A DNA stretch of 64,000 nucleotides, taken from NCBI GenBank assembly GCA_963792585.1, contig CAWBWI010000001.1, forward strand, positions 1,312,001-1,376,000, read 5' to 3'. This document shows positions 1 through 64,000 of the stretch, piece by piece; position 1 is the first letter of the stretch, and every line of letters begins with the position of its first letter. The position numbers were made by a program, and so were the translations under genes. Under the pieces are notes generated by a model. That model ran no database searches, was not told the origin of the DNA, and saw nothing but the letters and a program-made list of their open reading frames with translations. This stretch comes from Candidatus Eiseniibacteriota bacterium. Its GTDB lineage: Bacteria; Eisenbacteria; RBG-16-71-46; CAIMUX01; VGJL01.

Positions 1-59
1 CGCGCGGTTCTTCGTCAATCCGAATCGGCCGACCCGACACAAGGAGGTTGAGGACAGCG

Positions 60-734
60 ATGAACCGGGATTGCCCCGCGATCGAGAGCTTCGAGGAATT
101 GCTCTCCTTGGAACCGGAGGATCCGCGACGGCTCCACCTGGACCACTGCCCGCGTTGCCATGCGCGCGTCACCGCATTCACGGCGTTCATGGACGTCCAT
201 CCACTCCCGGCAGGGGTCCGGATGGATGAGGCGCGCCGGCGCCTCTCCGACGCGATCCAGCGGGAGAGCGAGACTCGATCGGGCGGCACGCGCTCGTTTC
301 CCTCCCCGTTTTCCTGGTTTCGGTTCGGCCGCCTCGTCTGGAAGCCGGCCCTGGGCTTTGCGACCCTCCTCCTTATCGGCGGCCTCTTCCTGCGCGGTGG
401 TGACCGCGGCGTCGACACCCCCCCGGTCCTTAGGGACGCAGGGCCCCCGCAGGCCACGGGCGCTCCCCTCGTGAGCGACCGGGCGGCGGGCGGGGCGATC
501 CGGTTGCGTTGGCGCTCGATCCCGGCCTCGGAGGCCTACCGGGTCCTCATCTACGGCACCGACTTGATCGAGCTGTCTCGGCTCGAAGCCGGCCGGGATA
601 CGACCATCGTACTTTCACCGGGAGTGCTTGCACGGCTCGGCGAATCGGACACTTCGATCATCTGGCGGGTGGCCGCCCTTCGTATGGGTGACGAGATCTC
701 CGTCTCACCGCCCGCAACCCTCCTCTTGCCGTAG
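60..734 (+). CDS. Putative anti-sigma-factor-like membrane protein (zf-HC2-like HxxxCxxC, one TM segment, extracytoplasmic domain)
   Basis: HLDHCPRC near the N-terminus, hydrophobic ALGFATLLLIGGLFL; ATG at 60 after GGAGG. Confidence 0.6.
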   Translation: MNRDCPAIESFEELLSLEPEDPRRLHLDHCPRCHARVTAFTAFMDVHPLPAGVRMDEARRRLSDAIQRESETRSGGTRSFPSPFSWFRFGRLVWKPALGFATLLLIGGLFLRGGDRGVDTPPVLRDAGPPQATGAPLVSDRAAGGAIRLRWRSIPASEAYRVLIYGTDLIELSRLEAGRDTTIVLSPGVLARLGESDTSIIWRVAALRMGDEISVSPPATLLLP

Positions 735-892
735 ATCCCAACCGGGCATCGACGGAATCCTCCGACTACGGCAGCGAATCCGTCTGATTCCGCGCGGCCG
801 GCAATGGTCAAGCAGGCTGGGACGGCCTGACCGAATCCGGCGGGCGCGTGGGCAGGCCTTCGCCGCGGCAAGTCAATCGGGGAACGCTCCGA

Positions 893-1543
893 TCAGGGCT
901 TCTTCTTCAGGCGGTCGCGAAAGTGCTCACGGAACTTCGCGACCTTCGGGGCGATCACGATGCGGCAGTAGGACTGGTTCGCGTTGGCGGCGTAGTACTC
1001 CTGATGGTAGTCCTCGGCCTTGTAGAAGGCCTCGAACGGTGTCAGCTGGGTCACGATCGGATCGTCCCAGATCTTCTGATCCCTGATCTCCTTCATGATC
1101 TGTTCCGCGACGAGCTTCTGGTCGGGCCCGCGGTGGAAGATCGCCGATCGGTATTGCGTCCCCTGATCGGCCCCCTGCCGATTCATGGTCGTCGGGTCGT
1201 GAATCGTGAAGAAGACCCGTAATACATCGGCCAGGGAGATGACGTGCGGATCGAAGGTGAGCTGCACGACCTCGGCATGACCGGTCTCCCCACCGCAGAC
1301 CTCTTTGTAGCTGGGATCGGGGACGAATCCCCCGGAGTAGCCGGACTCGACGCTTTCCACTCCCTCCAGCTCATCGAAGACCGCCTCGAGGCACCAGAAA
1401 CAGCCACCTCCCAGCGTGATCATCTCTCGCTTCGGGCTCGGTGGAACCGCGTTCATCTCAGCTTCCCCCATCGTCTTTCCCGGCGCGCCGACGACGGCGG
1501 CGATGGCCCCGGCGACGACGAGCGCCCTCATTCGCATCTTCAT
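893..1543 (-). CDS. msrA: Peptide-methionine (S)-S-oxide reductase with signal peptide
   Basis: GGGCFWC, GETGHAEVV, QYRSAIF, AEDYHQ motifs; start set at MKMRMRALVV. Confidence 0.95.
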   Translation of the reverse strand: MKMRMRALVVAGAIAAVVGAPGKTMGEAEMNAVPPSPKREMITLGGGCFWCLEAVFDELEGVESVESGYSGGFVPDPSYKEVCGGETGHAEVVQLTFDPHVISLADVLRVFFTIHDPTTMNRQGADQGTQYRSAIFHRGPDQKLVAEQIMKEIRDQKIWDDPIVTQLTPFEAFYKAEDYHQEYYAANANQSYCRIVIAPKVAKFREHFRDRLKKKP

Positions 1544-1767
1544 GTTGGAACTCGCTCCTGTTCGTGGCCGGGGCGTCGCGGGAGAGCGGATGCGCTTCCA
1601 GTCCGAACCACTCAGTCTACCCGATCGGTTGTGGTCAACGGACTGGTGTTTGTATGATGGTTGGTCCGGCACCGGAGGGGATGCACGGGTCCACCGCCCC
1701 CGTGGGCATTCTGGCTGCCGTCGCACGGATATGGTGCTTTCCCCGCGAAGGGGGAGCGGAGGAGATC

Positions 1768-2562
1768 TTGACCGAGAAGACCGCGCCCTCCGGCCTCGTA
1801 CAACTCGAACGCTATCTCCACGACGAACGCTCGGTCATTCTCACGGCCGGTGACTTCTCGGAGACATTCGACGCATGGCTACGCCACTGCCAGCTCTGGC
1901 AGAGCGAGCCCGACGGGCTCGCCAGCGTCCTCATGCGGCAGGGGTTGGCGGCGGCAGCCCTTCACCTGGCCAACCGTCCAAACGACGAGATCGTAGGTTG
2001 GACGCTGAACCTGCAAAGGCCTCCAACGAACGTCTTCCTGACCGGCGACGTGCGCAAGGCGACCGTCACCGGTCGCGTCTATACCGAGGGGGTCAGAACG
2101 GCCGACCACAGCCGTCTATTCGTGCAAACCTCGCGTTCCTCTCAGCCGGAGCCGTTCCAGAGCGCCATCGACGTCTCGGGCTTCGACCTGCTGGAGATCT
2201 TCGAGCAGTACTACGACCGATCGGAACAGAATCCGGCTAGGTTCTTCGAGCTGGAGGACAACCGCTTCGCGATGGTGCTCGGTCTTCCAGGCGTCGACCG
2301 GGCCTGGATCCAGGGCCTACAGCCCAGATCCTTCGCGGAGATCCTGGTCGCCGCGCGTTCGATCGATGGCCGTGCGTTTCGATTCGAGTGCGGCTGCAGC
2401 CCCGCGAAGATGCTCCGGGCGCTCCGATCCATCTTCCTGGAGGATCCCGAGGACCTCTTCCAGGGCGAGGATCGAGTAGAAACCTCGTGCCCCCGGTGCG
2501 GCCGCCGCTGGTGGGTCACGCGGGAGCAGTTCCACGCCTCCGGCGACGGGCAGGTCGGCTAA
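1768..2562 (+). CDS. hslO: Hsp33 family redox-regulated chaperone
   Basis: YYDRSEQ and C-terminal Zn motifs CGCS...CPRC; TTG start after GGAGG. Confidence 0.75.
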   Translation: MTEKTAPSGLVQLERYLHDERSVILTAGDFSETFDAWLRHCQLWQSEPDGLASVLMRQGLAAAALHLANRPNDEIVGWTLNLQRPPTNVFLTGDVRKATVTGRVYTEGVRTADHSRLFVQTSRSSQPEPFQSAIDVSGFDLLEIFEQYYDRSEQNPARFFELEDNRFAMVLGLPGVDRAWIQGLQPRSFAEILVAARSIDGRAFRFECGCSPAKMLRALRSIFLEDPEDLFQGEDRVETSCPRCGRRWWVTREQFHASGDGQVG

Positions 2563-2672
2563 ACCCAAGGCCCGCCCTCCCGCGAAGTTGGACCCGCTCC
2601 CCGTTTTCTCATGAACGCCCCCGGTTCCCCTTCCGTCTTAGGCCTGAGGGCGCAGCCGAAAGGAGGCCTCCA

Positions 2673-3443
2673 ATGGCAAGAAGTGGTAGCCCCACGCGAA
2701 ATCGTTTCCTGGTCGTCATCGGTGCGTTGGCCTCGCTCGTCGGCGGGGCGACGCTCGTGATTCCGACTCCCACCCTGGCGGACGAACCGCAGTCGAAGCT
2801 GGAACGGCAGATCAACGTCACACAAAGGCTGCTCGACGAGATGCTCGTGGACAGCCCCAACTTTCTCGTCTCGGGACATGAGGTGACGGAAGGCGTCGAG
2901 ATCGAGGACTATGGCGCATTCTTCACCTTCCGGGCTTCCCTCACCGGTTGGGGCTGGGAGCCGGGTCGCTTCGGACGCTCGCTCGACTTCTGGCCCTTCA
3001 ACGGCGGCAAGCGGAACGTTGTCGTCATCAAGGGCGACAAGGACAAGGGCGGCGAGAAGGAGATCTCGATTGGCGACGGCAGCATCGTCATCAAGGACGG
3101 CGAGGTCTACATGAAAGAGGGTGGCAAGACCCGCAAGCTGTCGGGGAAAGACGGCGCCGACGTCGTCGACGAGAAGCAGTACCGCGCCGACCAATTGAAG
3201 AAGTACGAGGCGGCGAAGGAAGAACTGATTCGGTTCATGCTGGATTACGGAGAGACTCTGAAAGCGTTGCCGGCCGGTCAGTCGGTCCGCATCGTGGCCC
3301 GGATGACCGATCTCGACCTTCCCGAAGGGCACGAGGTCCGCTCGTTGACCCTGAAGGCGTCGATCGACGATTTGCGCGCATACGGCGATGGGCGGTTGGG
3401 CGAGAGCGCCGCGCGGGCCAAGATCACCGTCAAGGAATCGTAG
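2673..3443 (+). CDS. Secreted hypothetical protein
   Basis: AGGAGG RBS, signal-peptide-like N-terminus, natural-looking composition. Confidence 0.7.
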   Translation: MARSGSPTRNRFLVVIGALASLVGGATLVIPTPTLADEPQSKLERQINVTQRLLDEMLVDSPNFLVSGHEVTEGVEIEDYGAFFTFRASLTGWGWEPGRFGRSLDFWPFNGGKRNVVVIKGDKDKGGEKEISIGDGSIVIKDGEVYMKEGGKTRKLSGKDGADVVDEKQYRADQLKKYEAAKEELIRFMLDYGETLKALPAGQSVRIVARMTDLDLPEGHEVRSLTLKASIDDLRAYGDGRLGESAARAKITVKES

Positions 3444-3479
3444 GGATCACAGCCAAGCGCTTCTTCCGATTCCGACAGG

Positions 3480-3518
3480 CAGCCCCCGCTCGCCACCTAC
3501 GGTCGCGGACGGGGGCTG
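3480..3518. terminator. Hairpin between convergent genes, possible bidirectional terminator
   Basis: CAGCCCCCG (3480-3488) and CGGGGGCTG (3510-3518) inverted repeat. Confidence 0.4.
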
Positions 3519-3578
3519 TGCCGTCCCCGAAACTGGAAATTCGCGTTGCGTGGCGCGCGGGCGCCGGCAGCCCACGAA

Positions 3579-4121
3579 TCACCCCGGAAGATCGTCCCCC
3601 GCCCTCAGGATGTCTCGAAATGCGGACTCGGGACCGTCGGAATCGATGGGCCGACCCTCACGACGTCTCTTGCGGAAGAACTCCTTCAGCAGACCGGCCG
3701 ACTCCGACTCGAGAATGCCGCCCACCACGCGTACGCGATGGTTGAGTCCGCCGAGCTCCGGAATGTCCACGACCGAGCCACACGCCCCGAACTTCGGCTC
3801 GCGGGGCCCGAAGAAGACCGTCTCGATCCGGGCAAGGTGGATTGCGCCGATGCACATCACGCAGGGCTCGACCGTCACATATGCATGGGCGCCCGGCAGG
3901 CGCCAGCTGCCGAGGGTTGCCGACGCCGCGGTCAGTGCGAGGATTTCCGCGTGTGCGGTCGGGTCCTGGAGCGACTCCACGCGGTTGTGTCCCCGGCCGA
4001 TCACCCGCCCTTCATGGACGATGACGCAGCCGACCGGGACTTCTCCCTCGGACGCCGCCTCCTCCGCCTCCCGGAGCGCTTGGCGCATCCAACGCTCGGT
4101 CTCGGAGGCGAAGTCCATCAT
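3579..4121 (-). CDS. tadA: tRNA adenosine(34) deaminase
   Basis: EVPVG, PTAHAE, EPCVMC, PKFGACGS motifs. Confidence 0.9.
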   Translation of the reverse strand: MMDFASETERWMRQALREAEEAASEGEVPVGCVIVHEGRVIGRGHNRVESLQDPTAHAEILALTAASATLGSWRLPGAHAYVTVEPCVMCIGAIHLARIETVFFGPREPKFGACGSVVDIPELGGLNHRVRVVGGILESESAGLLKEFFRKRRREGRPIDSDGPESAFRDILRAGDDLPG

Positions 4122-4870
4122 TTGGGCCCGCCGTTCGTCGGCCCCGCGCCCGGCTTGTCGGGCAGGCTCTCGATCAGGGTCCTCACCACGCTCTCGGCGA
4201 CCTGCTGGGGATCGGGCGGAGCCGGCGCGAGTTTGTCGGCGCGCTCGGTTCGCTCGACGCCATCGGACCGGTAGACGCCCGAACCGGCCCCATCCCCGTG
4301 CCGATAGTGCGGCGACTCGCGCCGCTCCATCTTGTCACCCTTCCAGGCGAGCGTGCCGTTATTCCCCTCGTAGATCAGGAGCGAGACGCCGATCTCGGTA
4401 AACGAGTTCCCCTCGCTCTGCCAATCGACCTGCTCCATCCGCCACTGAGTCAGTTCCCCGACGATGATCCCGTCGATTCCGATCTTCCTGGTCAATCCCT
4501 TCAGGACGATCGGATCCACCGTGTGCTTGTCCCGCCACAGGCGGACCACCTTGTCGAGTTCTCCTTCCACCCCCTCTTTGCGGGCGCGCGAGCGACACCC
4601 CGGTTCGTCGACGATGAGGAACTTCTGCTGTCCGCCCATGATGTAGGACTTCAGAAGCTCCTCGGTGGTCGGCACCCCGACGGGATCGGGGACGAGGCTC
4701 GCCACGCCCAGGTAGCCGATCGTCTCGAGCTTGAGCGTGGCGTACTCCGGTGCGTGGAAGATCGCATCGGGTTCGGCGGTCATTTGGTTGCCGGTCGTCG
4801 TCGCCTTGCAGCCGCCCATCAGGGCGAGCAGGGCAAGCGGAAGCAGAACGGCTTTCGACAGGGACTTCAT
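4118..4870 (-). CDS. Lipoprotein, hypothetical
   Basis: Lipobox-like ALMGGC; stop overlaps the tadA start. Confidence 0.7.
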   Translation of the reverse strand: MKSLSKAVLLPLALLALMGGCKATTTGNQMTAEPDAIFHAPEYATLKLETIGYLGVASLVPDPVGVPTTEELLKSYIMGGQQKFLIVDEPGCRSRARKEGVEGELDKVVRLWRDKHTVDPIVLKGLTRKIGIDGIIVGELTQWRMEQVDWQSEGNSFTEIGVSLLIYEGNNGTLAWKGDKMERRESPHYRHGDGAGSGVYRSDGVERTERADKLAPAPPDPQQVAESVVRTLIESLPDKPGAGPTNGGPK

Positions 4871-4923
4871 CCTCGCGCCTCCTGACGTGGAGCCTTCACG
4901 GGTGGGATTTCGATGGGGGGACC

Positions 4924-4967
4924 TTGCGCCCAGGAGGATTTGAACCCCCAACCTTCTGATCCGTAGT
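4924..4967. repeat. att core, left copy (displaced 3' half of tRNA-Arg)
   Basis: TTGCGCCCAGGAGGATTTGAACCCCCAACCTTCTGATCCGTAGT identical to 40725-40768. Confidence 0.95.
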
Positions 4968-4976
4968 GAGAAAAGA

Positions 4977-5184
4977 CGCTACCCTACGGAGTCTCCTGGA
5001 ATCTCGACTACCCATCGCAACCTTTCTATTGACCCTGTGTTCACTGGGTCCGAAGCTACCATGCGAAGTCAGGAGGTTTCGGGGGCTGCCAGCATCGAAA
5101 TGCTACCCAGGCGCTACCCAGCGAACCCTCTGACCCAGTCAGGCAGGCGAACCCCGAAACCCGCTACCCAAGATACTGGGTAGC
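4977..5184. repeat. (C)GCTACCC repeats, candidate integrase arm-type sites
   Basis: Copies at 4977, 5102, 5112 and 5162, an inverted copy at 5177, and a matching tandem pair at 40679 and 40691. Confidence 0.65.
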
Positions 5185-5290
5185 ACCGGGGGAGGGAAAG
5201 CGATGTTCAAAGGGAATCGGTGGGCAGCTACAAGGGGTAGTGAACCGACCGCTCCCAGGCAACAAGCCCTGTTGAGGAGGACCGATCGCC

Positions 5291-5653
5291 ATGGCTGAGA
5301 TCATTGACTTCCGCACCGCCGTAGACAAGCTCCATAGCCCAAAGCAAGCGGCACGCCAAAGCGAGCCCGCTAACCCGGGAGCCATATACGTTCCCAAACG
5401 CCCCAATCCCGACACCCCGCGCACGAGGGTAATTCCCGAGGGGCTCATGCGGCACTGGTATATCTGGTGCTTGGCGCATGAGCTGACCGGTGGAGTCGCC
5501 GCAATCGGCAAACAGAGGGTGGGTTATTGCGACACCTCTCGGTGGTTCTGCGAGAGCCTTCAGGACGTGATGCATAAGTTCCCCCCCACGGAGGAGCAGA
5601 AGGATCGGTTCCGCGGATGGTTCAACAGCCCGTTCGTGGAGCCGTCAAAGTGA
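5291..5653 (+). CDS. Hypothetical protein coupled to the integrase
   Basis: GAGGAGG RBS; TGA overlaps the integrase GTG (GTGA). Confidence 0.6.
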   Translation: MAEIIDFRTAVDKLHSPKQAARQSEPANPGAIYVPKRPNPDTPRTRVIPEGLMRHWYIWCLAHELTGGVAAIGKQRVGYCDTSRWFCESLQDVMHKFPPTEEQKDRFRGWFNSPFVEPSK

Positions 5654-6909
5654 AGTTCACCGACCGGCAGGTACTGAACCTGAAATGCCGACCGGAGCGG
5701 TACGAGGTGTGGGAGGCGCGGGGGCTTGGTCTCCGAGTCTCCCCCACCGGCCGCAAGACCTGGATTTTCCTCTACCGATTCCACGGCCGACCCCGCCGCA
5801 TGACCCTCGGCCACTATCCCGATCTATCGGTCGCCGAAGCGCACAAGAAGCACGCGGCCCACCTGGTCGATGTCGAGAAGGGCATCGACCCGGGCGCCGT
5901 CGCTATCGAGACGAAGCGGGAACTCAGGAAAGCCGAGACCATCAAGGACCTGGTCGAGGACTACATCAAGCTCTATGCGAAGCCGAACAAGAGGAGCTGG
6001 CGGGACGACGAATGGATGCTCGAGCGGGAGGTTGTCCCTCTGTGGGGCAATCGCAAGGCGCGAGAAATCACCAGGCGCGACGTGGTCCGGCTGCTCGATG
6101 CGATCGTCGACGGATCCCGGAAGGTCACGGCCCCGACAACTGCGCGCAAGCATAGCCCACGCAAGAAACGAGCCCCGCGGCCGGCCCCGTACCTCGCGAA
6201 TCGGGTCTTCGCCTGTGTGCGTAAGATGTTCGCTTGGGCAGTCTCCAGGGACATGCTCCCCACCTCCCCATGCCTCTACGTCCCCCGGCCGGCGCCGGAA
6301 CGAACCCGAGACCGCGTCCTGACCGAGGAGGAGCTCACGAAGCTCTGGCGAGCCCTCCAAGCCGCTCCCGCAACGGATCGGGTCCACTACGTCGTCCAGC
6401 TCGTCTTGTGCACAGGACAGAGGCCCGGAGAGGTTCTCGGCGCCCGATGGGAGGAGATCGACCAAGAGGCAGGATGGTGGACGATACCCGCGGAGCGAAG
6501 CAAGAACGGCAAGGTTCATCGCGTACCGATCACGCCCCTCGTTGACGAGTTGCTGGAGGCGGCCCGCGCTCTCGACCCTGATAGTCCCTGGGTCGTCCCA
6601 TCGACGCGGGTGGCGAAGAAGAAGTATCCACTCCAGGAGAGTTCCCCCCGCAGGTGGATCGAATGCTTCCGGGCGGCTACGGGCGTCGAGAAGTTTCGGC
6701 CGCATGACCTCAGGAGAACGGCAGCCACGGGCATGACGGAGCTCGGGGTCCCCCGCTTCATCGTGGGCCGGCTCCTCAACCACTCAGAGGGTGGGGACGT
6801 CACTGCGATCTATGACAGAAACCAGTATGACAAGGAGAAGCGGGAAGCCCTCGAGCGATGGTGCGACCGGCTCGGCAATCTGTCGGTCTTTGCGGGGAAT
6901 GCCAAATGA
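5650..6909 (+). CDS. Tyrosine recombinase/integrase (P4-like, with arm-binding domain)
   Basis: GLGLRVSPTGRKTW arm domain; catalytic TGQR, SKNG, HDLRR, LNH, Y residues. Confidence 0.95.
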   Translation: MKFTDRQVLNLKCRPERYEVWEARGLGLRVSPTGRKTWIFLYRFHGRPRRMTLGHYPDLSVAEAHKKHAAHLVDVEKGIDPGAVAIETKRELRKAETIKDLVEDYIKLYAKPNKRSWRDDEWMLEREVVPLWGNRKAREITRRDVVRLLDAIVDGSRKVTAPTTARKHSPRKKRAPRPAPYLANRVFACVRKMFAWAVSRDMLPTSPCLYVPRPAPERTRDRVLTEEELTKLWRALQAAPATDRVHYVVQLVLCTGQRPGEVLGARWEEIDQEAGWWTIPAERSKNGKVHRVPITPLVDELLEAARALDPDSPWVVPSTRVAKKKYPLQESSPRRWIECFRAATGVEKFRPHDLRRTAATGMTELGVPRFIVGRLLNHSEGGDVTAIYDRNQYDKEKREALERWCDRLGNLSVFAGNAK

Positions 6910-7433
6910 AGAGGAAGAACCCAGCGGAGGGCCCCGGGAAGCCGAAAAGGCAGCGGGAGGTCACTCCCGGAACGCGCGAGACGGAAGGGTTCATGAGCGA
7001 GAAAGCTATCTTTGAGCTACAGATGGCTCGAGGACTCTACATGGGTGGAAGTCGGATCGAGATTCTCAGGGCTGCGGTGGTGGCGCTTGCCGAGATCGGG
7101 TATGGCGATCTCGCAGGGGAACTCCTCGATATCTACGAGCGCTGGAAGGGCGGCAAAGTGCTGTGCCTAGGAGAAGCGTTTGGGATTCCGCATAGACGCA
7201 AGCCGCCGGCAGCGCAGTTCCAGATCGTCCGCTACAAGGGTGTGAGATGCACTCGAGGTGATGCAATCTTCCATCAGGTCGTGAAGTTGCGACGCGCAGG
7301 CACGACGCGCGAAGTCGCGTTCGAGAAGGTCGCCGAGTGCCACAAGCTCAGCGACAGCAAGGTCCAGAAGATCTACGACGCGACGAGGAAGCTGCTGCGC
7401 GAAGGGCTCCGTCGCGACCCGGAGAAGCTGTAG
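6906..7433 (+). CDS. Hypothetical protein, possible C-terminal HTH regulator
   Basis: ATGA overlap with the integrase (alternative start 6993); REVAFEKVAECHKLSDSKVQKIY is HTH-like. Confidence 0.55.
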   Translation: MKRKNPAEGPGKPKRQREVTPGTRETEGFMSEKAIFELQMARGLYMGGSRIEILRAAVVALAEIGYGDLAGELLDIYERWKGGKVLCLGEAFGIPHRRKPPAAQFQIVRYKGVRCTRGDAIFHQVVKLRRAGTTREVAFEKVAECHKLSDSKVQKIYDATRKLLREGLRRDPEKL

Positions 7434-7544
7434 ATCCGCACCTAAGAACACACACGATAACCCCCTCTTACGTGTTCGGTGGATCTCCGTCTAGTTCCGT
7501 AGCCTCCCCCTTGGAGTCACGCATAGCTCCAAGGAGGGATTGAA

Positions 7545-7742
7545 ATGACACGGTTCATCAGGATGCCCCAGGTCCTCGAAGTCACCGGCGCATCTGAAAG
7601 CACGATCTATCGCTGGGAAGCCGAGGGCAGCTTCCCCAAGCGGGTGAAGCTCGGGAAGCGCGCAATCGGTTGGGATGCGCGCGAAGTCGAGCGGTGGGCG
7701 GAAGATCGCGCGAAGAGCTCGTCCGATGCCTCCCGCGGATAG
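7545..7742 (+). CDS. AlpA-family regulator/excisionase
   Basis: FIRMPQVLEVTGASESTIYRW...FPKRVKLG..AIGW, typical AlpA pattern. Confidence 0.9.
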   Translation: MTRFIRMPQVLEVTGASESTIYRWEAEGSFPKRVKLGKRAIGWDAREVERWAEDRAKSSSDASRG

Positions 7743-7938
7743 CGCAGCCGACCTCAACTTGCTCTGTCTCCCGCGCCACGAGGCGAGCTTTGGGACCGTT
7801 CAGGTTGGTTACCCGGCCGGGATCCGGCTCGCGGAAGCGATCGTGGGTCGCGAGACGGGCGTCAAGCTGCTCCCTGGAGAGACGGAACTCGCGGTCATGC
7901 GCAGCGGATGGTTGCAGCTCTCGGCGGTGGAGAGATGA
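7726..7938 (+). CDS. Small hypothetical protein
   Basis: Fills the gap after AlpA; ATGA overlap with the helicase. Confidence 0.45.
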   Translation: MPPADSAADLNLLCLPRHEASFGTVQVGYPAGIRLAEAIVGRETGVKLLPGETELAVMRSGWLQLSAVER

Positions 7939-9455
7939 GCACCGCGGCGGCACCGGCGGCAACAGAGCGCCGCCTTGACGAAGAGGAACTGCTCGGCTCC
8001 ATCTTGTTCGCTCCCGAGCACCTCGAAGCTGTTCGGCACAAGCTGCGACCGTCACACTTCGATGACCCGCACCTAGGCGAGCTCTACGGAGTCATGTTGC
8101 GCATCCCGCACCTCACACCCCAGGGCATCCTCGAGAGCCTGGGGAAACGCACCGTAGCCCCTCCTCCGGGGCTTTCATGGCTTGTCTACCTCTCTACCCT
8201 CGAAGATGCGGGAATGGTGCTCTCGGGGGCTTCGATCGTGGCTCATTCGAAGGCGATCATTGCTCGAGCGCTGGATCGGCGCAGGCGGGAAGTCCTACTC
8301 CGTGCCGGGAGCATCGGAGCGAACGGAGACGACCTCGCCGCGGGTGCGGCATTCATTCGCCGGGACCTTGAGGACATCGAAAGGGAGGCGGGGCCAGTGC
8401 TCGCCGCATCTATCCTCCAAGCCAGCCGAAGCTACGCGGAGACAGTCACGGACCCGACGCCGAGACCGACAAGCCTCTTGGGTGACGGACTCTTCTGTGC
8501 GCGCTGCATCGGAGAGATTCACGGGCCCGATGGATCCCGCAAGAGTCAAGGCGCTTTGCAGCTACTACTCTCAGCCTCCATCGGGCGCCCGTTCGCCGGG
8601 ATCGCCACCATCCCCACCGGGATTCGCTGCGGCTATGTCTCTATCGAAGATGAGATCGACGTGGTACGCGAGCGGCTCCAGACGCTTGCCCTCGGAATGG
8701 GGTTGACCGAGGCGGAGGAAGCCCTCGCAACCGAGAACCTGCATATCCTGGCAAGCCCCTACCTGCCCGACGATCCAGAATTCGACGTCACGGAGGATAC
8801 ATCCCAGGAAGCGCTCGAGCAGTGGATTCGAGCACACGAGCTGCGCCTGGTCGTGATCGACCACCTCGAGGCGGCTGCGCCGTCCCTGGAGTCGGAAAAC
8901 GACCTGCGCCCCGTCTCGAGGCCGAGCATCAGGATCGCACGCCGGACGGGCTGCGGGATCCTATGGGCTCACCATGATCGAAAGGCCCAGCAAGGTGTCA
9001 AGGGTCGGGACCGGGGCGCGTCTCGTGGGGACAGCCGCTTCGCCGCGCGTTGCCGATTCCGCATCCACTCCGAGGTGATCGGAGACGAGAACCCCGATGG
9101 GACCAAGATCCGGTGGACGTTCGAGAAGTCCACCCGGGCAGCAACCCCCAGACCTGTCTACTTCATCCACCGCAAGGACCAACCCCTCGAGCAGACGGAT
9201 GCCCCCGAGCGGTCGAGAGAGAAGGCCGCGAGCCGCAAGGCTGCTACACGCGAAATCATCCGGGAAGCAGGGCCCGCAGGTATTTCGCCGGCCGAGTTGC
9301 AAGTGCTCCTCGGTGTGTCTGCAAAGACCGTGGTGGCGTATGTCGCAAGCCTCGGGGACGTGGTAACGACCGGAACAACCACCAACCGAAGATACAAACT
9401 TCGGGGTACGGGAGTTTCGTCCTGCGGATCTCCCGAAGATGGCGCAATCGCATGA
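7935..9455 (+). CDS. Replication helicase: DnaB-like N-terminal domain + AAA_25/RepA-like ATPase + C-terminal wHTH
   Basis: EEELLGSILF..LRPSHF (DnaB-N), Walker A GPDGSRKS, Walker B LVVID, HHDRK, SRGDS. Confidence 0.8.
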   Translation: MSTAAAPAATERRLDEEELLGSILFAPEHLEAVRHKLRPSHFDDPHLGELYGVMLRIPHLTPQGILESLGKRTVAPPPGLSWLVYLSTLEDAGMVLSGASIVAHSKAIIARALDRRRREVLLRAGSIGANGDDLAAGAAFIRRDLEDIEREAGPVLAASILQASRSYAETVTDPTPRPTSLLGDGLFCARCIGEIHGPDGSRKSQGALQLLLSASIGRPFAGIATIPTGIRCGYVSIEDEIDVVRERLQTLALGMGLTEAEEALATENLHILASPYLPDDPEFDVTEDTSQEALEQWIRAHELRLVVIDHLEAAAPSLESENDLRPVSRPSIRIARRTGCGILWAHHDRKAQQGVKGRDRGASRGDSRFAARCRFRIHSEVIGDENPDGTKIRWTFEKSTRAATPRPVYFIHRKDQPLEQTDAPERSREKAASRKAATREIIREAGPAGISPAELQVLLGVSAKTVVAYVASLGDVVTTGTTTNRRYKLRGTGVSSCGSPEDGAIA

Positions 9456-9590
9456 TAAACAAGACGATATGGGAACTCTAGGAGATGGTGTCCTTGGGAG
9501 GTCGCAAAGGGTTTGGGGAACTCCCAACTCCGGGAGTTCACCCTATAGGGTCCCGAAGTTGTTTCTCCCAAAGCTGGAGGGCTCCGCGCC

Positions 9591-9833
9591 GTGCCCGATC
9601 CACCCCATTTCCTGCTCGCGTCCGACCTATCCAGGCGATGGGGCGTGCCCCCCTGGATGATCCACCGATGGCGACGGGCAGGACTGGGCCCGGCGTGGCA
9701 GAGGATCGGCGCGCGCGTTTTCTACCGCCTGCCCGCCGTGGAGGCATGGGAGGCCGGACCAATGCGCGGGATCAGCGTGCGGGCACGTGGGCGGGTGCGG
9801 CAAGCCCTTCAGGAAAGACACGGGTCCTTTTGA
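9591..9833 (+). CDS. Small HTH DNA-binding protein (excisionase-like)
   Basis: DLSRRWGV..MIHRWRRAGLGPAW.RIGARVFY..AVEAWE. Confidence 0.75.
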   Translation: MPDPPHFLLASDLSRRWGVPPWMIHRWRRAGLGPAWQRIGARVFYRLPAVEAWEAGPMRGISVRARGRVRQALQERHGSF

Positions 9834-9919
9834 CGGGATTCCAGGTGGGTGACGCGCAAGCGCTGAATTCATGCAGCGTGGACAAGTTCGACCGGTTGAC
9901 ACCGGTTGACACCGATGAC
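9821..9919 (+). other. Candidate lambda-type cos packaging site
   Basis: CGGGTCCTTT containing the cosQ heptamer GGGTCCT (9822-9828), a GC-rich cosN-like stretch, then ACCGGTTGAC x2 plus a degenerate third copy (9891-9919). Confidence 0.55.
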
Positions 9920-9956
9920 CGGGCCGCAGGTTCTCGATCGGCATGGGAGAGGAACG

Positions 9957-10610
9957 ATGGAACCACACGGGTCCCCTGATCCTTGGGTCGCGGAGCGCAT
10001 CCAACTCGTTGCGCCAGACGCCTTGAGACCCTACGCGGCCAACCCACGGACCCACAGCGAGGAGCAGGTCGCCCGCATCGCCGCGAGCATCATCGAGCGG
10101 GGCTTCACCAACCCTATCCTGGTTGACAGCGAGGGAGGGGTGATCGCCGGCCACGGTCGACTCCTGGCAGCCAAGAAGCTCGGGCTGGAACACGTCCCGG
10201 TGATCGAGTTGGGCCACCTGAGCCCAGCCCAGAGGCGCGCCCTGGTCATCGCGGACAACAAGCTGGCCCTGGATGCAGGGTGGGATGAGCCGCTCCTGCA
10301 GGCGGAGCTGAGGGCGCTGGAGGCGGACGGCCTGACCCTCGCTTCTGCGGGATTCTCGGATGGGGAGCTGGCAGAGATGGAGGCTCGGCTCTTCGCGCCA
10401 CCCGAGCATGACGGGGACCTCGGCGGGTCACCGGGCCTCGGGACCCCGGTCATCTCCTTCACGATCATCTTCGACGATCAGGAGCAGCAGGACTACTGGT
10501 TCGCCTTCGTCCGCTGGCTCAAGGGCGTGCCCAGCGCCCCGGATGCCACGGTCGCCTCGAGGTTGATCGCCTACCTGCAGGCAGTCTCTGACACGAGGCG
10601 GCAAAGGTGA
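9957..10610 (+). CDS. ParB/Srx N-terminal domain protein, no methylase fusion
   Basis: PYAANPRTH..GFTNPILVD..IAGHGRLLAA..IADNKLA. Confidence 0.9.
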   Translation: MEPHGSPDPWVAERIQLVAPDALRPYAANPRTHSEEQVARIAASIIERGFTNPILVDSEGGVIAGHGRLLAAKKLGLEHVPVIELGHLSPAQRRALVIADNKLALDAGWDEPLLQAELRALEADGLTLASAGFSDGELAEMEARLFAPPEHDGDLGGSPGLGTPVISFTIIFDDQEQQDYWFAFVRWLKGVPSAPDATVASRLIAYLQAVSDTRRQR

Positions 10611-11659
10611 GCCGGCAGAAGGTCTACCTCGAGACGGACGTTCTCACGGAGGCTCGGCGCCGGATGCACCACGTCTACGACATCTTCGACTCCGTGGTCG
10701 TCATGTTCTCAGGCGGGAAGGACTCCCTGGCGACCCTCCATCTGGTCAAGGGCGTTGCCGCGGAGCGCGGAATCGGGACCGTCAACGTGATCTTCAGGGA
10801 CGAGGAGCTGATCCCGGAGTCCGTGATTGACCTCGTGGACTCCTACCGGCAGCTCCCGTGGATCAGGATGCTCTGGTTCGCCGTTCCCCTGCGGTCCAGC
10901 GAGTACGTCCTGGGCGTCGCCAAGGAGTACATCCAGTGGGACCCCGCTCGGCGACACGTTCGGCCCGCGCCCCCGTGGGCGATCCGCCTGCCCGAGGGCG
11001 ACAGGCGGGTGTTCGATCAGTACACGATGGACGAACTCGAGGCGACCTACTTCCGCGGGAAGATCGCATTCGTCACCGGCATCCGAGCGGATGAGTCCCT
11101 TATCCGCTACCGATCCTGTGTGAACAAGCTCAATGAGAACTACATCGTGGCGAGCCTGGCCAGCCGCAACGTCCAGCTGGTCAGGCCGATCTACGACTGG
11201 ACGGAGAATGACGTCTTCAAGTTCTTCATGGACCACGGCGTCACCTACTGCCCTCTGTACGACCATCAGCTCTGGGCCGGCACGGCCCTGAGAGTCAGCA
11301 CGCCTCTGCACTCTGAGGCATCCAAGCGGTTCCACACTCTGAAGCTCTACGCGCCCACCCTCTATGCCCAGGTGATCGACGTCTTCCCGGAGATGCTCAC
11401 CCACGAGCGGTACTACCGGGACCTGGACCGAGCTTCGATCATCGAGCAGTACGGCAAGAGCTTCGATGGGGTGAGGGCGTGGATCTTCGAACACATCGAG
11501 GATGAGAAGGTTCAACGCCAGGCCCTCATGCGTCTGGATCACATCCGCACCGCCGCCCGCCGATCCCCAGGGAGCTACCCGGCCGATTACGTCCTGAAGT
11601 ACATGATGAGCGGAACGTACAAGCGCAACATCCTACCGCTGAGGAAGGAGAAACCATGA
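10607..11659 (+). CDS. PAPS-reductase-fold PP-loop protein, IbrA/YbdN (DUF3440)-like
   Basis: FSGGKDS PP-loop, FRDEE, GIRADES, PIYDW motifs. Confidence 0.85.
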   Translation: MSRQKVYLETDVLTEARRRMHHVYDIFDSVVVMFSGGKDSLATLHLVKGVAAERGIGTVNVIFRDEELIPESVIDLVDSYRQLPWIRMLWFAVPLRSSEYVLGVAKEYIQWDPARRHVRPAPPWAIRLPEGDRRVFDQYTMDELEATYFRGKIAFVTGIRADESLIRYRSCVNKLNENYIVASLASRNVQLVRPIYDWTENDVFKFFMDHGVTYCPLYDHQLWAGTALRVSTPLHSEASKRFHTLKLYAPTLYAQVIDVFPEMLTHERYYRDLDRASIIEQYGKSFDGVRAWIFEHIEDEKVQRQALMRLDHIRTAARRSPGSYPADYVLKYMMSGTYKRNILPLRKEKP

Positions 11660-11874
11660 AAGGCACGCCAAGCCCGGAGGAGCACCCAATGCCGGAGCCA
11701 CTGCTGACCGTGGGCTATATCGCGCGGCTCTTCGGAGTTCCGGTCTCGTGGGTCTACTCGAAAGCGGAGCAGGGCGAGATCCCGAGCTACAAGATCGGCC
11801 GATACCGCCGCTTCGTTCGCGCCGAGATTGAGGCCTGGTTGGAGACGCAGAAGCAAGGAGGGGTCCGAGAATGA
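11656..11874 (+). CDS. HTH_17 excisionase-like DNA-binding protein
   Basis: LLTVGYIARLFGVPVSWVY..GEIPSYKIG..RF..EIEAWLE; ATGA overlaps at both ends. Confidence 0.85.
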   Translation: MKGTPSPEEHPMPEPLLTVGYIARLFGVPVSWVYSKAEQGEIPSYKIGRYRRFVRAEIEAWLETQKQGGVRE

Positions 11875-12440
11875 AGAGCTCACCTCCCGAACTCTGCCAG
11901 AGCGATGACGGCACATCGAGCGAGTGCCCCGATCCCATCAATCGGGTCCGCTGGAGACCGGCCGGCGAGCTTGACGCCAACTTCTGGAACCCAAATGTCG
12001 TCTTCAACCCCGAGCTGCGCCTTCTCGAGCAGAACATCCTGAGGCATGGCTGGATCCAACCCATCCTCGTGAACCCCAACGGCATCATCATCGACGGCTT
12101 CCACCGCTGGCGCCTGAGCCTGGAGAGCAAGGCCCTGCAGGAGCGCTACCACGGGATGGTCCCGTGCGTGGTCCTCGAGATGACGGACGGAGACGCCATG
12201 CTCCTGACCGTCCGGATGAACCGGGCGCGTGGCACCCACGTCGCCGGCAGAATGGCGACCCTCGTCCAGCGGCTCCTCGATGAACATCACTACGCGCCCG
12301 AGCAGATCGCGGCGGAGATCGGCGCGACCGCCGATGAAGTCGCGCTGCTTTCACAGAAGAACGTGTTCAAGGCTCGCAACCTCCCGGCCTACCGATACAG
12401 CAAGGCATGGGTCCCAACGGAAGATGGGAAACGCTCCTGA
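11871..12440 (+). CDS. ParB-like protein, IbrB/YbdM-like
   Basis: ANFWNPNVV, GWIQPILV, IIDGFHR, TVRMNRARGTH. Confidence 0.85.
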   Translation: MKSSPPELCQSDDGTSSECPDPINRVRWRPAGELDANFWNPNVVFNPELRLLEQNILRHGWIQPILVNPNGIIIDGFHRWRLSLESKALQERYHGMVPCVVLEMTDGDAMLLTVRMNRARGTHVAGRMATLVQRLLDEHHYAPEQIAAEIGATADEVALLSQKNVFKARNLPAYRYSKAWVPTEDGKRS

Positions 12441-12609
12441 ACTCCGCGCTCTGATTGGCGCATGTGAAGGTGCTCTTGAACTGCAGGATTCACAATACAT
12501 TCAGGACGCGCGCAGAATCCTGAACTCTGCACTCATCATGGAAACAAAGATGGCGAATGACGTTGCACTCCCGACTCAGCGTCCGAGACTTATAGCAAGG
12601 AGGTGCAGC

Positions 12610-12939
12610 ATGCACACTGACACGATGCAGTTGCAGTTGACGAGTGAGAGCGCGGTTGACCGATTCGGACTGGCCTTCGCCGAGGCCTGCATGAAGGCGA
12701 CCGTCGATGAGGCACTCCGGCGCGGGTGGACCGGCGAGCGGTTGAGAGCAGAGGCGGAGCGGTTCTGTGACGTGATCCGCGAGGAGGCGGTCATTGAAGT
12801 GAAGTGGGTTGCTGACCAGGGGCGTGAGGTTCTCGACCTGGTGGACGCGGGCAGGATGGGCCCCGGGTACCTGGACATCACCTTCAAGGCCGGCGTCGCC
12901 GCAGTGGTAGCCAGGTCCATGAAGCGGATGGAGGCCTAA
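12610..12939 (+). CDS. Hypothetical protein
   Basis: AGGAGG RBS before ATG 12610. Confidence 0.6.
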   Translation: MHTDTMQLQLTSESAVDRFGLAFAEACMKATVDEALRRGWTGERLRAEAERFCDVIREEAVIEVKWVADQGREVLDLVDAGRMGPGYLDITFKAGVAAVVARSMKRMEA

Positions 12940-12942
12940 CCG

Positions 12943-13188
12943 ATGAGGGCCTGCGAAGTGTTCGAGATTGAGCAGGACGAGCGCCCGACGGGACGCTACG
13001 CCTGCGGCGAGGCCTTCAATGCGAGTAGGCGCTGGCTGCGCCGCGTGGAGAGGGAAGGGCGCAGAGTCCGCCGTTACACGCTTGACGCGGCTTTTGACGC
13101 GATCCCCGAAGGCACCGAGTTGTGGGCCTTCCCTAACGGTGGAGGCTGGTCCCTGTGGGCGGTGGTGAAGCCAAGGCGGGAGAGCTGA
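12943..13188 (+). CDS. Hypothetical protein
   Basis: Tightly packed in the operon. Confidence 0.5.
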   Translation: MRACEVFEIEQDERPTGRYACGEAFNASRRWLRRVEREGRRVRRYTLDAAFDAIPEGTELWAFPNGGGWSLWAVVKPRRES

Positions 13189-13189
13189 G

Positions 13190-13855
13190 ATGGCGTCCGG
13201 AATGTTCACCTACTGGCTCGAAGGACGGGACAACCCGGCCGATCCGTGGAGGCGGTTGAAGAGCGCAGAGTTCCAAGCCCGTGGCGACTCCAGGGCTCTG
13301 CAGCTGTTCCGGACAGCGAAGCGGAGGCCGACCTACCGACTCTGGAAGCTGCGGTTGATGTGCGATGAGGGGAACGGGTTGAGCGGGCAGGTGGGGTCCG
13401 AAGTGACACGGGCGACATACCGGAAGGAGGTTCCAGTGGAAGACCCGGGAGCGGTCAAGCTCCAAGCAGTGGACTACGAGGCGGCCAGCAAATACAAATC
13501 CGCGGCTGCCAGGGAGCACGTGAGCATCTCAGAGACGCAACGCACTTACTGGTTCTATGTGGTCAAGGGAGATGAGGGAGTGGTCGGCGTTGTGGGTTTG
13601 ATGCTGGTGTCCGGGGGCGCAGTGAGGATCAAGGGGGTCTACATACAGAAGGAGTTCCGAGGTCAGGGGATCGGGACCGCGGTGACGGACGCACTTGAGA
13701 CACACGCGGTCAATGAACTCCATGCAACGACGATCGAGGCCTACGCCTACAACCGGGCCTTCTACGAGGGGCGCAGCTACGAGGCGGTCGGAACGCGGCC
13801 GAACGGTGCGGTGCTGCTGCGCAAGAGGTGCAACGCATCCGCGGAGGCGAAGTGA
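13190..13855 (+). CDS. GNAT-family acetyltransferase (possible internal start GTG 13436)
   Basis: VYIQKEFRGQGIG acetyl-CoA motif A, AFYE motif B; AAGGAGG before 13436. Confidence 0.8.
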   Translation: MASGMFTYWLEGRDNPADPWRRLKSAEFQARGDSRALQLFRTAKRRPTYRLWKLRLMCDEGNGLSGQVGSEVTRATYRKEVPVEDPGAVKLQAVDYEAASKYKSAAAREHVSISETQRTYWFYVVKGDEGVVGVVGLMLVSGGAVRIKGVYIQKEFRGQGIGTAVTDALETHAVNELHATTIEAYAYNRAFYEGRSYEAVGTRPNGAVLLRKRCNASAEAK

Positions 13856-14160
13856 ACCTGCTACTCAAGACCTGGGGGCACGAGATTGCACCCCTGGATC
13901 CTGATTCGGACATTCGATGCACGGGGGTTCAACCGAAGAAGGGCGAGCCGCGGTGCTCCGCGCGTGCGGTCTACCGCGCATGGGCGTGTTACGTGACCGG
14001 TCCGCGAGGACGCCACGGGCGGCGATCCATGAACTACTGCCCCGAGTGCGTCACGAAGTGGGCGCGCTGGATGGAGATTGATCCACCAGTCGTGAAGATG
14101 GACGAGATTGAAACCGAGGACCTGACGGTCACGGTGAACGGAGAGGAGGCACCCTTTTGA
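13852..14160 (+). CDS. Cys-rich hypothetical protein
   Basis: GTGA overlap with the GNAT gene; YCPEC motif. Confidence 0.55.
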   Translation: MNLLLKTWGHEIAPLDPDSDIRCTGVQPKKGEPRCSARAVYRAWACYVTGPRGRHGRRSMNYCPECVTKWARWMEIDPPVVKMDEIETEDLTVTVNGEEAPF

Positions 14161-14903
14161 GCACGCGGCGTGAGCGATTAGAGCGTAGGGCGGAGCGGCG
14201 CCGGCAGTGGGCGGGGCGCGCGAGCCACAAGTCCGCGGCTGGATTCGAGAGCGCCCGGAGGATCGCCGACGCGATCCCCTTCGGGCAACCGATCCTAGTT
14301 GGGCACCATTCGGAGCGGCACGCGCGCCGGGACCAGGAGCGGATCGAGAACGGAATGCGCAAGGGGTGCGAGATGGCCACGAAGGCTAAGGACCACCTTT
14401 CGAAGGCGGACGGGATCGAGGCGGCGCTCGAGCGGGCGGTCTTCGATGACGATCCGGACGCGATTGAGCGCCTCGAGGAACGCATCGCGAAACTGACCGC
14501 GAAGCGGGACCTGATGAAGGCCGCGAACGCATGGTGGAAGAAGCATGCAACGATGGCCGGGTTCGAAGGCGTCACACCGGAGCGGGCGGCCCGGATGGAT
14601 GACGACATCCGAGCATCCTGGGACAAGCGGCCCTGGCCTCCCTACTCCCTGACGAACATCGGCGCGCGCATCCGGACGGATCAGAAGCGAATCGAACAGG
14701 TGAGGGCGCGCCAGGCACGTCTTGAGAAGGCGGAGGAGGCCGGCGTCTTGGTCGAAGATGCCGGCGAGGGCTACGTCCGCGTGACGTTCCCGGAGTTCCC
14801 CGGCCGCGAGATCATCCAGGGGCTTAAGGCTGCGGGGTTCTGGTGGAGCAATCCAAGCTGGGCCGGAAAGGCTGAGAACCTTCCGGAAGGGGTGAGGCCA
14901 TGA
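14157..14903 (+). CDS. DUF3560 domain protein
   Basis: IPFGQPILVGHHSE..ARRD signature, DDPDAIE.L, LK..GFWW. Confidence 0.85.
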   Translation: MSTRRERLERRAERRRQWAGRASHKSAAGFESARRIADAIPFGQPILVGHHSERHARRDQERIENGMRKGCEMATKAKDHLSKADGIEAALERAVFDDDPDAIERLEERIAKLTAKRDLMKAANAWWKKHATMAGFEGVTPERAARMDDDIRASWDKRPWPPYSLTNIGARIRTDQKRIEQVRARQARLEKAEEAGVLVEDAGEGYVRVTFPEFPGREIIQGLKAAGFWWSNPSWAGKAENLPEGVRP

Positions 14904-15205
14904 CGACTCCCGAACAGCTCGAACGGTTCCGCGCGCTCCTCGAGCAGGAGCAGAACGAGAAACTCGCGAGGGATTACCCGGGTGTCGGCCCCTACATCGC
15001 GGAGGTAAAGCTCGGCTCCAAGTTCGCGAAAGTGGACATCGGGCCACCGAGCAACATGAGCGGCCGCTACATGGTCGAGCTCGGAACAGGCGACATCTAC
15101 GGGATCAAGGGCTACGGCGTGGTCCACCGCGGGCACAGGTACGGGAACATCCAACACGTCGAGCAATGGGACTGGAGCGGCTACACCGGATGGAGGCGCC
15201 CTTGA
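14900..15205 (+). CDS. Phage-type hypothetical protein
   Basis: ATGA overlap; KFAKVDIG..GRYMV..GDIYGIKGYG. Confidence 0.65.
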   Translation: MTTPEQLERFRALLEQEQNEKLARDYPGVGPYIAEVKLGSKFAKVDIGPPSNMSGRYMVELGTGDIYGIKGYGVVHRGHRYGNIQHVEQWDWSGYTGWRRP

Positions 15206-15636
15206 AGCCCTATAACGGCTTCACACCGGAGCAGAGGCTGAAGGCGCTCTACTGGCTGCGCAAGCAGCAGAAGGATGGTCTGAGAGCACGGCCGGTGATC
15301 TGCGATGTCTGTGGACAGACTCAAGGTACGATCGATGACCACTCAGAGGACTACAGCGAACCGTTCGGCGACAACATCGGACGCTTCGGGCTCTGCTTCC
15401 GCTGCCACATGATCGTCCACTGCCGATTTCGATCCCCGGAATCCTTTGAGACCTACAGGCGACTGATCATGACGGGCATCCGATTCGCACCGGTATATGG
15501 CAGGAACTTCAAAGTGATTGTAGGCGAGCACCTCGACAACCAACTGACCCCGACGTTCACGACGCATGCGCCCCCGGACACGGACCTCCTGGAGAGAATC
15601 GCCGCCGGCGAGTTCGGACCGAAAACGGGAGACTGA
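15202..15636 (+). CDS. HNH-like Zn-finger protein upstream of the terminase
   Basis: CDVC..HSEDY..LCFRCH..H; TTGA overlap. Confidence 0.55.
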   Translation: MKPYNGFTPEQRLKALYWLRKQQKDGLRARPVICDVCGQTQGTIDDHSEDYSEPFGDNIGRFGLCFRCHMIVHCRFRSPESFETYRRLIMTGIRFAPVYGRNFKVIVGEHLDNQLTPTFTTHAPPDTDLLERIAAGEFGPKTGD

Positions 15637-15640
15637 GCGC

Positions 15641-16147
15641 GTGGCCAGAGAGCTGGTAAACCAGGCTGAGTACGCTCGCCGGCGAGGAGTGAGCCGGCAG
15701 GCCGTCTCCAAGGCTATCCGGAGCGGGCGCATCAAGCTGGTACGCGGCAAGATCGACACCACGCTGGCGGACGCTCAATGGCGCGCCAATACGGACCCGG
15801 CGCCCGAGTTCGGGGTCAAAGACGTCGATGAGGGACCCAAGGCGAAGGAGGGGCTCCCTCCGTCGAGCTTGAGCTACACCACGAGCCGGGCGATTCGGGA
15901 GGCTTACAGCGCTCGCCTCACCCGCCTTGAGTATGAGGAAAAGGTCGGGGAGCTGATCAGCGCGGACAAAGTCAGGCTCCAGGCTTTCAACTCCGCGCGA
16001 AGGGCGCGGGACCTGCTCCTCGCGATCCCGGACCGGGTGGCCCCGATCGTTGCCGGGATCCCCGATCAACTTGAGTGCCACCGCATCCTGCTTCAGGAAA
16101 TCCACCGCGTCTGCGATGAGTTGAGCAATGCCCCCCCCAGAGATTGA
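15641..16147 (+). CDS. Terminase small subunit (Nu1-like HTH)
   Basis: QAEYARRRGVSRQAVSKAI..GELI..RDLLLAIPDRVA; overlaps the large subunit. Confidence 0.8.
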   Translation: MARELVNQAEYARRRGVSRQAVSKAIRSGRIKLVRGKIDTTLADAQWRANTDPAPEFGVKDVDEGPKAKEGLPPSSLSYTTSRAIREAYSARLTRLEYEEKVGELISADKVRLQAFNSARRARDLLLAIPDRVAPIVAGIPDQLECHRILLQEIHRVCDELSNAPPRD

Positions 16148-17984
16148 GGTCTACGAATCCGCATTCGCCGAAGGGTGGGCAGCGGAGCCCATCCTCACGG
16201 TCAGCGAATGGGCGGACGCCCACCGGATGCTCTCCTCGAAGGCCAGCTCGGAGGCGGGACACTGGAGGACGGACCGGACCCCGTACCTCCGGGAGATCAT
16301 GGACAGCCTGAGCGCCGTCGATCCCGTCCAACGGGTGGTCTTCATGAAGGGCTCCCAGCTCGGAGCCACGGAATGCGGGAACAACTGGATCGGCTACATC
16401 GTCCACCATGCTCCCGGCCCGGCGCTCATGGTCCAACCGACCGTGGAGATCGCCCGCAGGGTGAGCAAGCAGCGCCTCGCGCCCATGATTGAGGCGACCG
16501 CGGTGCTCAGTAAGCGGGTTTCGGAGCCGAGGTCCAGGGACTCAGGGAATACGACCTTCGTCAAGGAGTTCCCAGGAGGTCTGCTGATCCTCACCGGATC
16601 CAACTCTGGCGCCGGCCTACGGTCCATGCCGATCCGCTACCTGTTCTGCGATGAGATCGATGAGTACCCCGGCGATGTCGACGGCCAGGGGGATCCGATC
16701 AGTCTCGCGGAGAAGAGGACCGCGACCTTCGCTCGGCGGAAGGTGTTCCTTGTGAGCACCCCGACGATCATGGACTTCTCCCGCATCGAGCGGGAGTTCA
16801 AGCGCTCTGACCAGCGTCGGTACTACGTTCCCTGCCCCGGGTGCGGGAACTTCGACTGGATCCGCTGGGAGAACGTCCACTGGCAGGAGGGTGAGCCGGA
16901 GACGGTCACGCTCGCATGCGTCGCGTGCGGGGAGCTGGTCTCGGAGGGTCAGAAGACGGAGATGCTCGCTCGAGGGGAGTGGCGACCGACCGCGGGTGGC
17001 GACGGCCGGACCCGAGGCTACCACCTGAGCGGTCTCTACTCTCCCGTCGGCTGGAACTCATGGGAGGCGATCGTCCGGGAGTTCATCTCCGCCAAGCAGG
17101 ACCCGTTCAAGCTCAAGACCTGGATCAACACGATCCTCGGGGAGACCTGGGAGGAGAGAGGCGAGACGGTCAATGACTCCGTGCTCTTCGCCCGCCGGGA
17201 GGAGTATCCCGCGGAGGCCCCAGCCGGCGCCCTCGTCCTGACTGCCGGCGTGGACATCCAGGATGACCGGATCGAGCTGGAGGTCGTCGGCTGGGGGCCC
17301 GGCGAGGAGAGTTGGGCAATTGACTACCGCGTCCTTTATGGCAGCCCGGGCGAGCAGCCGGTGTGGACGGCGCTATCGGACTTCTTCGAGCAGACCTACG
17401 AGAACGAGGCCGGGGAGAGGGTGCGTGTCTCCGCTGCCTGCATTGACTCCGGCGGTCACCATACTCAGAACGTCTATCACTTCTGCCGGAGCCGGCGGGC
17501 CCGGCGGATCTTCGCGATCAAGGGAGTGTCCGGTGTCGGTCGCCCCGTCGTCTCCTCTCCGATGCATCGCAGGAGCGGTCGCAACCGGCGCCCCGTGGAG
17601 CTGTTCATGGTCGGCGTGGATGAGGCAAAGGGTCTGATCTACTCCCGCCTGAGGCTCAAGGAGCCCGGCCCAGGCTACTGCCACTTCCCCATCCGGAAGG
17701 AATTCGACGAGGAGTACTTCGCCCAGCTGGCGGCCGAGAAGATCATGACCCGATATCACAAGGGGTTCCCACGGCGCGAGTGGGTCAAGACCCGTCCACG
17801 GAACGAGGCTCTGGATTGCCGGGTCTACGCTCTTGCAGCATTGGAGCTATTGAATCCTGTATGGCCGGCGCTTGTGAGGCGAGCGGCGGAGCGGGCGGCA
17901 GCAAGATTAGGCCCGCCGAAGCCGGCGGCAACGAGGGAGCCGCTCCGGCGGTCGCAGAGAAGGAACTGGGTCAACTCGTGGTAG
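16128..17984 (+). CDS. Terminase large subunit, lambda GpA family
   Basis: RTPYLREIMD, KGSQLGATE, DEIDEY, STPT, AGVDIQ, CIDSGG, RNEALDC. Confidence 0.95.
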   Translation: MPPPEIEVYESAFAEGWAAEPILTVSEWADAHRMLSSKASSEAGHWRTDRTPYLREIMDSLSAVDPVQRVVFMKGSQLGATECGNNWIGYIVHHAPGPALMVQPTVEIARRVSKQRLAPMIEATAVLSKRVSEPRSRDSGNTTFVKEFPGGLLILTGSNSGAGLRSMPIRYLFCDEIDEYPGDVDGQGDPISLAEKRTATFARRKVFLVSTPTIMDFSRIEREFKRSDQRRYYVPCPGCGNFDWIRWENVHWQEGEPETVTLACVACGELVSEGQKTEMLARGEWRPTAGGDGRTRGYHLSGLYSPVGWNSWEAIVREFISAKQDPFKLKTWINTILGETWEERGETVNDSVLFARREEYPAEAPAGALVLTAGVDIQDDRIELEVVGWGPGEESWAIDYRVLYGSPGEQPVWTALSDFFEQTYENEAGERVRVSAACIDSGGHHTQNVYHFCRSRRARRIFAIKGVSGVGRPVVSSPMHRRSGRNRRPVELFMVGVDEAKGLIYSRLRLKEPGPGYCHFPIRKEFDEEYFAQLAAEKIMTRYHKGFPRREWVKTRPRNEALDCRVYALAALELLNPVWPALVRRAAERAAARLGPPKPAATREPLRRSQRRNWVNSW

Positions 17985-18057
17985 TAGCCGATCATGCAGA
18001 TCGCTGCACTTCGCCTGGTGGCGCCGAGCAGCCCAACCGTGGACGCTCGCAATCTTC

Positions 18058-19704
18058 TTACGGTACACGCAGGTAGTGTCCGCGAATCGAACGGACCGCG
18101 GAGATTGCCTCTTGAAGAAGCTGGACCATGATTCCCGACTTTCGCCTGGAATCGACTCCGAATTTCGCGACAGCTTTCCCGTATCCGGCGCCCTTCCGGT
18201 GACCGGACCCTGTCGACCGCAAGTGCTGAAGGTCGCGAAGGAATCGAACCACCCCCTCATCCTCGTCGAATCCTGTGGATACGAAAAAGACCCTGAGCTT
18301 CTCAATCCCCTTAGCTTCCGCTGAGATCTCGCCCGCGCGCGCTTCTATTTCCTTTTCGTTCAGATAATCGATCAGTAGCTTCGTGAGACACAGCACTTGC
18401 TCATCCAACTCCGCCTGCGAATTCGTCACAGGTATCCTCAGCGTATTGAGCAGGTGCGCGTCACCGGGCGATAGTGGCAGAAACAGAGGCCAACCATATT
18501 GTCTCTCCCAGTCAGCTACCAGACACTCGTATTCCTCTCTGAATACGAGGTCCGGTGATTGCGCATCCGTGGGCTCAGCCATGAAGCTCCGCTGGAAGTT
18601 CGTCCGGCTGATGCCGCTTCTAGGTGGGATGTTGAATGAGCGCCAGTGAAGCCGTTCCTCGTACGGCAGGTCCCGTCCGAGATCACCGAGAAACACAACA
18701 ACGTGTGATTCCAGATCGTTGTCTATTTGACAACTCCAGAGGCCAAGACACTCCAGGCTTCCGTCTAAGACTGTATATCGCTCAGGCTCAGCGAAGTACT
18801 TCCCGAGGACCTCACGGCGAAAGTAGACCGGTGTCAGGTAGTTGGCCGCGCCGGGCTTGCCACCGAAGTAGTCGCCGAGTGCTTCGGGATCCGATGTGTG
18901 CTCGACTGCTTCACCGTTCGAATCAACACCTACAATGAACGAAACTGAAGGGCCGCCTGTATCCTCATCGAACGGTGCCACGCCCGCCCGTTCGCGGGGG
19001 GGCGGTTTGAGAATGACCTTGCCAAGTATTCGTGAGAGAGTCACATAGTCTTCCCGAAGGTCACAAGCTTCTACAGTGCGCCTCCATCTTGACGAACTGC
19101 CGCGCTCAACATGCCTTCGGTCGGCCTCCGGAACCTGATCAATAGGGATCCTCGACCACCGAACGGAGTCGATGTAGATTGCGAGGTGCAACGCTGAGCC
19201 TGCCTGAAACTGATGGATGTACCTCGTCTGTGCCCGCACCTCTGTAGCGCCAAGCTGCGCGACATCGATTTCACGGCCCGAGGAGTCAAACGCGAGCAAG
19301 AGACCGCGGGGCCTGTCCTCCGCCAAGTTGTGATACAGTCGGAATTCCTCGGCAAGTTCGCAGTACTGCGGAAACGCTCCGTGAAACGAGCGGCAGAGAA
19401 CGAGGGGTCTGACCCCATCTGACTCACCAAATCGGTGATAGGTCGTGGCCTCTTGGCCGCCGCACGAGGTCTGGATGAAGCCCGGTCTTCCCTCCCCAAT
19501 CCGCAGATCCCAGCCTTCATCGTCGAGGGCGCGCTCGGCAGCATCTCCGTCCAAGAGAGCACACCAAACTCCGAATCGACTTGATCCGTCTTCTCGACTC
19601 ACGTAGAGGGTCTGCCACTGTTCCCTGCCAATAGACCCAAGTAGCTCGCCCATGATGTCGAGTTGGAGAAGGAATGCAATGCTATCAGTCGCCGGTTTGT
19701 CCAT
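18058..19704 (-). CDS. 548-aa protein with a C-terminal HEPN-like Rx5H motif, putative defence RNase
   Basis: LRSTGSGHRK in a helical C-terminal region; YLTPVYF..LGDLG..LP..HW core. Confidence 0.6.
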   Translation of the reverse strand: MDKPATDSIAFLLQLDIMGELLGSIGREQWQTLYVSREDGSSRFGVWCALLDGDAAERALDDEGWDLRIGEGRPGFIQTSCGGQEATTYHRFGESDGVRPLVLCRSFHGAFPQYCELAEEFRLYHNLAEDRPRGLLLAFDSSGREIDVAQLGATEVRAQTRYIHQFQAGSALHLAIYIDSVRWSRIPIDQVPEADRRHVERGSSSRWRRTVEACDLREDYVTLSRILGKVILKPPPRERAGVAPFDEDTGGPSVSFIVGVDSNGEAVEHTSDPEALGDYFGGKPGAANYLTPVYFRREVLGKYFAEPERYTVLDGSLECLGLWSCQIDNDLESHVVVFLGDLGRDLPYEERLHWRSFNIPPRSGISRTNFQRSFMAEPTDAQSPDLVFREEYECLVADWERQYGWPLFLPLSPGDAHLLNTLRIPVTNSQAELDEQVLCLTKLLIDYLNEKEIEARAGEISAEAKGIEKLRVFFVSTGFDEDEGVVRFLRDLQHLRSTGSGHRKGAGYGKAVAKFGVDSRRKSGIMVQLLQEAISAVRSIRGHYLRVP

Positions 19705-20614
19705 CTGCTCTCCGATCGCGCCCGGTTCGAGACTGGACCGCGTACCACTGGAGTAGTTGCCTCACCCGACACGCGACCATCGCGCTGTCGAACTCGATAT
19801 AGATGACCATATCGCCATCACAAGGATGCGGCAACGAGCCTTCAGTCTACTCAGCAGAGCCCTCCTTGACCTGTCCTCATGCGACGGTACCACCAACCCA
19901 TCGTATTCTCGGGGGCGGGCCCCCTGGGTCCAGTCTGTGCCGATGGCACCGCCGTGCGGACTCTCGAGCGCCGATGAATGGTCGATGGAAGGCGCCGTGG
20001 CGAGTCCAGTCGCGCACGCGCCTGAGTTGGGACAACGGGGGACCGACTTTGCGCTCCCCGAATCACGGCAGCTCCCCCACCACCCCGATCCACGTGTCAC
20101 CAATGACGCCACCTGCCACCGGAGCTGTGCCCACGCTCCTCGCCCGAAACGAACGCAAGCGCTGGTGGAGCCCTCAGGCCGACGCCTGACGATTGATGAC
20201 ATCTACGACCAGGTCCGTCACGTCCGAAGGACCGCGCAGCGCACGGGCAGCCCTTACCCGCGGGAGCGCTTCGGATGACGAGGCGCTGTCGGAACGGCGG
20301 CCGCGCCGAGCCAGGATGAAGTCCACTGGGTAGATGGAATGCACGCGACTTCCGGATACGAACGCGTGGCTTTCCTTCAGCGCACGTGCCTCTTGTCCCG
20401 TGCCTTTCCGTTACCCTGAGACGGGCGGTTCACCGCTTAGTACAGCATTCCACAAGTTCGGTGACTTGTTCATCGACACTCCCCCGCCCGACGTAGCTCG
20501 CCTTGCCCTTCCAGCCTGCGCACCAGCCGCGCCAGATCCCGCCGAGCCCTCGGGGTAGGCGACCGCATCTCCAGAGCCGGCGATCGACTTCCGGCAGGGC
20601 GGCGGCGGATTCGC

Positions 20615-21541
20615 TCAGGGTCCCGGTTCGAGGCGGACCTTGGCCAAGTCTTCCTCAAGATGGAGGAGGTAGCGTCCGGTTACAGCCGGGAAGTTCTCAG
20701 AGCTCACGACGTACGTGAGCTCGAAGTCACCAGGACCTTCGAATCGCGGCGCATAGGCGCCCGAGTCCGTGAAGAGGCTGAACTGCGGGACGAGCGACGC
20801 TTGGTGAGGAATCCAGACCGCGTCGAATTGCCGGTCCATGGCCGGGCGGATGACCGCTGTCGGTTCCACGTATCCCGCCCACTTCGTCTCGACGATCCGA
20901 AGCGGGATGTCGTCTCCATCGGGCAGACGTCGAATCCGGTCGAGGTAGACGTAGCAACCGAGGGCCGGGCGCCACCGGTTGAGGTTTGCGACCCGGACAT
21001 GGAAGAACCGGCCGGTCCCCCGGGCCCCGACCTGGGCGTCTGTGTACTCGGCAGGGTCACGCTCCATCCGCAGCACGTTCTTCCAATTCGGTTTCCACTG
21101 CGGGGCGGCTAGGATCGACTTCCGGATCAGATCGACGAGCACGGCTCGATTCGAGAACTCCACGGGGTTCGCCTGGATCGCCTGCATCATGCCGTCGAGC
21201 TTCAGGGCACCGCCTTCCCGGAAGCAAAGCGCATCGAGCTCGAGAAACGACGCGAGAGCGAGTTCCTGATGGCAGAACAGCGAGCCGCGACAGCGCTCGT
21301 CGCCGGCAGAGCTGACCTCCTCCCGGCAGAAATCCACGAAGAGAAAGTACTCGGAGGTCCGCAGGTGCTCGAAGATGTTCTCCCGCAGGCCGAGGAGACT
21401 GTGCTGTTCGACGGCGACGTATGCGTCGTAGTGCAACTTGTCGACGAGCAGCCGCTCGATTTCTCGCGCGATGACCCGCTCCTCGTCGTCCTTCTGGCCG
21501 CAGCTCACAAAGACCTTGGCCTGAGGTGCTGTCCCATCCAT
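20615..21541 (-). CDS. TIR-like/nucleotide-hydrolase domain + beta-rich C-terminal domain
   Basis: KVFVSCGQ...SEYFLFVD...SLFCHQELALA with a catalytic-position Glu. Confidence 0.65.
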   Translation of the reverse strand: MDGTAPQAKVFVSCGQKDDEERVIAREIERLLVDKLHYDAYVAVEQHSLLGLRENIFEHLRTSEYFLFVDFCREEVSSAGDERCRGSLFCHQELALASFLELDALCFREGGALKLDGMMQAIQANPVEFSNRAVLVDLIRKSILAAPQWKPNWKNVLRMERDPAEYTDAQVGARGTGRFFHVRVANLNRWRPALGCYVYLDRIRRLPDGDDIPLRIVETKWAGYVEPTAVIRPAMDRQFDAVWIPHQASLVPQFSLFTDSGAYAPRFEGPGDFELTYVVSSENFPAVTGRYLLHLEEDLAKVRLEPGP

Positions 21542-21705
21542 CGTGATCGGACCCTCCAGATCGCTGGGGCCTTCCTCCGCAGTTGGGAGCCGTGCCGATT
21601 GGCCCCCACTTCAGCTGGGCGCAGTGTACCATGGCCTCCGGTCGGCAAAGGCGTTGCCCGCCGACCAGGTTCCCCGACCAGATCGCAGAGCATGGAGAGC
21701 GGAAC

Positions 21706-22161
21706 ATGCGTCACGCGACGACGGAGTCGCGGCAGGCCGTCGCTCGAGCGCGTTTCTTTCTCGATGGGGCGAAGACCTGTTCCGGTGATGCCCACGTGGA
21801 GTTCGAAGCCTACATTGAGGCCGCGATCATCTTCTCCCGAGCGGCGCTCCATCGTACTCACACGAAGTACCGGCACCACCCTGGGTGTCCGAATTGGTGG
21901 CACTCACTCGCCGGCAACCCCGCGGTGAAGTTCTTCCGGAACGAGCGCGATTGGATCCTGAAGGAGGCGCCACCGAAGATCAGGCAGATCGTGTTTCTGG
22001 CCGGCGCTGGAAGTTCGGATCCGCCGTACCAGCCGGGGCGCGCGACCGAGCATTACTTCTTCGAGACGGGTGTCCCAGCCATCGTCACGGTCGAGCGACA
22101 TCTCACCACCCTCGAGCAGCTGATCCGGGACGCAGATGGGCGCTTCGCCTCTGTCCCTTGA
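21706..22161 (+). CDS. Small helical hypothetical protein, possibly HEPN-like
   Basis: GGAG RBS; ARFFL..AAIIFSR..FFRNERDWILK pattern. Confidence 0.55.
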   Translation: MRHATTESRQAVARARFFLDGAKTCSGDAHVEFEAYIEAAIIFSRAALHRTHTKYRHHPGCPNWWHSLAGNPAVKFFRNERDWILKEAPPKIRQIVFLAGAGSSDPPYQPGRATEHYFFETGVPAIVTVERHLTTLEQLIRDADGRFASVP

Positions 22162-22191
22162 GATCCCGTTCATAGGAGACTCAACTCGCCG

Positions 22192-22320
22192 GTGCGTTGG
22201 CGGCCTCACGACTGGAAAGAGGCGCTGGATCTCGAGGTCCACTGCCTGGCTGCCCTCTACATCGTCCGGTCGACGTCCGTGAAGGAGCTGCCGGAGCGTG
22301 TCGCTGCGCCAGCGTTGAAG
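22192..22320 (+). pseudogene. Remnant of a second GpA terminase C-terminus
   Basis: KEALDLEVHCLAALYIV aligns with NEALDCRVYALAALELL near the end of 16128-17984. Confidence 0.6.
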
Positions 22321-22458
22321 CCCCAGGTCTCCGCGCCGCTTATATCAGAAACGCCTGAACCGATCGCACACCTATGTGGCCGAATCGATGTTTGGCGGGG
22401 CAGAAGGGCATTCGGGTTGAACGTGCCAAGGCGCGCCTTCAGCCATCAGGCCATCCGT

Positions 22459-23644
22459 TCAGTGGCGCCGAGGCCCCCGTGCCGCCCGCCGCTGGGCTCC
22501 TCTTGGCGCCAGGACCACTTCTGGTTCACAGCGTTTCTTGCAGAACGTCACTCGAATCTCTGGCACGCCATTTTGGCAGATCGTCCATCTCTCCTCGATG
22601 TCCTTGGCGTTGGCAGTTCGAGTCAGATGGTGTATCAAGCCGCTCTCGCGAATGATCGGCGGACTCGTCAGAACGCTTTCGATCTGCGCGGCAGTCAGGT
22701 TCCCATCATCATCGCTTGGAGCCGGGAGTCGGTCCACCAGGTGGCCAACGCTCCGCGAGGAGTACTCGAAATCACTCTTGGCCACGAACTGCAGCAGCGC
22801 TAGCGGCACGGTCCACGATTGGAGCCGCCTAAAGCGCTGGGATAACAGAGATAGAAACACCAGCAACTTATCGACTTGCCGATTCGCCTTCGTCCTGTCG
22901 AAACCAGGCAACCCGACATGGCCAGCATTGATGCGCGATCGCAGGTCGGGCAACTTCGGCCAGTCCCTCAATCGATCGTCCTCCTGTGACAGCCAGTCAT
23001 CGGAAACCAGCAGGTCCGACACCTCCTCACGACTTCCGGCCAAGGCAATGACTACCTTTCCCAATCGGAGAACACTTCCCCGCACTGGAATCTCACCGTC
23101 CCAGAGGATGGGCAACAGAATCGATGCGTGACGGGGGTTGGTGTCGAAATTCATCGAGAAAGAGCAGTGGCAGCTTGTTACGGACCCGAAGATTGCGGAC
23201 CGCCTCTACCGTCGGAACGAAATCCTCGACACTCTGAATGCTGGCCATGTTGAACGCGACGTAGTTGTCGTTCAGCTCTTCCATTGCTTTCGCCAGGGAC
23301 TCAACGAAGAACGACTTGCCTGTTCCCGGAGGCGCGGTAATCAGGAAGCTGAGGGGCCGGTGCAGCGTCAGGTCGTGTGAGTAGTTGTCGATCACTCCAT
23401 GGATCCGTCTGATATCCTCCCGGTGCTTTCGATCGAGGGTCGCATAGTCGCACTTCTCGTGAATCCGGCTGTGGTGAAAGGCCCTGCATATGTGGAATGA
23501 GGTAGCTGATCTGGACTTCAGCTCCAACAGGCTGGCTAATGCCGAAGCGACTGAGTCATCCGGTTCGGGGGCAATCTCACTCGAGCCATGGGCAGGAACC
23601 GCGATCCGCCCTTCCAGTGCTTCCTTGATATCCTCGATCGTCAC
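22459..23644 (-). pseudogene. AAA+ ATPase split by a 1-nt frameshift
   Basis: Walker A APPGTGKS and Walker B LLFLDEF in one frame, continuing DTNP..LLPILWDG..KLPDLRSR in another; extra base in AAA 23147-23149. Confidence 0.75.
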
Positions 23645-24934
23645 CTCGATCCCTCCGTTCGTCCAAACGCCCGCCATCCGTGTTCCCCACAGCAGCAAGT
23701 GCCAGAAGGCCTGAGAGAGTCTCGCTTGCCATGCGGTCGGACGCAAGATGCGAGTTACTCTGAGGAGTTTTGCGAGCCGGAAGAGCGAGTCGTCTGGCGC
23801 TTGCAAAGCAGGGAGCCCAATGTCGCCTAGCACGTGGCACGGCCGACAATTTCGCGACCACATTCCGCGCCCCCGCAACGTCTGAAGGCACATCATCTTG
23901 CATTCCGATTCTGCTTCCTATGCGCGGCCAAGAGCCGGTCACTGAGGATGCGTCAAGCACGGGCCCCACCCCAACGGGGAGTCGCCAGATGAAGTCCACG
24001 AAGGACCTGCTCGACGAAGGCCGGGGGCGCGCCAAGACTCGGTTCGCCGAGAGGAAAGGGATCGAGGCGCGGAGCTTTTCCATTCGCCGCGAAACCCAAT
24101 GCTCCAACGACGAGATCAGGCATCAGGCCACGGGGCACGGACCCAATGACAAGCTCCGCGTCATAGTCGATCCCACGACGGACGGCACGACAGACGACAT
24201 CCTCCTCTAGGCACCGTCCACGGACCTCGACCTGCAGTTCAAGGGCGCCCTGAAGATCGAGGAGAGGCCGACGCTGTTCACCGACGAGCGGGCAGCCAAG
24301 TAGTAGGCGTTCGGTCGACTGACCGCGATGCGAGTGGGTCAGGCGATCCTGAGCGCCGGACGCGCAAACTTGGAAACGCGGATCGACCGGCTCACGATGC
24401 ATGGTTTTGCTTGGAAGTTGGTGCTCAAGTCGGCCCTGCCGTGCGGGGTGAAGTGACCGTGGCTTCCACCACCGCCCGCGAGCCGCGTTTCGGCCTCCGG
24501 GGCAATCAGGTGTTCTGGAATGCCAGAGGGACGATCGTCTCAGCCTGCTTCCATTCCCCCTACCCCGGGTCCGACACCTGCGTATGGGAGGGGAGGGAAC
24601 GGATCACCCCCGAAATGATGGCCAAGATCGATTGTCACCGGGGACGCGTCGGGTGCGAAGGCTCCCGCAAGACGCCCGTCGAATCGTGCCTTGGGCCACC
24701 AACCGAGTAGAGCGTGAAGACGACCGAGTCGCGGAACCCCAAAACAGCGACCGCCAAGCCGCGAAAGCCCGCCGTGGCGGCGCCGCGGCACGACGAGCCG
24801 ATGGCCAAGGCCATCCTCAAGGGGATCCAGAACGAAGCATAGGGCACAACTCTCAGCAACATGCTCCCGATAACGTCTCAAGCAGCCAAGGAGTCGTCGC
24901 AGTTTACGGTCTTGGCCGGAAGTTCCCCGACGGA

Positions 24935-25909
24935 TCACTCGCTGAGGCTGGTCGGCTCGAATCGATCCCGCCAGCTATGACCTGCCTGAACGGCCAGGCC
25001 GTCGGGCTGATAGCCAGATTCAGCGATCTCACGGTGTGCTTCCTCAGCGGCTGCCCGCGCCACTGCCCACTGCTCATGGAACAGGAACTTCCCGACCGCG
25101 GGGTGGATGCTCACGGCCAAGTCTGGCCCGTCGATCCTCAGGAACTCCCCGGTTCTGCTCAGCATCCGATCACGATCACTGGAATGGACGTCGCCCCCGA
25201 CCACCTCCACCAGCGGTTCGTAGTAGCGACGCCAGGCATCGTGCCCCAGCGATACCTCGATCCGATTCCCTTCGCTTGGAACAGGATCGCGCCAATAGAA
25301 GTGCAAAACGTCGCCGCGTAGGTAGGTGACTGCCCCGACGTGTAGGCTGCAGGCCGTGCCGTTCACGCTCACCAGGCGGAGTGCTTGGTCCTTGGCCTTC
25401 TGTCGAGCTTCCCGAGTGGGAGGGCTGACACGCCCCTTGCACTCGAAGGCATGCCATCGCCCTGTTCCGACCTCCTGACCAACCAGGTCGGGTCTTGAAC
25501 GCCCCGCTAGGACTGGATCCAGCGCGGGGCGAAACACATCAAGATGAAGGAGCCAGGGTGTGTTCAAGAGTCGAGCCGCAATGAGCTTGCAGAAGCTCAT
25601 CCCCAGGAAGTAGTTCACGGCGCCCTTTTCTGTGGGATCGAGGGTCCTCGCTGCGCTTGTCCTTCGTAATCGATGGGCCGCCGGGCTGCTCTGCTCCAGC
25701 GCCATCCGGACCAACGACCAGCGGAAGACAGCCTCGTAAAGCGATGCGTCCCCATGGCGAAACACATACTGCCGGTTGGGACGCCCGACCGTGACGGCGG
25801 CCCATAGGATCTCATTCCAGGTTACTGGCAGGTCGGCGGTCCCGTTTGCCACAGAGCCCGGTGGGAAGTCTTCTGTCTCGTATGGGATCCGGAGCTGTCC
25901 AGCCGGCAT
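24935..25909 (-). CDS. PD-(D/E)xK family nuclease
   Basis: SRPDLVG...HAFECKGR; 40 bp downstream of the helicase, same strand. Confidence 0.7.
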   Translation of the reverse strand: MPAGQLRIPYETEDFPPGSVANGTADLPVTWNEILWAAVTVGRPNRQYVFRHGDASLYEAVFRWSLVRMALEQSSPAAHRLRRTSAARTLDPTEKGAVNYFLGMSFCKLIAARLLNTPWLLHLDVFRPALDPVLAGRSRPDLVGQEVGTGRWHAFECKGRVSPPTREARQKAKDQALRLVSVNGTACSLHVGAVTYLRGDVLHFYWRDPVPSEGNRIEVSLGHDAWRRYYEPLVEVVGGDVHSSDRDRMLSRTGEFLRIDGPDLAVSIHPAVGKFLFHEQWAVARAAAEEAHREIAESGYQPDGLAVQAGHSWRDRFEPTSLSE

Positions 25910-25949
25910 CAGCCCATCCCCCGACAATTCGCGGCTACTCGCGCGCTCC

Positions 25950-28900
25950 TCACGAAGCCAACACCTGCACGAACTCCGCGACAACAGCGATCTCGTTCTT
26001 GTCCACGTTTTGGAGAACGAGCGGCTCGAATCGCGCGTCCGTGCTGTCTGGCTTCAGGCGGATGATGCCGTGCCGCCATCCGCCGTCCGGCGAGGCCACC
26101 TTCTCGCTCTCGTAGACCTTGACCGTGTAGTGACCTCCATGCTCCGGATCTGCAATGTCGCGGTGTTGGACCAGGAGAACCCGTCCCTGCCGGCTGCCGG
26201 CGACAGGCTGGCGGAAGATGCAGTAGGACCCGTTTGGGATTCGTCGGTTCATCGACTTTCCGACAAGTTGCGCCACGAACATGCCATCGGCGATTCTGCG
26301 GTCCGTTACTTCGAGCCACCCAAGCTCCTCAGGCACTTGGCCCTCACTGAATGCGCCGGCGGCAGCCCTGAGGTCATACACGGGAAGATGACGGACGAAC
26401 GGTTCGGCCGCCTGGCGAGGAACCAGGCGAAGAACCGGAGCCACGCGCAGAAGGTCCGAGCGGTCAAGACGCTCTGCCAAGTCCCGAAGACCCTGCTCAA
26501 TCCGTTCAGGCCAGAGGATCACCACGCGGTAGCCAAGCGCACGCAGACGTCGCTCCAGTTCATCGTCGCGACGCTGCACGTGCTCCTGGTGATGTGGGCT
26601 TCCGTGCACCCAGACCACGATTCGGTTCGGGTACAACAGGTCCGCCTCCGTGACAGCGATCCCCTCACCATCACGCACCACGCAGTGTTGCCCAGCGGGT
26701 TTCGGAAACCCACGCCGCTCGAGGTCCTCGATCACACCAGGCTCGGCTCCAATGGCGTTCGCCTTGAGCTCTTCCCAGCCGAGCTCCACATCCTCTCCCG
26801 TCAAGTCCAGATCTGATTCGAGCAGCCTCTGCAGCACCTCGACCACGCCCCGCCGATCGAGAAGATCGTGGTATCCCTGGTTATAGTATGAGAGCAGACA
26901 GTCGTAGCAGGCCCTCTCGCATGCGCCCTCGAGTTCCCGCCCCGATTCGGGGTCCACGTGGAGGAGCTCCAGCGCCCGACGCGCGGTGCGCCGCCACCCT
27001 TCCGCCTCCCATAGATTCCGTAGTAGACCCGTGCCACCTTCGTCTGTCTCGTAGAACAGAACGCGCTTCCGAGATCCCTCGCCCGGAACGTCGAAGAGGT
27101 GGGCTCCGAGCTCCGAGTCCTCCGCACCATACGCGATCTGGAATCCTCCGAGCAGCGCATATGCGAGCGACCAGCCAAACCGCTCGCCGTCATTGGGGGG
27201 GACGGGCAGCTCAAGGGTCACGAGATCGTGGACGCCGTGGACGTAGAGGAGCACTTCCCGGTGGATGTCTTCCTCGGTGCCGCCAGCCGGACACCGGTTG
27301 CGGCCGTTCTCATCCACGTGGGCCTCTTCACCCCCCTCGCTGGCAATCCATGCCCTGCAACGCTCGCAGTAGCGGAAACCGATCTTCGTCCGAGGCGCGG
27401 AGTCGCGATTGACGAGCAGCAGCTCTCCTTGGTGCGATCCCGTGACGGCTCCGAGTACGCCACTTACTTTCGCTCAAGAGTGATCCCTGCTGGGTCACCG
27501 GTCCGAGCCGGTAGTAGGGTCGGACATCGAAACCACGCCGCATCCGCTCTTCTTCATCCGCAGAAATGCGCCCCGACCGCCGAGCCACGGCATCCGGCAG
27601 CTCGAGCACGCGGTCCCGGGCGTGGGCGGCGAGCAGATTCGGCCGCAGATGTTGCAGGCCGCCGCCTGGTTGACCTGATCGCCCAGGAAGAAGTTGCCGC
27701 ACTCGCAGGTCTTGAGGCGGCTCCAGTGATGGGCCTGGCCGCGCGCCCGCGGCTGCGCCTTAGCAACCCGGTACCGCCCTCCGCGGAAGTAGATCATGTT
27801 GAGCGGCGCGAACTCGCGCAGCGCGATGGCCCGGGCTCGAGGCTTCGACTCTTTGCGGTCGGTGAAGTATGCGTTCGAAGCCCGGCGCGGGAATGCGTAG
27901 TTTGGCAGGAAACCCCGTGAGCCCAGGTAGCGGTAGGGATAGAAGTCCCCGTGCCCTTCGCGCATGTCGGCGAGCCGGGCGCTGACCGCCCGCTGCCGAA
28001 TCTCATCCTCGCGCGTGACGCCCGCGTGAGCTTGCCGGGCATGAATCTCGCGGAGCTCCTCCTGAAGGCGCCGATACTCCTCGCGGAAATCGTCGTGCGC
28101 CCGATCGAACTCCTCAGCAAAGCGATCCACGAGCCGCGCGAGGTCCGCCATGGGCACGCCGGCGCGCTCCAGCTCCTCACCAAAGGCATTCCGCGCCGCC
28201 TCGAGGATCGTCGGTCCCGCGCTCGCCACCTTGCGTGACAACTCCTCACCAAAGCTGTCGAACATCGGCAGCCCTGCGATGACATCGGCTTCGTTCTCCA
28301 TCCGCAAGTATTCGCGGCTCTTGCGAGGCAACCGGAGATCGGCGATCTCGAGCACCAGCGCGTTCACGTGTGCCTCGAGCAGCGATCGGTTGTCGAGGAG
28401 GAAACGCGGCGGGGCGATGCGTCCGGAGATCACGCGATCGGGAAAGCGGAAGAAGTACTGGTCGTGTCGACTATAGGGCCCGAAGGTGCCGCAGAAGGTA
28501 ACGATAATCGCGGGCTGGCCGTGGCGACCCGCCCGACCGTGTCGCTGAGCGTAGTTCGCCGGCGAGGGCGGGACGTTGCGTAGAAACACCGCCGAGAGGC
28601 CGCCGATGTCGACTCCGAGCTCCATGGTCGGCGTACAGACGAGGACGTTTAGAGGATCATCCGGCTTCTGGAAGCCGGTCTCGTACTTTCGCCGGTCGTC
28701 GCCTGATACCGCCGCGGAGTGCTCCTGAGCCAGGACTCGGGGTCGAGCCTCCGGCGGGAGGGTGTACTCGGCTCGGAAGAAGTGTGGACCCCATTCCTGC
28801 TCCCGTAGCTCTACCTTGATGCAGTTGGGACACGGTTGTGGGCGAGTCAGCTCCCAGCGCAGACGGCAGCGCGGGCAAACGAGCGCCGTTCGATCTACGC

Positions 28901-31721
28901 AGGCGCGGAGAAGTACGCGTCCCTCGGAAAGCAGCAGATACCGCCCCCCACGTCCCTGTCGCTGGACGAGCAACTGCACTTCCCTGCTGCCGAGCAGCGT
29001 CGCCAGCGTGCGCACAATCCCACGCGCCGCATCCGCGTCCACGCCCAGCTGGCAACGTAGCCAGCGCACGAGGGGCGGCTGGTAGGGAGACCCTTCCACC
29101 CCGGCGAGCCGCCGCACCTGGAAGTTCCAATCGTCCGCGGGAAGCTCGTCGCTGAAGACCGTGGGGCGGAACGGCGGCATCCCATCCTCGTGAAAGAGCA
29201 CGTCGGGATTGAGGCGCGCGATGACGCTGGAGCGTACTTCGTCTGCATCGAGGAGAATGTCCGAGTCCAAGGCGCCGGCACGGCGGAATGTATCGAGAAA
29301 CACACGCAGGAGATCACCGCGGCTTTCGCGGGGCACGCCCGTCAGGGCACGATCCATCCAGAAGGCATCGTCGCGCGCGAGGTCGTTCAGGCCGTCGTAC
29401 CCCACCGAGAGGAGTCCCACCATCTCGAGGCTCGGCTGAACCCGCCGCGGCCGGCCGATCAGTTCGCCGATCGCCCCGAGCCCGAGGTAACGCTTGTAAG
29501 CGGCCTCCACGCCTCGCGCAGCCCGTCCCACGCGGACGTCGGCCTCGGGCGCGAAGGGCGGCAGCGTCGCGGAGTCGCTCATCGACTCGAAGGCGACCCG
29601 CCCGGTGTCCACGAGTGTCACCTCGCCGGCCCTCGTCAACCCGCTGTGGAGCGCCCGGCGGAAGTGCATCCGGTGGTCAACGTCTGTGAGATGGGCCGAC
29701 TGGAAGGCGGCGTCCTGTTGGTTGTCGGTAAAGGCGATCACGCGCGACTTCACTGGATCACGAAGCTCGCTGATCGTACGAGTGACAAGGAGATCTGTAG
29801 CCGTCGCGCGACCCACCGCCCCGACGACGGAGAACTTGTTGAACTCACGAATCCGCCGATCGTAGTGGATGCCACAGAATGGACAGAGGAGGAGCGGCGC
29901 CTCGACGAGTGCCATGTCGCGCGTGGCGCCATGTCCGCAGTCCGTGCCAACACCGGCGCACGCCGGGCACACGGAGACGTTCCGTGGGACGGCGCCTTCC
30001 ATCCCGGCACGCGGCTGCCCGTTCCTCCTGACAGCCGCCTCGTCAGGAGGCGCAATGTCTGGATCCCAGGGCTCTGGAAAGACATAGACTGCGCGGGCGC
30101 CCTGTTCGGGCTCACCCCCCGCGAAATCACGCGGGGCGAACCGCTGGCCCCCCGGCTCCTCACGCAGCTCGGCCACCGCACACTCGACGCCGCACGCGGC
30201 GCAGAATACTAGCGGGAAGGCCGGAACGTTCTCGTCCGCCTCGCATTCAGCACAGACCCGCGCCCCGCTCGCCGAAAGATGCCAGTTGCCAAGGCACGCG
30301 GTCACTGGCTGTCCCTGGCTGAAGAAAGTGTGGGCCTTCGAAAGAAGAAGAGGCACATCCGTGCCCTCCGGGCTTGGAACGTGGGTTTGTTCAGCCGTGA
30401 CAATGGCCGCAAGGAGCTCACGCGAGGCATCAGCCGCGCTTGCGTCTGGCCGTCGGGTGTCCCGGTACAAGGCGACCAGGTCGTCCCAGGCGCGCCCCGG
30501 GGAGGGTCCACATTCCTCGTCGGGGACGAGACTCCGTTCAAGGAAACTGACGGTCGCTTGGCGCCGCAGGTCCTCAGCCGTAGCGTCCGCGCGGCCGCAG
30601 AGCGCGTCCCTGAGGCGATGCGTGGCACCCGGGTCACCGCGGACCGCACGGCGGATCCACTCTTCCTCCATCAGGATCCGCTCCGGCAGGGGATCGGGTT
30701 CAGGCGGAGTGAGATGCGCGGCGTAGGTCTCGGAAACGACGTCGTCAGGAGAGAACATCTCACCAAACAGGTCGGAGGCGAAGCGGGCGACCGAGGCGCG
30801 CGACGCCTCTGGTGACCCGCTGTCGATTGTGGCCGATGTGCCGACGCACCGCAGTTTCCCACGAGTCTTCGTGTGTTCCTTGAGCCGCCGAACCAGGCAG
30901 GCCACGTCTGCGCCGCCGCGGCCCGAATGCGTGTGGATCTCATCAAGGACCAGAAAGCGAAGATCCGAGAGCTGTCCGAAGGGGAACACCGAGCGGTCCT
31001 CGAAGCGGGTGAGGATCAGCTCGAGCATCACATAGTTCGTGATTAGGATGTCGGCACCACAGCCGTCGCGCAGGTCTTGCCGGGAGATCACCTCGGAGTC
31101 CCAGGGGGTGTCCCGCCCGGTCGCCTCGCGAAACGCACGGAGCGCCGACTCAGGGTCGTCGCGCAGATCCCTTGTGTAATTGCAGACGGTGAGCCCCGTG
31201 CCGACCAGCCGCTGGGCCAGGTCCTCGTACTGGGAGTTGGCGAGCGCGTTCATCGGGTAGATGAAGAGCGCCTTCACGCCGCGACGGTCGCGCGGCCCGA
31301 CGCCCTGCGCCTCGTTCGCGGTGAGCGCTGACGAGACCGCGGGTACGGCGAAGCAAAAGGACTTCCCTGACCCCGTGCCTGTCGCGACGACGCAGTTGCG
31401 CTGCTCGCGGAGCAGGACCCGCCATGCCTCGCTCTGGTGCCGGTAGGGCGCGATGGGGCCGCTCGATGGATCGTCGCGCTTACGGCGAAAGATGGCCGGA
31501 ATTCTGGCATGGAGCAGCCCCTCCGTGACTAAGATCTCCAAGCTCTCACCCGGCTGGAAACGGCGGCCGAGCGTGAGGAAGGGAGCCCGCCACAGGAAGC
31601 GCCCCTCCTCGATCCGCTCGTGGAGCCAGGCCCGGATCCGATCGTTCCGGATCGTCTGGTAGGTTTCGACGTAGCTCCGGTAGGCGCTCTGGAGCTCGCG
31701 GAAGACTTCGAGGGGATTCAT
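25950..31721 (-). CDS. YprA-like DEAH helicase + DUF1998 + DUF559/Vsr-like nuclease + S24 peptidase-like domain; two compensating frameshifts at ~27640 and ~27440-27475
   Basis: TGTGSGKS, YPMNALANSQ, DEIH, SAT, TMELGVDIG, YAQRHGRAGR; CERACYDCLLSYYNQ; EADLLY..VHGSPHH; AAAG..GKSM..TVK. ORFs 27495-31748 and 25950-27317 share a frame and are bridged by ISADEEERMRRGF in another frame. Confidence 0.8.
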
Positions 31722-34700
31722 GCGATCCTCCGGTAGGCGGCGAGGCAATCCTTCTTGAACTTGTAGCTACCGTGCTCGCTGGTCTGGACCCGAGCCATCA
31801 CCTCAAAGGAGTCGAGAACGCTCTCGTACTGCGCGGCGGTGACCCCGTACGCGTGGGCGACGAGAGCGTCGAGTTCCACGTCCAGGGAATACCGTTCTTC
31901 CGGGTCCCACAGGTGGGGCTCGACTCCGAAGAGGCGCGCCACTGAGTGGCTTGTGAGCGAGAGCCTGCGAGCATGTTCGGCGATGCGTGAGTCGAGACCG
32001 GGTGGCGGTGCAGGGATCTGCGCGAGCATCCAGACCAGTGCCACGGAACCTCCCGGCATGTGGCCGCGGACAAGGAAATCGAAGACCGTCGCGTTGAAGA
32101 CACCGAGAAACTCGAAGGCACTCTCGCGATCGAGGGTGAGAATAGGCAGCTTATGGGTTGCCGGGACGCGCGGCAGGATCGCGCACTTCGCCGAGCGCTG
32201 GTCAGTCCATGGCCGCGTCACATCCCGAAAACCCAGCATGATTTGGTCGCCCACCTTCTCGCGCAGCCGCGTCTCGGCAATAGACCGGAGCATCCAGTAA
32301 CGCGGCTCGTTCTCGAAGCACGGGTCAGCCTTCTGCGTATTAGTGCAGTGGGGAATGTGCGGCTTGCGGCCGTACTTGTTGCTGCCCGTGTAGCCTTCAT
32401 ACGTCCGCGCACGATGGTCGTAGCGGTTCATGAGCTGACCCTCAAAGAGCGTCAGGGCCTCCTTCTCGGGCTCCGGACTGCCGAAGAGCGTAGTAGTTCT
32501 GTCCGCCACCATCATCGCTGCGCGCTCGGCCGAGAGTCGGAACACCCTGTCGCGGCCGAGGACCCAGCCATCAGGTTCGAGGTCCTCGCGCTTGAGGAAG
32601 TGGCCAGATGCAGTCGTCGAGTTGAAGAGCGTGCAATAGTCCAGGCCCCAAGGATTCTGGCCACCCTCCTCGAAGTCGAGGACGGGCAGACGCTTGTGGA
32701 TGTCGAGCGCGATCAACAACTCCTCAGGCCTGCGGAAGGAGGTCATTGTGCGAGTCTTCGGGCAGAGCGTCTTGAGCACGCTCGGCGTGAAGGACTGCGG
32801 TGGGCACTGCAGAGCTTCGTCCACACCTCCATTCATGACCGTTGCATGAAATGATGGATCACTGCCTTGACCTCTGAGGGCCAAGAGGGCGAATCGCTCC
32901 ACGGCCGCCACGGCTGGGAACATTGGCACCCTTCGCAGGCCATTGACAAAGTCGTGGAGCTCTTCCACCTGTCCTTCGTCGACAAGCCTTTGGAACACAC
33001 CCGAAGCTGACTTATCCAACGCGAGGGCACTCTTGACCAGGATGCCCGACCGACCATCCTCGCGAAGCATTTCGGCGACCGTCTCAGCAAAGAGAAGGTA
33101 CGTGTTTGGCTTGCCGCCACTTGCCGTGAATCGGCCGCACGCCCGCACGTAGTCCCCCATGCGCTCATTAAGCGCCTCGTAGACCCTCCATCGTCGGTAT
33201 AGCGTGGGGTCCGTGTCGGGAAGCTGTTCGATGGCACGCTTCCGCTCGGCACCCTTCAGCCCTGCGATTCTCGGTGCATGGACAGCGAACCACTCTTGCT
33301 CCCGGCTCTCGAACTGCTCCCACGGTGGGTTTCCAACAAGACAATCGAACCCGCCGCGAGCGCGGATCTCGGGGAACCGGAGCGGCCAGTGGAAGGCGGG
33401 AAACTCGGATAGAAGGGAGCGAGCCGCCGCGACCTGCCCTGCCTCAAGGTCCCCCACGAGCGCTCGCCGGTAATCGGCGGCGGTCGGGGCGGCCGCGCCC
33501 GCCTGCGGGCTCCAAAAGAAGGATGCCGCCCAGAGCGCTGCGGCGGCGTCGAACCGGCAGTAGGCCTCGGATTCGAGGAATGCCCGGTATGCCGCGTCCT
33601 TCCTCTCTACGTCGGCGGGGATGCGCTCATCCTCTTCGAGGATCGCAGGGAAGTCCACGCGAACGTCTGGCACGGGTGGGGTCCGACCCAACTCGAGTTG
33701 GCCCTCGAGAGCCTGGGCGTTGCGCTCTCGCGCTCCCCGCAGGAAGTCACGGAGGCGCCGGTCCTCTGGCTTACTGCTCCCCTGGATCTTTGACGGAACG
33801 GTATAGGCCTCCTCCGGAATCACGGTCGGGATGTCCCGCATAGGCCAGCCCACGAGCGAGTCGCCATGCTGGATGCGGTGGTCGAGGAAGGAGAGCGGTA
33901 GATCCGGCACGGCGCAATGGATCCAGAGCGCCACCTTGCAGAGCTCCACCGCGAAGGCGTCCTTGTCCACGCCACAGATGCAGTGCCGGAGCACGTCCCG
34001 CCGTGCGTGTCGGAGCGCCTCCTCAGTGGGCTTGTCGCCGCCGGCGCGCTCGGTGGCGAGCGCGAGGGCAATACGGTCCACCGCCCCAATGAGGAAGTGG
34101 CCGCTCCCGCAGGCGGGGTCGCAGATCCGAAGGTCGAGCAACGCCCGCTGGCGCACCTCGGTATCGGTGCCGGCGCGGTCCAATCGCTCCGCGACGAGGC
34201 GGTCGAGCGAAACCGAAAGGGCGAAGTCCACAAGCTCCGGGGGCGTGTAGAAGGCACCAAGGTCCTTCCGCTCCGTCGTAAGCGGCGCGAGGAACACCCC
34301 GCCTACAGGGACCACACGCCCCTCATGCTCGGTCGGTCGGTCGGCACGGCGGAGAGTCTCGTTCAGGAGCGACTCGTACACCGAGCCCAGCTCCTCGACG
34401 CCCAGCTCCCCGTAATTCACGCGCTGGCGCACGGCGCCCACGCGCACGTGGGTCAGGGCCTCGATCGCGGCGAGGAGCTTCCGGTTCTCACAGGTGCGGG
34501 AAAGGACGTGAGCCGTCCGCCTGGGGTCGAAGAGCTGGCCGTTGTACGGGAATACTCCGGCCACCGGCGCCCCTTCGTGGAGCATCCGGAATGTTGCCTT
34601 CAGACCCTCCCAGAGGTCGCGGTGCCCCAGCTCGACGGAGCGCGTTTCGGCCATCCGCACGAGCCCTGTCACGCTGTAGGTATCGGCATAGATCCCCCTA

Positions 34701-35605
34701 GAGGGAAGCATCCTGCGCTGCTCGGCGAAGAGCAGGAAGAGCAGCCGGTAGATGACGAGGAGCAGCTCGTGGTACAGCGCTCGCGCTTCCTTCGGGTCAT
34801 CGAGAAGTCGGCGTTGCTCAGTGTCGAAGATCCCCTCGGCGAGCGCCTCGATCGCCGCTCGTACCTGCCGCTGCAACTCGCGGCCGATCTCGACCCCGTG
34901 CTCACGACTCTGCTCAAAAAGGACTTCCAGCGGGCAGCGGCCTTCCTCGTCTCCAGGCAGGAGTAGGAAGCGGCTTCTGTGGACCAGCCGGTAGAGCGCC
35001 CGGAACGATGGGAAGTCCGCCGCTTCGATGATGGCGTCTAGGTCGAAACCGACATAGGCCTTAACATGCTCGTGATGAAAGTCGCGCAGCACGCGCAGTC
35101 GACGGGCGTTGGCCACGATTCCCCACCGCGCCGCCGTGCGGTTGAGACACGCCTGCAGTTCCTCATGAGGCGAGCGCCGGCCACGGCCCGGCGAGGCATC
35201 GAGGTCCTCACGAACGAGCAGGACAGGCGGGGCTCCGTCTCCCCCCCAACCGAGGTGGCTGATGGCGAACCGATCTCGACCGTCCTCGCTCGGAACGTAC
35301 GCGCGCTGGAAGACTGGCTCGAAGTCAAGAAGCTGGAGCAAGGGCAGGAGCCAGCGCTCTCGGAGCGCCGCCGTGTCGATCTCGTCTTGGTGAGCAACCA
35401 CGGTTTCGTAACGCTCGCGTACGAGCCCGAATGCGGTCTCGATGGCCTCTGCATGAACGGCGGGGCTCTCCGCCTCCCGGCCATCGAGAGCAAAGGCCGG
35501 CGGCACGAACAGGCTTTCTCGAGGCGCATCCGCTAGCGCGTTGGCGAGAACCCCAGCGCCGAAAAGTCCCCCCGAGGCATGAACGTATTCGAGGGTTTCA
35601 GCCAT
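31718..35605 (-). CDS. Large N6-adenine DNA methyltransferase (Eco57I/DrmMI-like)
   Basis: GAFYTPPELV, DPACGSGHFL, GFDCLVGNPPW; ATGA overlap with the helicase. Confidence 0.9.
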   Translation of the reverse strand: MAETLEYVHASGGLFGAGVLANALADAPRESLFVPPAFALDGREAESPAVHAEAIETAFGLVRERYETVVAHQDEIDTAALRERWLLPLLQLLDFEPVFQRAYVPSEDGRDRFAISHLGWGGDGAPPVLLVREDLDASPGRGRRSPHEELQACLNRTAARWGIVANARRLRVLRDFHHEHVKAYVGFDLDAIIEAADFPSFRALYRLVHRSRFLLLPGDEEGRCPLEVLFEQSREHGVEIGRELQRQVRAAIEALAEGIFDTEQRRLLDDPKEARALYHELLLVIYRLLFLLFAEQRRMLPSRGIYADTYSVTGLVRMAETRSVELGHRDLWEGLKATFRMLHEGAPVAGVFPYNGQLFDPRRTAHVLSRTCENRKLLAAIEALTHVRVGAVRQRVNYGELGVEELGSVYESLLNETLRRADRPTEHEGRVVPVGGVFLAPLTTERKDLGAFYTPPELVDFALSVSLDRLVAERLDRAGTDTEVRQRALLDLRICDPACGSGHFLIGAVDRIALALATERAGGDKPTEEALRHARRDVLRHCICGVDKDAFAVELCKVALWIHCAVPDLPLSFLDHRIQHGDSLVGWPMRDIPTVIPEEAYTVPSKIQGSSKPEDRRLRDFLRGARERNAQALEGQLELGRTPPVPDVRVDFPAILEEDERIPADVERKDAAYRAFLESEAYCRFDAAAALWAASFFWSPQAGAAAPTAADYRRALVGDLEAGQVAAARSLLSEFPAFHWPLRFPEIRARGGFDCLVGNPPWEQFESREQEWFAVHAPRIAGLKGAERKRAIEQLPDTDPTLYRRWRVYEALNERMGDYVRACGRFTASGGKPNTYLLFAETVAEMLREDGRSGILVKSALALDKSASGVFQRLVDEGQVEELHDFVNGLRRVPMFPAVAAVERFALLALRGQGSDPSFHATVMNGGVDEALQCPPQSFTPSVLKTLCPKTRTMTSFRRPEELLIALDIHKRLPVLDFEEGGQNPWGLDYCTLFNSTTASGHFLKREDLEPDGWVLGRDRVFRLSAERAAMMVADRTTTLFGSPEPEKEALTLFEGQLMNRYDHRARTYEGYTGSNKYGRKPHIPHCTNTQKADPCFENEPRYWMLRSIAETRLREKVGDQIMLGFRDVTRPWTDQRSAKCAILPRVPATHKLPILTLDRESAFEFLGVFNATVFDFLVRGHMPGGSVALVWMLAQIPAPPPGLDSRIAEHARRLSLTSHSVARLFGVEPHLWDPEERYSLDVELDALVAHAYGVTAAQYESVLDSFEVMARVQTSEHGSYKFKKDCLAAYRRIA

Positions 35606-38369
35606 TGGCCGGCACCAGCACCGTAAGTGTGAGCCAGTCAGCGGAGGCGACCTCCACTGAGTCCATGCCTTCGGCCCAAGCGCTCGCCAGATTGCGGATC
35701 GAGGCTTGCCGTCTAGCGAGCAGGCACCGCCGTTCCTCCACCGCGTTTGCGACTAGGGCAGGCAGGTGTTGGGCAGCCATTGCCTCAGCGCAGAGATCTT
35801 GCAGCTCCGCGGCGGAATGCGGGATTGGTGCCCCGGGGGCGCGGAGTAGGAGGTCTGGGTCGAGATCAACCAGACTCTCCGAGTATGGACGGAATGCTAC
35901 CGGGATCAGCTCCTCCATGACGACCGGAGGATCGGAGGCCGTAACATACCGCGCCAGCACATGCAGGACTGCCGCTACCTCGCCCACCTCGCGGCTACCG
36001 CGCAGTGCGACCCTCCCCTCGTGGGTACCTGCAGCCGCATCGCGCACCTGTTCGATCAGGCGGCGCACGAGCGGGTGGGCAATATCAAGCAGCTCCAGCT
36101 CCGGCTCGTCGCGTGCGATGCGGGGGTCAAAGGTCGCCTCGAGCCTGTCGGCGAGGTCAGCGAGCATGCTCCCTCGAAGATCGATTTGGAGGGTCCCGCC
36201 AGGCTTCTCCACGACCCTTGCCCCGGCACGGTCCAGGGCTGAGAGGACGAATCCGCGAACCTCCTCCGGCGCCCCGACGCGGCGGTACGTATCCTCAAGC
36301 GCCCGCTCGACTTCCGGCAGGCGAACCTCGGCCTGCCCATAGAACGATTCCTCCTCGATCTTGCGCACCCGATCCTCGTCGAAGGGGTCCTCTCCGGTTC
36401 CGGGCGATGCGAACGGGAGGAGGAGCTGCGGATCCGGGCGATACTTCGCGATCAGTAGCTCAAGGTCCTTCATCGAGGAGAAGACCACCGGGCAGAAGCC
36501 GTATGCCTCCCGAATCGCCGCTGCTTTGCGGACCAGCACCTCGAGGATTGTGACGTCGAGCTCGTCCTCGCGGACGAGCGTGGTGATTCCCACCGTCGGC
36601 TCGGGCTGCCCGTAGCGGTCGATCCGGCCATTGCGCTGCTCAAGGCGGTTTGGGTTCCAGGGAAGCTCGTAGTGCACAAGCTCGGCGCAGCCGCGCTGCA
36701 AATCGAGTCCCTCGGAGATGCAATCCGTCGCGATGCACACAGCCCGTTCCGTCCGCTCGAAGTCACGGAACACCTCGCGGCGCTGCTGGAGCGTCATGTC
36801 TCCATGGATCGCGAAGACCGCAAGCCGGGCGAGGGCGGACCGATTCCTGGCTTGCGCGATGAGTGCCTCCTGGAGATATTCGAGCGTATGCCTGTACCGC
36901 GTGAACACGAGCATCCGCGGCGCCCGCCGATGCCGGCTTAGGAGGTCGGGTAGCGCGTTGACGAGCCAGGAGAGCTTCCGATCCTGCAACGGTGCAAGCT
37001 GCCGGACCCGGCGCCGGAGCTTCTCGAGCTCCGTCACTTCATCCGACGTCCCCAGCACTGCGGCGCGGTCTAGGCGCGACCAGCGATCCTCATCGTCCAA
37101 TTCCGTCGTCGAGTCCTGATCCGTGACGGCGGCTTCAGCCTCGGCCGCCCCGGCATCGTCTGCCGCTGCCGCGTCTCGGACCTGGCGGCGCAGTCTCTTG
37201 AGGCGCTCGGCCAATGACAGCTGAAGCGCCTTCGGGCTCGATAGCGCGCGGCGTTGGAGGTGCAAGGCCACGAATCCGGCGATCGCCGCGCCCTCCCGGG
37301 CGCGAAGCAAGCGCCCGCAGTAGGCCCGTAGTTCCTTCAGGAGACGTGCCTCCTCCGGGCCGAGAGGGATGACTTCGTCCACCGGCCGCCGATCCGGGAA
37401 GGGTGTGCGGTCCCCATACCAGTCGCGCAAGTCCTTGCGGCGCCGCTGCACGACATGGCGGCGCGCGACCTCGCGGCAGATCCTCCCGGCCGGGGCGACA
37501 CACGCCGGGTTGAGCACCGAGAGGAGGCTGGCGAAGGAATCCGTGTAACCCGGATGCGGCGTCGCGGAGAGGAGGAGCAAGTGGCGGACCCGGCCGCTCG
37601 ACGCGACGGCCTCTAGGAATTCCCAGCGTTGCTTCTGGAGTGCCGCGCCCCACGGTCCTTCATGCGGGCGTGCGGCCATGTGTGCCTCGTCCACCAGCAC
37701 GACGTCCCAAGAGTGGGAGAGGATCTCGCCCGTACGCCGCTTAAGATAATCGATCGAGGCCACGACGATCGGGAATGCCTCCCAGGGCGACTCCCCGGGC
37801 AGGAGGGTTCGTTCCAGCGCCGGCCGAGTCTGGCCGGAGACAATCACGGCATCGAGGTGGAAGAAACGCGACAGGCTTTCCTGCCACTGCTCGCGGAGCG
37901 AGGCGGGCACAACCACAAGCACGCGCTCGGCGGTTCCGCGCGCGATGAGTTCGCTCAGGATCAACCCTGCCTCTATGGTCTTGCCGATCCCCACATCGTC
38001 TCCGATGAGCAAGCGCACTGGCGACATGTCGAGCGCCATGAGGAGCGGGACAAGCTGATATGGCTCGGGGATGGCACGGCTGCGCTGAAGGCCGAGAAAC
38101 GGAGCGGACCCATGGATCAGGCTCAGTCTGTGCGCTCGGAGCAGGAGGTCTTGCCGCGCCGGGTCATCGAGCCGCAGTGGGTCTGGGGGCGGCAAAGAAC
38201 CCTCTACGGCATAGCCTTCCTCCAGGGCCCGAAGGAAGCGCCATCTCTTGTGTCCCCGTCCATCCAACGGAGTCGCCGCGAATTCCTCCTCGGTCACCCG
38301 GTCGATTCGCCAGAGACGTTCCCGCAGCCGAATGACCCCGCCTGCCTTCAATTCGGGTTGCGGTGTCAC
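35598..38369 (-). CDS. SNF2-family helicase (DrmD-like)
   Basis: YQLVPLLMAL, DDVGIGKT, DEAH, SATPH, EGLDLQ, EQRNGRIDRYGQ. Confidence 0.9.
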   Translation of the reverse strand: MTPQPELKAGGVIRLRERLWRIDRVTEEEFAATPLDGRGHKRWRFLRALEEGYAVEGSLPPPDPLRLDDPARQDLLLRAHRLSLIHGSAPFLGLQRSRAIPEPYQLVPLLMALDMSPVRLLIGDDVGIGKTIEAGLILSELIARGTAERVLVVVPASLREQWQESLSRFFHLDAVIVSGQTRPALERTLLPGESPWEAFPIVVASIDYLKRRTGEILSHSWDVVLVDEAHMAARPHEGPWGAALQKQRWEFLEAVASSGRVRHLLLLSATPHPGYTDSFASLLSVLNPACVAPAGRICREVARRHVVQRRRKDLRDWYGDRTPFPDRRPVDEVIPLGPEEARLLKELRAYCGRLLRAREGAAIAGFVALHLQRRALSSPKALQLSLAERLKRLRRQVRDAAAADDAGAAEAEAAVTDQDSTTELDDEDRWSRLDRAAVLGTSDEVTELEKLRRRVRQLAPLQDRKLSWLVNALPDLLSRHRRAPRMLVFTRYRHTLEYLQEALIAQARNRSALARLAVFAIHGDMTLQQRREVFRDFERTERAVCIATDCISEGLDLQRGCAELVHYELPWNPNRLEQRNGRIDRYGQPEPTVGITTLVREDELDVTILEVLVRKAAAIREAYGFCPVVFSSMKDLELLIAKYRPDPQLLLPFASPGTGEDPFDEDRVRKIEEESFYGQAEVRLPEVERALEDTYRRVGAPEEVRGFVLSALDRAGARVVEKPGGTLQIDLRGSMLADLADRLEATFDPRIARDEPELELLDIAHPLVRRLIEQVRDAAAGTHEGRVALRGSREVGEVAAVLHVLARYVTASDPPVVMEELIPVAFRPYSESLVDLDPDLLLRAPGAPIPHSAAELQDLCAEAMAAQHLPALVANAVEERRCLLARRQASIRNLASAWAEGMDSVEVASADWLTLTVLVPANG

Positions 38370-38581
38370 GATCTCGCCCTGCGCGATCGGCCGGAAGACC
38401 CCAGCTCCTGCTGAGGGTCGAGAAGCCGCCGAAGCAGGAATGGCATCGGGACTCGCCTACCGTTCTTCCATCGGTTCACGGTGTCATAGGGGATGCCGAT
38501 CTTCTGGGCGAATTGCTCCTGCGTGAGCTCCGGCCGTCGTCGAAGATAGTTGATGAGCGCCGGGACGTCTTCGTTCTTCAC
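38366..38581 (-). CDS. XRE-family HTH regulator heading the defence operon
   Basis: LTQEQFAQKIGIPYDTVNRWKNG; GTGA overlap with SNF2. Confidence 0.8.
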   Translation of the reverse strand: MKNEDVPALINYLRRRPELTQEQFAQKIGIPYDTVNRWKNGRRVPMPFLLRRLLDPQQELGSSGRSRRARS

Positions 38582-38717
38582 AAGACACCTCGAATCCTCG
38601 CTTTGACGCAGGATCGCGCGCCGAACCGAACCGGGCGCATTCGAAGGGCCTGAGCCCGACTTGCTCGATTCCCGGCAGAATGAATGGGAGGATTGACGAG
38701 GCGGCCGCCTGAGGCGC

Positions 38718-39440
38718 TCATCGGACGGTGACCGTCGAGTACGGCCCCTGGAGGCTCTCTATGAGACCAGCCGAGTGCATGCTACGGATGGCCTCGTCGA
38801 TCTCCCTCCTGCTGTAACGAGACACGTCGGCAAGGAGCTGCTGAACCAGATCCGTTCTCCGCGCCTGTCCATCGCCGTCTAGTCCATGGATGATCTTGAG
38901 TGCCAACGCCCGATGGCGTTTCTTTGCTCCCCTGTCACGGCGTCGCGCGCCACCGGCGAGGTATTGCTCGAGGCGTCGAGTGTAGGGATGCTCCTTGGAG
39001 AAGTCGCCCAGTAGCCGCTGAAGTCCAGCTTCGTTCTTGTAGTGGTTGCGCCGTTTCCCCGCAAGATCAGCGATGATAGGGGCATCCTTGCTTGAACGGT
39101 CAGATGCCTTGTGCGTTGAAAGGTAAAGGGCTCTCGGAATGCTGTAGGCCTCGGCGAATCCGTATTCAAGCGATACGTTGGCGTTTCCTCCAGTTGCGTC
39201 GAAGATGGCATATGACGACGCGAGCAACTTCGTCTTGATAATCTCGAGGAGATCCTCAGCATCTTGAGTCTTGTCCCGTCCGACAATGACGAAGGACAGC
39301 GGAAACTTCTTCCGAAGCTTGTCGATCTGTGCCTCGTACTTGGTTTTCGCCGTCCTCCAAGGAACAGCGAGAAAGACTTGGTTGGGAACCTCGGGTTCGT
39401 TCCTTGCCGGAGCCTTCTTTTTCACCCGACGGGTTGCCAT
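38718..39440 (-). CDS. Nucleoside-deoxyribosyltransferase/TIR-like domain + wHTH
   Basis: QVFLAVPW..AIFDATGGNANVSLEYGFA; C-terminal wHTH-like segment. Confidence 0.65.
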   Translation of the reverse strand: MATRRVKKKAPARNEPEVPNQVFLAVPWRTAKTKYEAQIDKLRKKFPLSFVIVGRDKTQDAEDLLEIIKTKLLASSYAIFDATGGNANVSLEYGFAEAYSIPRALYLSTHKASDRSSKDAPIIADLAGKRRNHYKNEAGLQRLLGDFSKEHPYTRRLEQYLAGGARRRDRGAKKRHRALALKIIHGLDGDGQARRTDLVQQLLADVSRYSRREIDEAIRSMHSAGLIESLQGPYSTVTVR

Positions 39441-39682
39441 TGAGACCTCCGTTGATTCCCTACAGACTATGCGCCGGGCGAAATACTACCCTGCATCCCC
39501 ATGTGTGTCGAGGAACCGAGCAGCGGAGAGGTTCGCGATCTCTGACGAGATCATCGCGAGCTGATCGGAAGAAATCTGAAGGTCCATGCTGGCCGACTCC
39601 GGGCGGCACGGGCCGGCAGTCCCGGGAGCCGTGATGACGGGCCTGGTCTCCTGGGTGAGTCTTGGCGATGGGGATTTCGACT

Positions 39683-40030
39683 CTAGCGCGCGGCCGATGT
39701 TGGAAAGGCAACGTAGACTCCAAAGCGAATTCGGCTGGCTGTCTCTGTTCCACTTGTCTTCTCCCCTTCCACTCCTCCGGCGACGACCCAGAGAACCCCG
39801 ACCTTACCGGCGGCCTTGCGCTCCTCCGTTGCCCCAACGGCAACGTCGAACTCCACTCGCTGCGCGAATTGATTGTGACGATCATCCACGTATGCAATCC
39901 TTCCCTCGCTCGAAACCCCAACAACGGGGTTGATAAGGGCTCCGGTTTCAGCGGTTTGCTTCTGCGCTTCACGAATTCCTTCGACAATCTGCGTCAGGGA
40001 CTCTGTGATGAAATCCTTCAATTTGAGCAT
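39683..40030 (-). CDS. Trypsin-co-occurring (Trypco2)-like small protein
   Basis: LKDFITESL.QI..VEFDVAV..GKVGV..SRIRF pattern. Confidence 0.55.
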   Translation of the reverse strand: MLKLKDFITESLTQIVEGIREAQKQTAETGALINPVVGVSSEGRIAYVDDRHNQFAQRVEFDVAVGATEERKAAGKVGVLWVVAGGVEGEKTSGTETASRIRFGVYVAFPTSAAR

Positions 40031-40086
40031 AACCACCCCCTAGCACTCCGGACGTATTAGCGCTCAAGCGCGGTGATACATCGGAG

Positions 40087-40596
40087 TCAGTCACCACGCC
40101 CGGGGCGAACGTACTCCCCGGTCCGGACCTTTCGGTGGATCTCCTTGGTTACTCTGGGCGTTATTTCATCCCACGGGACATGGATCGTGATCTCGAAAGC
40201 GCAGTGGTCGCATTTTGTGGTGGTCTCGCAGGAGCGGAAGTGCGGTGCGAAGGGGTTCTTGAGTGGCTTCAGGTCGAGTTGATACTTGCACTTCGGGCAT
40301 ACCGCGATGAGACTGTCGAACTCTCCCGCTCGTAGACCCCAGTCCCACTGCCAATCGAGTCCAAAGACCGAGTCGGTCCGGTAATGCTCGGGATTGGTCG
40401 GCCTGTCTACGCTCTTGATTGCGCCATCCCGACCGTTGGCAATGGCTGGAGTGGCGGGCCTACGCTTGAGGATTGCTGTGAGGACAAGAGCTAAGACTGG
40501 AAGGACGTATGCGGGAAGGTCGACTCGCTTCCGAAGAAGGCCGATGAACCCCTCGGCCTTCAGAATCTCAAGAAGGAGGCCGACGCCCAGGGTCAC
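40087..40596 (-). CDS. Membrane protein with a Zn-ribbon
   Basis: Two hydrophobic segments; CPKC...CDHC. Confidence 0.5.
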   Translation of the reverse strand: MTLGVGLLLEILKAEGFIGLLRKRVDLPAYVLPVLALVLTAILKRRPATPAIANGRDGAIKSVDRPTNPEHYRTDSVFGLDWQWDWGLRAGEFDSLIAVCPKCKYQLDLKPLKNPFAPHFRSCETTTKCDHCAFEITIHVPWDEITPRVTKEIHRKVRTGEYVRPGRGD

Positions 40597-40725
40597 GCCA
40601 GCAGTGATGAGGTATCGCTTCCTCGTTTGGACAGACCCTCCCGAGTTGGATTTCCACCAACCTTCCGGGTCTCGAATTCGCTACCCCTAGCGCTACCCCG
40701 GAACCATCCGGCCTCTGTAAGTCAT

Positions 40726-40799
<74 letters not shown>

Positions 40800-40814
40800 A
40801 CAAGACCTTAGTCA

Positions 40815-40905
40815 TGGCGGAGAGGGGGAGATTCGAACTCCCGGTGGGTTTTTGGCCCACAACACATTAGCAATGTGCCGCCTTCAGCCACTCGGCCACC
40901 TCTCC
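40815..40905 (-). tRNA. tRNA-Ser(GCT), CCA encoded
   Basis: GGAGAGGTGGCCGAGTGG..CACATT-GCT-AATGTG, long variable arm, GTTCGAATC, CCA. Confidence 0.95.
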
Positions 40906-40923
40906 GCGGCGAGAACCACGCCT

Positions 40924-41006
40924 CGGAGGGAGTAGGATTCGAACCTACGGGTCTTTCGACCTGCGGTTTTCAAGACCGCCGCCTTAAACCACTCGGCCAT
41001 CCCTCC
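40924..41006 (-). tRNA. tRNA-Ser(TGA)
   Basis: GGAGGGATGGCCGAGTGG..GCGGTCT-TGA-AAACCGC, variable arm, GGTTCGAATCC. Confidence 0.95.
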
Positions 41007-41431
41007 AGCCTTGCGAAAGTTAGGGCAAGGCAGGGCGGGGCGTCAAGGGGAGGAAAGACGCTTCGCATGGCGGGTTCTCGGGGGTTCCGAAAGCCCCTCG
41101 AACGGGTTGTGGATTGGATCGCACGCAGTTGCGCGATCCCCCCGCGACGGAGAAGAGCTGTCGGTCCCCGGGCACCGGGGCCGTAATCGCCATAATAGCC
41201 GATATCGATTGTTTTATGGCCGCGAGGGTATTGGCAGACGGCCCATGGGGTTGGCGTGTCCGAAACCGCGTATCGGATTTCCCTAAAGGCGCCCCAAAAA
41301 CCGCGCGAAGAAGGGTGGAGCGGATGATCCGATGGTCCGGGCAAGTCCTTCGCCGGTTTGCCGGATAGCATCGCGTCCGAGCGTAGACCGATCGACACCA
41401 ATATCCGGGAAGGCACAAAGAGGAGCTGGAG

Positions 41432-41836
41432 ATGAAGCTCAGAGCACTCGTGGTGGATGATTCCAGGATCATGAGGGCGATGGTGATGGAGTCGCTCAAG
41501 AAGTCGAACCTCGCGGAGTTCGAGTTCACGGAGGCGGTAGATGGAGCCGACGCGGTGAAGAAGTTCCACCGCGACAAGTTCGACATCATCTTCGCCGACT
41601 GGAACATGCCGAACATGAGCGGCGTCGAGTTTGCCCGTCATGTCCGCGGCCTGGGCAAGACCGAGCACATCCCGATCGTCATGGTCACGAGCGAAAAGAC
41701 CATGTCGAAGGTGGAAGAGGCGCTCGATGGAGCGGGAGCGAACGCGTTCATCTCCAAGCCATTCACCGTCGAGTACCTGGTGCAGAAGCTCTCCCGCGTG
41801 GTTGGCGGACTCGAGAAGAACGTTGACGTCAAATAG
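41432..41836 (+). CDS. CheY-like single-domain response regulator
   Basis: LVVDDS, DWNMPNMSG, VT, KPF. Confidence 0.9.
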   Translation: MKLRALVVDDSRIMRAMVMESLKKSNLAEFEFTEAVDGADAVKKFHRDKFDIIFADWNMPNMSGVEFARHVRGLGKTEHIPIVMVTSEKTMSKVEEALDGAGANAFISKPFTVEYLVQKLSRVVGGLEKNVDVK

Positions 41837-41876
41837 AGCCGCAACCACGAGGCCGCGCACGCAACGAGAGGGGAAC

Positions 41877-42356
41877 ATGGGAGAATCCAGAATCGAGACC
41901 GCTCACCTGACAGTTCTCAAGGACTCCACGATTTCCACCTTTGGGGCGTTCTGTGGGTCGGAACCAACCTTTGACGGAGACTTCGAGACCACCGATGACG
42001 GCGGGAGCGTTCAGGGGATCATCGCCGTGGTCGGCGACATCTCCTGGTCGGTGACGATCGGCTTCCCACCCAAAACGGCAACCACCCTGGCGGAGAAGTT
42101 CTCCGGGTTCGAGATCCCGTTCGAGAGCGACGACATGACGGACGTCGTCGGCGAACTCGCGAACGTCCTTGCGGGAGACATCGTTGCCAAACTCGAGGGC
42201 ATCGGGGTTCGCGTGCAGATGTCGCTTCCGAGCGTCGCACGGGGAAAGAACTTCAGCATGGTCCACCCGGGTTCCGCATCGGCAGCCCGTATGCGTTTCG
42301 GTCTCCCCCAGGGCACCATGTGGGTCGAATTGGCTGTGCCGAAGAAAGCGGCCTGA
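41877..42356 (+). CDS. cheX: CheX-family phosphatase
   Basis: DVVGELANVLAG (ExxN), MSLPSV. Confidence 0.8.
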   Translation: MGESRIETAHLTVLKDSTISTFGAFCGSEPTFDGDFETTDDGGSVQGIIAVVGDISWSVTIGFPPKTATTLAEKFSGFEIPFESDDMTDVVGELANVLAGDIVAKLEGIGVRVQMSLPSVARGKNFSMVHPGSASAARMRFGLPQGTMWVELAVPKKAA

Positions 42357-42422
42357 TCCAGCTATCGCCGGCGGGATCCGTCTCGGATCCGATGGAACCG
42401 CACGCCGGCAGCGCTCGGACGA

Positions 42423-43532
42423 TCAATCGACGGCGAGCGCCTCGTCGATCCGCGCACCCGCGAGCATTCGATCTCCCTTGTAGAAGACGACGGATTGCCC
42501 CGGCGCGATCGCTCCCTCCGGCTCGCTGAATCGGACGATCCACCTCTCCCCGCAAGCGCCGACGCGGCAGGGGGTGCCGGCATGGCGGTAGCGGATACGG
42601 GCGATCACTCCATCCCCTTCGAGGATCTCCATGGGCGCGAGGAGATTGCCGTCGATCGCGGCCAGCCCGCCCGCAAGGGTCGCCTCCTTCGGTCCGACCC
42701 ACAGCGTTGCCGATGCCGGCTCGATGCCAACCACATAGAGGCGTTCCCCGCCGCCAACCCCGACACCGCGACGTTGCCCGAGGGTGTAGCCGAGGAGTCC
42801 CTCGTGCTCCCCGACGACCCGTCCGGCGGAATCGCGTACGGATCCCGGCACGCGCATCGGATGCCCCTCCGGCAGCCGCTCCGCCAAGAAGCGCGGATGC
42901 TCCCCCGACGGCACGAAGCAGATGTCCTGGCTCTCGACGCTGTCCCAAGCCCGCAGGCCGATTCTCCGCGCGAGGCGGCGCACCGCCGCCTTCCGGGCGC
43001 GCCCCAACGGGAAGAGACAACGATCCAGACGCGACCGATCGAGTCCCCAGAGAACGTACGACTGGTCCTTCGTGCGATCGTGAGCGCGAAAGAGCGCCCA
43101 ACCGTCCTCTGCCTGCGCGCAGACGACGTAGTGACCGGTGGCCACCGCGTCGAATCCCATCCGCTGGGCCTTGTCGAGCAGCGGACCAAATTTCACGTAG
43201 GTGTTGCAGCGAACGCACGGATTCGGTGTCTTTGCGCGGGCATACTCGTCGACGAAGTTGCCGACCACCTCGCGACGGAAGGTCTCTTCCATATCGACGA
43301 CGGTATGGTCGATGCCGAGCAGATCGGCGCTCGAGCGGGCTTCACGCACCGCCTCCATGTCGCAACACGGACGCGCCGGCCCCTCCTGCCGCGATGAGCA
43401 GAAGAGACGCATCGTTGCGCCGGCCACTTCGTGACCGGCGCTCTTGAGCATGTAGGCTGCAACGGCGCTGTCGACGCCGCCGCTCATCGCAACGAGGACG
43501 CGCATCGGTCGCTCGGGTCGTACGAGGTCCAT
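42423..43532 (-). CDS. mnmA: tRNA 2-thiouridine(34) synthase
   Basis: AMSGGVDS, TPNPC..CN, ATGHY, KDQSY, SQDICF, APGQ. Confidence 0.95.
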   Translation of the reverse strand: MDLVRPERPMRVLVAMSGGVDSAVAAYMLKSAGHEVAGATMRLFCSSRQEGPARPCCDMEAVREARSSADLLGIDHTVVDMEETFRREVVGNFVDEYARAKTPNPCVRCNTYVKFGPLLDKAQRMGFDAVATGHYVVCAQAEDGWALFRAHDRTKDQSYVLWGLDRSRLDRCLFPLGRARKAAVRRLARRIGLRAWDSVESQDICFVPSGEHPRFLAERLPEGHPMRVPGSVRDSAGRVVGEHEGLLGYTLGQRRGVGVGGGERLYVVGIEPASATLWVGPKEATLAGGLAAIDGNLLAPMEILEGDGVIARIRYRHAGTPCRVGACGERWIVRFSEPEGAIAPGQSVVFYKGDRMLAGARIDEALAVD

Positions 43533-43577
43533 GTTCTCTTTCCTGCGGCCGATGTGCGCTTCCGGGTAGGCTCCGTA

Positions 43578-44210
43578 CTAGGGCTGCTCTCCCGCCGGCA
43601 GAAGACCCTGAAGGGTCTGGACGCCCTCGGCGGCCGTCTTGCCCGCCTCACCGTTCGGATCGAGCTCGACGACCTTCCTCCATTCGCGGATCGCTTCCCT
43701 GTAGATGCCGACGTCGGCGAATGCGGTCCCGAGCAGCCAATGCGGGAGAGGGCTCTTCGGATCGGCGGTCATCGCCTTGATATACAGGTCGATGGCTTTC
43801 TGGTATTCCTTCTGGGCGTAGTGCGCCTGCCCCATGTTGCAGAGCACCGTGACATCATTGGGCGCAATGGCGATGGCCTTGCGAAACTGATTCAATGCCT
43901 CCTCGGACTTCCCTTCCTCGTTGAGCACCACACCCAGATTGACCAGCGCCTGGACGTAGTTCGGCTTGAGCTCGACGGCTTTCTCGTAGCTCTGCTGCGC
44001 CTCCGTCCGACGACCCTGGTCGTACATCATGTTGCCCAACTTGAACTGGAGTTCCGCATCGTTCGGAGACTTCTTGATCTGCTCCCGGACCTCCGCCTCG
44101 GCCTTGGCGGGATCGGCCGGCGCATCCTCGGCAAGGGCCAGGGAGGCACAGCACGCGGCCATTGTGACCACGATTGCCAGGAGACGGGCGGGCCGTCCGA
44201 AACGCTTCAT
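43578..44210 (-). CDS. Secreted TPR-repeat protein
   Basis: Signal peptide and several TPR repeats. Confidence 0.85.
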   Translation of the reverse strand: MKRFGRPARLLAIVVTMAACCASLALAEDAPADPAKAEAEVREQIKKSPNDAELQFKLGNMMYDQGRRTEAQQSYEKAVELKPNYVQALVNLGVVLNEEGKSEEALNQFRKAIAIAPNDVTVLCNMGQAHYAQKEYQKAIDLYIKAMTADPKSPLPHWLLGTAFADVGIYREAIREWRKVVELDPNGEAGKTAAEGVQTLQGLLPAGEQP

Positions 44211-44237
44211 CGTCAGTTTCCTCCTCAAATCATCTCG

Positions 44238-45701
44238 CTAGACGCGGAAACGGTCCGCGCGGGTCTGTTGGTCGCGCACCTGGCTCCCGAGACTCTCGAG
44301 CCCCTTCTTGCCCAGGGCCGCGTGGGTCAACCGCTTGCCCTCCTCGACGCCGGGCTGGTCGAATGGATTGACATGATACAGCATCCCGGCCGCGATCGTC
44401 GCCCACTCGTATAGGTAGAAGAGCTGTCCGAGCGCATCGGCATCGAGCCGGGCCACGTCCACGACCAGGAGGGGCCGCTGGGCCCCGGTGAGCACCAGTT
44501 CGGTCGCCGTCCGCTCGATCGCGAGGAGTTCGCCGATCGCGTGCCCGGGAATGTGATCAAGTTGCTCTTCGCCCAGCTCCGGCATCTCCGGCCGGGGAAT
44601 CGGGATCTCGGTCCAGGGCTCACGGACTCCGATCGTGGTGATCAGCTTGTCATTCGGCCCCTCGACATAGAGCTGAAGCTGCGAATGCTGGTCGGTCGCC
44701 CCGAGCGCCCGCACGGGCGTCTGCCCGACAGGAGAACGCTCCTCCCCGAACGGGGTGTGGCGCTTGCCGAGACTCTCGGCCCAGAGCTGGCAGAACCACT
44801 CGGAGAAGGAACGGAGTCCGTCGCAGTAGGGAATCATGACGGTCATCGACTTACCGCGGGCCCGATCCATGAACTGGTGGACGCCGGCGAGGGCGAGGGC
44901 CGGGTTTTCCTTCCAGGAGAAGGAACGACAGCGCTCGTCCATTCGGGCGGCCCCTGCGAGCAGCGCCTCGGGATCGACTCCGGCGACCGCTGCAGGGAGA
45001 AGTCCCACTGCAGTGAGCACGGAGAATCGCCCCCCCACGCCCGGCGGGACCGGGAGGGCCCGGAGCGCCCGCGTCCGGGAGAGCTTGCGAAGGAATCCCT
45101 TCTCCGGATCGGTCGTGACGATGAAGTGATCGGCGGCCTTCGGTCCCAGCGCCTCCGCAAGTCTCTCCCAGACGACGAGGTACTGCGCCAGCGTCTCCAC
45201 CGTCGTTCCCGACTTGCTGATCACGTTGTAGATGCTCTCCTGCGGCGGCGCGACCTCGAGAAGGCCGGCGAGCGTGTCCGGATCGACATTCTCCGCGACG
45301 AAGAGCCTCGGCGTGCCCCGTTTTTCATCCGAAAGGAGGTTTTGAAATGCCGGCAGGCAGGCATCGTAGATCGCCCGCGCCCCCAGGGCCGAGCCGCCAA
45401 TGCCGAGGATCACGAAGTTCCGCGCCGTTCGGCAATGCGCGGCCGCGGCCCGGATGTCCGCAACCCCTTCGGTCTGCAGAGGCAGGTCGAGCACCTCGAG
45501 GTGCCCCTGCATCCGCCGTTCCCGAATTTCCTCCGCGACCCGTTCCAGCTCCGGCTCGAGAGTCTTCCAGTCGGACTGCGACATCCCGTGCATCGGACCG
45601 ATCGCTTCCGCGAGGACACCGGACAGGTCGACGCGCACGTCCTCTACGCCCATCGTCCGCCCGCGTGACTGCTGCGCGCCCGTTACCCGCTCCTGCATCA
45701 C
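44238..45701 (-). CDS. pgi: Glucose-6-phosphate isomerase (start may be 45653)
   Basis: GIGGS, SKSGTT, VGGRFS, QLWAESLGK, DQHS, FDQPGVE. Confidence 0.95.
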   Translation of the reverse strand: MMQERVTGAQQSRGRTMGVEDVRVDLSGVLAEAIGPMHGMSQSDWKTLEPELERVAEEIRERRMQGHLEVLDLPLQTEGVADIRAAAAHCRTARNFVILGIGGSALGARAIYDACLPAFQNLLSDEKRGTPRLFVAENVDPDTLAGLLEVAPPQESIYNVISKSGTTVETLAQYLVVWERLAEALGPKAADHFIVTTDPEKGFLRKLSRTRALRALPVPPGVGGRFSVLTAVGLLPAAVAGVDPEALLAGAARMDERCRSFSWKENPALALAGVHQFMDRARGKSMTVMIPYCDGLRSFSEWFCQLWAESLGKRHTPFGEERSPVGQTPVRALGATDQHSQLQLYVEGPNDKLITTIGVREPWTEIPIPRPEMPELGEEQLDHIPGHAIGELLAIERTATELVLTGAQRPLLVVDVARLDADALGQLFYLYEWATIAAGMLYHVNPFDQPGVEEGKRLTHAALGKKGLESLGSQVRDQQTRADRFRV

Positions 45702-46465
45702 CGACCTCCCTTCCTCCCTCGGTTCTTACCTGCCTTGCGGCGAATCTCTTCGATCCTGCGTTGCTGCGCACGCACACCCCGCGCCCGCTTCGCCTCGCGG
45801 CTTCCGCCGACAGGAGGCGTCGCGGCGGGTTCCGGGGGCGGCTTCGGGGTCATCGCCGCCGGCTTCGGAGGGGCCGGGATCGCGCGTGCATCGGGGACGT
45901 ACCGATCGGGCGCGGCCTTGGAACGCATGGGCCTTTGCCGGACGGGCGCCTCCGCTTCCAGCGCCAGGAAGTGCGCCTCGATGTCCGAGAAATCCCCGGG
46001 TGGTCGCCTCTCGCTCCGGCGCTCCTCCGGAGCCGGACCTTCCAGCCGTCGAAACAACTCCGAGGGTTCCACCCTCACGACCTGCCTGGGCAAGCGCGCG
46101 CCCAGGGTCGCACGATCCGATGTGACGACGACCACGGATCGCCCTTCGCGGATCAGCCGCATCGTCATCATGACGATCCGGTCATCCGCCTCCTCTTCAG
46201 GCGCAAGGCTGTACACACTCTCCACACGCCCACCCCGCCGGGCGTCCGGATTGCGTTCCAACCGATTCCCGTCGTAGACGATCTGGACCTCGACCCCGTG
46301 CGTCGCGGCAAATCGCTCGAGGATCTCCTCGAGCCGGCGGCGCGCCTCGCCCTTCCGGTCCCCGACTTGAAGCTCCTCGAGATCGCGGTGGGAGAAGATG
46401 GCATTGTGACCGTCCACGATCCAGCGGTACCGGCGAATGTCATTGGGCCATCTTGGGTGCTTCAT
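45698..46465 (-). CDS. NYN/YacP-like RNase
   Basis: IVDGHN, VYDG, EADDRI, VVTSD. Confidence 0.8.
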   Translation of the reverse strand: MKHPRWPNDIRRYRWIVDGHNAIFSHRDLEELQVGDRKGEARRRLEEILERFAATHGVEVQIVYDGNRLERNPDARRGGRVESVYSLAPEEEADDRIVMMTMRLIREGRSVVVVTSDRATLGARLPRQVVRVEPSELFRRLEGPAPEERRSERRPPGDFSDIEAHFLALEAEAPVRQRPMRSKAAPDRYVPDARAIPAPPKPAAMTPKPPPEPAATPPVGGSREAKRARGVRAQQRRIEEIRRKAGKNRGRKGGR

Positions 46466-46640
46466 CCCGACCGGGCTCCTCCCGAGTTCATCGTAGCGTT
46501 TCGGGAGGACTGCCGGTATGGACGGAATCGGGGGGGAAAAGGAAGAGGGAGCCGCACCGTGCGGGCTCCCTCCATACCGCTCCGACCGAGGCCCCGAGGG
46601 GCATTGGGACCCTCGGCCGGCGGCGGTAACCCATGTCGAG

Positions 46641-47747
46641 CTAGGAACCGAGGCAGGCGCCTTCTTTCCAAGCTCCCTCGAAGAACCCGTCTCCGCCATC
46701 GCGGGCGGCGCGCCAGTGACCGCGCACCGTTCCGACCGCGGCACCGTTCTCGTCGACCCACTCGCCCTGCAACATGCCGTGCGTGCGCAGGCGGTTCGAC
46801 TGGGACGGACTTTCGATCCCCCTGTCCTCCCAGCTACCGCGGAGGATTCCGCGGAAGTTGCCGGCACGGTCGACGTACTTGCCGAAGAAGACCTTCTCGC
46901 CCTTGGTGTTGATCCCCCAGATGCCGCGGACGTTGCCGGCCACACTTCCATCGGCGGCGACCCACCGACCCTGGAAATGACCATCCATGCCCGGCTCACG
47001 AGGAGCGAGCCATGCCCCGCCGACAAAACCGCGGTTGCATAGCTGTGGCATCATCCGGAACGAGCGGATCGCGAACTTGTTTCCCAGGTCGTCGATCACT
47101 TCCGTCCGATCGAGGTCGGCGAGATCGTTGACCGCGAGAACCCACTGGTGATCCCCGGCGGTGATCGTGAGGCTGTCGGTCACGCCATCATCACCGACAC
47201 CCAAGTTCTGCAGAACGAGCAACCGGAGCCCGTCGAAACCGCCGCTCGTGTGGCTGACCCACATCACCTTGTCACGCTCGGCGCGAGGTCCCACAAGGTA
47301 GTCGTCACGCTCGAAGGCGATCGTAGCGCGAGCGACCAACGCCCCGTGGTTGACGATTGCGGAGCCGGACCAGTCGAAGTTCTGCGCACCGTCGCCGTCG
47401 TCATTCGTGTGGATCGATGGGTCGCTGTCCAGGACGCCCCACAGAAGCGTCAGCGCGTAGGCCCGGAACGTGTCCGAGTTCTGCCATCCAAGGACATCGG
47501 GATCCGATGCGAACGCGTCTTCCGCGGCCACCTCGAGATCGCAACTCGCGGCGAGATCTTCGTCGCCGAAGAAGGGCGCCTCGCTCTGCGATGTGTATCC
47601 GCCGAGCGATTCGTCGAGATTCGGATTCTCTTGCGTGGGTATACCCTGATTCGTCGGTTGCGTGGCTTCCTTGCCGCATCCGACGAGGAGGAGGGTCGAT
47701 AGTGCGACCATGACTGCCAGCAGGGCTGGATTCCGTCGTTGGTTCAC
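46641..47747 (-). CDS. Lipoprotein, hypothetical, with C-terminal GxxxGxW repeats
   Basis: Lipobox LLVGC; repeated G.(F/L).G.W. Confidence 0.75.
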   Translation of the reverse strand: MNQRRNPALLAVMVALSTLLLVGCGKEATQPTNQGIPTQENPNLDESLGGYTSQSEAPFFGDEDLAASCDLEVAAEDAFASDPDVLGWQNSDTFRAYALTLLWGVLDSDPSIHTNDDGDGAQNFDWSGSAIVNHGALVARATIAFERDDYLVGPRAERDKVMWVSHTSGGFDGLRLLVLQNLGVGDDGVTDSLTITAGDHQWVLAVNDLADLDRTEVIDDLGNKFAIRSFRMMPQLCNRGFVGGAWLAPREPGMDGHFQGRWVAADGSVAGNVRGIWGINTKGEKVFFGKYVDRAGNFRGILRGSWEDRGIESPSQSNRLRTHGMLQGEWVDENGAAVGTVRGHWRAARDGGDGFFEGAWKEGACLGS

Positions 47748-47880
47748 GTGGTCACCCCTTTTCTATGCGCCCCCCCTACTGACCGATGGCGATCCGACGG
47801 GGCTTGCCCCTTCCCCTTCGTCGCCACACATGCCCTATCCAGAGATGTGCCAGCGAGCCGTCCGCACGTCATGAATGCTG

Positions 47881-47910
47881 CATCATGTTGTATTATAATA
47901 CTTTACGATG
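47881..47910. promoter_or_regulatory. AT-rich palindrome between divergent genes
   Basis: Perfect GTATTATAATAC (47890-47901) within symmetric CATC...GATG; contains TATAAT. Confidence 0.45.
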
Positions 47911-48049
47911 GCACTATCGGTACGCGACCGTCGTGCTCCTCCATCGGGTTGCAGTCCGACTGTCCCGGTAGGTACACGCGGCCGAACGACCTGTACGCAA
48001 ACGCGCCGACTCCTGGCAATCGAGGAGACGCTGTGGCAGGCTCCCTCCG

Positions 48050-48757
48050 ATGATCCCGCTGCGCGACGACAACCCGACCCGCTCGAGGGCCTGGATGACC
48101 ATTCTGCTGATCTCACTCAATGGGATCATCTCGCTCATCCAGTGGCTCATGCCCGACGCCCAGCTGCAGGAACTCGTCTACCGCGCCGCGTTGATCCCCG
48201 CTCGTCTGGGGGGATCGCTGCAGGCTCCGGGTTTGCCGCCGATGTTGACCCTGTTGACCTCCCAGTTCTTTCATGGAGGCATCCTCCATCTGGCCGGCAA
48301 CATGCTCTTCCTCTGGATCTTCGGGAATAACGTGGAGGAGGAGTTTGGCCATTTGCGCTTCCTCGCCTTCTATCTGCTCTGCGGAATCGGCGCGGGCCTG
48401 GTCCACTACGCGACGACACCCGGGAGCACGGTCCCCACGATCGGGGCCTCCGGCGCGATCTCGGGCGTCCTCGGCGCCTACGCCTTGATGTTCCCGCGCG
48501 CGCGGATCCAGACGTTGGTCATCCTCGTCTTCTGGATCTCGGTGGTGCCGATTCCGGCGCTCCTATGGGTCGCCATCTGGTTCGGGGTACAGCTCCTCCA
48601 AGGATTGGCCACGGGCGGTCGTGGAGCGGGTGGGGGCGTCGCGTGGTTCGCGCACGTCGGAGGCCTGATCGTGGGCGTGCTGCTCCAGTTCTTCTTCCGT
48701 CGCTCCAGACCCCGCAGTCGTGTCGACCCCTTCGGAGGGTCCTGGGGCCGCGGCTAG
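48050..48757 (+). CDS. Rhomboid intramembrane serine protease
   Basis: MIPLRDDNP, HLAGNM, GASG, AHVGG. Confidence 0.92.
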   Translation: MIPLRDDNPTRSRAWMTILLISLNGIISLIQWLMPDAQLQELVYRAALIPARLGGSLQAPGLPPMLTLLTSQFFHGGILHLAGNMLFLWIFGNNVEEEFGHLRFLAFYLLCGIGAGLVHYATTPGSTVPTIGASGAISGVLGAYALMFPRARIQTLVILVFWISVVPIPALLWVAIWFGVQLLQGLATGGRGAGGGVAWFAHVGGLIVGVLLQFFFRRSRPRSRVDPFGGSWGRG

Positions 48758-49092
48758 ACAGATCGCGCCCCATTCCCATCCCCCGACGAAGCGGCACGCC
48801 CGTCGACATTTCCCGCCAGGACGAGGAGCCGCATCCGCAATCCCCGACGTTCCCGGCGGAACTGGGGATCGGTCCGTGCGATCTCATCGAGGGTCCCCAG
48901 GATCGTCCTCGAGAGGCTTACCGCGACCGGGTCGATGGGAAGCTCGCGTGCGACCCGTTCGAGAGTGTCGACGGCCGATTCGACGCGGCCCTCGAGATAG
49001 GAACGGGCAGCCTTCTCGATGGTCCCACGCACGCCCATGCCCTGCTCATGCTTGGCGATCGACGATTCGTTCACACCGGGCTTGCCATGCAA
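48754..49092 (-). CDS. Small hypothetical protein
   Basis: ORF with plausible helical composition only. Confidence 0.35.
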   Translation of the reverse strand: MHGKPGVNESSIAKHEQGMGVRGTIEKAARSYLEGRVESAVDTLERVARELPIDPVAVSLSRTILGTLDEIARTDPQFRRERRGLRMRLLVLAGNVDGRAASSGDGNGARSV

Positions 49093-49248
49093 TCCCTGTG
49101 CCGATCGACCTCAACAGGCTTCGAACTGGAAACCAAGCTCCCGCACAATCATCGGCGGTTCACCGAGCTCGAGAGATCCCGCGCTTCCCGATGGGACGTC
49201 TGAATTCCGACGGTGAGTGCGGGGCGCCGTCCGTTTGGCGACGCCGCG

Positions 49249-52200
49249 CTAGCGTAGCAGTGTAAGGGTCCGCGTGGCCTGCCTGCCGGTCCAATCGAGT
49301 CGCACGTAGTAGATCCCGCTGGCGAGCGGGCGGCCGTCGTCGTTGCGACCATCCCACACGATCGTCTGGCGACCCGCCGGAAGGACGCGATCGACGAGGA
49401 CCCGAACGCGGCGACCGGCCGGGTCGAAGATCCGGACTCGCACCTCACCCGCCCGGGGGAGATCGAAACGCAGCGTCGCCGTGTCACGAACCGGGTTGGG
49501 CGCGACCGGGAAGAAGGCGAACTGCAGCCGAACTGCCGCGGTCGCGACGACCGGCCCGAACGTGGACATCCCGCCACCCGGAAGTAGCGCCCCGATCTTG
49601 TATGAGTATGTCTCCCCTGGCTCGGCGGAGCCGTCACTGTATTCCCACGGTCCCCGTCCGGGTACCGGCTCCGAGGAGTTGAGAACCTCGTAGGCGTCCT
49701 CGGCGGCGTCCGCACCGGGCGCGCGCATGATCAGGAACCCGTCGAAGCTGGCATCCGGAACCTGCCAGGCAATCCGAATTCCGTCCTCCGACGGCGTGGC
49801 CTCGAGAGCTGTCAAGTCGATCGGGGTCAACGTCTCGCGCAGGAAGAAACCAGCCGGGTTCTTGAGGGACCCTCCGCCGACAACCAATCGGAACTCTCCC
49901 TGGTCATATCTGAACACGGCACCCTGTGCGGTTCCGAGCCGGTAGGGGTCCGCATCCATGTCGGTGACCATCAAGTGCCCCGCGGAGTCGAACTGAAGGT
50001 GGCTGAGTGCCCGGAACGTTCTCGAACTGCCCAGGACGGAGACGTTTCCAAAGGGGTCGACCTTGAAAACGGTGCCGCGGGCACTGGAGCCCGGGTATGG
50101 CTGCACGTCGCGGTCCGCAACATAGAGCATCCCATCGGGACCTACAGCACCCGCAACCGGTCCTCGAAAATCAGCAGAGGTCGCGTAGAGCGAGATCGTC
50201 CGCTGTGTGAGATCGAGTCGGAAGACCGCGCCGTTGCGCATGCCGAACCGCCCGGGATCGGCGTCCTGATCGATGATGAAGGCCCCACCCTGTCCATCGA
50301 GGACGATGTCGCGGGGCGCCACGAGCACGGTGTCGGTCGCGAATGGCGTGACCTCCCCAGCCGGCATCGACACATGGAAGACACCGCCCCGGATGTTGCC
50401 GGAGGCGCCTCCGAACGGGTTGGCCGTCGCATCGAGGATGAGGATCTCGCGATTGCTCAACACGACCGCGGCCAGCGGCTGTCGGAAGCTGGGGCTCGCC
50501 GCCGCTACCGAAACGTCGCTCGTGACGGGGTCCCAACGCCAGAGGCACCCCTGCGCGGGGAGCGGATAGTGCCTTGGGTTGGCGACGGCGTCGAGAATCA
50601 GCAATTCGGGGGGCTCCGTCGGGAGAGAAATGCAGGACACGGGCTGACTCGTCGAATCGGTTACGACCATCGCCGTCGTGAGCGAGTTGACCAGGCTGAT
50701 CTTGAACACGTTGCCCGGATTCCCACCGAATCGGAACGGATCCGCATCGGTGTCGGCGACGTACATGCAGCCTTCCTCGAAGTAGATCGGCAATCGAATC
50801 GAAACGCGACGGACACGATGGACCCCTTCCCGGGAGCGAAGATGAGAACGGAGGGCGAGAGCCGTTCCCTGCGGCGCGCCGGCACGCAGTCGCGTTCGAT
50901 AGGAGGCCTGGTACGAACTCCCCGGCGGCAGATCGACGACCCAGCTGACCGTGTTCGCGTTCTCGGTGGTCTGGATGATGCCGGCCTCGGCGTGCAGCGA
51001 GACACGGTCGAGCGAGGCGATGAGCGGGATCGTGTCGAGGTACGCCGCCGCGAGGGTGGCGATGGGGCCGGGATTCCCGACCCGCGCGGTGATCAGTAAC
51101 TCGTCCCCCGGCTGCAGGGGCTCGCCGTTCACGTCCTCGATCGTGTAGCTCGCAAGTCGCGGGTTGGGTCCGGGGAAGGAATACAGGCGCAACGGAGTGA
51201 CGTACTGACTCGAGGAAGCGATGGCATCCACGTGACCCGTCTCCGGATCCCAGCGGAAGAGGGTCCGGGGACTGCCGGGCTTCGACTCATCGCGGGCGAG
51301 CATGTCGACGATCCAGAGTTCGCCGCTCGGAGCGAAGGTCGCGCTTCTCGGGAGCCGGAAACGAAGATCCGCCACGGCGATCTTGTGCGTGTTCTGATCG
51401 GGATCGACCTGGAAGACGAGCCCTTGGCCGCCGGCGACGAATCGCGCGGCCTGATCGACGACGAGCAGACCCTCCCCCGGCCAATTCACGATTCCGATCG
51501 GCGCCAGGAAATCCGTGAACTGCACGGTTCGGACGACCGCGCCGGTCGCCGGATCGATTTGGAAGATGGCGCCACGGCCGGCTTCCGTAGGCCCATTTGG
51601 ATCGACGGCGCTATCCACCACCCAGTAGCGTCCCGCGTCGTCCTGCGCGATTTGAGTGGGCCGCGTGAGGGTCGTGTCCGCGGAGAACAGATCGAGGGTC
51701 GAGCTGCCCTGCCGCTTGATGAAGATCGCGGCGTGGGCCGGCTGTCCCACCTCGAGTCTCGCACTGGAGTCGATCACGAGCAGGTCCTGAGCATTTGTCC
51801 AGAAGAGGTCGATCGGGTTGCCGAGTCGTTCGTCGACGACGTAGGGGGTCGTGGTGCCGCGAAGATAGTCGACCTCCATGACCTGACCAGGTTCGAACCC
51901 TCGCGGATCTGCGACGAGCATTCTCCCCGCGTCGAGCTCGACCATTGCCGTCGGATCGACCCAAGTCGAGTCGGCCAGAAGCAGTTGATCGAATCGGCTG
52001 AGCTGGTTGTCCAGCAGGAAGAGCGCTCCATCCTGGTGACCGGTATGATTGGGATCCGCGTTGGCGTCGGTGAGCACCATCGCGCTTGTTCCCAGCGGAC
52101 CCACGACACGAATGGTCGCGGAGATCGGCGGCACGCCCGGTGGGCCGCTCACCCGGAGGACGCCGCTCACGGGGTCGCCGAAGGCGTGGCCCGGGAGCAC

Positions 52201-54861
52201 GCGCGCGAAGACATCGATACGCACCGTGTCGCCGGCCTCGACGCTTCCGAGCCAGGAGACGGCGCGGATGGGCGGGTCGACGATCACCCCGCCCGGCCCG
52301 GTGCCGCTCAGGAGTTCCACACCCGTGGAAAGGGTGATCGTCGCCATCGCCTCGGGGACCGACGTCTTGCCGGAGTTCCGGATCCTCGCTTCGAACCGGA
52401 TGGTGTCGCCCGCGCCCGTGGGCGTACCGCCGATGTCGACGACGCTCAGCGAACTGAGTGAGAGGCTCCCCTCCTCGAATCCCGCCACCGCCTCGGGGCT
52501 GTAGAGGAGCGGGTCGGCGGTCACGATCGTCGGCACGGTGAGATTCGGCTGGGCCTTGAAGACCGCTCCCCGGTCGCGCGGCGAGAGGTTGAACGGATTG
52601 GCATCGCGGTCGGTGATGATCAGCGATCCGTCGCGTTGCGGGTAGACGTCGGTGGGGTCGACGAGCACCGAGTCGGCCACGACGGTAAGGAACTCGTCGT
52701 CCGCCTCGCGGCGGATCTCGAAGACCGCTCCTGTGTTCCGATGTAGCCCCAACGGGTCGGCGCTCACGTCGGCGACGAATAGCCGACGCGCCGATCCTTC
52801 GGCGACGGCGACGGGGTCGACGAACTTCCCCGGGGGCACGTCGATGATGCGGAATCGTTCCTGCTCGCGGTCGTACTCGAACAATGCGCCGCCGTGCGGG
52901 TTCTGCCCGAACGGGTCGGCCTCGAAATCCACGATCATGATCTCGCCCGTCGTCTCCACGATCGCGTCGACCGGCTCTCGGAAGAAGGGGCTGGAGACGA
53001 TCAAGCTCAGGGCGCCCGTCCCTACGTCGAGAGAGAAGACGGCTCCCGGCTGTCCCGAGTAGCCGAGCGGGTTCGCATCCTTGTCGATCAAGAGCAGTTC
53101 GTGCTGTTCGCCCGCGGCCAAACCAAGCGGTGTGCGCAATTCCGGGTGATCGGCGACTGCGAGCAAGGTATCGACATGCCCGTTGAATGGATCGATGAGG
53201 AAGACCCCACCGCTCGGAGCATCAGGACCACGGGGTTGGCTTCGGCGATCCAGGACCGCGATTCTCCCGTCGGGCACGAAGCAGAGATCGGACGGTTGCA
53301 CGAGCGGAGGCCCGGAAAAGACGCGGGACGGGCGCACCGCCCCGGCGGGCATCTCCCAGATGATCCCTCGTGTCGACGTTCCCGCTGGCTCATAGTCCGC
53401 CCACACCACCCTTCCGGGTGATGAACGCCTCGCCACGGATTCGCTCAGTGTGAAGTCGACCTCCGCACGGTTGACCTTCAAGGTGACTCTCTCGCTCAGG
53501 CTCGTTCCCGCCGGCACGTTGCTCCGGAGCTTGATCTCGTAGCTGATGTCCACCTCGGCTTGGGATTCGATGTTGCCGGCCCAGCGGACGATGCGGGTCG
53601 AGGGGTCATAGCTGAAGCTCCCCGTCGCGGAGCTATCGGAGCCGATACGGTATTCCCAGTTTCCCCCCACGGAGTGCTCCAGGCGAACGGGCCTGCCGGC
53701 GAGACTCCCGGTGTTGCGGATCCTCGCGTGGACGCGCATTCGATCACCGGGCTGGAGCGGGGCGCCGTCGACATCCTCCCAACGGACCTGAGAGGAGTCG
53801 AGCGCAGTCCCGGCCACCTCGCTGATCCCCACGAGGGCTCGGAAGAACCCGGAGGTGTAGGTGTTCGTGACCTGACCGGTCGTGGGATCGCATTTGAAGA
53901 GCGCTCCCACAGCCGTTGGGTAGTTGGCCGGATTGGCTTGGTTGTCGACCACCCAAACGGCGCCGGCCGGATCGACGCTCATGTCGAACGGTTCGTTGAA
54001 GTCCGCCGGTGCGATGAGCGGATCGACGGCCAGCGAGCCGCGACGGACGCGGAAGACGCAGCCCGGCGCCCCCGCGTGTCCGCTGGGGTTCGCATTGCGG
54101 TCGAGGATCAGGTAGTCGCCGTTGCGATCCAGGGCTATCGCCCAAGGCGTGAGGAAGCCGCGGATCGAGAAGACGACGGAAACGTCGCCGGTCGTCATGT
54201 CCACACGAAAGAGCGCGCCCGGCGAGCCGCCGATCCCCAGCGGATCTGCGCGGACGTCCCAGATGAGAACCGATCCGTCCCGATCGAAGACCATCGAGCG
54301 CGGCTCGTCGAAGAGCGGGCTGGCGGCGATCAGGTTCACGAACGGGACATCGAGGCCTACCCGATAGAGAGCGCCGGGACGGTCGCCCCTGGCCAGTGGA
54401 TCCGCATCCGCGTCGAGGAGCAGGAGATTGCCGGAGGGCTCCTGCAGGATATCGATCGGGGCCTCCCACTGGTTGAAGTAGGCGAAGAGCGTCGCCCTGC
54501 CCGGGAGTTCGTCGTTCGGATCCACGACGAACATGGCGCCCTGGGCGCGACCGTTCTGTGTCGGGTCCGCGTTGGTGTCGACCACGATGATCCGCCCGTC
54601 GGCAAGAGCGAGGGAGGTCACCGGATCGACGAAGCCGGCAGGACTGGCCAGCAGCCGGATCGGAATGGCCGAAGTCGGGGCGGCGAGCATGATCGTTCCG
54701 CGGCCGTCCCCGTAGCCGAACGGGTCCGCAGTCCGGTCCGTGAGCATGAAGTTGCCGGCGCGCAGATCTACCGCGACCGCAAGGGCCGGGGCCATCGCGA
54801 CGAGGAGGGCGAGGAAGAGAATATGCGGGATCCCCGGACGGCGGGGACTCGGCAGTGCCAT
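49249..54861 (-). CDS. Giant secreted protein: repeated beta-propeller-like modules, DUF11-like Ig domains, C-terminal FlgD-Ig
   Basis: Signal peptide; many D..ADP.G...GA.F repeats; three PGD/AGD..(R/G)N.G Ig modules; PNP..WDGRNDDGRPLASGIY tail. Confidence 0.8.
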   Translation of the reverse strand: MALPSPRRPGIPHILFLALLVAMAPALAVAVDLRAGNFMLTDRTADPFGYGDGRGTIMLAAPTSAIPIRLLASPAGFVDPVTSLALADGRIIVVDTNADPTQNGRAQGAMFVVDPNDELPGRATLFAYFNQWEAPIDILQEPSGNLLLLDADADPLARGDRPGALYRVGLDVPFVNLIAASPLFDEPRSMVFDRDGSVLIWDVRADPLGIGGSPGALFRVDMTTGDVSVVFSIRGFLTPWAIALDRNGDYLILDRNANPSGHAGAPGCVFRVRRGSLAVDPLIAPADFNEPFDMSVDPAGAVWVVDNQANPANYPTAVGALFKCDPTTGQVTNTYTSGFFRALVGISEVAGTALDSSQVRWEDVDGAPLQPGDRMRVHARIRNTGSLAGRPVRLEHSVGGNWEYRIGSDSSATGSFSYDPSTRIVRWAGNIESQAEVDISYEIKLRSNVPAGTSLSERVTLKVNRAEVDFTLSESVARRSSPGRVVWADYEPAGTSTRGIIWEMPAGAVRPSRVFSGPPLVQPSDLCFVPDGRIAVLDRRSQPRGPDAPSGGVFLIDPFNGHVDTLLAVADHPELRTPLGLAAGEQHELLLIDKDANPLGYSGQPGAVFSLDVGTGALSLIVSSPFFREPVDAIVETTGEIMIVDFEADPFGQNPHGGALFEYDREQERFRIIDVPPGKFVDPVAVAEGSARRLFVADVSADPLGLHRNTGAVFEIRREADDEFLTVVADSVLVDPTDVYPQRDGSLIITDRDANPFNLSPRDRGAVFKAQPNLTVPTIVTADPLLYSPEAVAGFEEGSLSLSSLSVVDIGGTPTGAGDTIRFEARIRNSGKTSVPEAMATITLSTGVELLSGTGPGGVIVDPPIRAVSWLGSVEAGDTVRIDVFARVLPGHAFGDPVSGVLRVSGPPGVPPISATIRVVGPLGTSAMVLTDANADPNHTGHQDGALFLLDNQLSRFDQLLLADSTWVDPTAMVELDAGRMLVADPRGFEPGQVMEVDYLRGTTTPYVVDERLGNPIDLFWTNAQDLLVIDSSARLEVGQPAHAAIFIKRQGSSTLDLFSADTTLTRPTQIAQDDAGRYWVVDSAVDPNGPTEAGRGAIFQIDPATGAVVRTVQFTDFLAPIGIVNWPGEGLLVVDQAARFVAGGQGLVFQVDPDQNTHKIAVADLRFRLPRSATFAPSGELWIVDMLARDESKPGSPRTLFRWDPETGHVDAIASSSQYVTPLRLYSFPGPNPRLASYTIEDVNGEPLQPGDELLITARVGNPGPIATLAAAYLDTIPLIASLDRVSLHAEAGIIQTTENANTVSWVVDLPPGSSYQASYRTRLRAGAPQGTALALRSHLRSREGVHRVRRVSIRLPIYFEEGCMYVADTDADPFRFGGNPGNVFKISLVNSLTTAMVVTDSTSQPVSCISLPTEPPELLILDAVANPRHYPLPAQGCLWRWDPVTSDVSVAAASPSFRQPLAAVVLSNREILILDATANPFGGASGNIRGGVFHVSMPAGEVTPFATDTVLVAPRDIVLDGQGGAFIIDQDADPGRFGMRNGAVFRLDLTQRTISLYATSADFRGPVAGAVGPDGMLYVADRDVQPYPGSSARGTVFKVDPFGNVSVLGSSRTFRALSHLQFDSAGHLMVTDMDADPYRLGTAQGAVFRYDQGEFRLVVGGGSLKNPAGFFLRETLTPIDLTALEATPSEDGIRIAWQVPDASFDGFLIMRAPGADAAEDAYEVLNSSEPVPGRGPWEYSDGSAEPGETYSYKIGALLPGGGMSTFGPVVATAAVRLQFAFFPVAPNPVRDTATLRFDLPRAGEVRVRIFDPAGRRVRVLVDRVLPAGRQTIVWDGRNDDGRPLASGIYYVRLDWTGRQATRTLTLLR

Positions 54862-54994
54862 GGTCACTCCCCGAACGTGTGGTCGACAGGAGGCCCGTTC
54901 CTGGCCCCCCCAAATGATCGGCGCGACCAACTCATTGGCTGAGGCCTAAGTCCCCCTTCCGGCCCCCCCATCTTGGGCGCGCCTACGATCCCCG

Positions 54995-57235
54995 TCAAGG
55001 GAGGCGCACGCAGAGAATGGTCATGTCGTCCTGGAATTCCCCCGCCCCCGTGAAGGCCAGGACCTCGTCCCGGACCCGTCCCACGATGGCCTGGGAGCAG
55101 CACTCCTCCTTGCGCGCCAGGAGGTCGCTGAGGCGCCATTCCCCGAATTCCTCCCCGGAACCGTCTCGCGCCTCCGTCACGCCGTCCGTGTAGAGCAAAA
55201 GCGTATCCCCCGGGCCGATATCGAGGATTCGCTCGGGGTACAGCATCGTATCGTCGATCCCCAGGACCAGTTCCGAGTCGTCCAGAAACCGGGGCGCCCC
55301 CTGCGCGGGGGCCAGGATCGGATAGTTGTGCCCCGCGTTGCAGTAGGTCAGCCGCCCCTTCGCGGGATCGAGATGCGCCAGGAACAAGGTCACGAACTGC
55401 TCCACCGAGGTGGACTCCACGATCATCGCGTTGACGCGCTCCACGACCCGCCCCACCGGGCTGCCGTCGCGCATCAGCGTCCGCAAGGAAGCCTGGAGCA
55501 TGCTCGCCAGAAGGGCCGCAGGGACTCCCTTGCCGGACACATCCGCGATCGCGAGCGCGAAGCCGCCCCCCTTCACCGCGAAGAAGTCGTAGTAGTCGCC
55601 ACCGACTTGCTTGCTCGGCAGGTTGAGGCCATGAACGTCGACCGGCAGATCGCTCGGGAAATGGGAAGGCAGGAAGTTCTGCTGGATCTTCCTCGCGAGC
55701 GCAAGTTCCTCCTCGAGCACCGCCTTTCCCAGAGTTTGCTGGTAGAGGAGGCTGTTCTTGAGGGCGACGCCGGCCTGGCTCGCCAGCGAGGTCAGGATCG
55801 ACACTTCCTCCCCGCTGTAGCGCATGCCCGAGATCTTCGGGCCGAATAGCAGCAACCCCAGCCTCTCGCCGCCGTGCTGCAACTCATACGTGAGCTGGGG
55901 CGCATGGCTTCGCGCGAGGGATTCGGCCTCCCGCCTCTCGCGTCCCGATCGAACGGCCGCTTCCACCCACTCGCCGCGGAGATAGGGTCCCCCCAGCGAT
56001 GGGGATTCCGGAAGATGTCCCGAGACGTCCGCCAGCCAGGCAAGCGCCGTGGGATCGATCCCCCGCGCCGCGACGGTCCGGTACTCCCCGACCTCCCGCC
56101 CGGTCCGCAGACAGAGGAGAATCGCCGCGCCGCTGGCGGCGATCGACTCGGGGATCTCGCGCACCATGCCGTCGGCGAGCGCGTCGAAGTTGAGCGTGGA
56201 ACTCATCTCCTGGGAGAGCCGTCCTACCACGCTCCTCAGCTCGCGCCGCCCTCTCAGGATCCATCCCTCCAGCCCCTCTTCGAGTCGGGCCATGACCGGC
56301 TGGAAGAGAACGAGCGGCACCACCAAGGCGACCCAGTCGAGGGCGCCCGGAGGGAGATGGAGCGGCGCGGCGAGGCTGCGGTTGAGCTGGCGGATGATCT
56401 GGAGATAGATGCCGACCAAGCCGGCGCTCGCGGCCGCGTAGAGGATCGTGCGGCGCACGATCCACCGCGCATCCAGGAAACGGTAGCGGACGATCGCATA
56501 CGCGATCGTCCCCGAGCATATGACGAGCGCTCCCACGGTCATCGTCGTCGAGACCGTATCGCGCAGTTTCATGTCGAGGAGCACGTTCAGCGGAACGCCG
56601 ACGCTGTAGAGGATGACGCCGATCCCCATCCCCACGAGGATCACCTGAAGCTGCGTGCGAACGGCGGAGTTGGTCGCGCGACTCCGATTGCGCGCGATGA
56701 GAAAAACGGAGATGCCGACGTAGGAGAGGTTGACGAGGGAGAAAAGATAGCGGTGCCAGGTGAAGAATTCACGAAGCAGGACCCGGATCAGGTCGATCAG
56801 CCCCCCGAGCAGCGGCAGCCGTACACCCAGCTTCTCCAGACCGAAGCTCGCTCCCCAAATCGTCGCGGAGAACATGAGGATGAAGTGGATCGTGTGGGGG
56901 ACGTAGACCAGGAATTCTCCCCAGCTATGCCGGCGCAGAAGCGAGATCTCTCTCGGAAACGTGGCGGCGAATAGCAGGAGCGTCGGGAAGAAGAACTCCC
57001 AGAGATAGGCGAAATTCCCGGCAATCGTGGTCTGCGACGCCAAGCCCGCTGCCGGCCGTGCCGCCAGGAGCGATCCCGAACCGAGGACCGCCCCGATCCC
57101 CGCGAAGACGAGCATCAGCGAAGTCAACCGGTTCAGACGCGTCCCGGCGTTCTCTCGGAGAATCACGAGCCCGAGCAGGACCGTGAGAACGCCGATGAGA
57201 AGGTAGGCGGTTCCTAGGACCCTCGCGAAATCCAT
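54995..57235 (-). CDS. Multi-TM sensor with GAF-like and SpoIIE/PP2C phosphatase domains
   Basis: VGGDYYD, ADVSGKG, NAGH, YTDGVTE, DDMT. Confidence 0.9.
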   Translation of the reverse strand: MDFARVLGTAYLLIGVLTVLLGLVILRENAGTRLNRLTSLMLVFAGIGAVLGSGSLLAARPAAGLASQTTIAGNFAYLWEFFFPTLLLFAATFPREISLLRRHSWGEFLVYVPHTIHFILMFSATIWGASFGLEKLGVRLPLLGGLIDLIRVLLREFFTWHRYLFSLVNLSYVGISVFLIARNRSRATNSAVRTQLQVILVGMGIGVILYSVGVPLNVLLDMKLRDTVSTTMTVGALVICSGTIAYAIVRYRFLDARWIVRRTILYAAASAGLVGIYLQIIRQLNRSLAAPLHLPPGALDWVALVVPLVLFQPVMARLEEGLEGWILRGRRELRSVVGRLSQEMSSTLNFDALADGMVREIPESIAASGAAILLCLRTGREVGEYRTVAARGIDPTALAWLADVSGHLPESPSLGGPYLRGEWVEAAVRSGRERREAESLARSHAPQLTYELQHGGERLGLLLFGPKISGMRYSGEEVSILTSLASQAGVALKNSLLYQQTLGKAVLEEELALARKIQQNFLPSHFPSDLPVDVHGLNLPSKQVGGDYYDFFAVKGGGFALAIADVSGKGVPAALLASMLQASLRTLMRDGSPVGRVVERVNAMIVESTSVEQFVTLFLAHLDPAKGRLTYCNAGHNYPILAPAQGAPRFLDDSELVLGIDDTMLYPERILDIGPGDTLLLYTDGVTEARDGSGEEFGEWRLSDLLARKEECCSQAIVGRVRDEVLAFTGAGEFQDDMTILCVRLP

Positions 57236-57306
57236 CGTGTCGAGCGACCCTCCCGGCTCCGTTCGCAACCCTACGTGCGGGCCCCGGCCAGGGTTCCCGA
57301 TGCCGG

Positions 57307-57780
57307 CTATTCGGCGGGTTCCTCTTCCGAAGCCTCGCCCGGAGGAGCGATCCCTGGCAGGGACAGGAGTTCGACCGCGCGGCTGACCAGACGTTCGGCG
57401 GCATCGAGGATCACACGCGTGTCCTTGCGGCCGCATCGGGCGCCCTCTTGGACGAGGTCCTTCTGATCCTTCGCGATCTTGAGCAGCTCGATCAGGTCGG
57501 GTGCGACCGCGCCGGGGGTCACGAACAGCCGGTTCACGCCCGCAACGAGGCTATAGAGATTCGTATCACGATAGCCGCCTGAGAGCAGGAGGCTCTTCGA
57601 GCTTCGGTACATGGCAAAGTACGACTGGACGATCGTTTCCTCGAAGCGGCCATCTCGAAAGCAGGAGCGGGCCTTGTCGAGTTCCGCAAGGGCAGTCGTG
57701 ATTTCCTTGACGAGAGTATCCTCGGGGGTCTCGACCGGTTTGAGACGGCCGTTTCGGATGCATGCCTCGAACGCATCCAC
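57307..57780 (-). CDS. HEPN-fold (UPF0332-like) protein, probably degenerate
   Basis: SYFAMY..K.LL...G pattern; no evident Rx4-6H. Confidence 0.6.
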   Translation of the reverse strand: MDAFEACIRNGRLKPVETPEDTLVKEITTALAELDKARSCFRDGRFEETIVQSYFAMYRSSKSLLLSGGYRDTNLYSLVAGVNRLFVTPGAVAPDLIELLKIAKDQKDLVQEGARCGRKDTRVILDAAERLVSRAVELLSLPGIAPPGEASEEEPAE

Positions 57781-57969
57781 GCGATGGACTCCTCACCGGT
57801 CGCACAAGGCGACCGCGGTGTCCCAGTGCCGCCCCATTCCGCACCTGGGATGTAGTTGGGATCTCGGCTATGGCGCAGGTACCTCAGCGCCGCGTTGTAT
57901 TCGGATTTAACCACATATCCGCACGTGATGCAAAGGCCGACCTGGCCAGCTCGTCGCAGCCCGTCCCGT

Positions 57970-59103
57970 TCAGGCCAGTGCGCGATCGATATCCTCGACG
58001 AGATCCTCCAGATCCTCGATGCCAACGGACAGGCGCAGGAGACCGTCGCTCAGACCGCGGCGGAGGCGATCCTCCCGCGGAATGGACGCGTGCGTCATTG
58101 TCGCGGGGTGGCACAAGAGGCTCTCGACCCCCCCCAAGCTCTCGGCCAGCGCGAAAAGGTGCGTCCGCGACGCAACCCGCTTGGCCTCCTCCAGGTCATC
58201 GAGAACGAAGGAGACGATTCCTCCAAACCCGCTCGCCTGCCCTTTGCAGATCTCATGTCCCGGGTGCTCCGGCAGGCCGGGGTAAAGGACCTTGCGGACC
58301 TTTGCGTGGCCGGAAAGGTGGCGCGCAACCGCCATCGCATTCGTCTGATGCCGATCCATACGGAGCGCGAGGGTCTTGACCCCGCGCATCGCAAGCCAGC
58401 AATCGAAGGGGCCCGGGACCGAACCGATCGCATTCTGCAGGAATCCGAGCCGCTCCGCGAGGTCGTCCTTCCCGGTGATGACGAGCCCCCCCACCATGTC
58501 GCAGTGCCCGTTGAGGTATTTCGTGGTCGAGTGAAGGACCAGATCGGCCCCCAGCTCGAGGGGACGCTGGAAATAGGGGGTCAGGAACGTGTTGTCGACC
58601 ACCATCAGGAGCCCATCCCGGCGCGCGATCCCCGCGACCGCCCTGAGGTCGACGATCTGCATGAGGGGATTCGTCGGCGTCTCGGCATAGATCATCCGTG
58701 TGGTCGGCTTGCGCGCCGCCGCGATCCGTTCCGGATCCGCCATGTCGACGTAGGTGAAATCGAGTCCGAGGTCCCGGAAGACCCGCTCGAAGATCCGGTA
58801 AGTCCCGCCGTACATGTCGTCGGAGGCGATCACGTGGTCGCCGCTCTTGAGAAGGTGCAGGACCGTCGAAATCGCCGCCAGGCCCGAGGAGAACGCGAAG
58901 CCATGGCGTCCCTTCTCGAGCGCCGCGACGCAGTGCTCCCAAGCGAATCGGGTCGGATTCTGCGTGCGCGCGTACTCGAATCCCTTGTGCTTCCCGATCG
59001 CCTCCTGCACGTACGTCGAGGTCTGATAGATCGGCGTGCTCACGGCTCCGGTCGTTGGATCCGGCTCCTGCCCGGCATGAATCGCATCGGTCGAAAAACC
59101 CAT
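57970..59103 (-). CDS. Cystathionine gamma-lyase/synthase (PLP, MetB/Cys3 family)
   Basis: PIYQTSTY, ETPTNP, VDNTF, HSTTKY, AESLGGVESL, RLSVGIE. Confidence 0.93.
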   Translation of the reverse strand: MGFSTDAIHAGQEPDPTTGAVSTPIYQTSTYVQEAIGKHKGFEYARTQNPTRFAWEHCVAALEKGRHGFAFSSGLAAISTVLHLLKSGDHVIASDDMYGGTYRIFERVFRDLGLDFTYVDMADPERIAAARKPTTRMIYAETPTNPLMQIVDLRAVAGIARRDGLLMVVDNTFLTPYFQRPLELGADLVLHSTTKYLNGHCDMVGGLVITGKDDLAERLGFLQNAIGSVPGPFDCWLAMRGVKTLALRMDRHQTNAMAVARHLSGHAKVRKVLYPGLPEHPGHEICKGQASGFGGIVSFVLDDLEEAKRVASRTHLFALAESLGGVESLLCHPATMTHASIPREDRLRRGLSDGLLRLSVGIEDLEDLVEDIDRALA

Positions 59104-59123
59104 CGAAGGCTCTCCTTTCGCGC

Positions 59124-60503
59124 CTATTGCGCGACGTATTCGATCAAATCGAAGCGGGTCAGGATCCCGATGATCCGGTCGCCGTCCACGACGAGCAGCG
59201 CTGCGTCTCGCTCCGCCAGCTTGCGGGCGGCTTCGGCGACGGCGGTGTCGGCGGCGATCCGGGGCAAGGGCGGCTCCATCCTGGAGGACACGGTGTCTTC
59301 GAGGTGCATGCTGCCTTCGATCAGACCCGCCATGAGGTTCGACTCGAGCACGGTCCCGACGAAGGAGCCATCGGGGCCCTGCACGGGCAATTGCGACACG
59401 TTGTGCGCGCGGATCAGGCGAAGAGCCTCGCGGATCGCATCCTCGCCGCGGACCGACACGAGGGAAGGCAACGCCGCTCCCTTGGCCCGCACGACGTCGC
59501 CGGCGCGCGCCGCCTCGGGGTCGACCATCCGATTGTCGCGGAGCCACTCGTCGTTGTGGAGCTTGCTGAGGTAGCGCTCTCCGGTGTCGGGGATCAGGAC
59601 GACGACGACCTGGCCCGCCTCCATCGTCTCTGCGATTCGGAAGGCGGCCTCGACGGCAGTTCCCGCCGAGCCTCCGCAGAGGATCCCCTCCTCACGCGCG
59701 AGCCGCCGGGCGATGCGGAATGATGAGCGGTCGTCGATGGTGAGGATCTCGTCGATCACACTGAAGTCGAGGGTGCCGGGGATGATGTCCTCACCGATTC
59801 CCTCTACGAGATAGCTGCGCGCCGGCCCATGCTGCCCGCTCTCGAACACCTCGCGCAGGATCGATCCGTCGGGATCGGCGCCGACGATGCGGATCTTCGG
59901 GTTCTTTTCCTTCAGGAACCGGCCGGTTCCGGAGATCGTTCCGCCCGTGCCCATCCCCGCGACGAAGGCGTCGATCCGGCCACCGGTCTGCTCCCAGATC
60001 TCGGGACCGGTCGTCATGTAGTGGATCTCGGGATTGTCGGGGTTGAAGTACTGGTTGGCGAGGAAGGCTCCGGGGATCTCGCGCGAGAGACGCCGCGCGA
60101 CCTCGTAGTAGCTCTCCGGCGAATCGGGGGGGACGGCGGTCGGGGTCACGATGACGCGCGCCCCGTAGGCCTTGATCAGGTTGATCTTCTCCCGGCTCAT
60201 CTTGTCGGGCATCGTGACGATCAGCTTGTAGCCCTTGACGGCCGCTGCGATCGCCAGCCCGCATCCGGTGTTGCCCGAGGTCGACTCGACGATGGTCCCG
60301 CCGGGCTTCAAGAGCCCCGCCTTCTCGGCTTTCTCGATGATGTGGACCCCGATGCGATCCTTCACGCTCCCGCCGGGATTGAAGTACTCGACCTTTGCCA
60401 GAACCAACGGCTTGAGCCCCTGAGCGACCCGATTGAGTCTGACCAGGGGGGTGTTACCGATCGTCTGAAGGATGTTCTCGGAGTAGGTGTGCCCAGGCTT
60501 CAC
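59124..60503 (-). CDS. Cystathionine beta-synthase with C-terminal CBS domains
   Basis: NPGGSVKDR, TSGNTG, GMGTGGT, VEGIGED, PDTGERY, CBS pair. Confidence 0.93.
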   Translation of the reverse strand: MKPGHTYSENILQTIGNTPLVRLNRVAQGLKPLVLAKVEYFNPGGSVKDRIGVHIIEKAEKAGLLKPGGTIVESTSGNTGCGLAIAAAVKGYKLIVTMPDKMSREKINLIKAYGARVIVTPTAVPPDSPESYYEVARRLSREIPGAFLANQYFNPDNPEIHYMTTGPEIWEQTGGRIDAFVAGMGTGGTISGTGRFLKEKNPKIRIVGADPDGSILREVFESGQHGPARSYLVEGIGEDIIPGTLDFSVIDEILTIDDRSSFRIARRLAREEGILCGGSAGTAVEAAFRIAETMEAGQVVVVLIPDTGERYLSKLHNDEWLRDNRMVDPEAARAGDVVRAKGAALPSLVSVRGEDAIREALRLIRAHNVSQLPVQGPDGSFVGTVLESNLMAGLIEGSMHLEDTVSSRMEPPLPRIAADTAVAEAARKLAERDAALLVVDGDRIIGILTRFDLIEYVAQ

Positions 60504-60558
60504 GTACTTCTCCCTCCGCCACGCCCGGGCCGGGGGGAAACTACCCGCGCGGTGCCGA

Positions 60559-61914
60559 TCAGTGCTTGATTTTCGTCATGTAGGCTGCGAAATCCCAGCC
60601 CTTCGCCTTCCCCCACTCCCCCGTGTGGCACGCCGTACACGTCGCTTCCGTGATCGGCGCCGCCTTGTCGCCACGCGCATGCTGCGTTCCGATCGCGTGG
60701 CAGGATTCGCATCCGACATTCCGGAGATCCGGCTCTTTCAAATTCGCCGTGTAGCCACCGGCCTGTCCCGAGCCGGTCACATGGCAGGAGACGCACTGCG
60801 CGTCTGCCTGCTTCTGCTGGTTCTCGAGCACTGCGAAGGCGGTCGCGTGAGGCGTCGTGCGCCACTGCGCGTACTGCTCCTCATGGCACCGCTGACACTT
60901 CTCGCTGCCAAGGAATTTGTCCGAGGAGATCTTGGATTCGATCTCGGAAGCCTTCTTCTGCTGATCGACCTTGAGCATCTCCTTCGCCTGATCCTCGATT
61001 TGCTTGATCTGGGCCGTGATCTCGGCCTTCTCCGGGTAGACGGAATCGAGCGACGCATTGCGCGAGCCCCACTCCGCAACCTTCCCTGCCGGATCCACGA
61101 TCAAGACGAGTTCCCCAACGAACTGGCCCCGAAGCCCCGTCTGCTGGACGATGGTGTTCGTGGACTTTTGCGCCCGATCGATCCAGGCGGGCTGGCGGCC
61201 ATCGAGGGCCACGTCGATTCCCGGAACCTGCTTCAACAGCTCATCGGTCTCCTGCGGAGACATCTCCGACATCAGGACCACGATCTCGGCCTGCTTGCGC
61301 AGATCCAGCACGGACGCCCTGGCGACCGTGAGGGGGTCCTGCGGCCGGAATTCGATCCCTGCCGGAGGCTTGGCGGAGGAAACCTCGGCCGCCCCGATCA
61401 GGGAGAAGAATCCAACCCTCACCCCACCGATCTCCATGACATGGCTCGGCAGACCGGCGGGGGACTCCTTACCGTTCTCCACCACCGTGAGGTTCGTCGC
61501 GATCGATTTGATCGGGCTCGCCGAAACGAGCTCCCGGTAGAGAGTCCAATTCGTCAGTTCCCGGACGCCCGGAGTCGATGCGTTGTACCCCATCTGCTCC
61601 ATGAGCTTCCAGATGAAGCGCGTCTTCAGATCCCCCACCGTGAGCTCCGTGTTGGTGAAATCACCGAGGTCCACGAGGGCAAAGTCCTTGTTCCGCGCCC
61701 GGAGAGAGTCGATCAAGCTGGCCCGACGGGCCAGTCCGCCCTTCTGGCTAGAGTGTCACCCACAGGGGGCGAGTTCGCCGTTCGAACCGCCGAAGGAGAT
61801 CAGCATCACCTCTGCGTTCGTTTCCCGGCGATCGCTGCCCATCAAGCCGGCGCACCCGGCAAGGAGGGCGATACCCAAAAGGGCGAGCGTGGCGCGGCTG
61901 AAAATCCGCAACAT
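60559..61914 (-). CDS. Probable selenoprotein: UshA-like (CxU) lipoprotein fused to a tetraheme cytochrome c (c554-like); TGA 61756-61758 read as Sec
   Basis: LLAGC lipobox; GELAPCG-TGA-HSSQKGGLARR in frame with the 385-aa ORF; four CxxCH (CQRCH, CVSCH, CESCH, CTACH). Confidence 0.85.
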
Positions 61915-62040
61915 CCCAATTTCCTCCGTGTTCGCGGCCCGAGAAGACGGCCCTGAGCCCAACAGACAGAACAGGTTACCACCCATCATCGGCAGGTTCA
62001 AGCTCTCCGCTGAGGCTGGAACTCACCGCGGCAAAGGCGG

Positions 62041-64000
62041 CTAACGGCGCTGCCGCTCCCACTTCACGTCGGGTAGCGACTTGACGTTAATGCGGAATGA
62101 GTACTCCGAGTTCCCTCCGGACATCCGCTTGTCGAAATGCATCTCCCAGCAGTGGAGGTCTCGATCGAGCGAAAGGGACTGCGAACGGATCTCCCGACGC
62201 CGCACATCGTAGTAGATGCTGTAACCAACGTGCCAGTTCCGAGTTGGAGCGAGACTCGTCGTGACGTTCAAGGCGTTCTGCTCGCTGGAACGGAGCGCTC
62301 CCCGCGTGTAGCTGTGGCTCATGGAGAGGGTCCAAGGTCCGCCGTAGGAGCCGGTCGCCTCCCCCGGACGACTCCGTGACTTCCCGGCCTGCCCGAAGCT
62401 GCCGTATTCGTCCTGCTGAGATCCACCCATCGAATCGCTTGGAGCGCCCCCACCGCCGCCCGAGATGTTGAACGTCGTCTGGACGGAGAGGGCCAGCATT
62501 CGCCGCGAGTAAGGATCGTGGGACAGGCTGACCGAGTTCTCGACGAATCGGGACGGCTTGAGCCGCATCGAGTTGGCGATCGTGCTCAGAGGGTGCTTCG
62601 CCTTCAGGAAGTCGTAGCTCGTCGAGGTCGTCAAGAGGATCAGGTTGTCGATCCGGTTCGGTTTGTGCGGGTCCTCTCCCCGCGTCTTCAGGTGAAAGCG
62701 CTGGGTCATCGAGAAGGAGGCGGCGCTCGCCTTCGATCCGGAAATCGAGATCCCCCCGACCGACGGGAATGCCGGCACGAGGCTCCCCGCCTCATTGCGG
62801 TAGCGCAGGTACTTCAGATCGGGCGCGAAGCGGTAGGTGACCGAGGGTTCGACGACATGGCGCAGCCCCACCAGGGGTCCGGCATTGATGGGGAACGTGC
62901 CATAGAGCGTGCTGCGGGCTGAGGCCCCCGTGTCCCACGCACCCGCGAATGCGTTGTTGCGCGCGCGAACGTCTCGGCGGAACCAGACCCCATTCGCCGA
63001 GATCGAGGGGGCGAACTTGACGAAGTTGCCGATCGAGCGGCTGTCGGTCAGCCCGGTGGAGATGCGGGCGGCCTGATTGTCGGTCATCTTCCCGCCCCAG
63101 GGCTGCAGGAAAGCGCTCCGGTACGAGGCGGAGAGGCGCGTGTAGACCGTCGACAGGAACGGCAGGCGCCCCCCACGGCCGCGATCGTCCGGCTTCGTTC
63201 CGATCGCGAAGGAGTTCAGCGCGTAGTCGATCGAGGGGATGTTCTGCTGGACCCGGTAGGAGGACGATGCCTTGTCCAGGTTCTCCGTTCGATCCGCGGT
63301 CAGCGAGATGCTCGACGTGGACCAGTTCTTCCGCAAGTCGACGTTCGAGCGAAGGATGCGATTCAGCCGCTCGTCGACGGACCCCCCGAAGGCCTGGTCG
63401 TCACGGTAGCTGGCGTCGCTCACGAAGTTCATGAGGAACTTGAGGGTCGACCGATCGCCGAGCTGCTGATCGTGATTCCCTCGCAGGTCCCATCGGGTTC
63501 TCTTCGTGGCGTCGCCGGTTTCCTTCGAGTAGGAGCCGAAGAACTGCCCGGAGAGGACGTAGCGAAGACGGTAGCGAACCTGGGAATTCAAGATCCAGCG
63601 TGGGCTCTGCTCGTAGTAGTCGCCCCAGACCATCGCGTCGCTATAGTCGTTGGGCGCCAGATAGTAGCCGATGTTCCGGAGGAAGCGTCCGCGGTTCTGA
63701 CTGAAACCGAACTCGATGTCGGGCATCAGCACGCCGGAATGACGCCCCTTTCGGATCGGGAAAACCCAGTAAGGGAGCGCCAGGACCGGGATGTTCTTCA
63801 TGTAGAGGAAAATCGGGCGCGCGACGACTCGTTCTCCGAGGCGAATCTTCATTCGGGACGAGTGAAAGTGATAGTGAGAGGTGTCGGCGTCGCAGGTGGT
63901 GTAGTCCCCGCCCTTGACGAGGAGGATCTTGCTGTCGACCCGCTTGATCTCCTCGCCGTCGTAGTAGCCGCCGTCGAACTCGGTCTTCCCCTGGTAGACG
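62041..64000 (-). CDS. lptD: LPS-assembly protein LptD-like, 5' end outside the window
   Basis: YTTCD..HY, RHSGVLMP, RDLHCW; frame open to the window edge. Confidence 0.85.
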   Translation of the reverse strand, partial: VYQGKTEFDGGYYDGEEIKRVDSKILLVKGGDYTTCDADTSHYHFHSSRMKIRLGERVVARPIFLYMKNIPVLALPYWVFPIRKGRHSGVLMPDIEFGFSQNRGRFLRNIGYYLAPNDYSDAMVWGDYYEQSPRWILNSQVRYRLRYVLSGQFFGSYSKETGDATKRTRWDLRGNHDQQLGDRSTLKFLMNFVSDASYRDDQAFGGSVDERLNRILRSNVDLRKNWSTSSISLTADRTENLDKASSSYRVQQNIPSIDYALNSFAIGTKPDDRGRGGRLPFLSTVYTRLSASYRSAFLQPWGGKMTDNQAARISTGLTDSRSIGNFVKFAPSISANGVWFRRDVRARNNAFAGAWDTGASARSTLYGTFPINAGPLVGLRHVVEPSVTYRFAPDLKYLRYRNEAGSLVPAFPSVGGISISGSKASAASFSMTQRFHLKTRGEDPHKPNRIDNLILLTTSTSYDFLKAKHPLSTIANSMRLKPSRFVENSVSLSHDPYSRRMLALSVQTTFNISGGGGGAPSDSMGGSQQDEYGSFGQAGKSRSRPGEATGSYGGPWTLSMSHSYTRGALRSSEQNALNVTTSLAPTRNWHVGYSIYYDVRRREIRSQSLSLDRDLHCWEMHFDKRMSGGNSEYSFRINVKSLPDVKWERQRR

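What the first reader, a model, noticed from the sequence alone, without database searches (positions are those of the whole stretch)
9957..13855. ParB - PAPS-reductase-like - HTH - ParB - GNAT cassette between cos and terminase: candidate packaging-linked DNA modification system
Seen: four translationally coupled genes (ParB-N, PP-loop SGGKDS protein, HTH, IbrB-like ParB) with a GNAT about 750 bp downstream. The ParB-N gene lacks the DNA methylase usually fused at this position, and the PP-loop protein shows no CC/CxxC Fe-S motifs. Known: the PAPS-reductase fold is the ATP-using core of DndC/SspD phosphorothioation, ParB-terminase loci often host DNA-modifying enzymes, and Mu Mom is a GNAT-fold DNA modifier. 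To my knowledge IbrAB biochemistry is unresolved. Inference: the cassette replaces the methylase and installs an uncharacterised backbone or base modification that protects element DNA.
Basis: partly seen in the sequence, partly recalled or inferred. Interest (0 to 1): 0.78.

Follow-up and report, generated by a model that had tools for sequence, protein, structure and literature searches.

The report
Phage IbrAB cassette with swappable cap
A phage-derived island carries, in front of its DNA-packaging genes, a widespread five-gene set (two ParB-like proteins, a predicted ATP-using enzyme, a small zinc-finger protein, and an acetyltransferase-fold gene that relatives swap for a methyltransferase-fold gene) that likely attaches a still unknown chemical group to DNA and likely caps it afterwards.

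Summary
The genes, overlaps and motifs are real, but the unit is drawn wrongly. The HTH gene has no relative in 150 related loci.

Among 68 dereplicated loci: ParB-N 66, IbrB-like 67, zinc finger 58, this GNAT family 33, a dedicated SAM-methyltransferase family 24, both together 0 (11.6 expected). The two swap at least 10 times on the tree, once between enzymes 98% identical. None of 80 control terminase loci has either. The PP-loop protein is a sister of IbrA/YbdN (30% identity, no DUF3440, no invariant cysteine); its modelled fold is closest to phosphate/sulfate adenylyltransferases.

Best reading (0.42): ATP-driven activation of a DNA phosphate, attachment of a probably amine-bearing group, then acetyl or methyl capping. 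No chemistry is shown. Against blanket protection: carrier phages still avoid palindromes. This copy is interrupted and lies in a 35.8-kb tRNA-Arg island without detected portal genes. The scan noted this module before on other DNA (eight notes); ten paper searches found no biochemical study.

The parts
4924..4971 (-). Left att repeat: duplicated 3' end of tRNA-Arg(ACG)
   Evidence: 48 bp, 1 mismatch to 40725-40772; ARAGORN calls tRNA-Arg at 4925-5003 and 40725-40800
5617..6909 (+). Tyrosine integrase of the island (context)
   Evidence: PF00589, PF13356
9822..9866 (+). cos-like stretch starting GGGTCCT (motif name recalled; function inferred)
   Evidence: Motif enriched upstream of control ParB-N genes at gpA loci, 12 of 37
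9957..10610 (+). Stand-alone ParB-N protein, core gene
   Evidence: PF02195; phrog_15396/498/620; 66 of 68 loci; 0 of 90 cassette copies fused to a methylase
10607..11659 (+). IbrA-like PP-loop enzyme, predicted adenylyltransferase, core gene
   Evidence: phrog_2302 E 1e-108; 30% identity over 267 columns to a phage IbrA; AF2 model pLDDT 85.5, best fold matches FAD synthase Z 17.6, CysD Z 15.9
11656..11874 (+). Excisionase-type HTH gene; coupled here but a local insertion
   Evidence: PF12728; 0 of 150 loci
11871..12440 (+). IbrB-like ParB/Srx-fold protein (NPN...DGFHR), core gene
   Evidence: phrog_2159 E 6.5e-67; 33% identity to a phage IbrB; 67 of 68 loci
12538..13188 (+). Two orphan ORFs (12538-12939, 12943-13188) interrupting the cassette
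   Evidence: No Pfam, NCBIfam, PHROG or PADLOC hit; 0 of 150 loci
13436..13855 (+). Cassette-specific GNAT (longest ORF from 13190); fills the slot that a SAM-methyltransferase fills in other loci
   Evidence: PF00583/PF13673; alignment A5; 33 GNAT, 24 MTase, 0 both of 68
13828..15205 (+). Three inserted ORFs (13828-14160, DUF3560 14157-14903, 14900-15205); not core
   Evidence: PF12083; 0, 2 and 0 of 150 loci
15202..15636 (+).
   Evidence: 58 of 68 loci; alignment A2; AF2 pLDDT 96, best fold match Gme HNH nickase 4h9d Z 4.6, rmsd 3.5, 83 aligned; phrog_2340 endonuclease E 8e-4
15641..17984 (+). terS (about 15641-16147) and lambda gpA-type terL (16128-17984)
   Evidence: phrog_57; PF05876, PF20454
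40725..40772 (-). Right att repeat in the intact tRNA-Arg(ACG)

Best explanation
The genes form a conserved five-part phage module (ParB-N, IbrA-like PP-loop protein, IbrB-like ParB, either a GNAT or a methyltransferase, and an HNH-like zinc finger) that likely modifies the element's DNA: the PP-loop enzyme is predicted to adenylylate a DNA phosphate, a probably amine-bearing group would displace the AMP, and the GNAT or methyltransferase would then cap that group. Shown: gene content, order, co-occurrence and exclusivity. Predicted from a model: the PP-loop fold is nearest to enzymes that adenylylate or bind adenylylated phosphate/sulfate. Inferred: DNA is the target; the ParB-fold proteins load or gate the enzyme, as DndB and DpdB accompany their modifiers; the acceptor is an amine, because acetyl-CoA and SAM enzymes can replace each other on it; the zinc finger nicks or binds DNA and works with the capping enzyme. 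Unknown: the nucleophile, the motif, and whether this interrupted copy is active.
For: (1) Dedicated partners: 39 of 43 methyltransferase-anchored loci hold the PP-loop gene and 0 hold the GNAT; 59 of 75 zinc-finger-anchored loci hold it, many misses being short contigs, with GNAT 33, MTase 30, both 0; control terminase loci: PP-loop 1, GNAT 0, MTase 0 of 80. (2) Exclusivity: 0 of 68 loci have both, 11.6 expected (kin not independent); 18 changes on the tree, at least 10 forced by starred branches; L001 (MTase) and L003 (GNAT) have PP-loop proteins 97.7% identical. (3) The capping gene and the zinc finger stay within 200 bp in 45 of 53 loci across eight gene orders and are fused in L098. (4) The module occupies the ParB-methylase slot and lies near terminase-like genes of at least three types in 53 of 61 loci. 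[quoted passage not shown] (6) 2OG-Fe(II)/TauD oxygenase genes are inserted inside the cassette in six loci, plus single ATP-grasp, SET and MazG genes, as expected of a tailoring pathway.
Against: No experiment or structure shows DNA binding or modification. Carrier phages avoid palindromes more than control loci (mean log2 O/E -0.91 in 53 loci vs -0.18 in 38; GC>=50%: -0.49 in 23 vs -0.18 in 38, p=0.011; controls are largely one related clade), so a dense protective modification is unlikely. No shared enriched 4-mer. The nearest folds act on small molecules, and the methyltransferase's weak hits are small-molecule and protein enzymes. No gene supplying a nucleophile is conserved. 11 of 68 loci lack both capping genes and B3 mycobacteriophages have only the three-gene core. 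Chromosomal ybdNM of E. coli is regulated with citrate lyase genes (PMC9068703, passages), which does not suggest DNA modification. This copy is split by six unrelated ORFs.
Confidence: 0.42

Rival explanations
1. The module makes or consumes a small molecule (a nucleotide-linked cofactor or signal, for example for counter-defence): the IbrB-like protein phosphorylates or binds it, the PP-loop enzyme adenylylates it as FAD synthase does FMN, and the GNAT or methyltransferase finishes it.
For: Best fold matches are FAD synthase and ATP sulfurylase; MTase and GNAT profile hits are small-molecule enzymes; SerK and Srx use the ParB fold as an ATP-binding enzyme module (PMC12704722, passages); palindrome avoidance persists; oxygenase insertions fit.
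Against: Does not explain the HNH-like zinc finger, the ParB-methylase slot beside terminases or the HTH-like region of the IbrB-like protein that aligns with canonical ParB.
Confidence: 0.2
2. Two sub-modules: a regulatory IbrAB-like pair that switches on phage genes, and a GNAT/methyltransferase plus HNH pair in which the transferase modifies a protein lysine (the nuclease or a host protein) rather than DNA.
For: Acetylation and methylation are both common lysine modifications (established knowledge); capping gene and zinc finger are associated (53/5/4/6, Fisher p=0.0007) and adjacent; the zinc finger is on the opposite strand in 9 of 67 loci; IbrA/IbrB are annotated 'co-activator of prophage gene expression'.
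Against: The transferase and zinc-finger families are almost never found without the PP-loop pair where the contig allows, which a self-contained pair would not require.
Confidence: 0.18
3. A phage-borne phosphorothioation system (DndC/TdpC-like) that takes sulfur from a host cysteine desulfurase.
For: Same Pfam family as DndC/SspD/BrxP; C215 is Cys in 81 of 89 aligned relatives; suggested for another prophage PAPS-reductase-like gene in PMC8092301 (passages).
Against: DndC model scores 20.6 bits against a cut-off of 290; no invariant Cys, CC or CxxC; C215 is replaced in 8 of 89 and is Asn in a phage IbrA; no P-loop ATPase in the cassette, which PMC12914056 (passages) says is required; it leaves the GNAT/MTase unexplained.
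Confidence: 0.1
4. An auxiliary sulfur-assimilation gene (CysH-like PAPS reductase), as phage annotations and PMC6145125 assume for such genes.
For: PF01507 over its cut-off; database names.
Against: All CysH/APS-reductase NCBIfam models are far below cut-off (19-27 bits vs 154-254); no conserved catalytic or Fe-S cysteines; the neighbours are ParB, HNH-like and terminase genes, not sulfur genes.
Confidence: 0.03

Closest known systems
IbrA/IbrB of E. coli and phages (K-12 YbdN/YbdM, PAPS_reduct + DUF3440 with ParB-like partner)
   Same: PP-loop protein 30% and ParB protein 33% identical to a phage IbrA/IbrB pair; same adjacency; nearest Atlas clusters are PAPS_reduct/DUF3440 proteins.
   Different: No DUF3440 hit; homology ends near residue 258; separate subfamily phrog_2302 with FRDEE motif; adds ParB-N, GNAT or MTase and zinc finger, which 10 of 10 distant IbrA-like loci lack apart from ParB-N. 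No biochemical function found for either.
Dnd, Ssp, BREX type 4 and Tdp phosphorothioation systems (DndC, SspD, BrxP, TdpC)
   Same: PAPS-reductase-type PP-loop core with a ParB-fold partner (DndB) and, in Ssp, a nickase (PMC12914056, PMC10853773, passages).
   Different: No conserved cysteines, desulfurase or P-loop ATPase; has acetyl/methyl transferases; phage-borne beside terminase.
ParB-N/DNA-methylase fusions at phage terminase loci
   Same: Same ParB-N family and same position after a cos-like motif; the fusion is noted in PMC12704722 (passages).
   Different: ParB-N stands alone in 90 of 90 cassette copies; the cassette's methyltransferase is not a DPPY-type DNA methylase.
Two-step phage base hypermodification (thymidine and 7-deazaguanine pathways with acetyl, methyl or formyl capping; Mu Mom)
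   Same: Logic of an installed amine finished by alternative transferases (recalled, from no call).
   Different: None of their base-supplying or transglycosylase genes appears among conserved neighbours; no Mom-family hit for the GNAT.

Membership tests
IbrA/YbdN with IbrB/YbdM | N-terminal PAPS_reduct PP-loop domain | tested here: met
   PF01507 53.8 bits, cut-off 22.5; 30% identity to phage IbrA
IbrA/YbdN with IbrB/YbdM | C-terminal DUF3440 domain | tested here: not met
   No DUF3440 hit at E<=0.05; none precomputed in 120 listed homologues; BLAST match stops at residue 258
IbrA/YbdN with IbrB/YbdM | Adjacent IbrB-type ParB gene | tested here: met
   33% identity, E 3e-22; 67 of 68 loci
IbrA/YbdN with IbrB/YbdM | Co-activation of prophage gene expression | not testable with these tools
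   Annotation only; original paper not held
DndC/SspD/BrxP phosphorothioation | DndC-family score and conserved cysteines | tested here: not met
   TIGR03183 20.6 vs 290.4 bits; no invariant Cys, CC or CxxC
DndC/SspD/BrxP phosphorothioation | Adjacent P-loop ATPase (DndD, SspC, BrxC) | tested here: not met
   None among cassette ORFs or among conserved neighbour clusters other than terminases
DndC/SspD/BrxP phosphorothioation | Phosphorothioate dinucleotides in DNA | not testable with these tools
   Needs LC-MS or iodine cleavage
CysH PAPS/APS reductase | Family score and catalytic/Fe-S cysteine motifs (motifs recalled) | tested here: not met
   19-27 bits vs cut-offs 154-254; only C171 and C215
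HNH (His-Me finger) nucleases | CxxC...H...CxxCH zinc-bound fold | tested here: inconclusive
   Motif invariant in 68 sequences; best fold match 4h9d only Z 4.6; Foldseek no hit at E<=0.001; no Pfam HNH hit; nearest named Atlas cluster HNH at 0.90
HNH (His-Me finger) nucleases | DNA nicking or cleavage | not testable with these tools
   Needs an assay
Mu Mom-type GNAT DNA modifier | Sequence relationship to Mom | tested here: inconclusive
   Only generic acetyltransferase families matched; no direct comparison with Mom and no model of the GNAT
DNA N6/N4 amino-methyltransferases (for the relatives' MTase) | DPPY-type catalytic motif and N6_N4_Mtase domain | tested here: not met
   Invariant columns lack it; no N6_N4_Mtase Pfam hit in 5 members scanned

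The most novel reading that the evidence does not exclude
A sulfur-free DNA backbone modification: the IbrA-like enzyme adenylylates phosphates in DNA (at an internal phosphodiester or at a nick made by the zinc finger), an amine such as a polyamine or amino acid displaces AMP to give a phosphoramidate, and phages diversify the mark by swapping an acetyl cap for a methyl cap to escape modification-dependent nucleases. It would be the second natural backbone chemistry after phosphorothioate and would explain IbrAB/YbdNM.
Probability: 0.13. Interest if true: 0.92.

Novelty: new variant of a known kind. Interest (0 to 1): 0.56.

Why it matters
Phage 'PAPS reductase' genes are often read as sulfur-metabolism helpers, and IbrA/IbrB have no biochemical function in the papers found. 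This subfamily has 1574 relatives at E<=1e-10 and is in cultured, harmless phage-host pairs that form a natural series: core only (B3 mycobacteriophages), core plus methyltransferase (Arthrobacter Laroye-like phages, B. subtilis 035JT001) and core plus GNAT and zinc finger (this window). Comparing their virion DNA would show directly whether there is a modification and what the cap adds. A new DNA chemistry would matter for phage counter-defence, phage sequencing and DNA-labelling enzymes.

Tried and rejected
GATC as target: B3 mycobacteriophages carry the core and have an unexplained fourfold GATC/GGATCC excess (PMC4841201, passages; reproduced for L147, 4.6-fold). Across 74 cassette loci GATC is among the most depleted 4-mers and an Arthrobacter carrier has 0.54-fold, so it is rejected as a family-wide target. 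ACGA/CTAC excess was not convincingly above controls. HTH as a cassette member: rejected. Complex prediction for the IbrA-like and IbrB-like proteins: tool not available, no result. Reciprocal locus search with the GNAT alignment could not be run; tblastn of the GNAT against 50,697 phage records found nothing. Single-sequence locus search with the zinc finger found nothing; a closer alignment worked. The careful tree did not finish; the quick tree is used. PDB sequence search gave no close relative. Residues 242-350 of the PP-loop model were barely tested by the fold search. No earlier notes by place or by zinc-finger sequence. Iyer et al. 2013 and Sandt et al. 2002 were not held, so I could not check whether the first already lists this module; no supplements were read.


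Full report
**Observation.** The four coupled genes are in the sequence as described: ParB-N 9957-10610, PP-loop protein 10607-11659, HTH 11656-11874 and IbrB-like ParB 11871-12440, with GTGA/ATGA/ATGA overlaps and ribosome-binding-like sites. Pfam, PHROG and NCBIfam agree on the folds. The GNAT ORF begins 749 bp later, but two orphan ORFs fill the gap and the part shared with relatives starts near GTG 13436. The PP-loop protein has two cysteines and no CC or CxxC. At 80 control loci fetched with the window's gpA terminase, 33 of 37 ParB-N genes are fused to a DPPY methylase; 0 of 90 cassette ParB-N genes are. A GGGTCCT motif at 9822 resembles the stretch upstream of control ParB-N genes (12 of 37; about 0.08 expected per 450 bp). 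That it is a cos site is inference, and the motif's name is recalled.

**Setting.** The cassette lies in an island of about 35.8 kb (4924-40772) bounded by a 48-bp repeat of the 3' end of tRNA-Arg(ACG). It holds an integrase, AlpA, an AAA_25 helicase-like gene, the cassette, terS and terL, and then a DrmD-like SNF2, DrmMI-like methylase and DruE-like helicase cluster. No head or tail family other than the terminase subunits matched the island ORFs that I scanned. Two portal families were not found in the 84%-complete genome. It is therefore a satellite-like island or a truncated prophage. The PP-loop gene was not found in 30 related genomes searched.

**The real unit.** I fetched 10 + 80 viral loci (the second call kept the best 80 of 235) and 56 genome loci, plus four annotated phage regions. 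116 scored as close family and collapsed to 91 representatives at 90% identity, including the window. Leaving out the window and 22 loci with too little flank gave 68: ParB-N 66, IbrB-like 67, zinc finger 58, GNAT 33, methyltransferase 24, both 0, neither 11, all five parts 51. The profiles were built from these loci, so unrelated GNATs or methylases would be missed. The HTH and four of the five other inserted ORFs have no hit in 150 loci; DUF3560 has two. Reciprocal searches agree: of 43 methyltransferase-anchored loci, 39 hold the PP-loop gene, 42 the IbrB-like gene and none the GNAT; of 75 zinc-finger-anchored loci, 59 hold the PP-loop gene, 33 GNAT, 30 MTase, none both (these sets overlap the first set). 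Controls: 1 of 80 terminase loci holds the PP-loop gene (a contig already in the set), none either transferase. All 20 cultured-phage records with the methyltransferase belong to phage groups that carry the PP-loop gene. Ten more distant IbrA-like loci have neither transferase nor zinc finger.

**The swap.** With 33 and 24 of 68, 11.6 double carriers are expected and none is seen (Fisher 3e-10, overstated because kin are not independent). On a quick IQ-TREE tree of 74 PP-loop proteins (loci with neither gene left out; two near-duplicates added on purpose) the label needs 18 changes, at least 10 forced by starred branches, against 23 for shuffled labels. L001 and L003 (97.7% identical) and L013 and L011 (90%) differ in the transferase. 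Transferase and zinc finger lie within 200 bp in 45 of 53 loci across eight orders and are fused in L098. The simplest reading is that two unrelated enzymes compete for one acceptor group. An amine is the likeliest acceptor for both acetyl-CoA and SAM enzymes; that step is inference from established chemistry.

**The enzymes.** The AF2 model of the PP-loop protein (pLDDT 85.5) matches FAD synthase (Z 17.6, rmsd 3.2, 169 aligned), ATP sulfurylase CysD (15.9) and (P)APS reductases (13.7-14.6) ahead of TilS, TtuA, ThiI and MnmA (6.6-13.2). This places it among enzymes that adenylylate an oxyanion, the group that holds DndC, SspD and BrxP (PMC12914056, PMC10853773, PMC12839542; passages seen). No cysteine is invariant; C215 is kept in 81 of 89. 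It is 30% identical to a phage IbrA over residues 13-258 and lacks DUF3440. The IbrB-like protein aligns with ParB/Noc through the HTH region and has an invariant NPN and DGxxR. The zinc finger models well (pLDDT 96) and its best, weak fold match is an HNH nickase (Z 4.6). The relatives' methyltransferase has a class I SAM motif but no DNA-methylase motif. Six loci insert 2OG-Fe(II) or TauD oxygenases within the cassette.

**Results against the reading.** Carrier phages avoid palindromes at least as strongly as controls, and many have almost no GATC, so the module does not free them from restriction pressure; a sparse mark or a non-DNA target fits better. The B3 GATC excess (PMC4841201) is not shared. 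Packaging linkage is frequent (53 of 61 loci hit one of five large-protein clusters; three clusters have Pfam terminase hits, one is annotated terminase, one is unconfirmed) but not obligatory (L338C). No conserved gene supplies a nucleophile. The window's copy is interrupted by six ORFs and has no expression data.

**Comparison and novelty.** It works like a Dnd/Tdp-type activation step followed by a hypermodification-type capping step, but it fails the membership tests for DndC, CysH and DUF3440-bearing IbrA. Ten full-text searches found only annotations and guesses: virulence (PMC4541368), sulfur metabolism (PMC6145125), DndC-like (PMC8092301), phylogeny (PMC8813620) and regulation of ybdNM (PMC9068703); all seen as passages only. 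The ParB survey PMC12704722 does not mention IbrB, YbdM or PAPS in its main text; its datasets were not read and may list these proteins. Iyer et al. 2013 on ParB-terminase loci was not held and may already describe the module. This scan's notes show the module at eight other places, one noting the GNAT/methyltransferase alternation; my reading was recorded before I saw them and the counts are my own.

**Verdict.** Observation partly confirmed, interpretation partly supported. A real, widespread, biochemically unsolved phage module, here in an interrupted GNAT version. New variant of a known kind; interest 0.56; DNA modification with a swappable cap 0.42; sulfur-free backbone chemistry 0.13.

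Noticed in passing
window 25953-38369 (-): Island cargo: DrmD-like SNF2 helicase (35598-38369), DrmMI/type IIG-like N6 methylase (31718-35605), DruE-like DEAD helicase (27495-31748) and an MZB + Peptidase_S24 protein (25950-27317); a DISARM/Druantia-like defence cluster in which the MZB domain is on a separate ORF.
   Followed up: partly
window 4924-40772: 35.8-kb island at tRNA-Arg(ACG) with integrase, AlpA, AAA_25 helicase-like gene, cos-like site and both terminase subunits but no detected portal or capsid: satellite-like element or truncated prophage. The left att reads as a 79-nt tRNA to ARAGORN.
   Followed up: partly
window 18058-19704 (-), 20615-21541 (-), 21583-22161 (+): Three ORFs of 548, 308 and 192 aa right after terL with no Pfam, PADLOC or PHROG hit, in a lower-GC stretch; candidate defence cargo.
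   Followed up: no
L147 (Phaedrus) and B3 mycobacteriophages: Core-only cassette and a published, unexplained GATC/GGATCC excess; not shared by other carriers, but could be the target motif of that lineage.
   Followed up: partly
L055, L059, L067, L112, L072, L076, L071: 2OG-Fe(II)/TauD oxygenases, an ATP-grasp protein, a SET-domain protein and MazG inserted inside the cassette.
   Followed up: partly
L009, L030, L033, L036, L041, L055, L091, L097, L100: The zinc-finger gene is on the opposite strand, converging on the cassette, in 9 of 67 loci.
   Followed up: no
window 13190-13435: The GNAT ORF has an 82-codon N-terminal extension absent from relatives, possibly a small gene fused in frame.
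   Followed up: no
L339:7115-7810 (Rhizobium phage L338C_088): Annotated 'DNA methyltransferase' but it matches the ParB-N profile and not the methyltransferase profile.
   Followed up: partly
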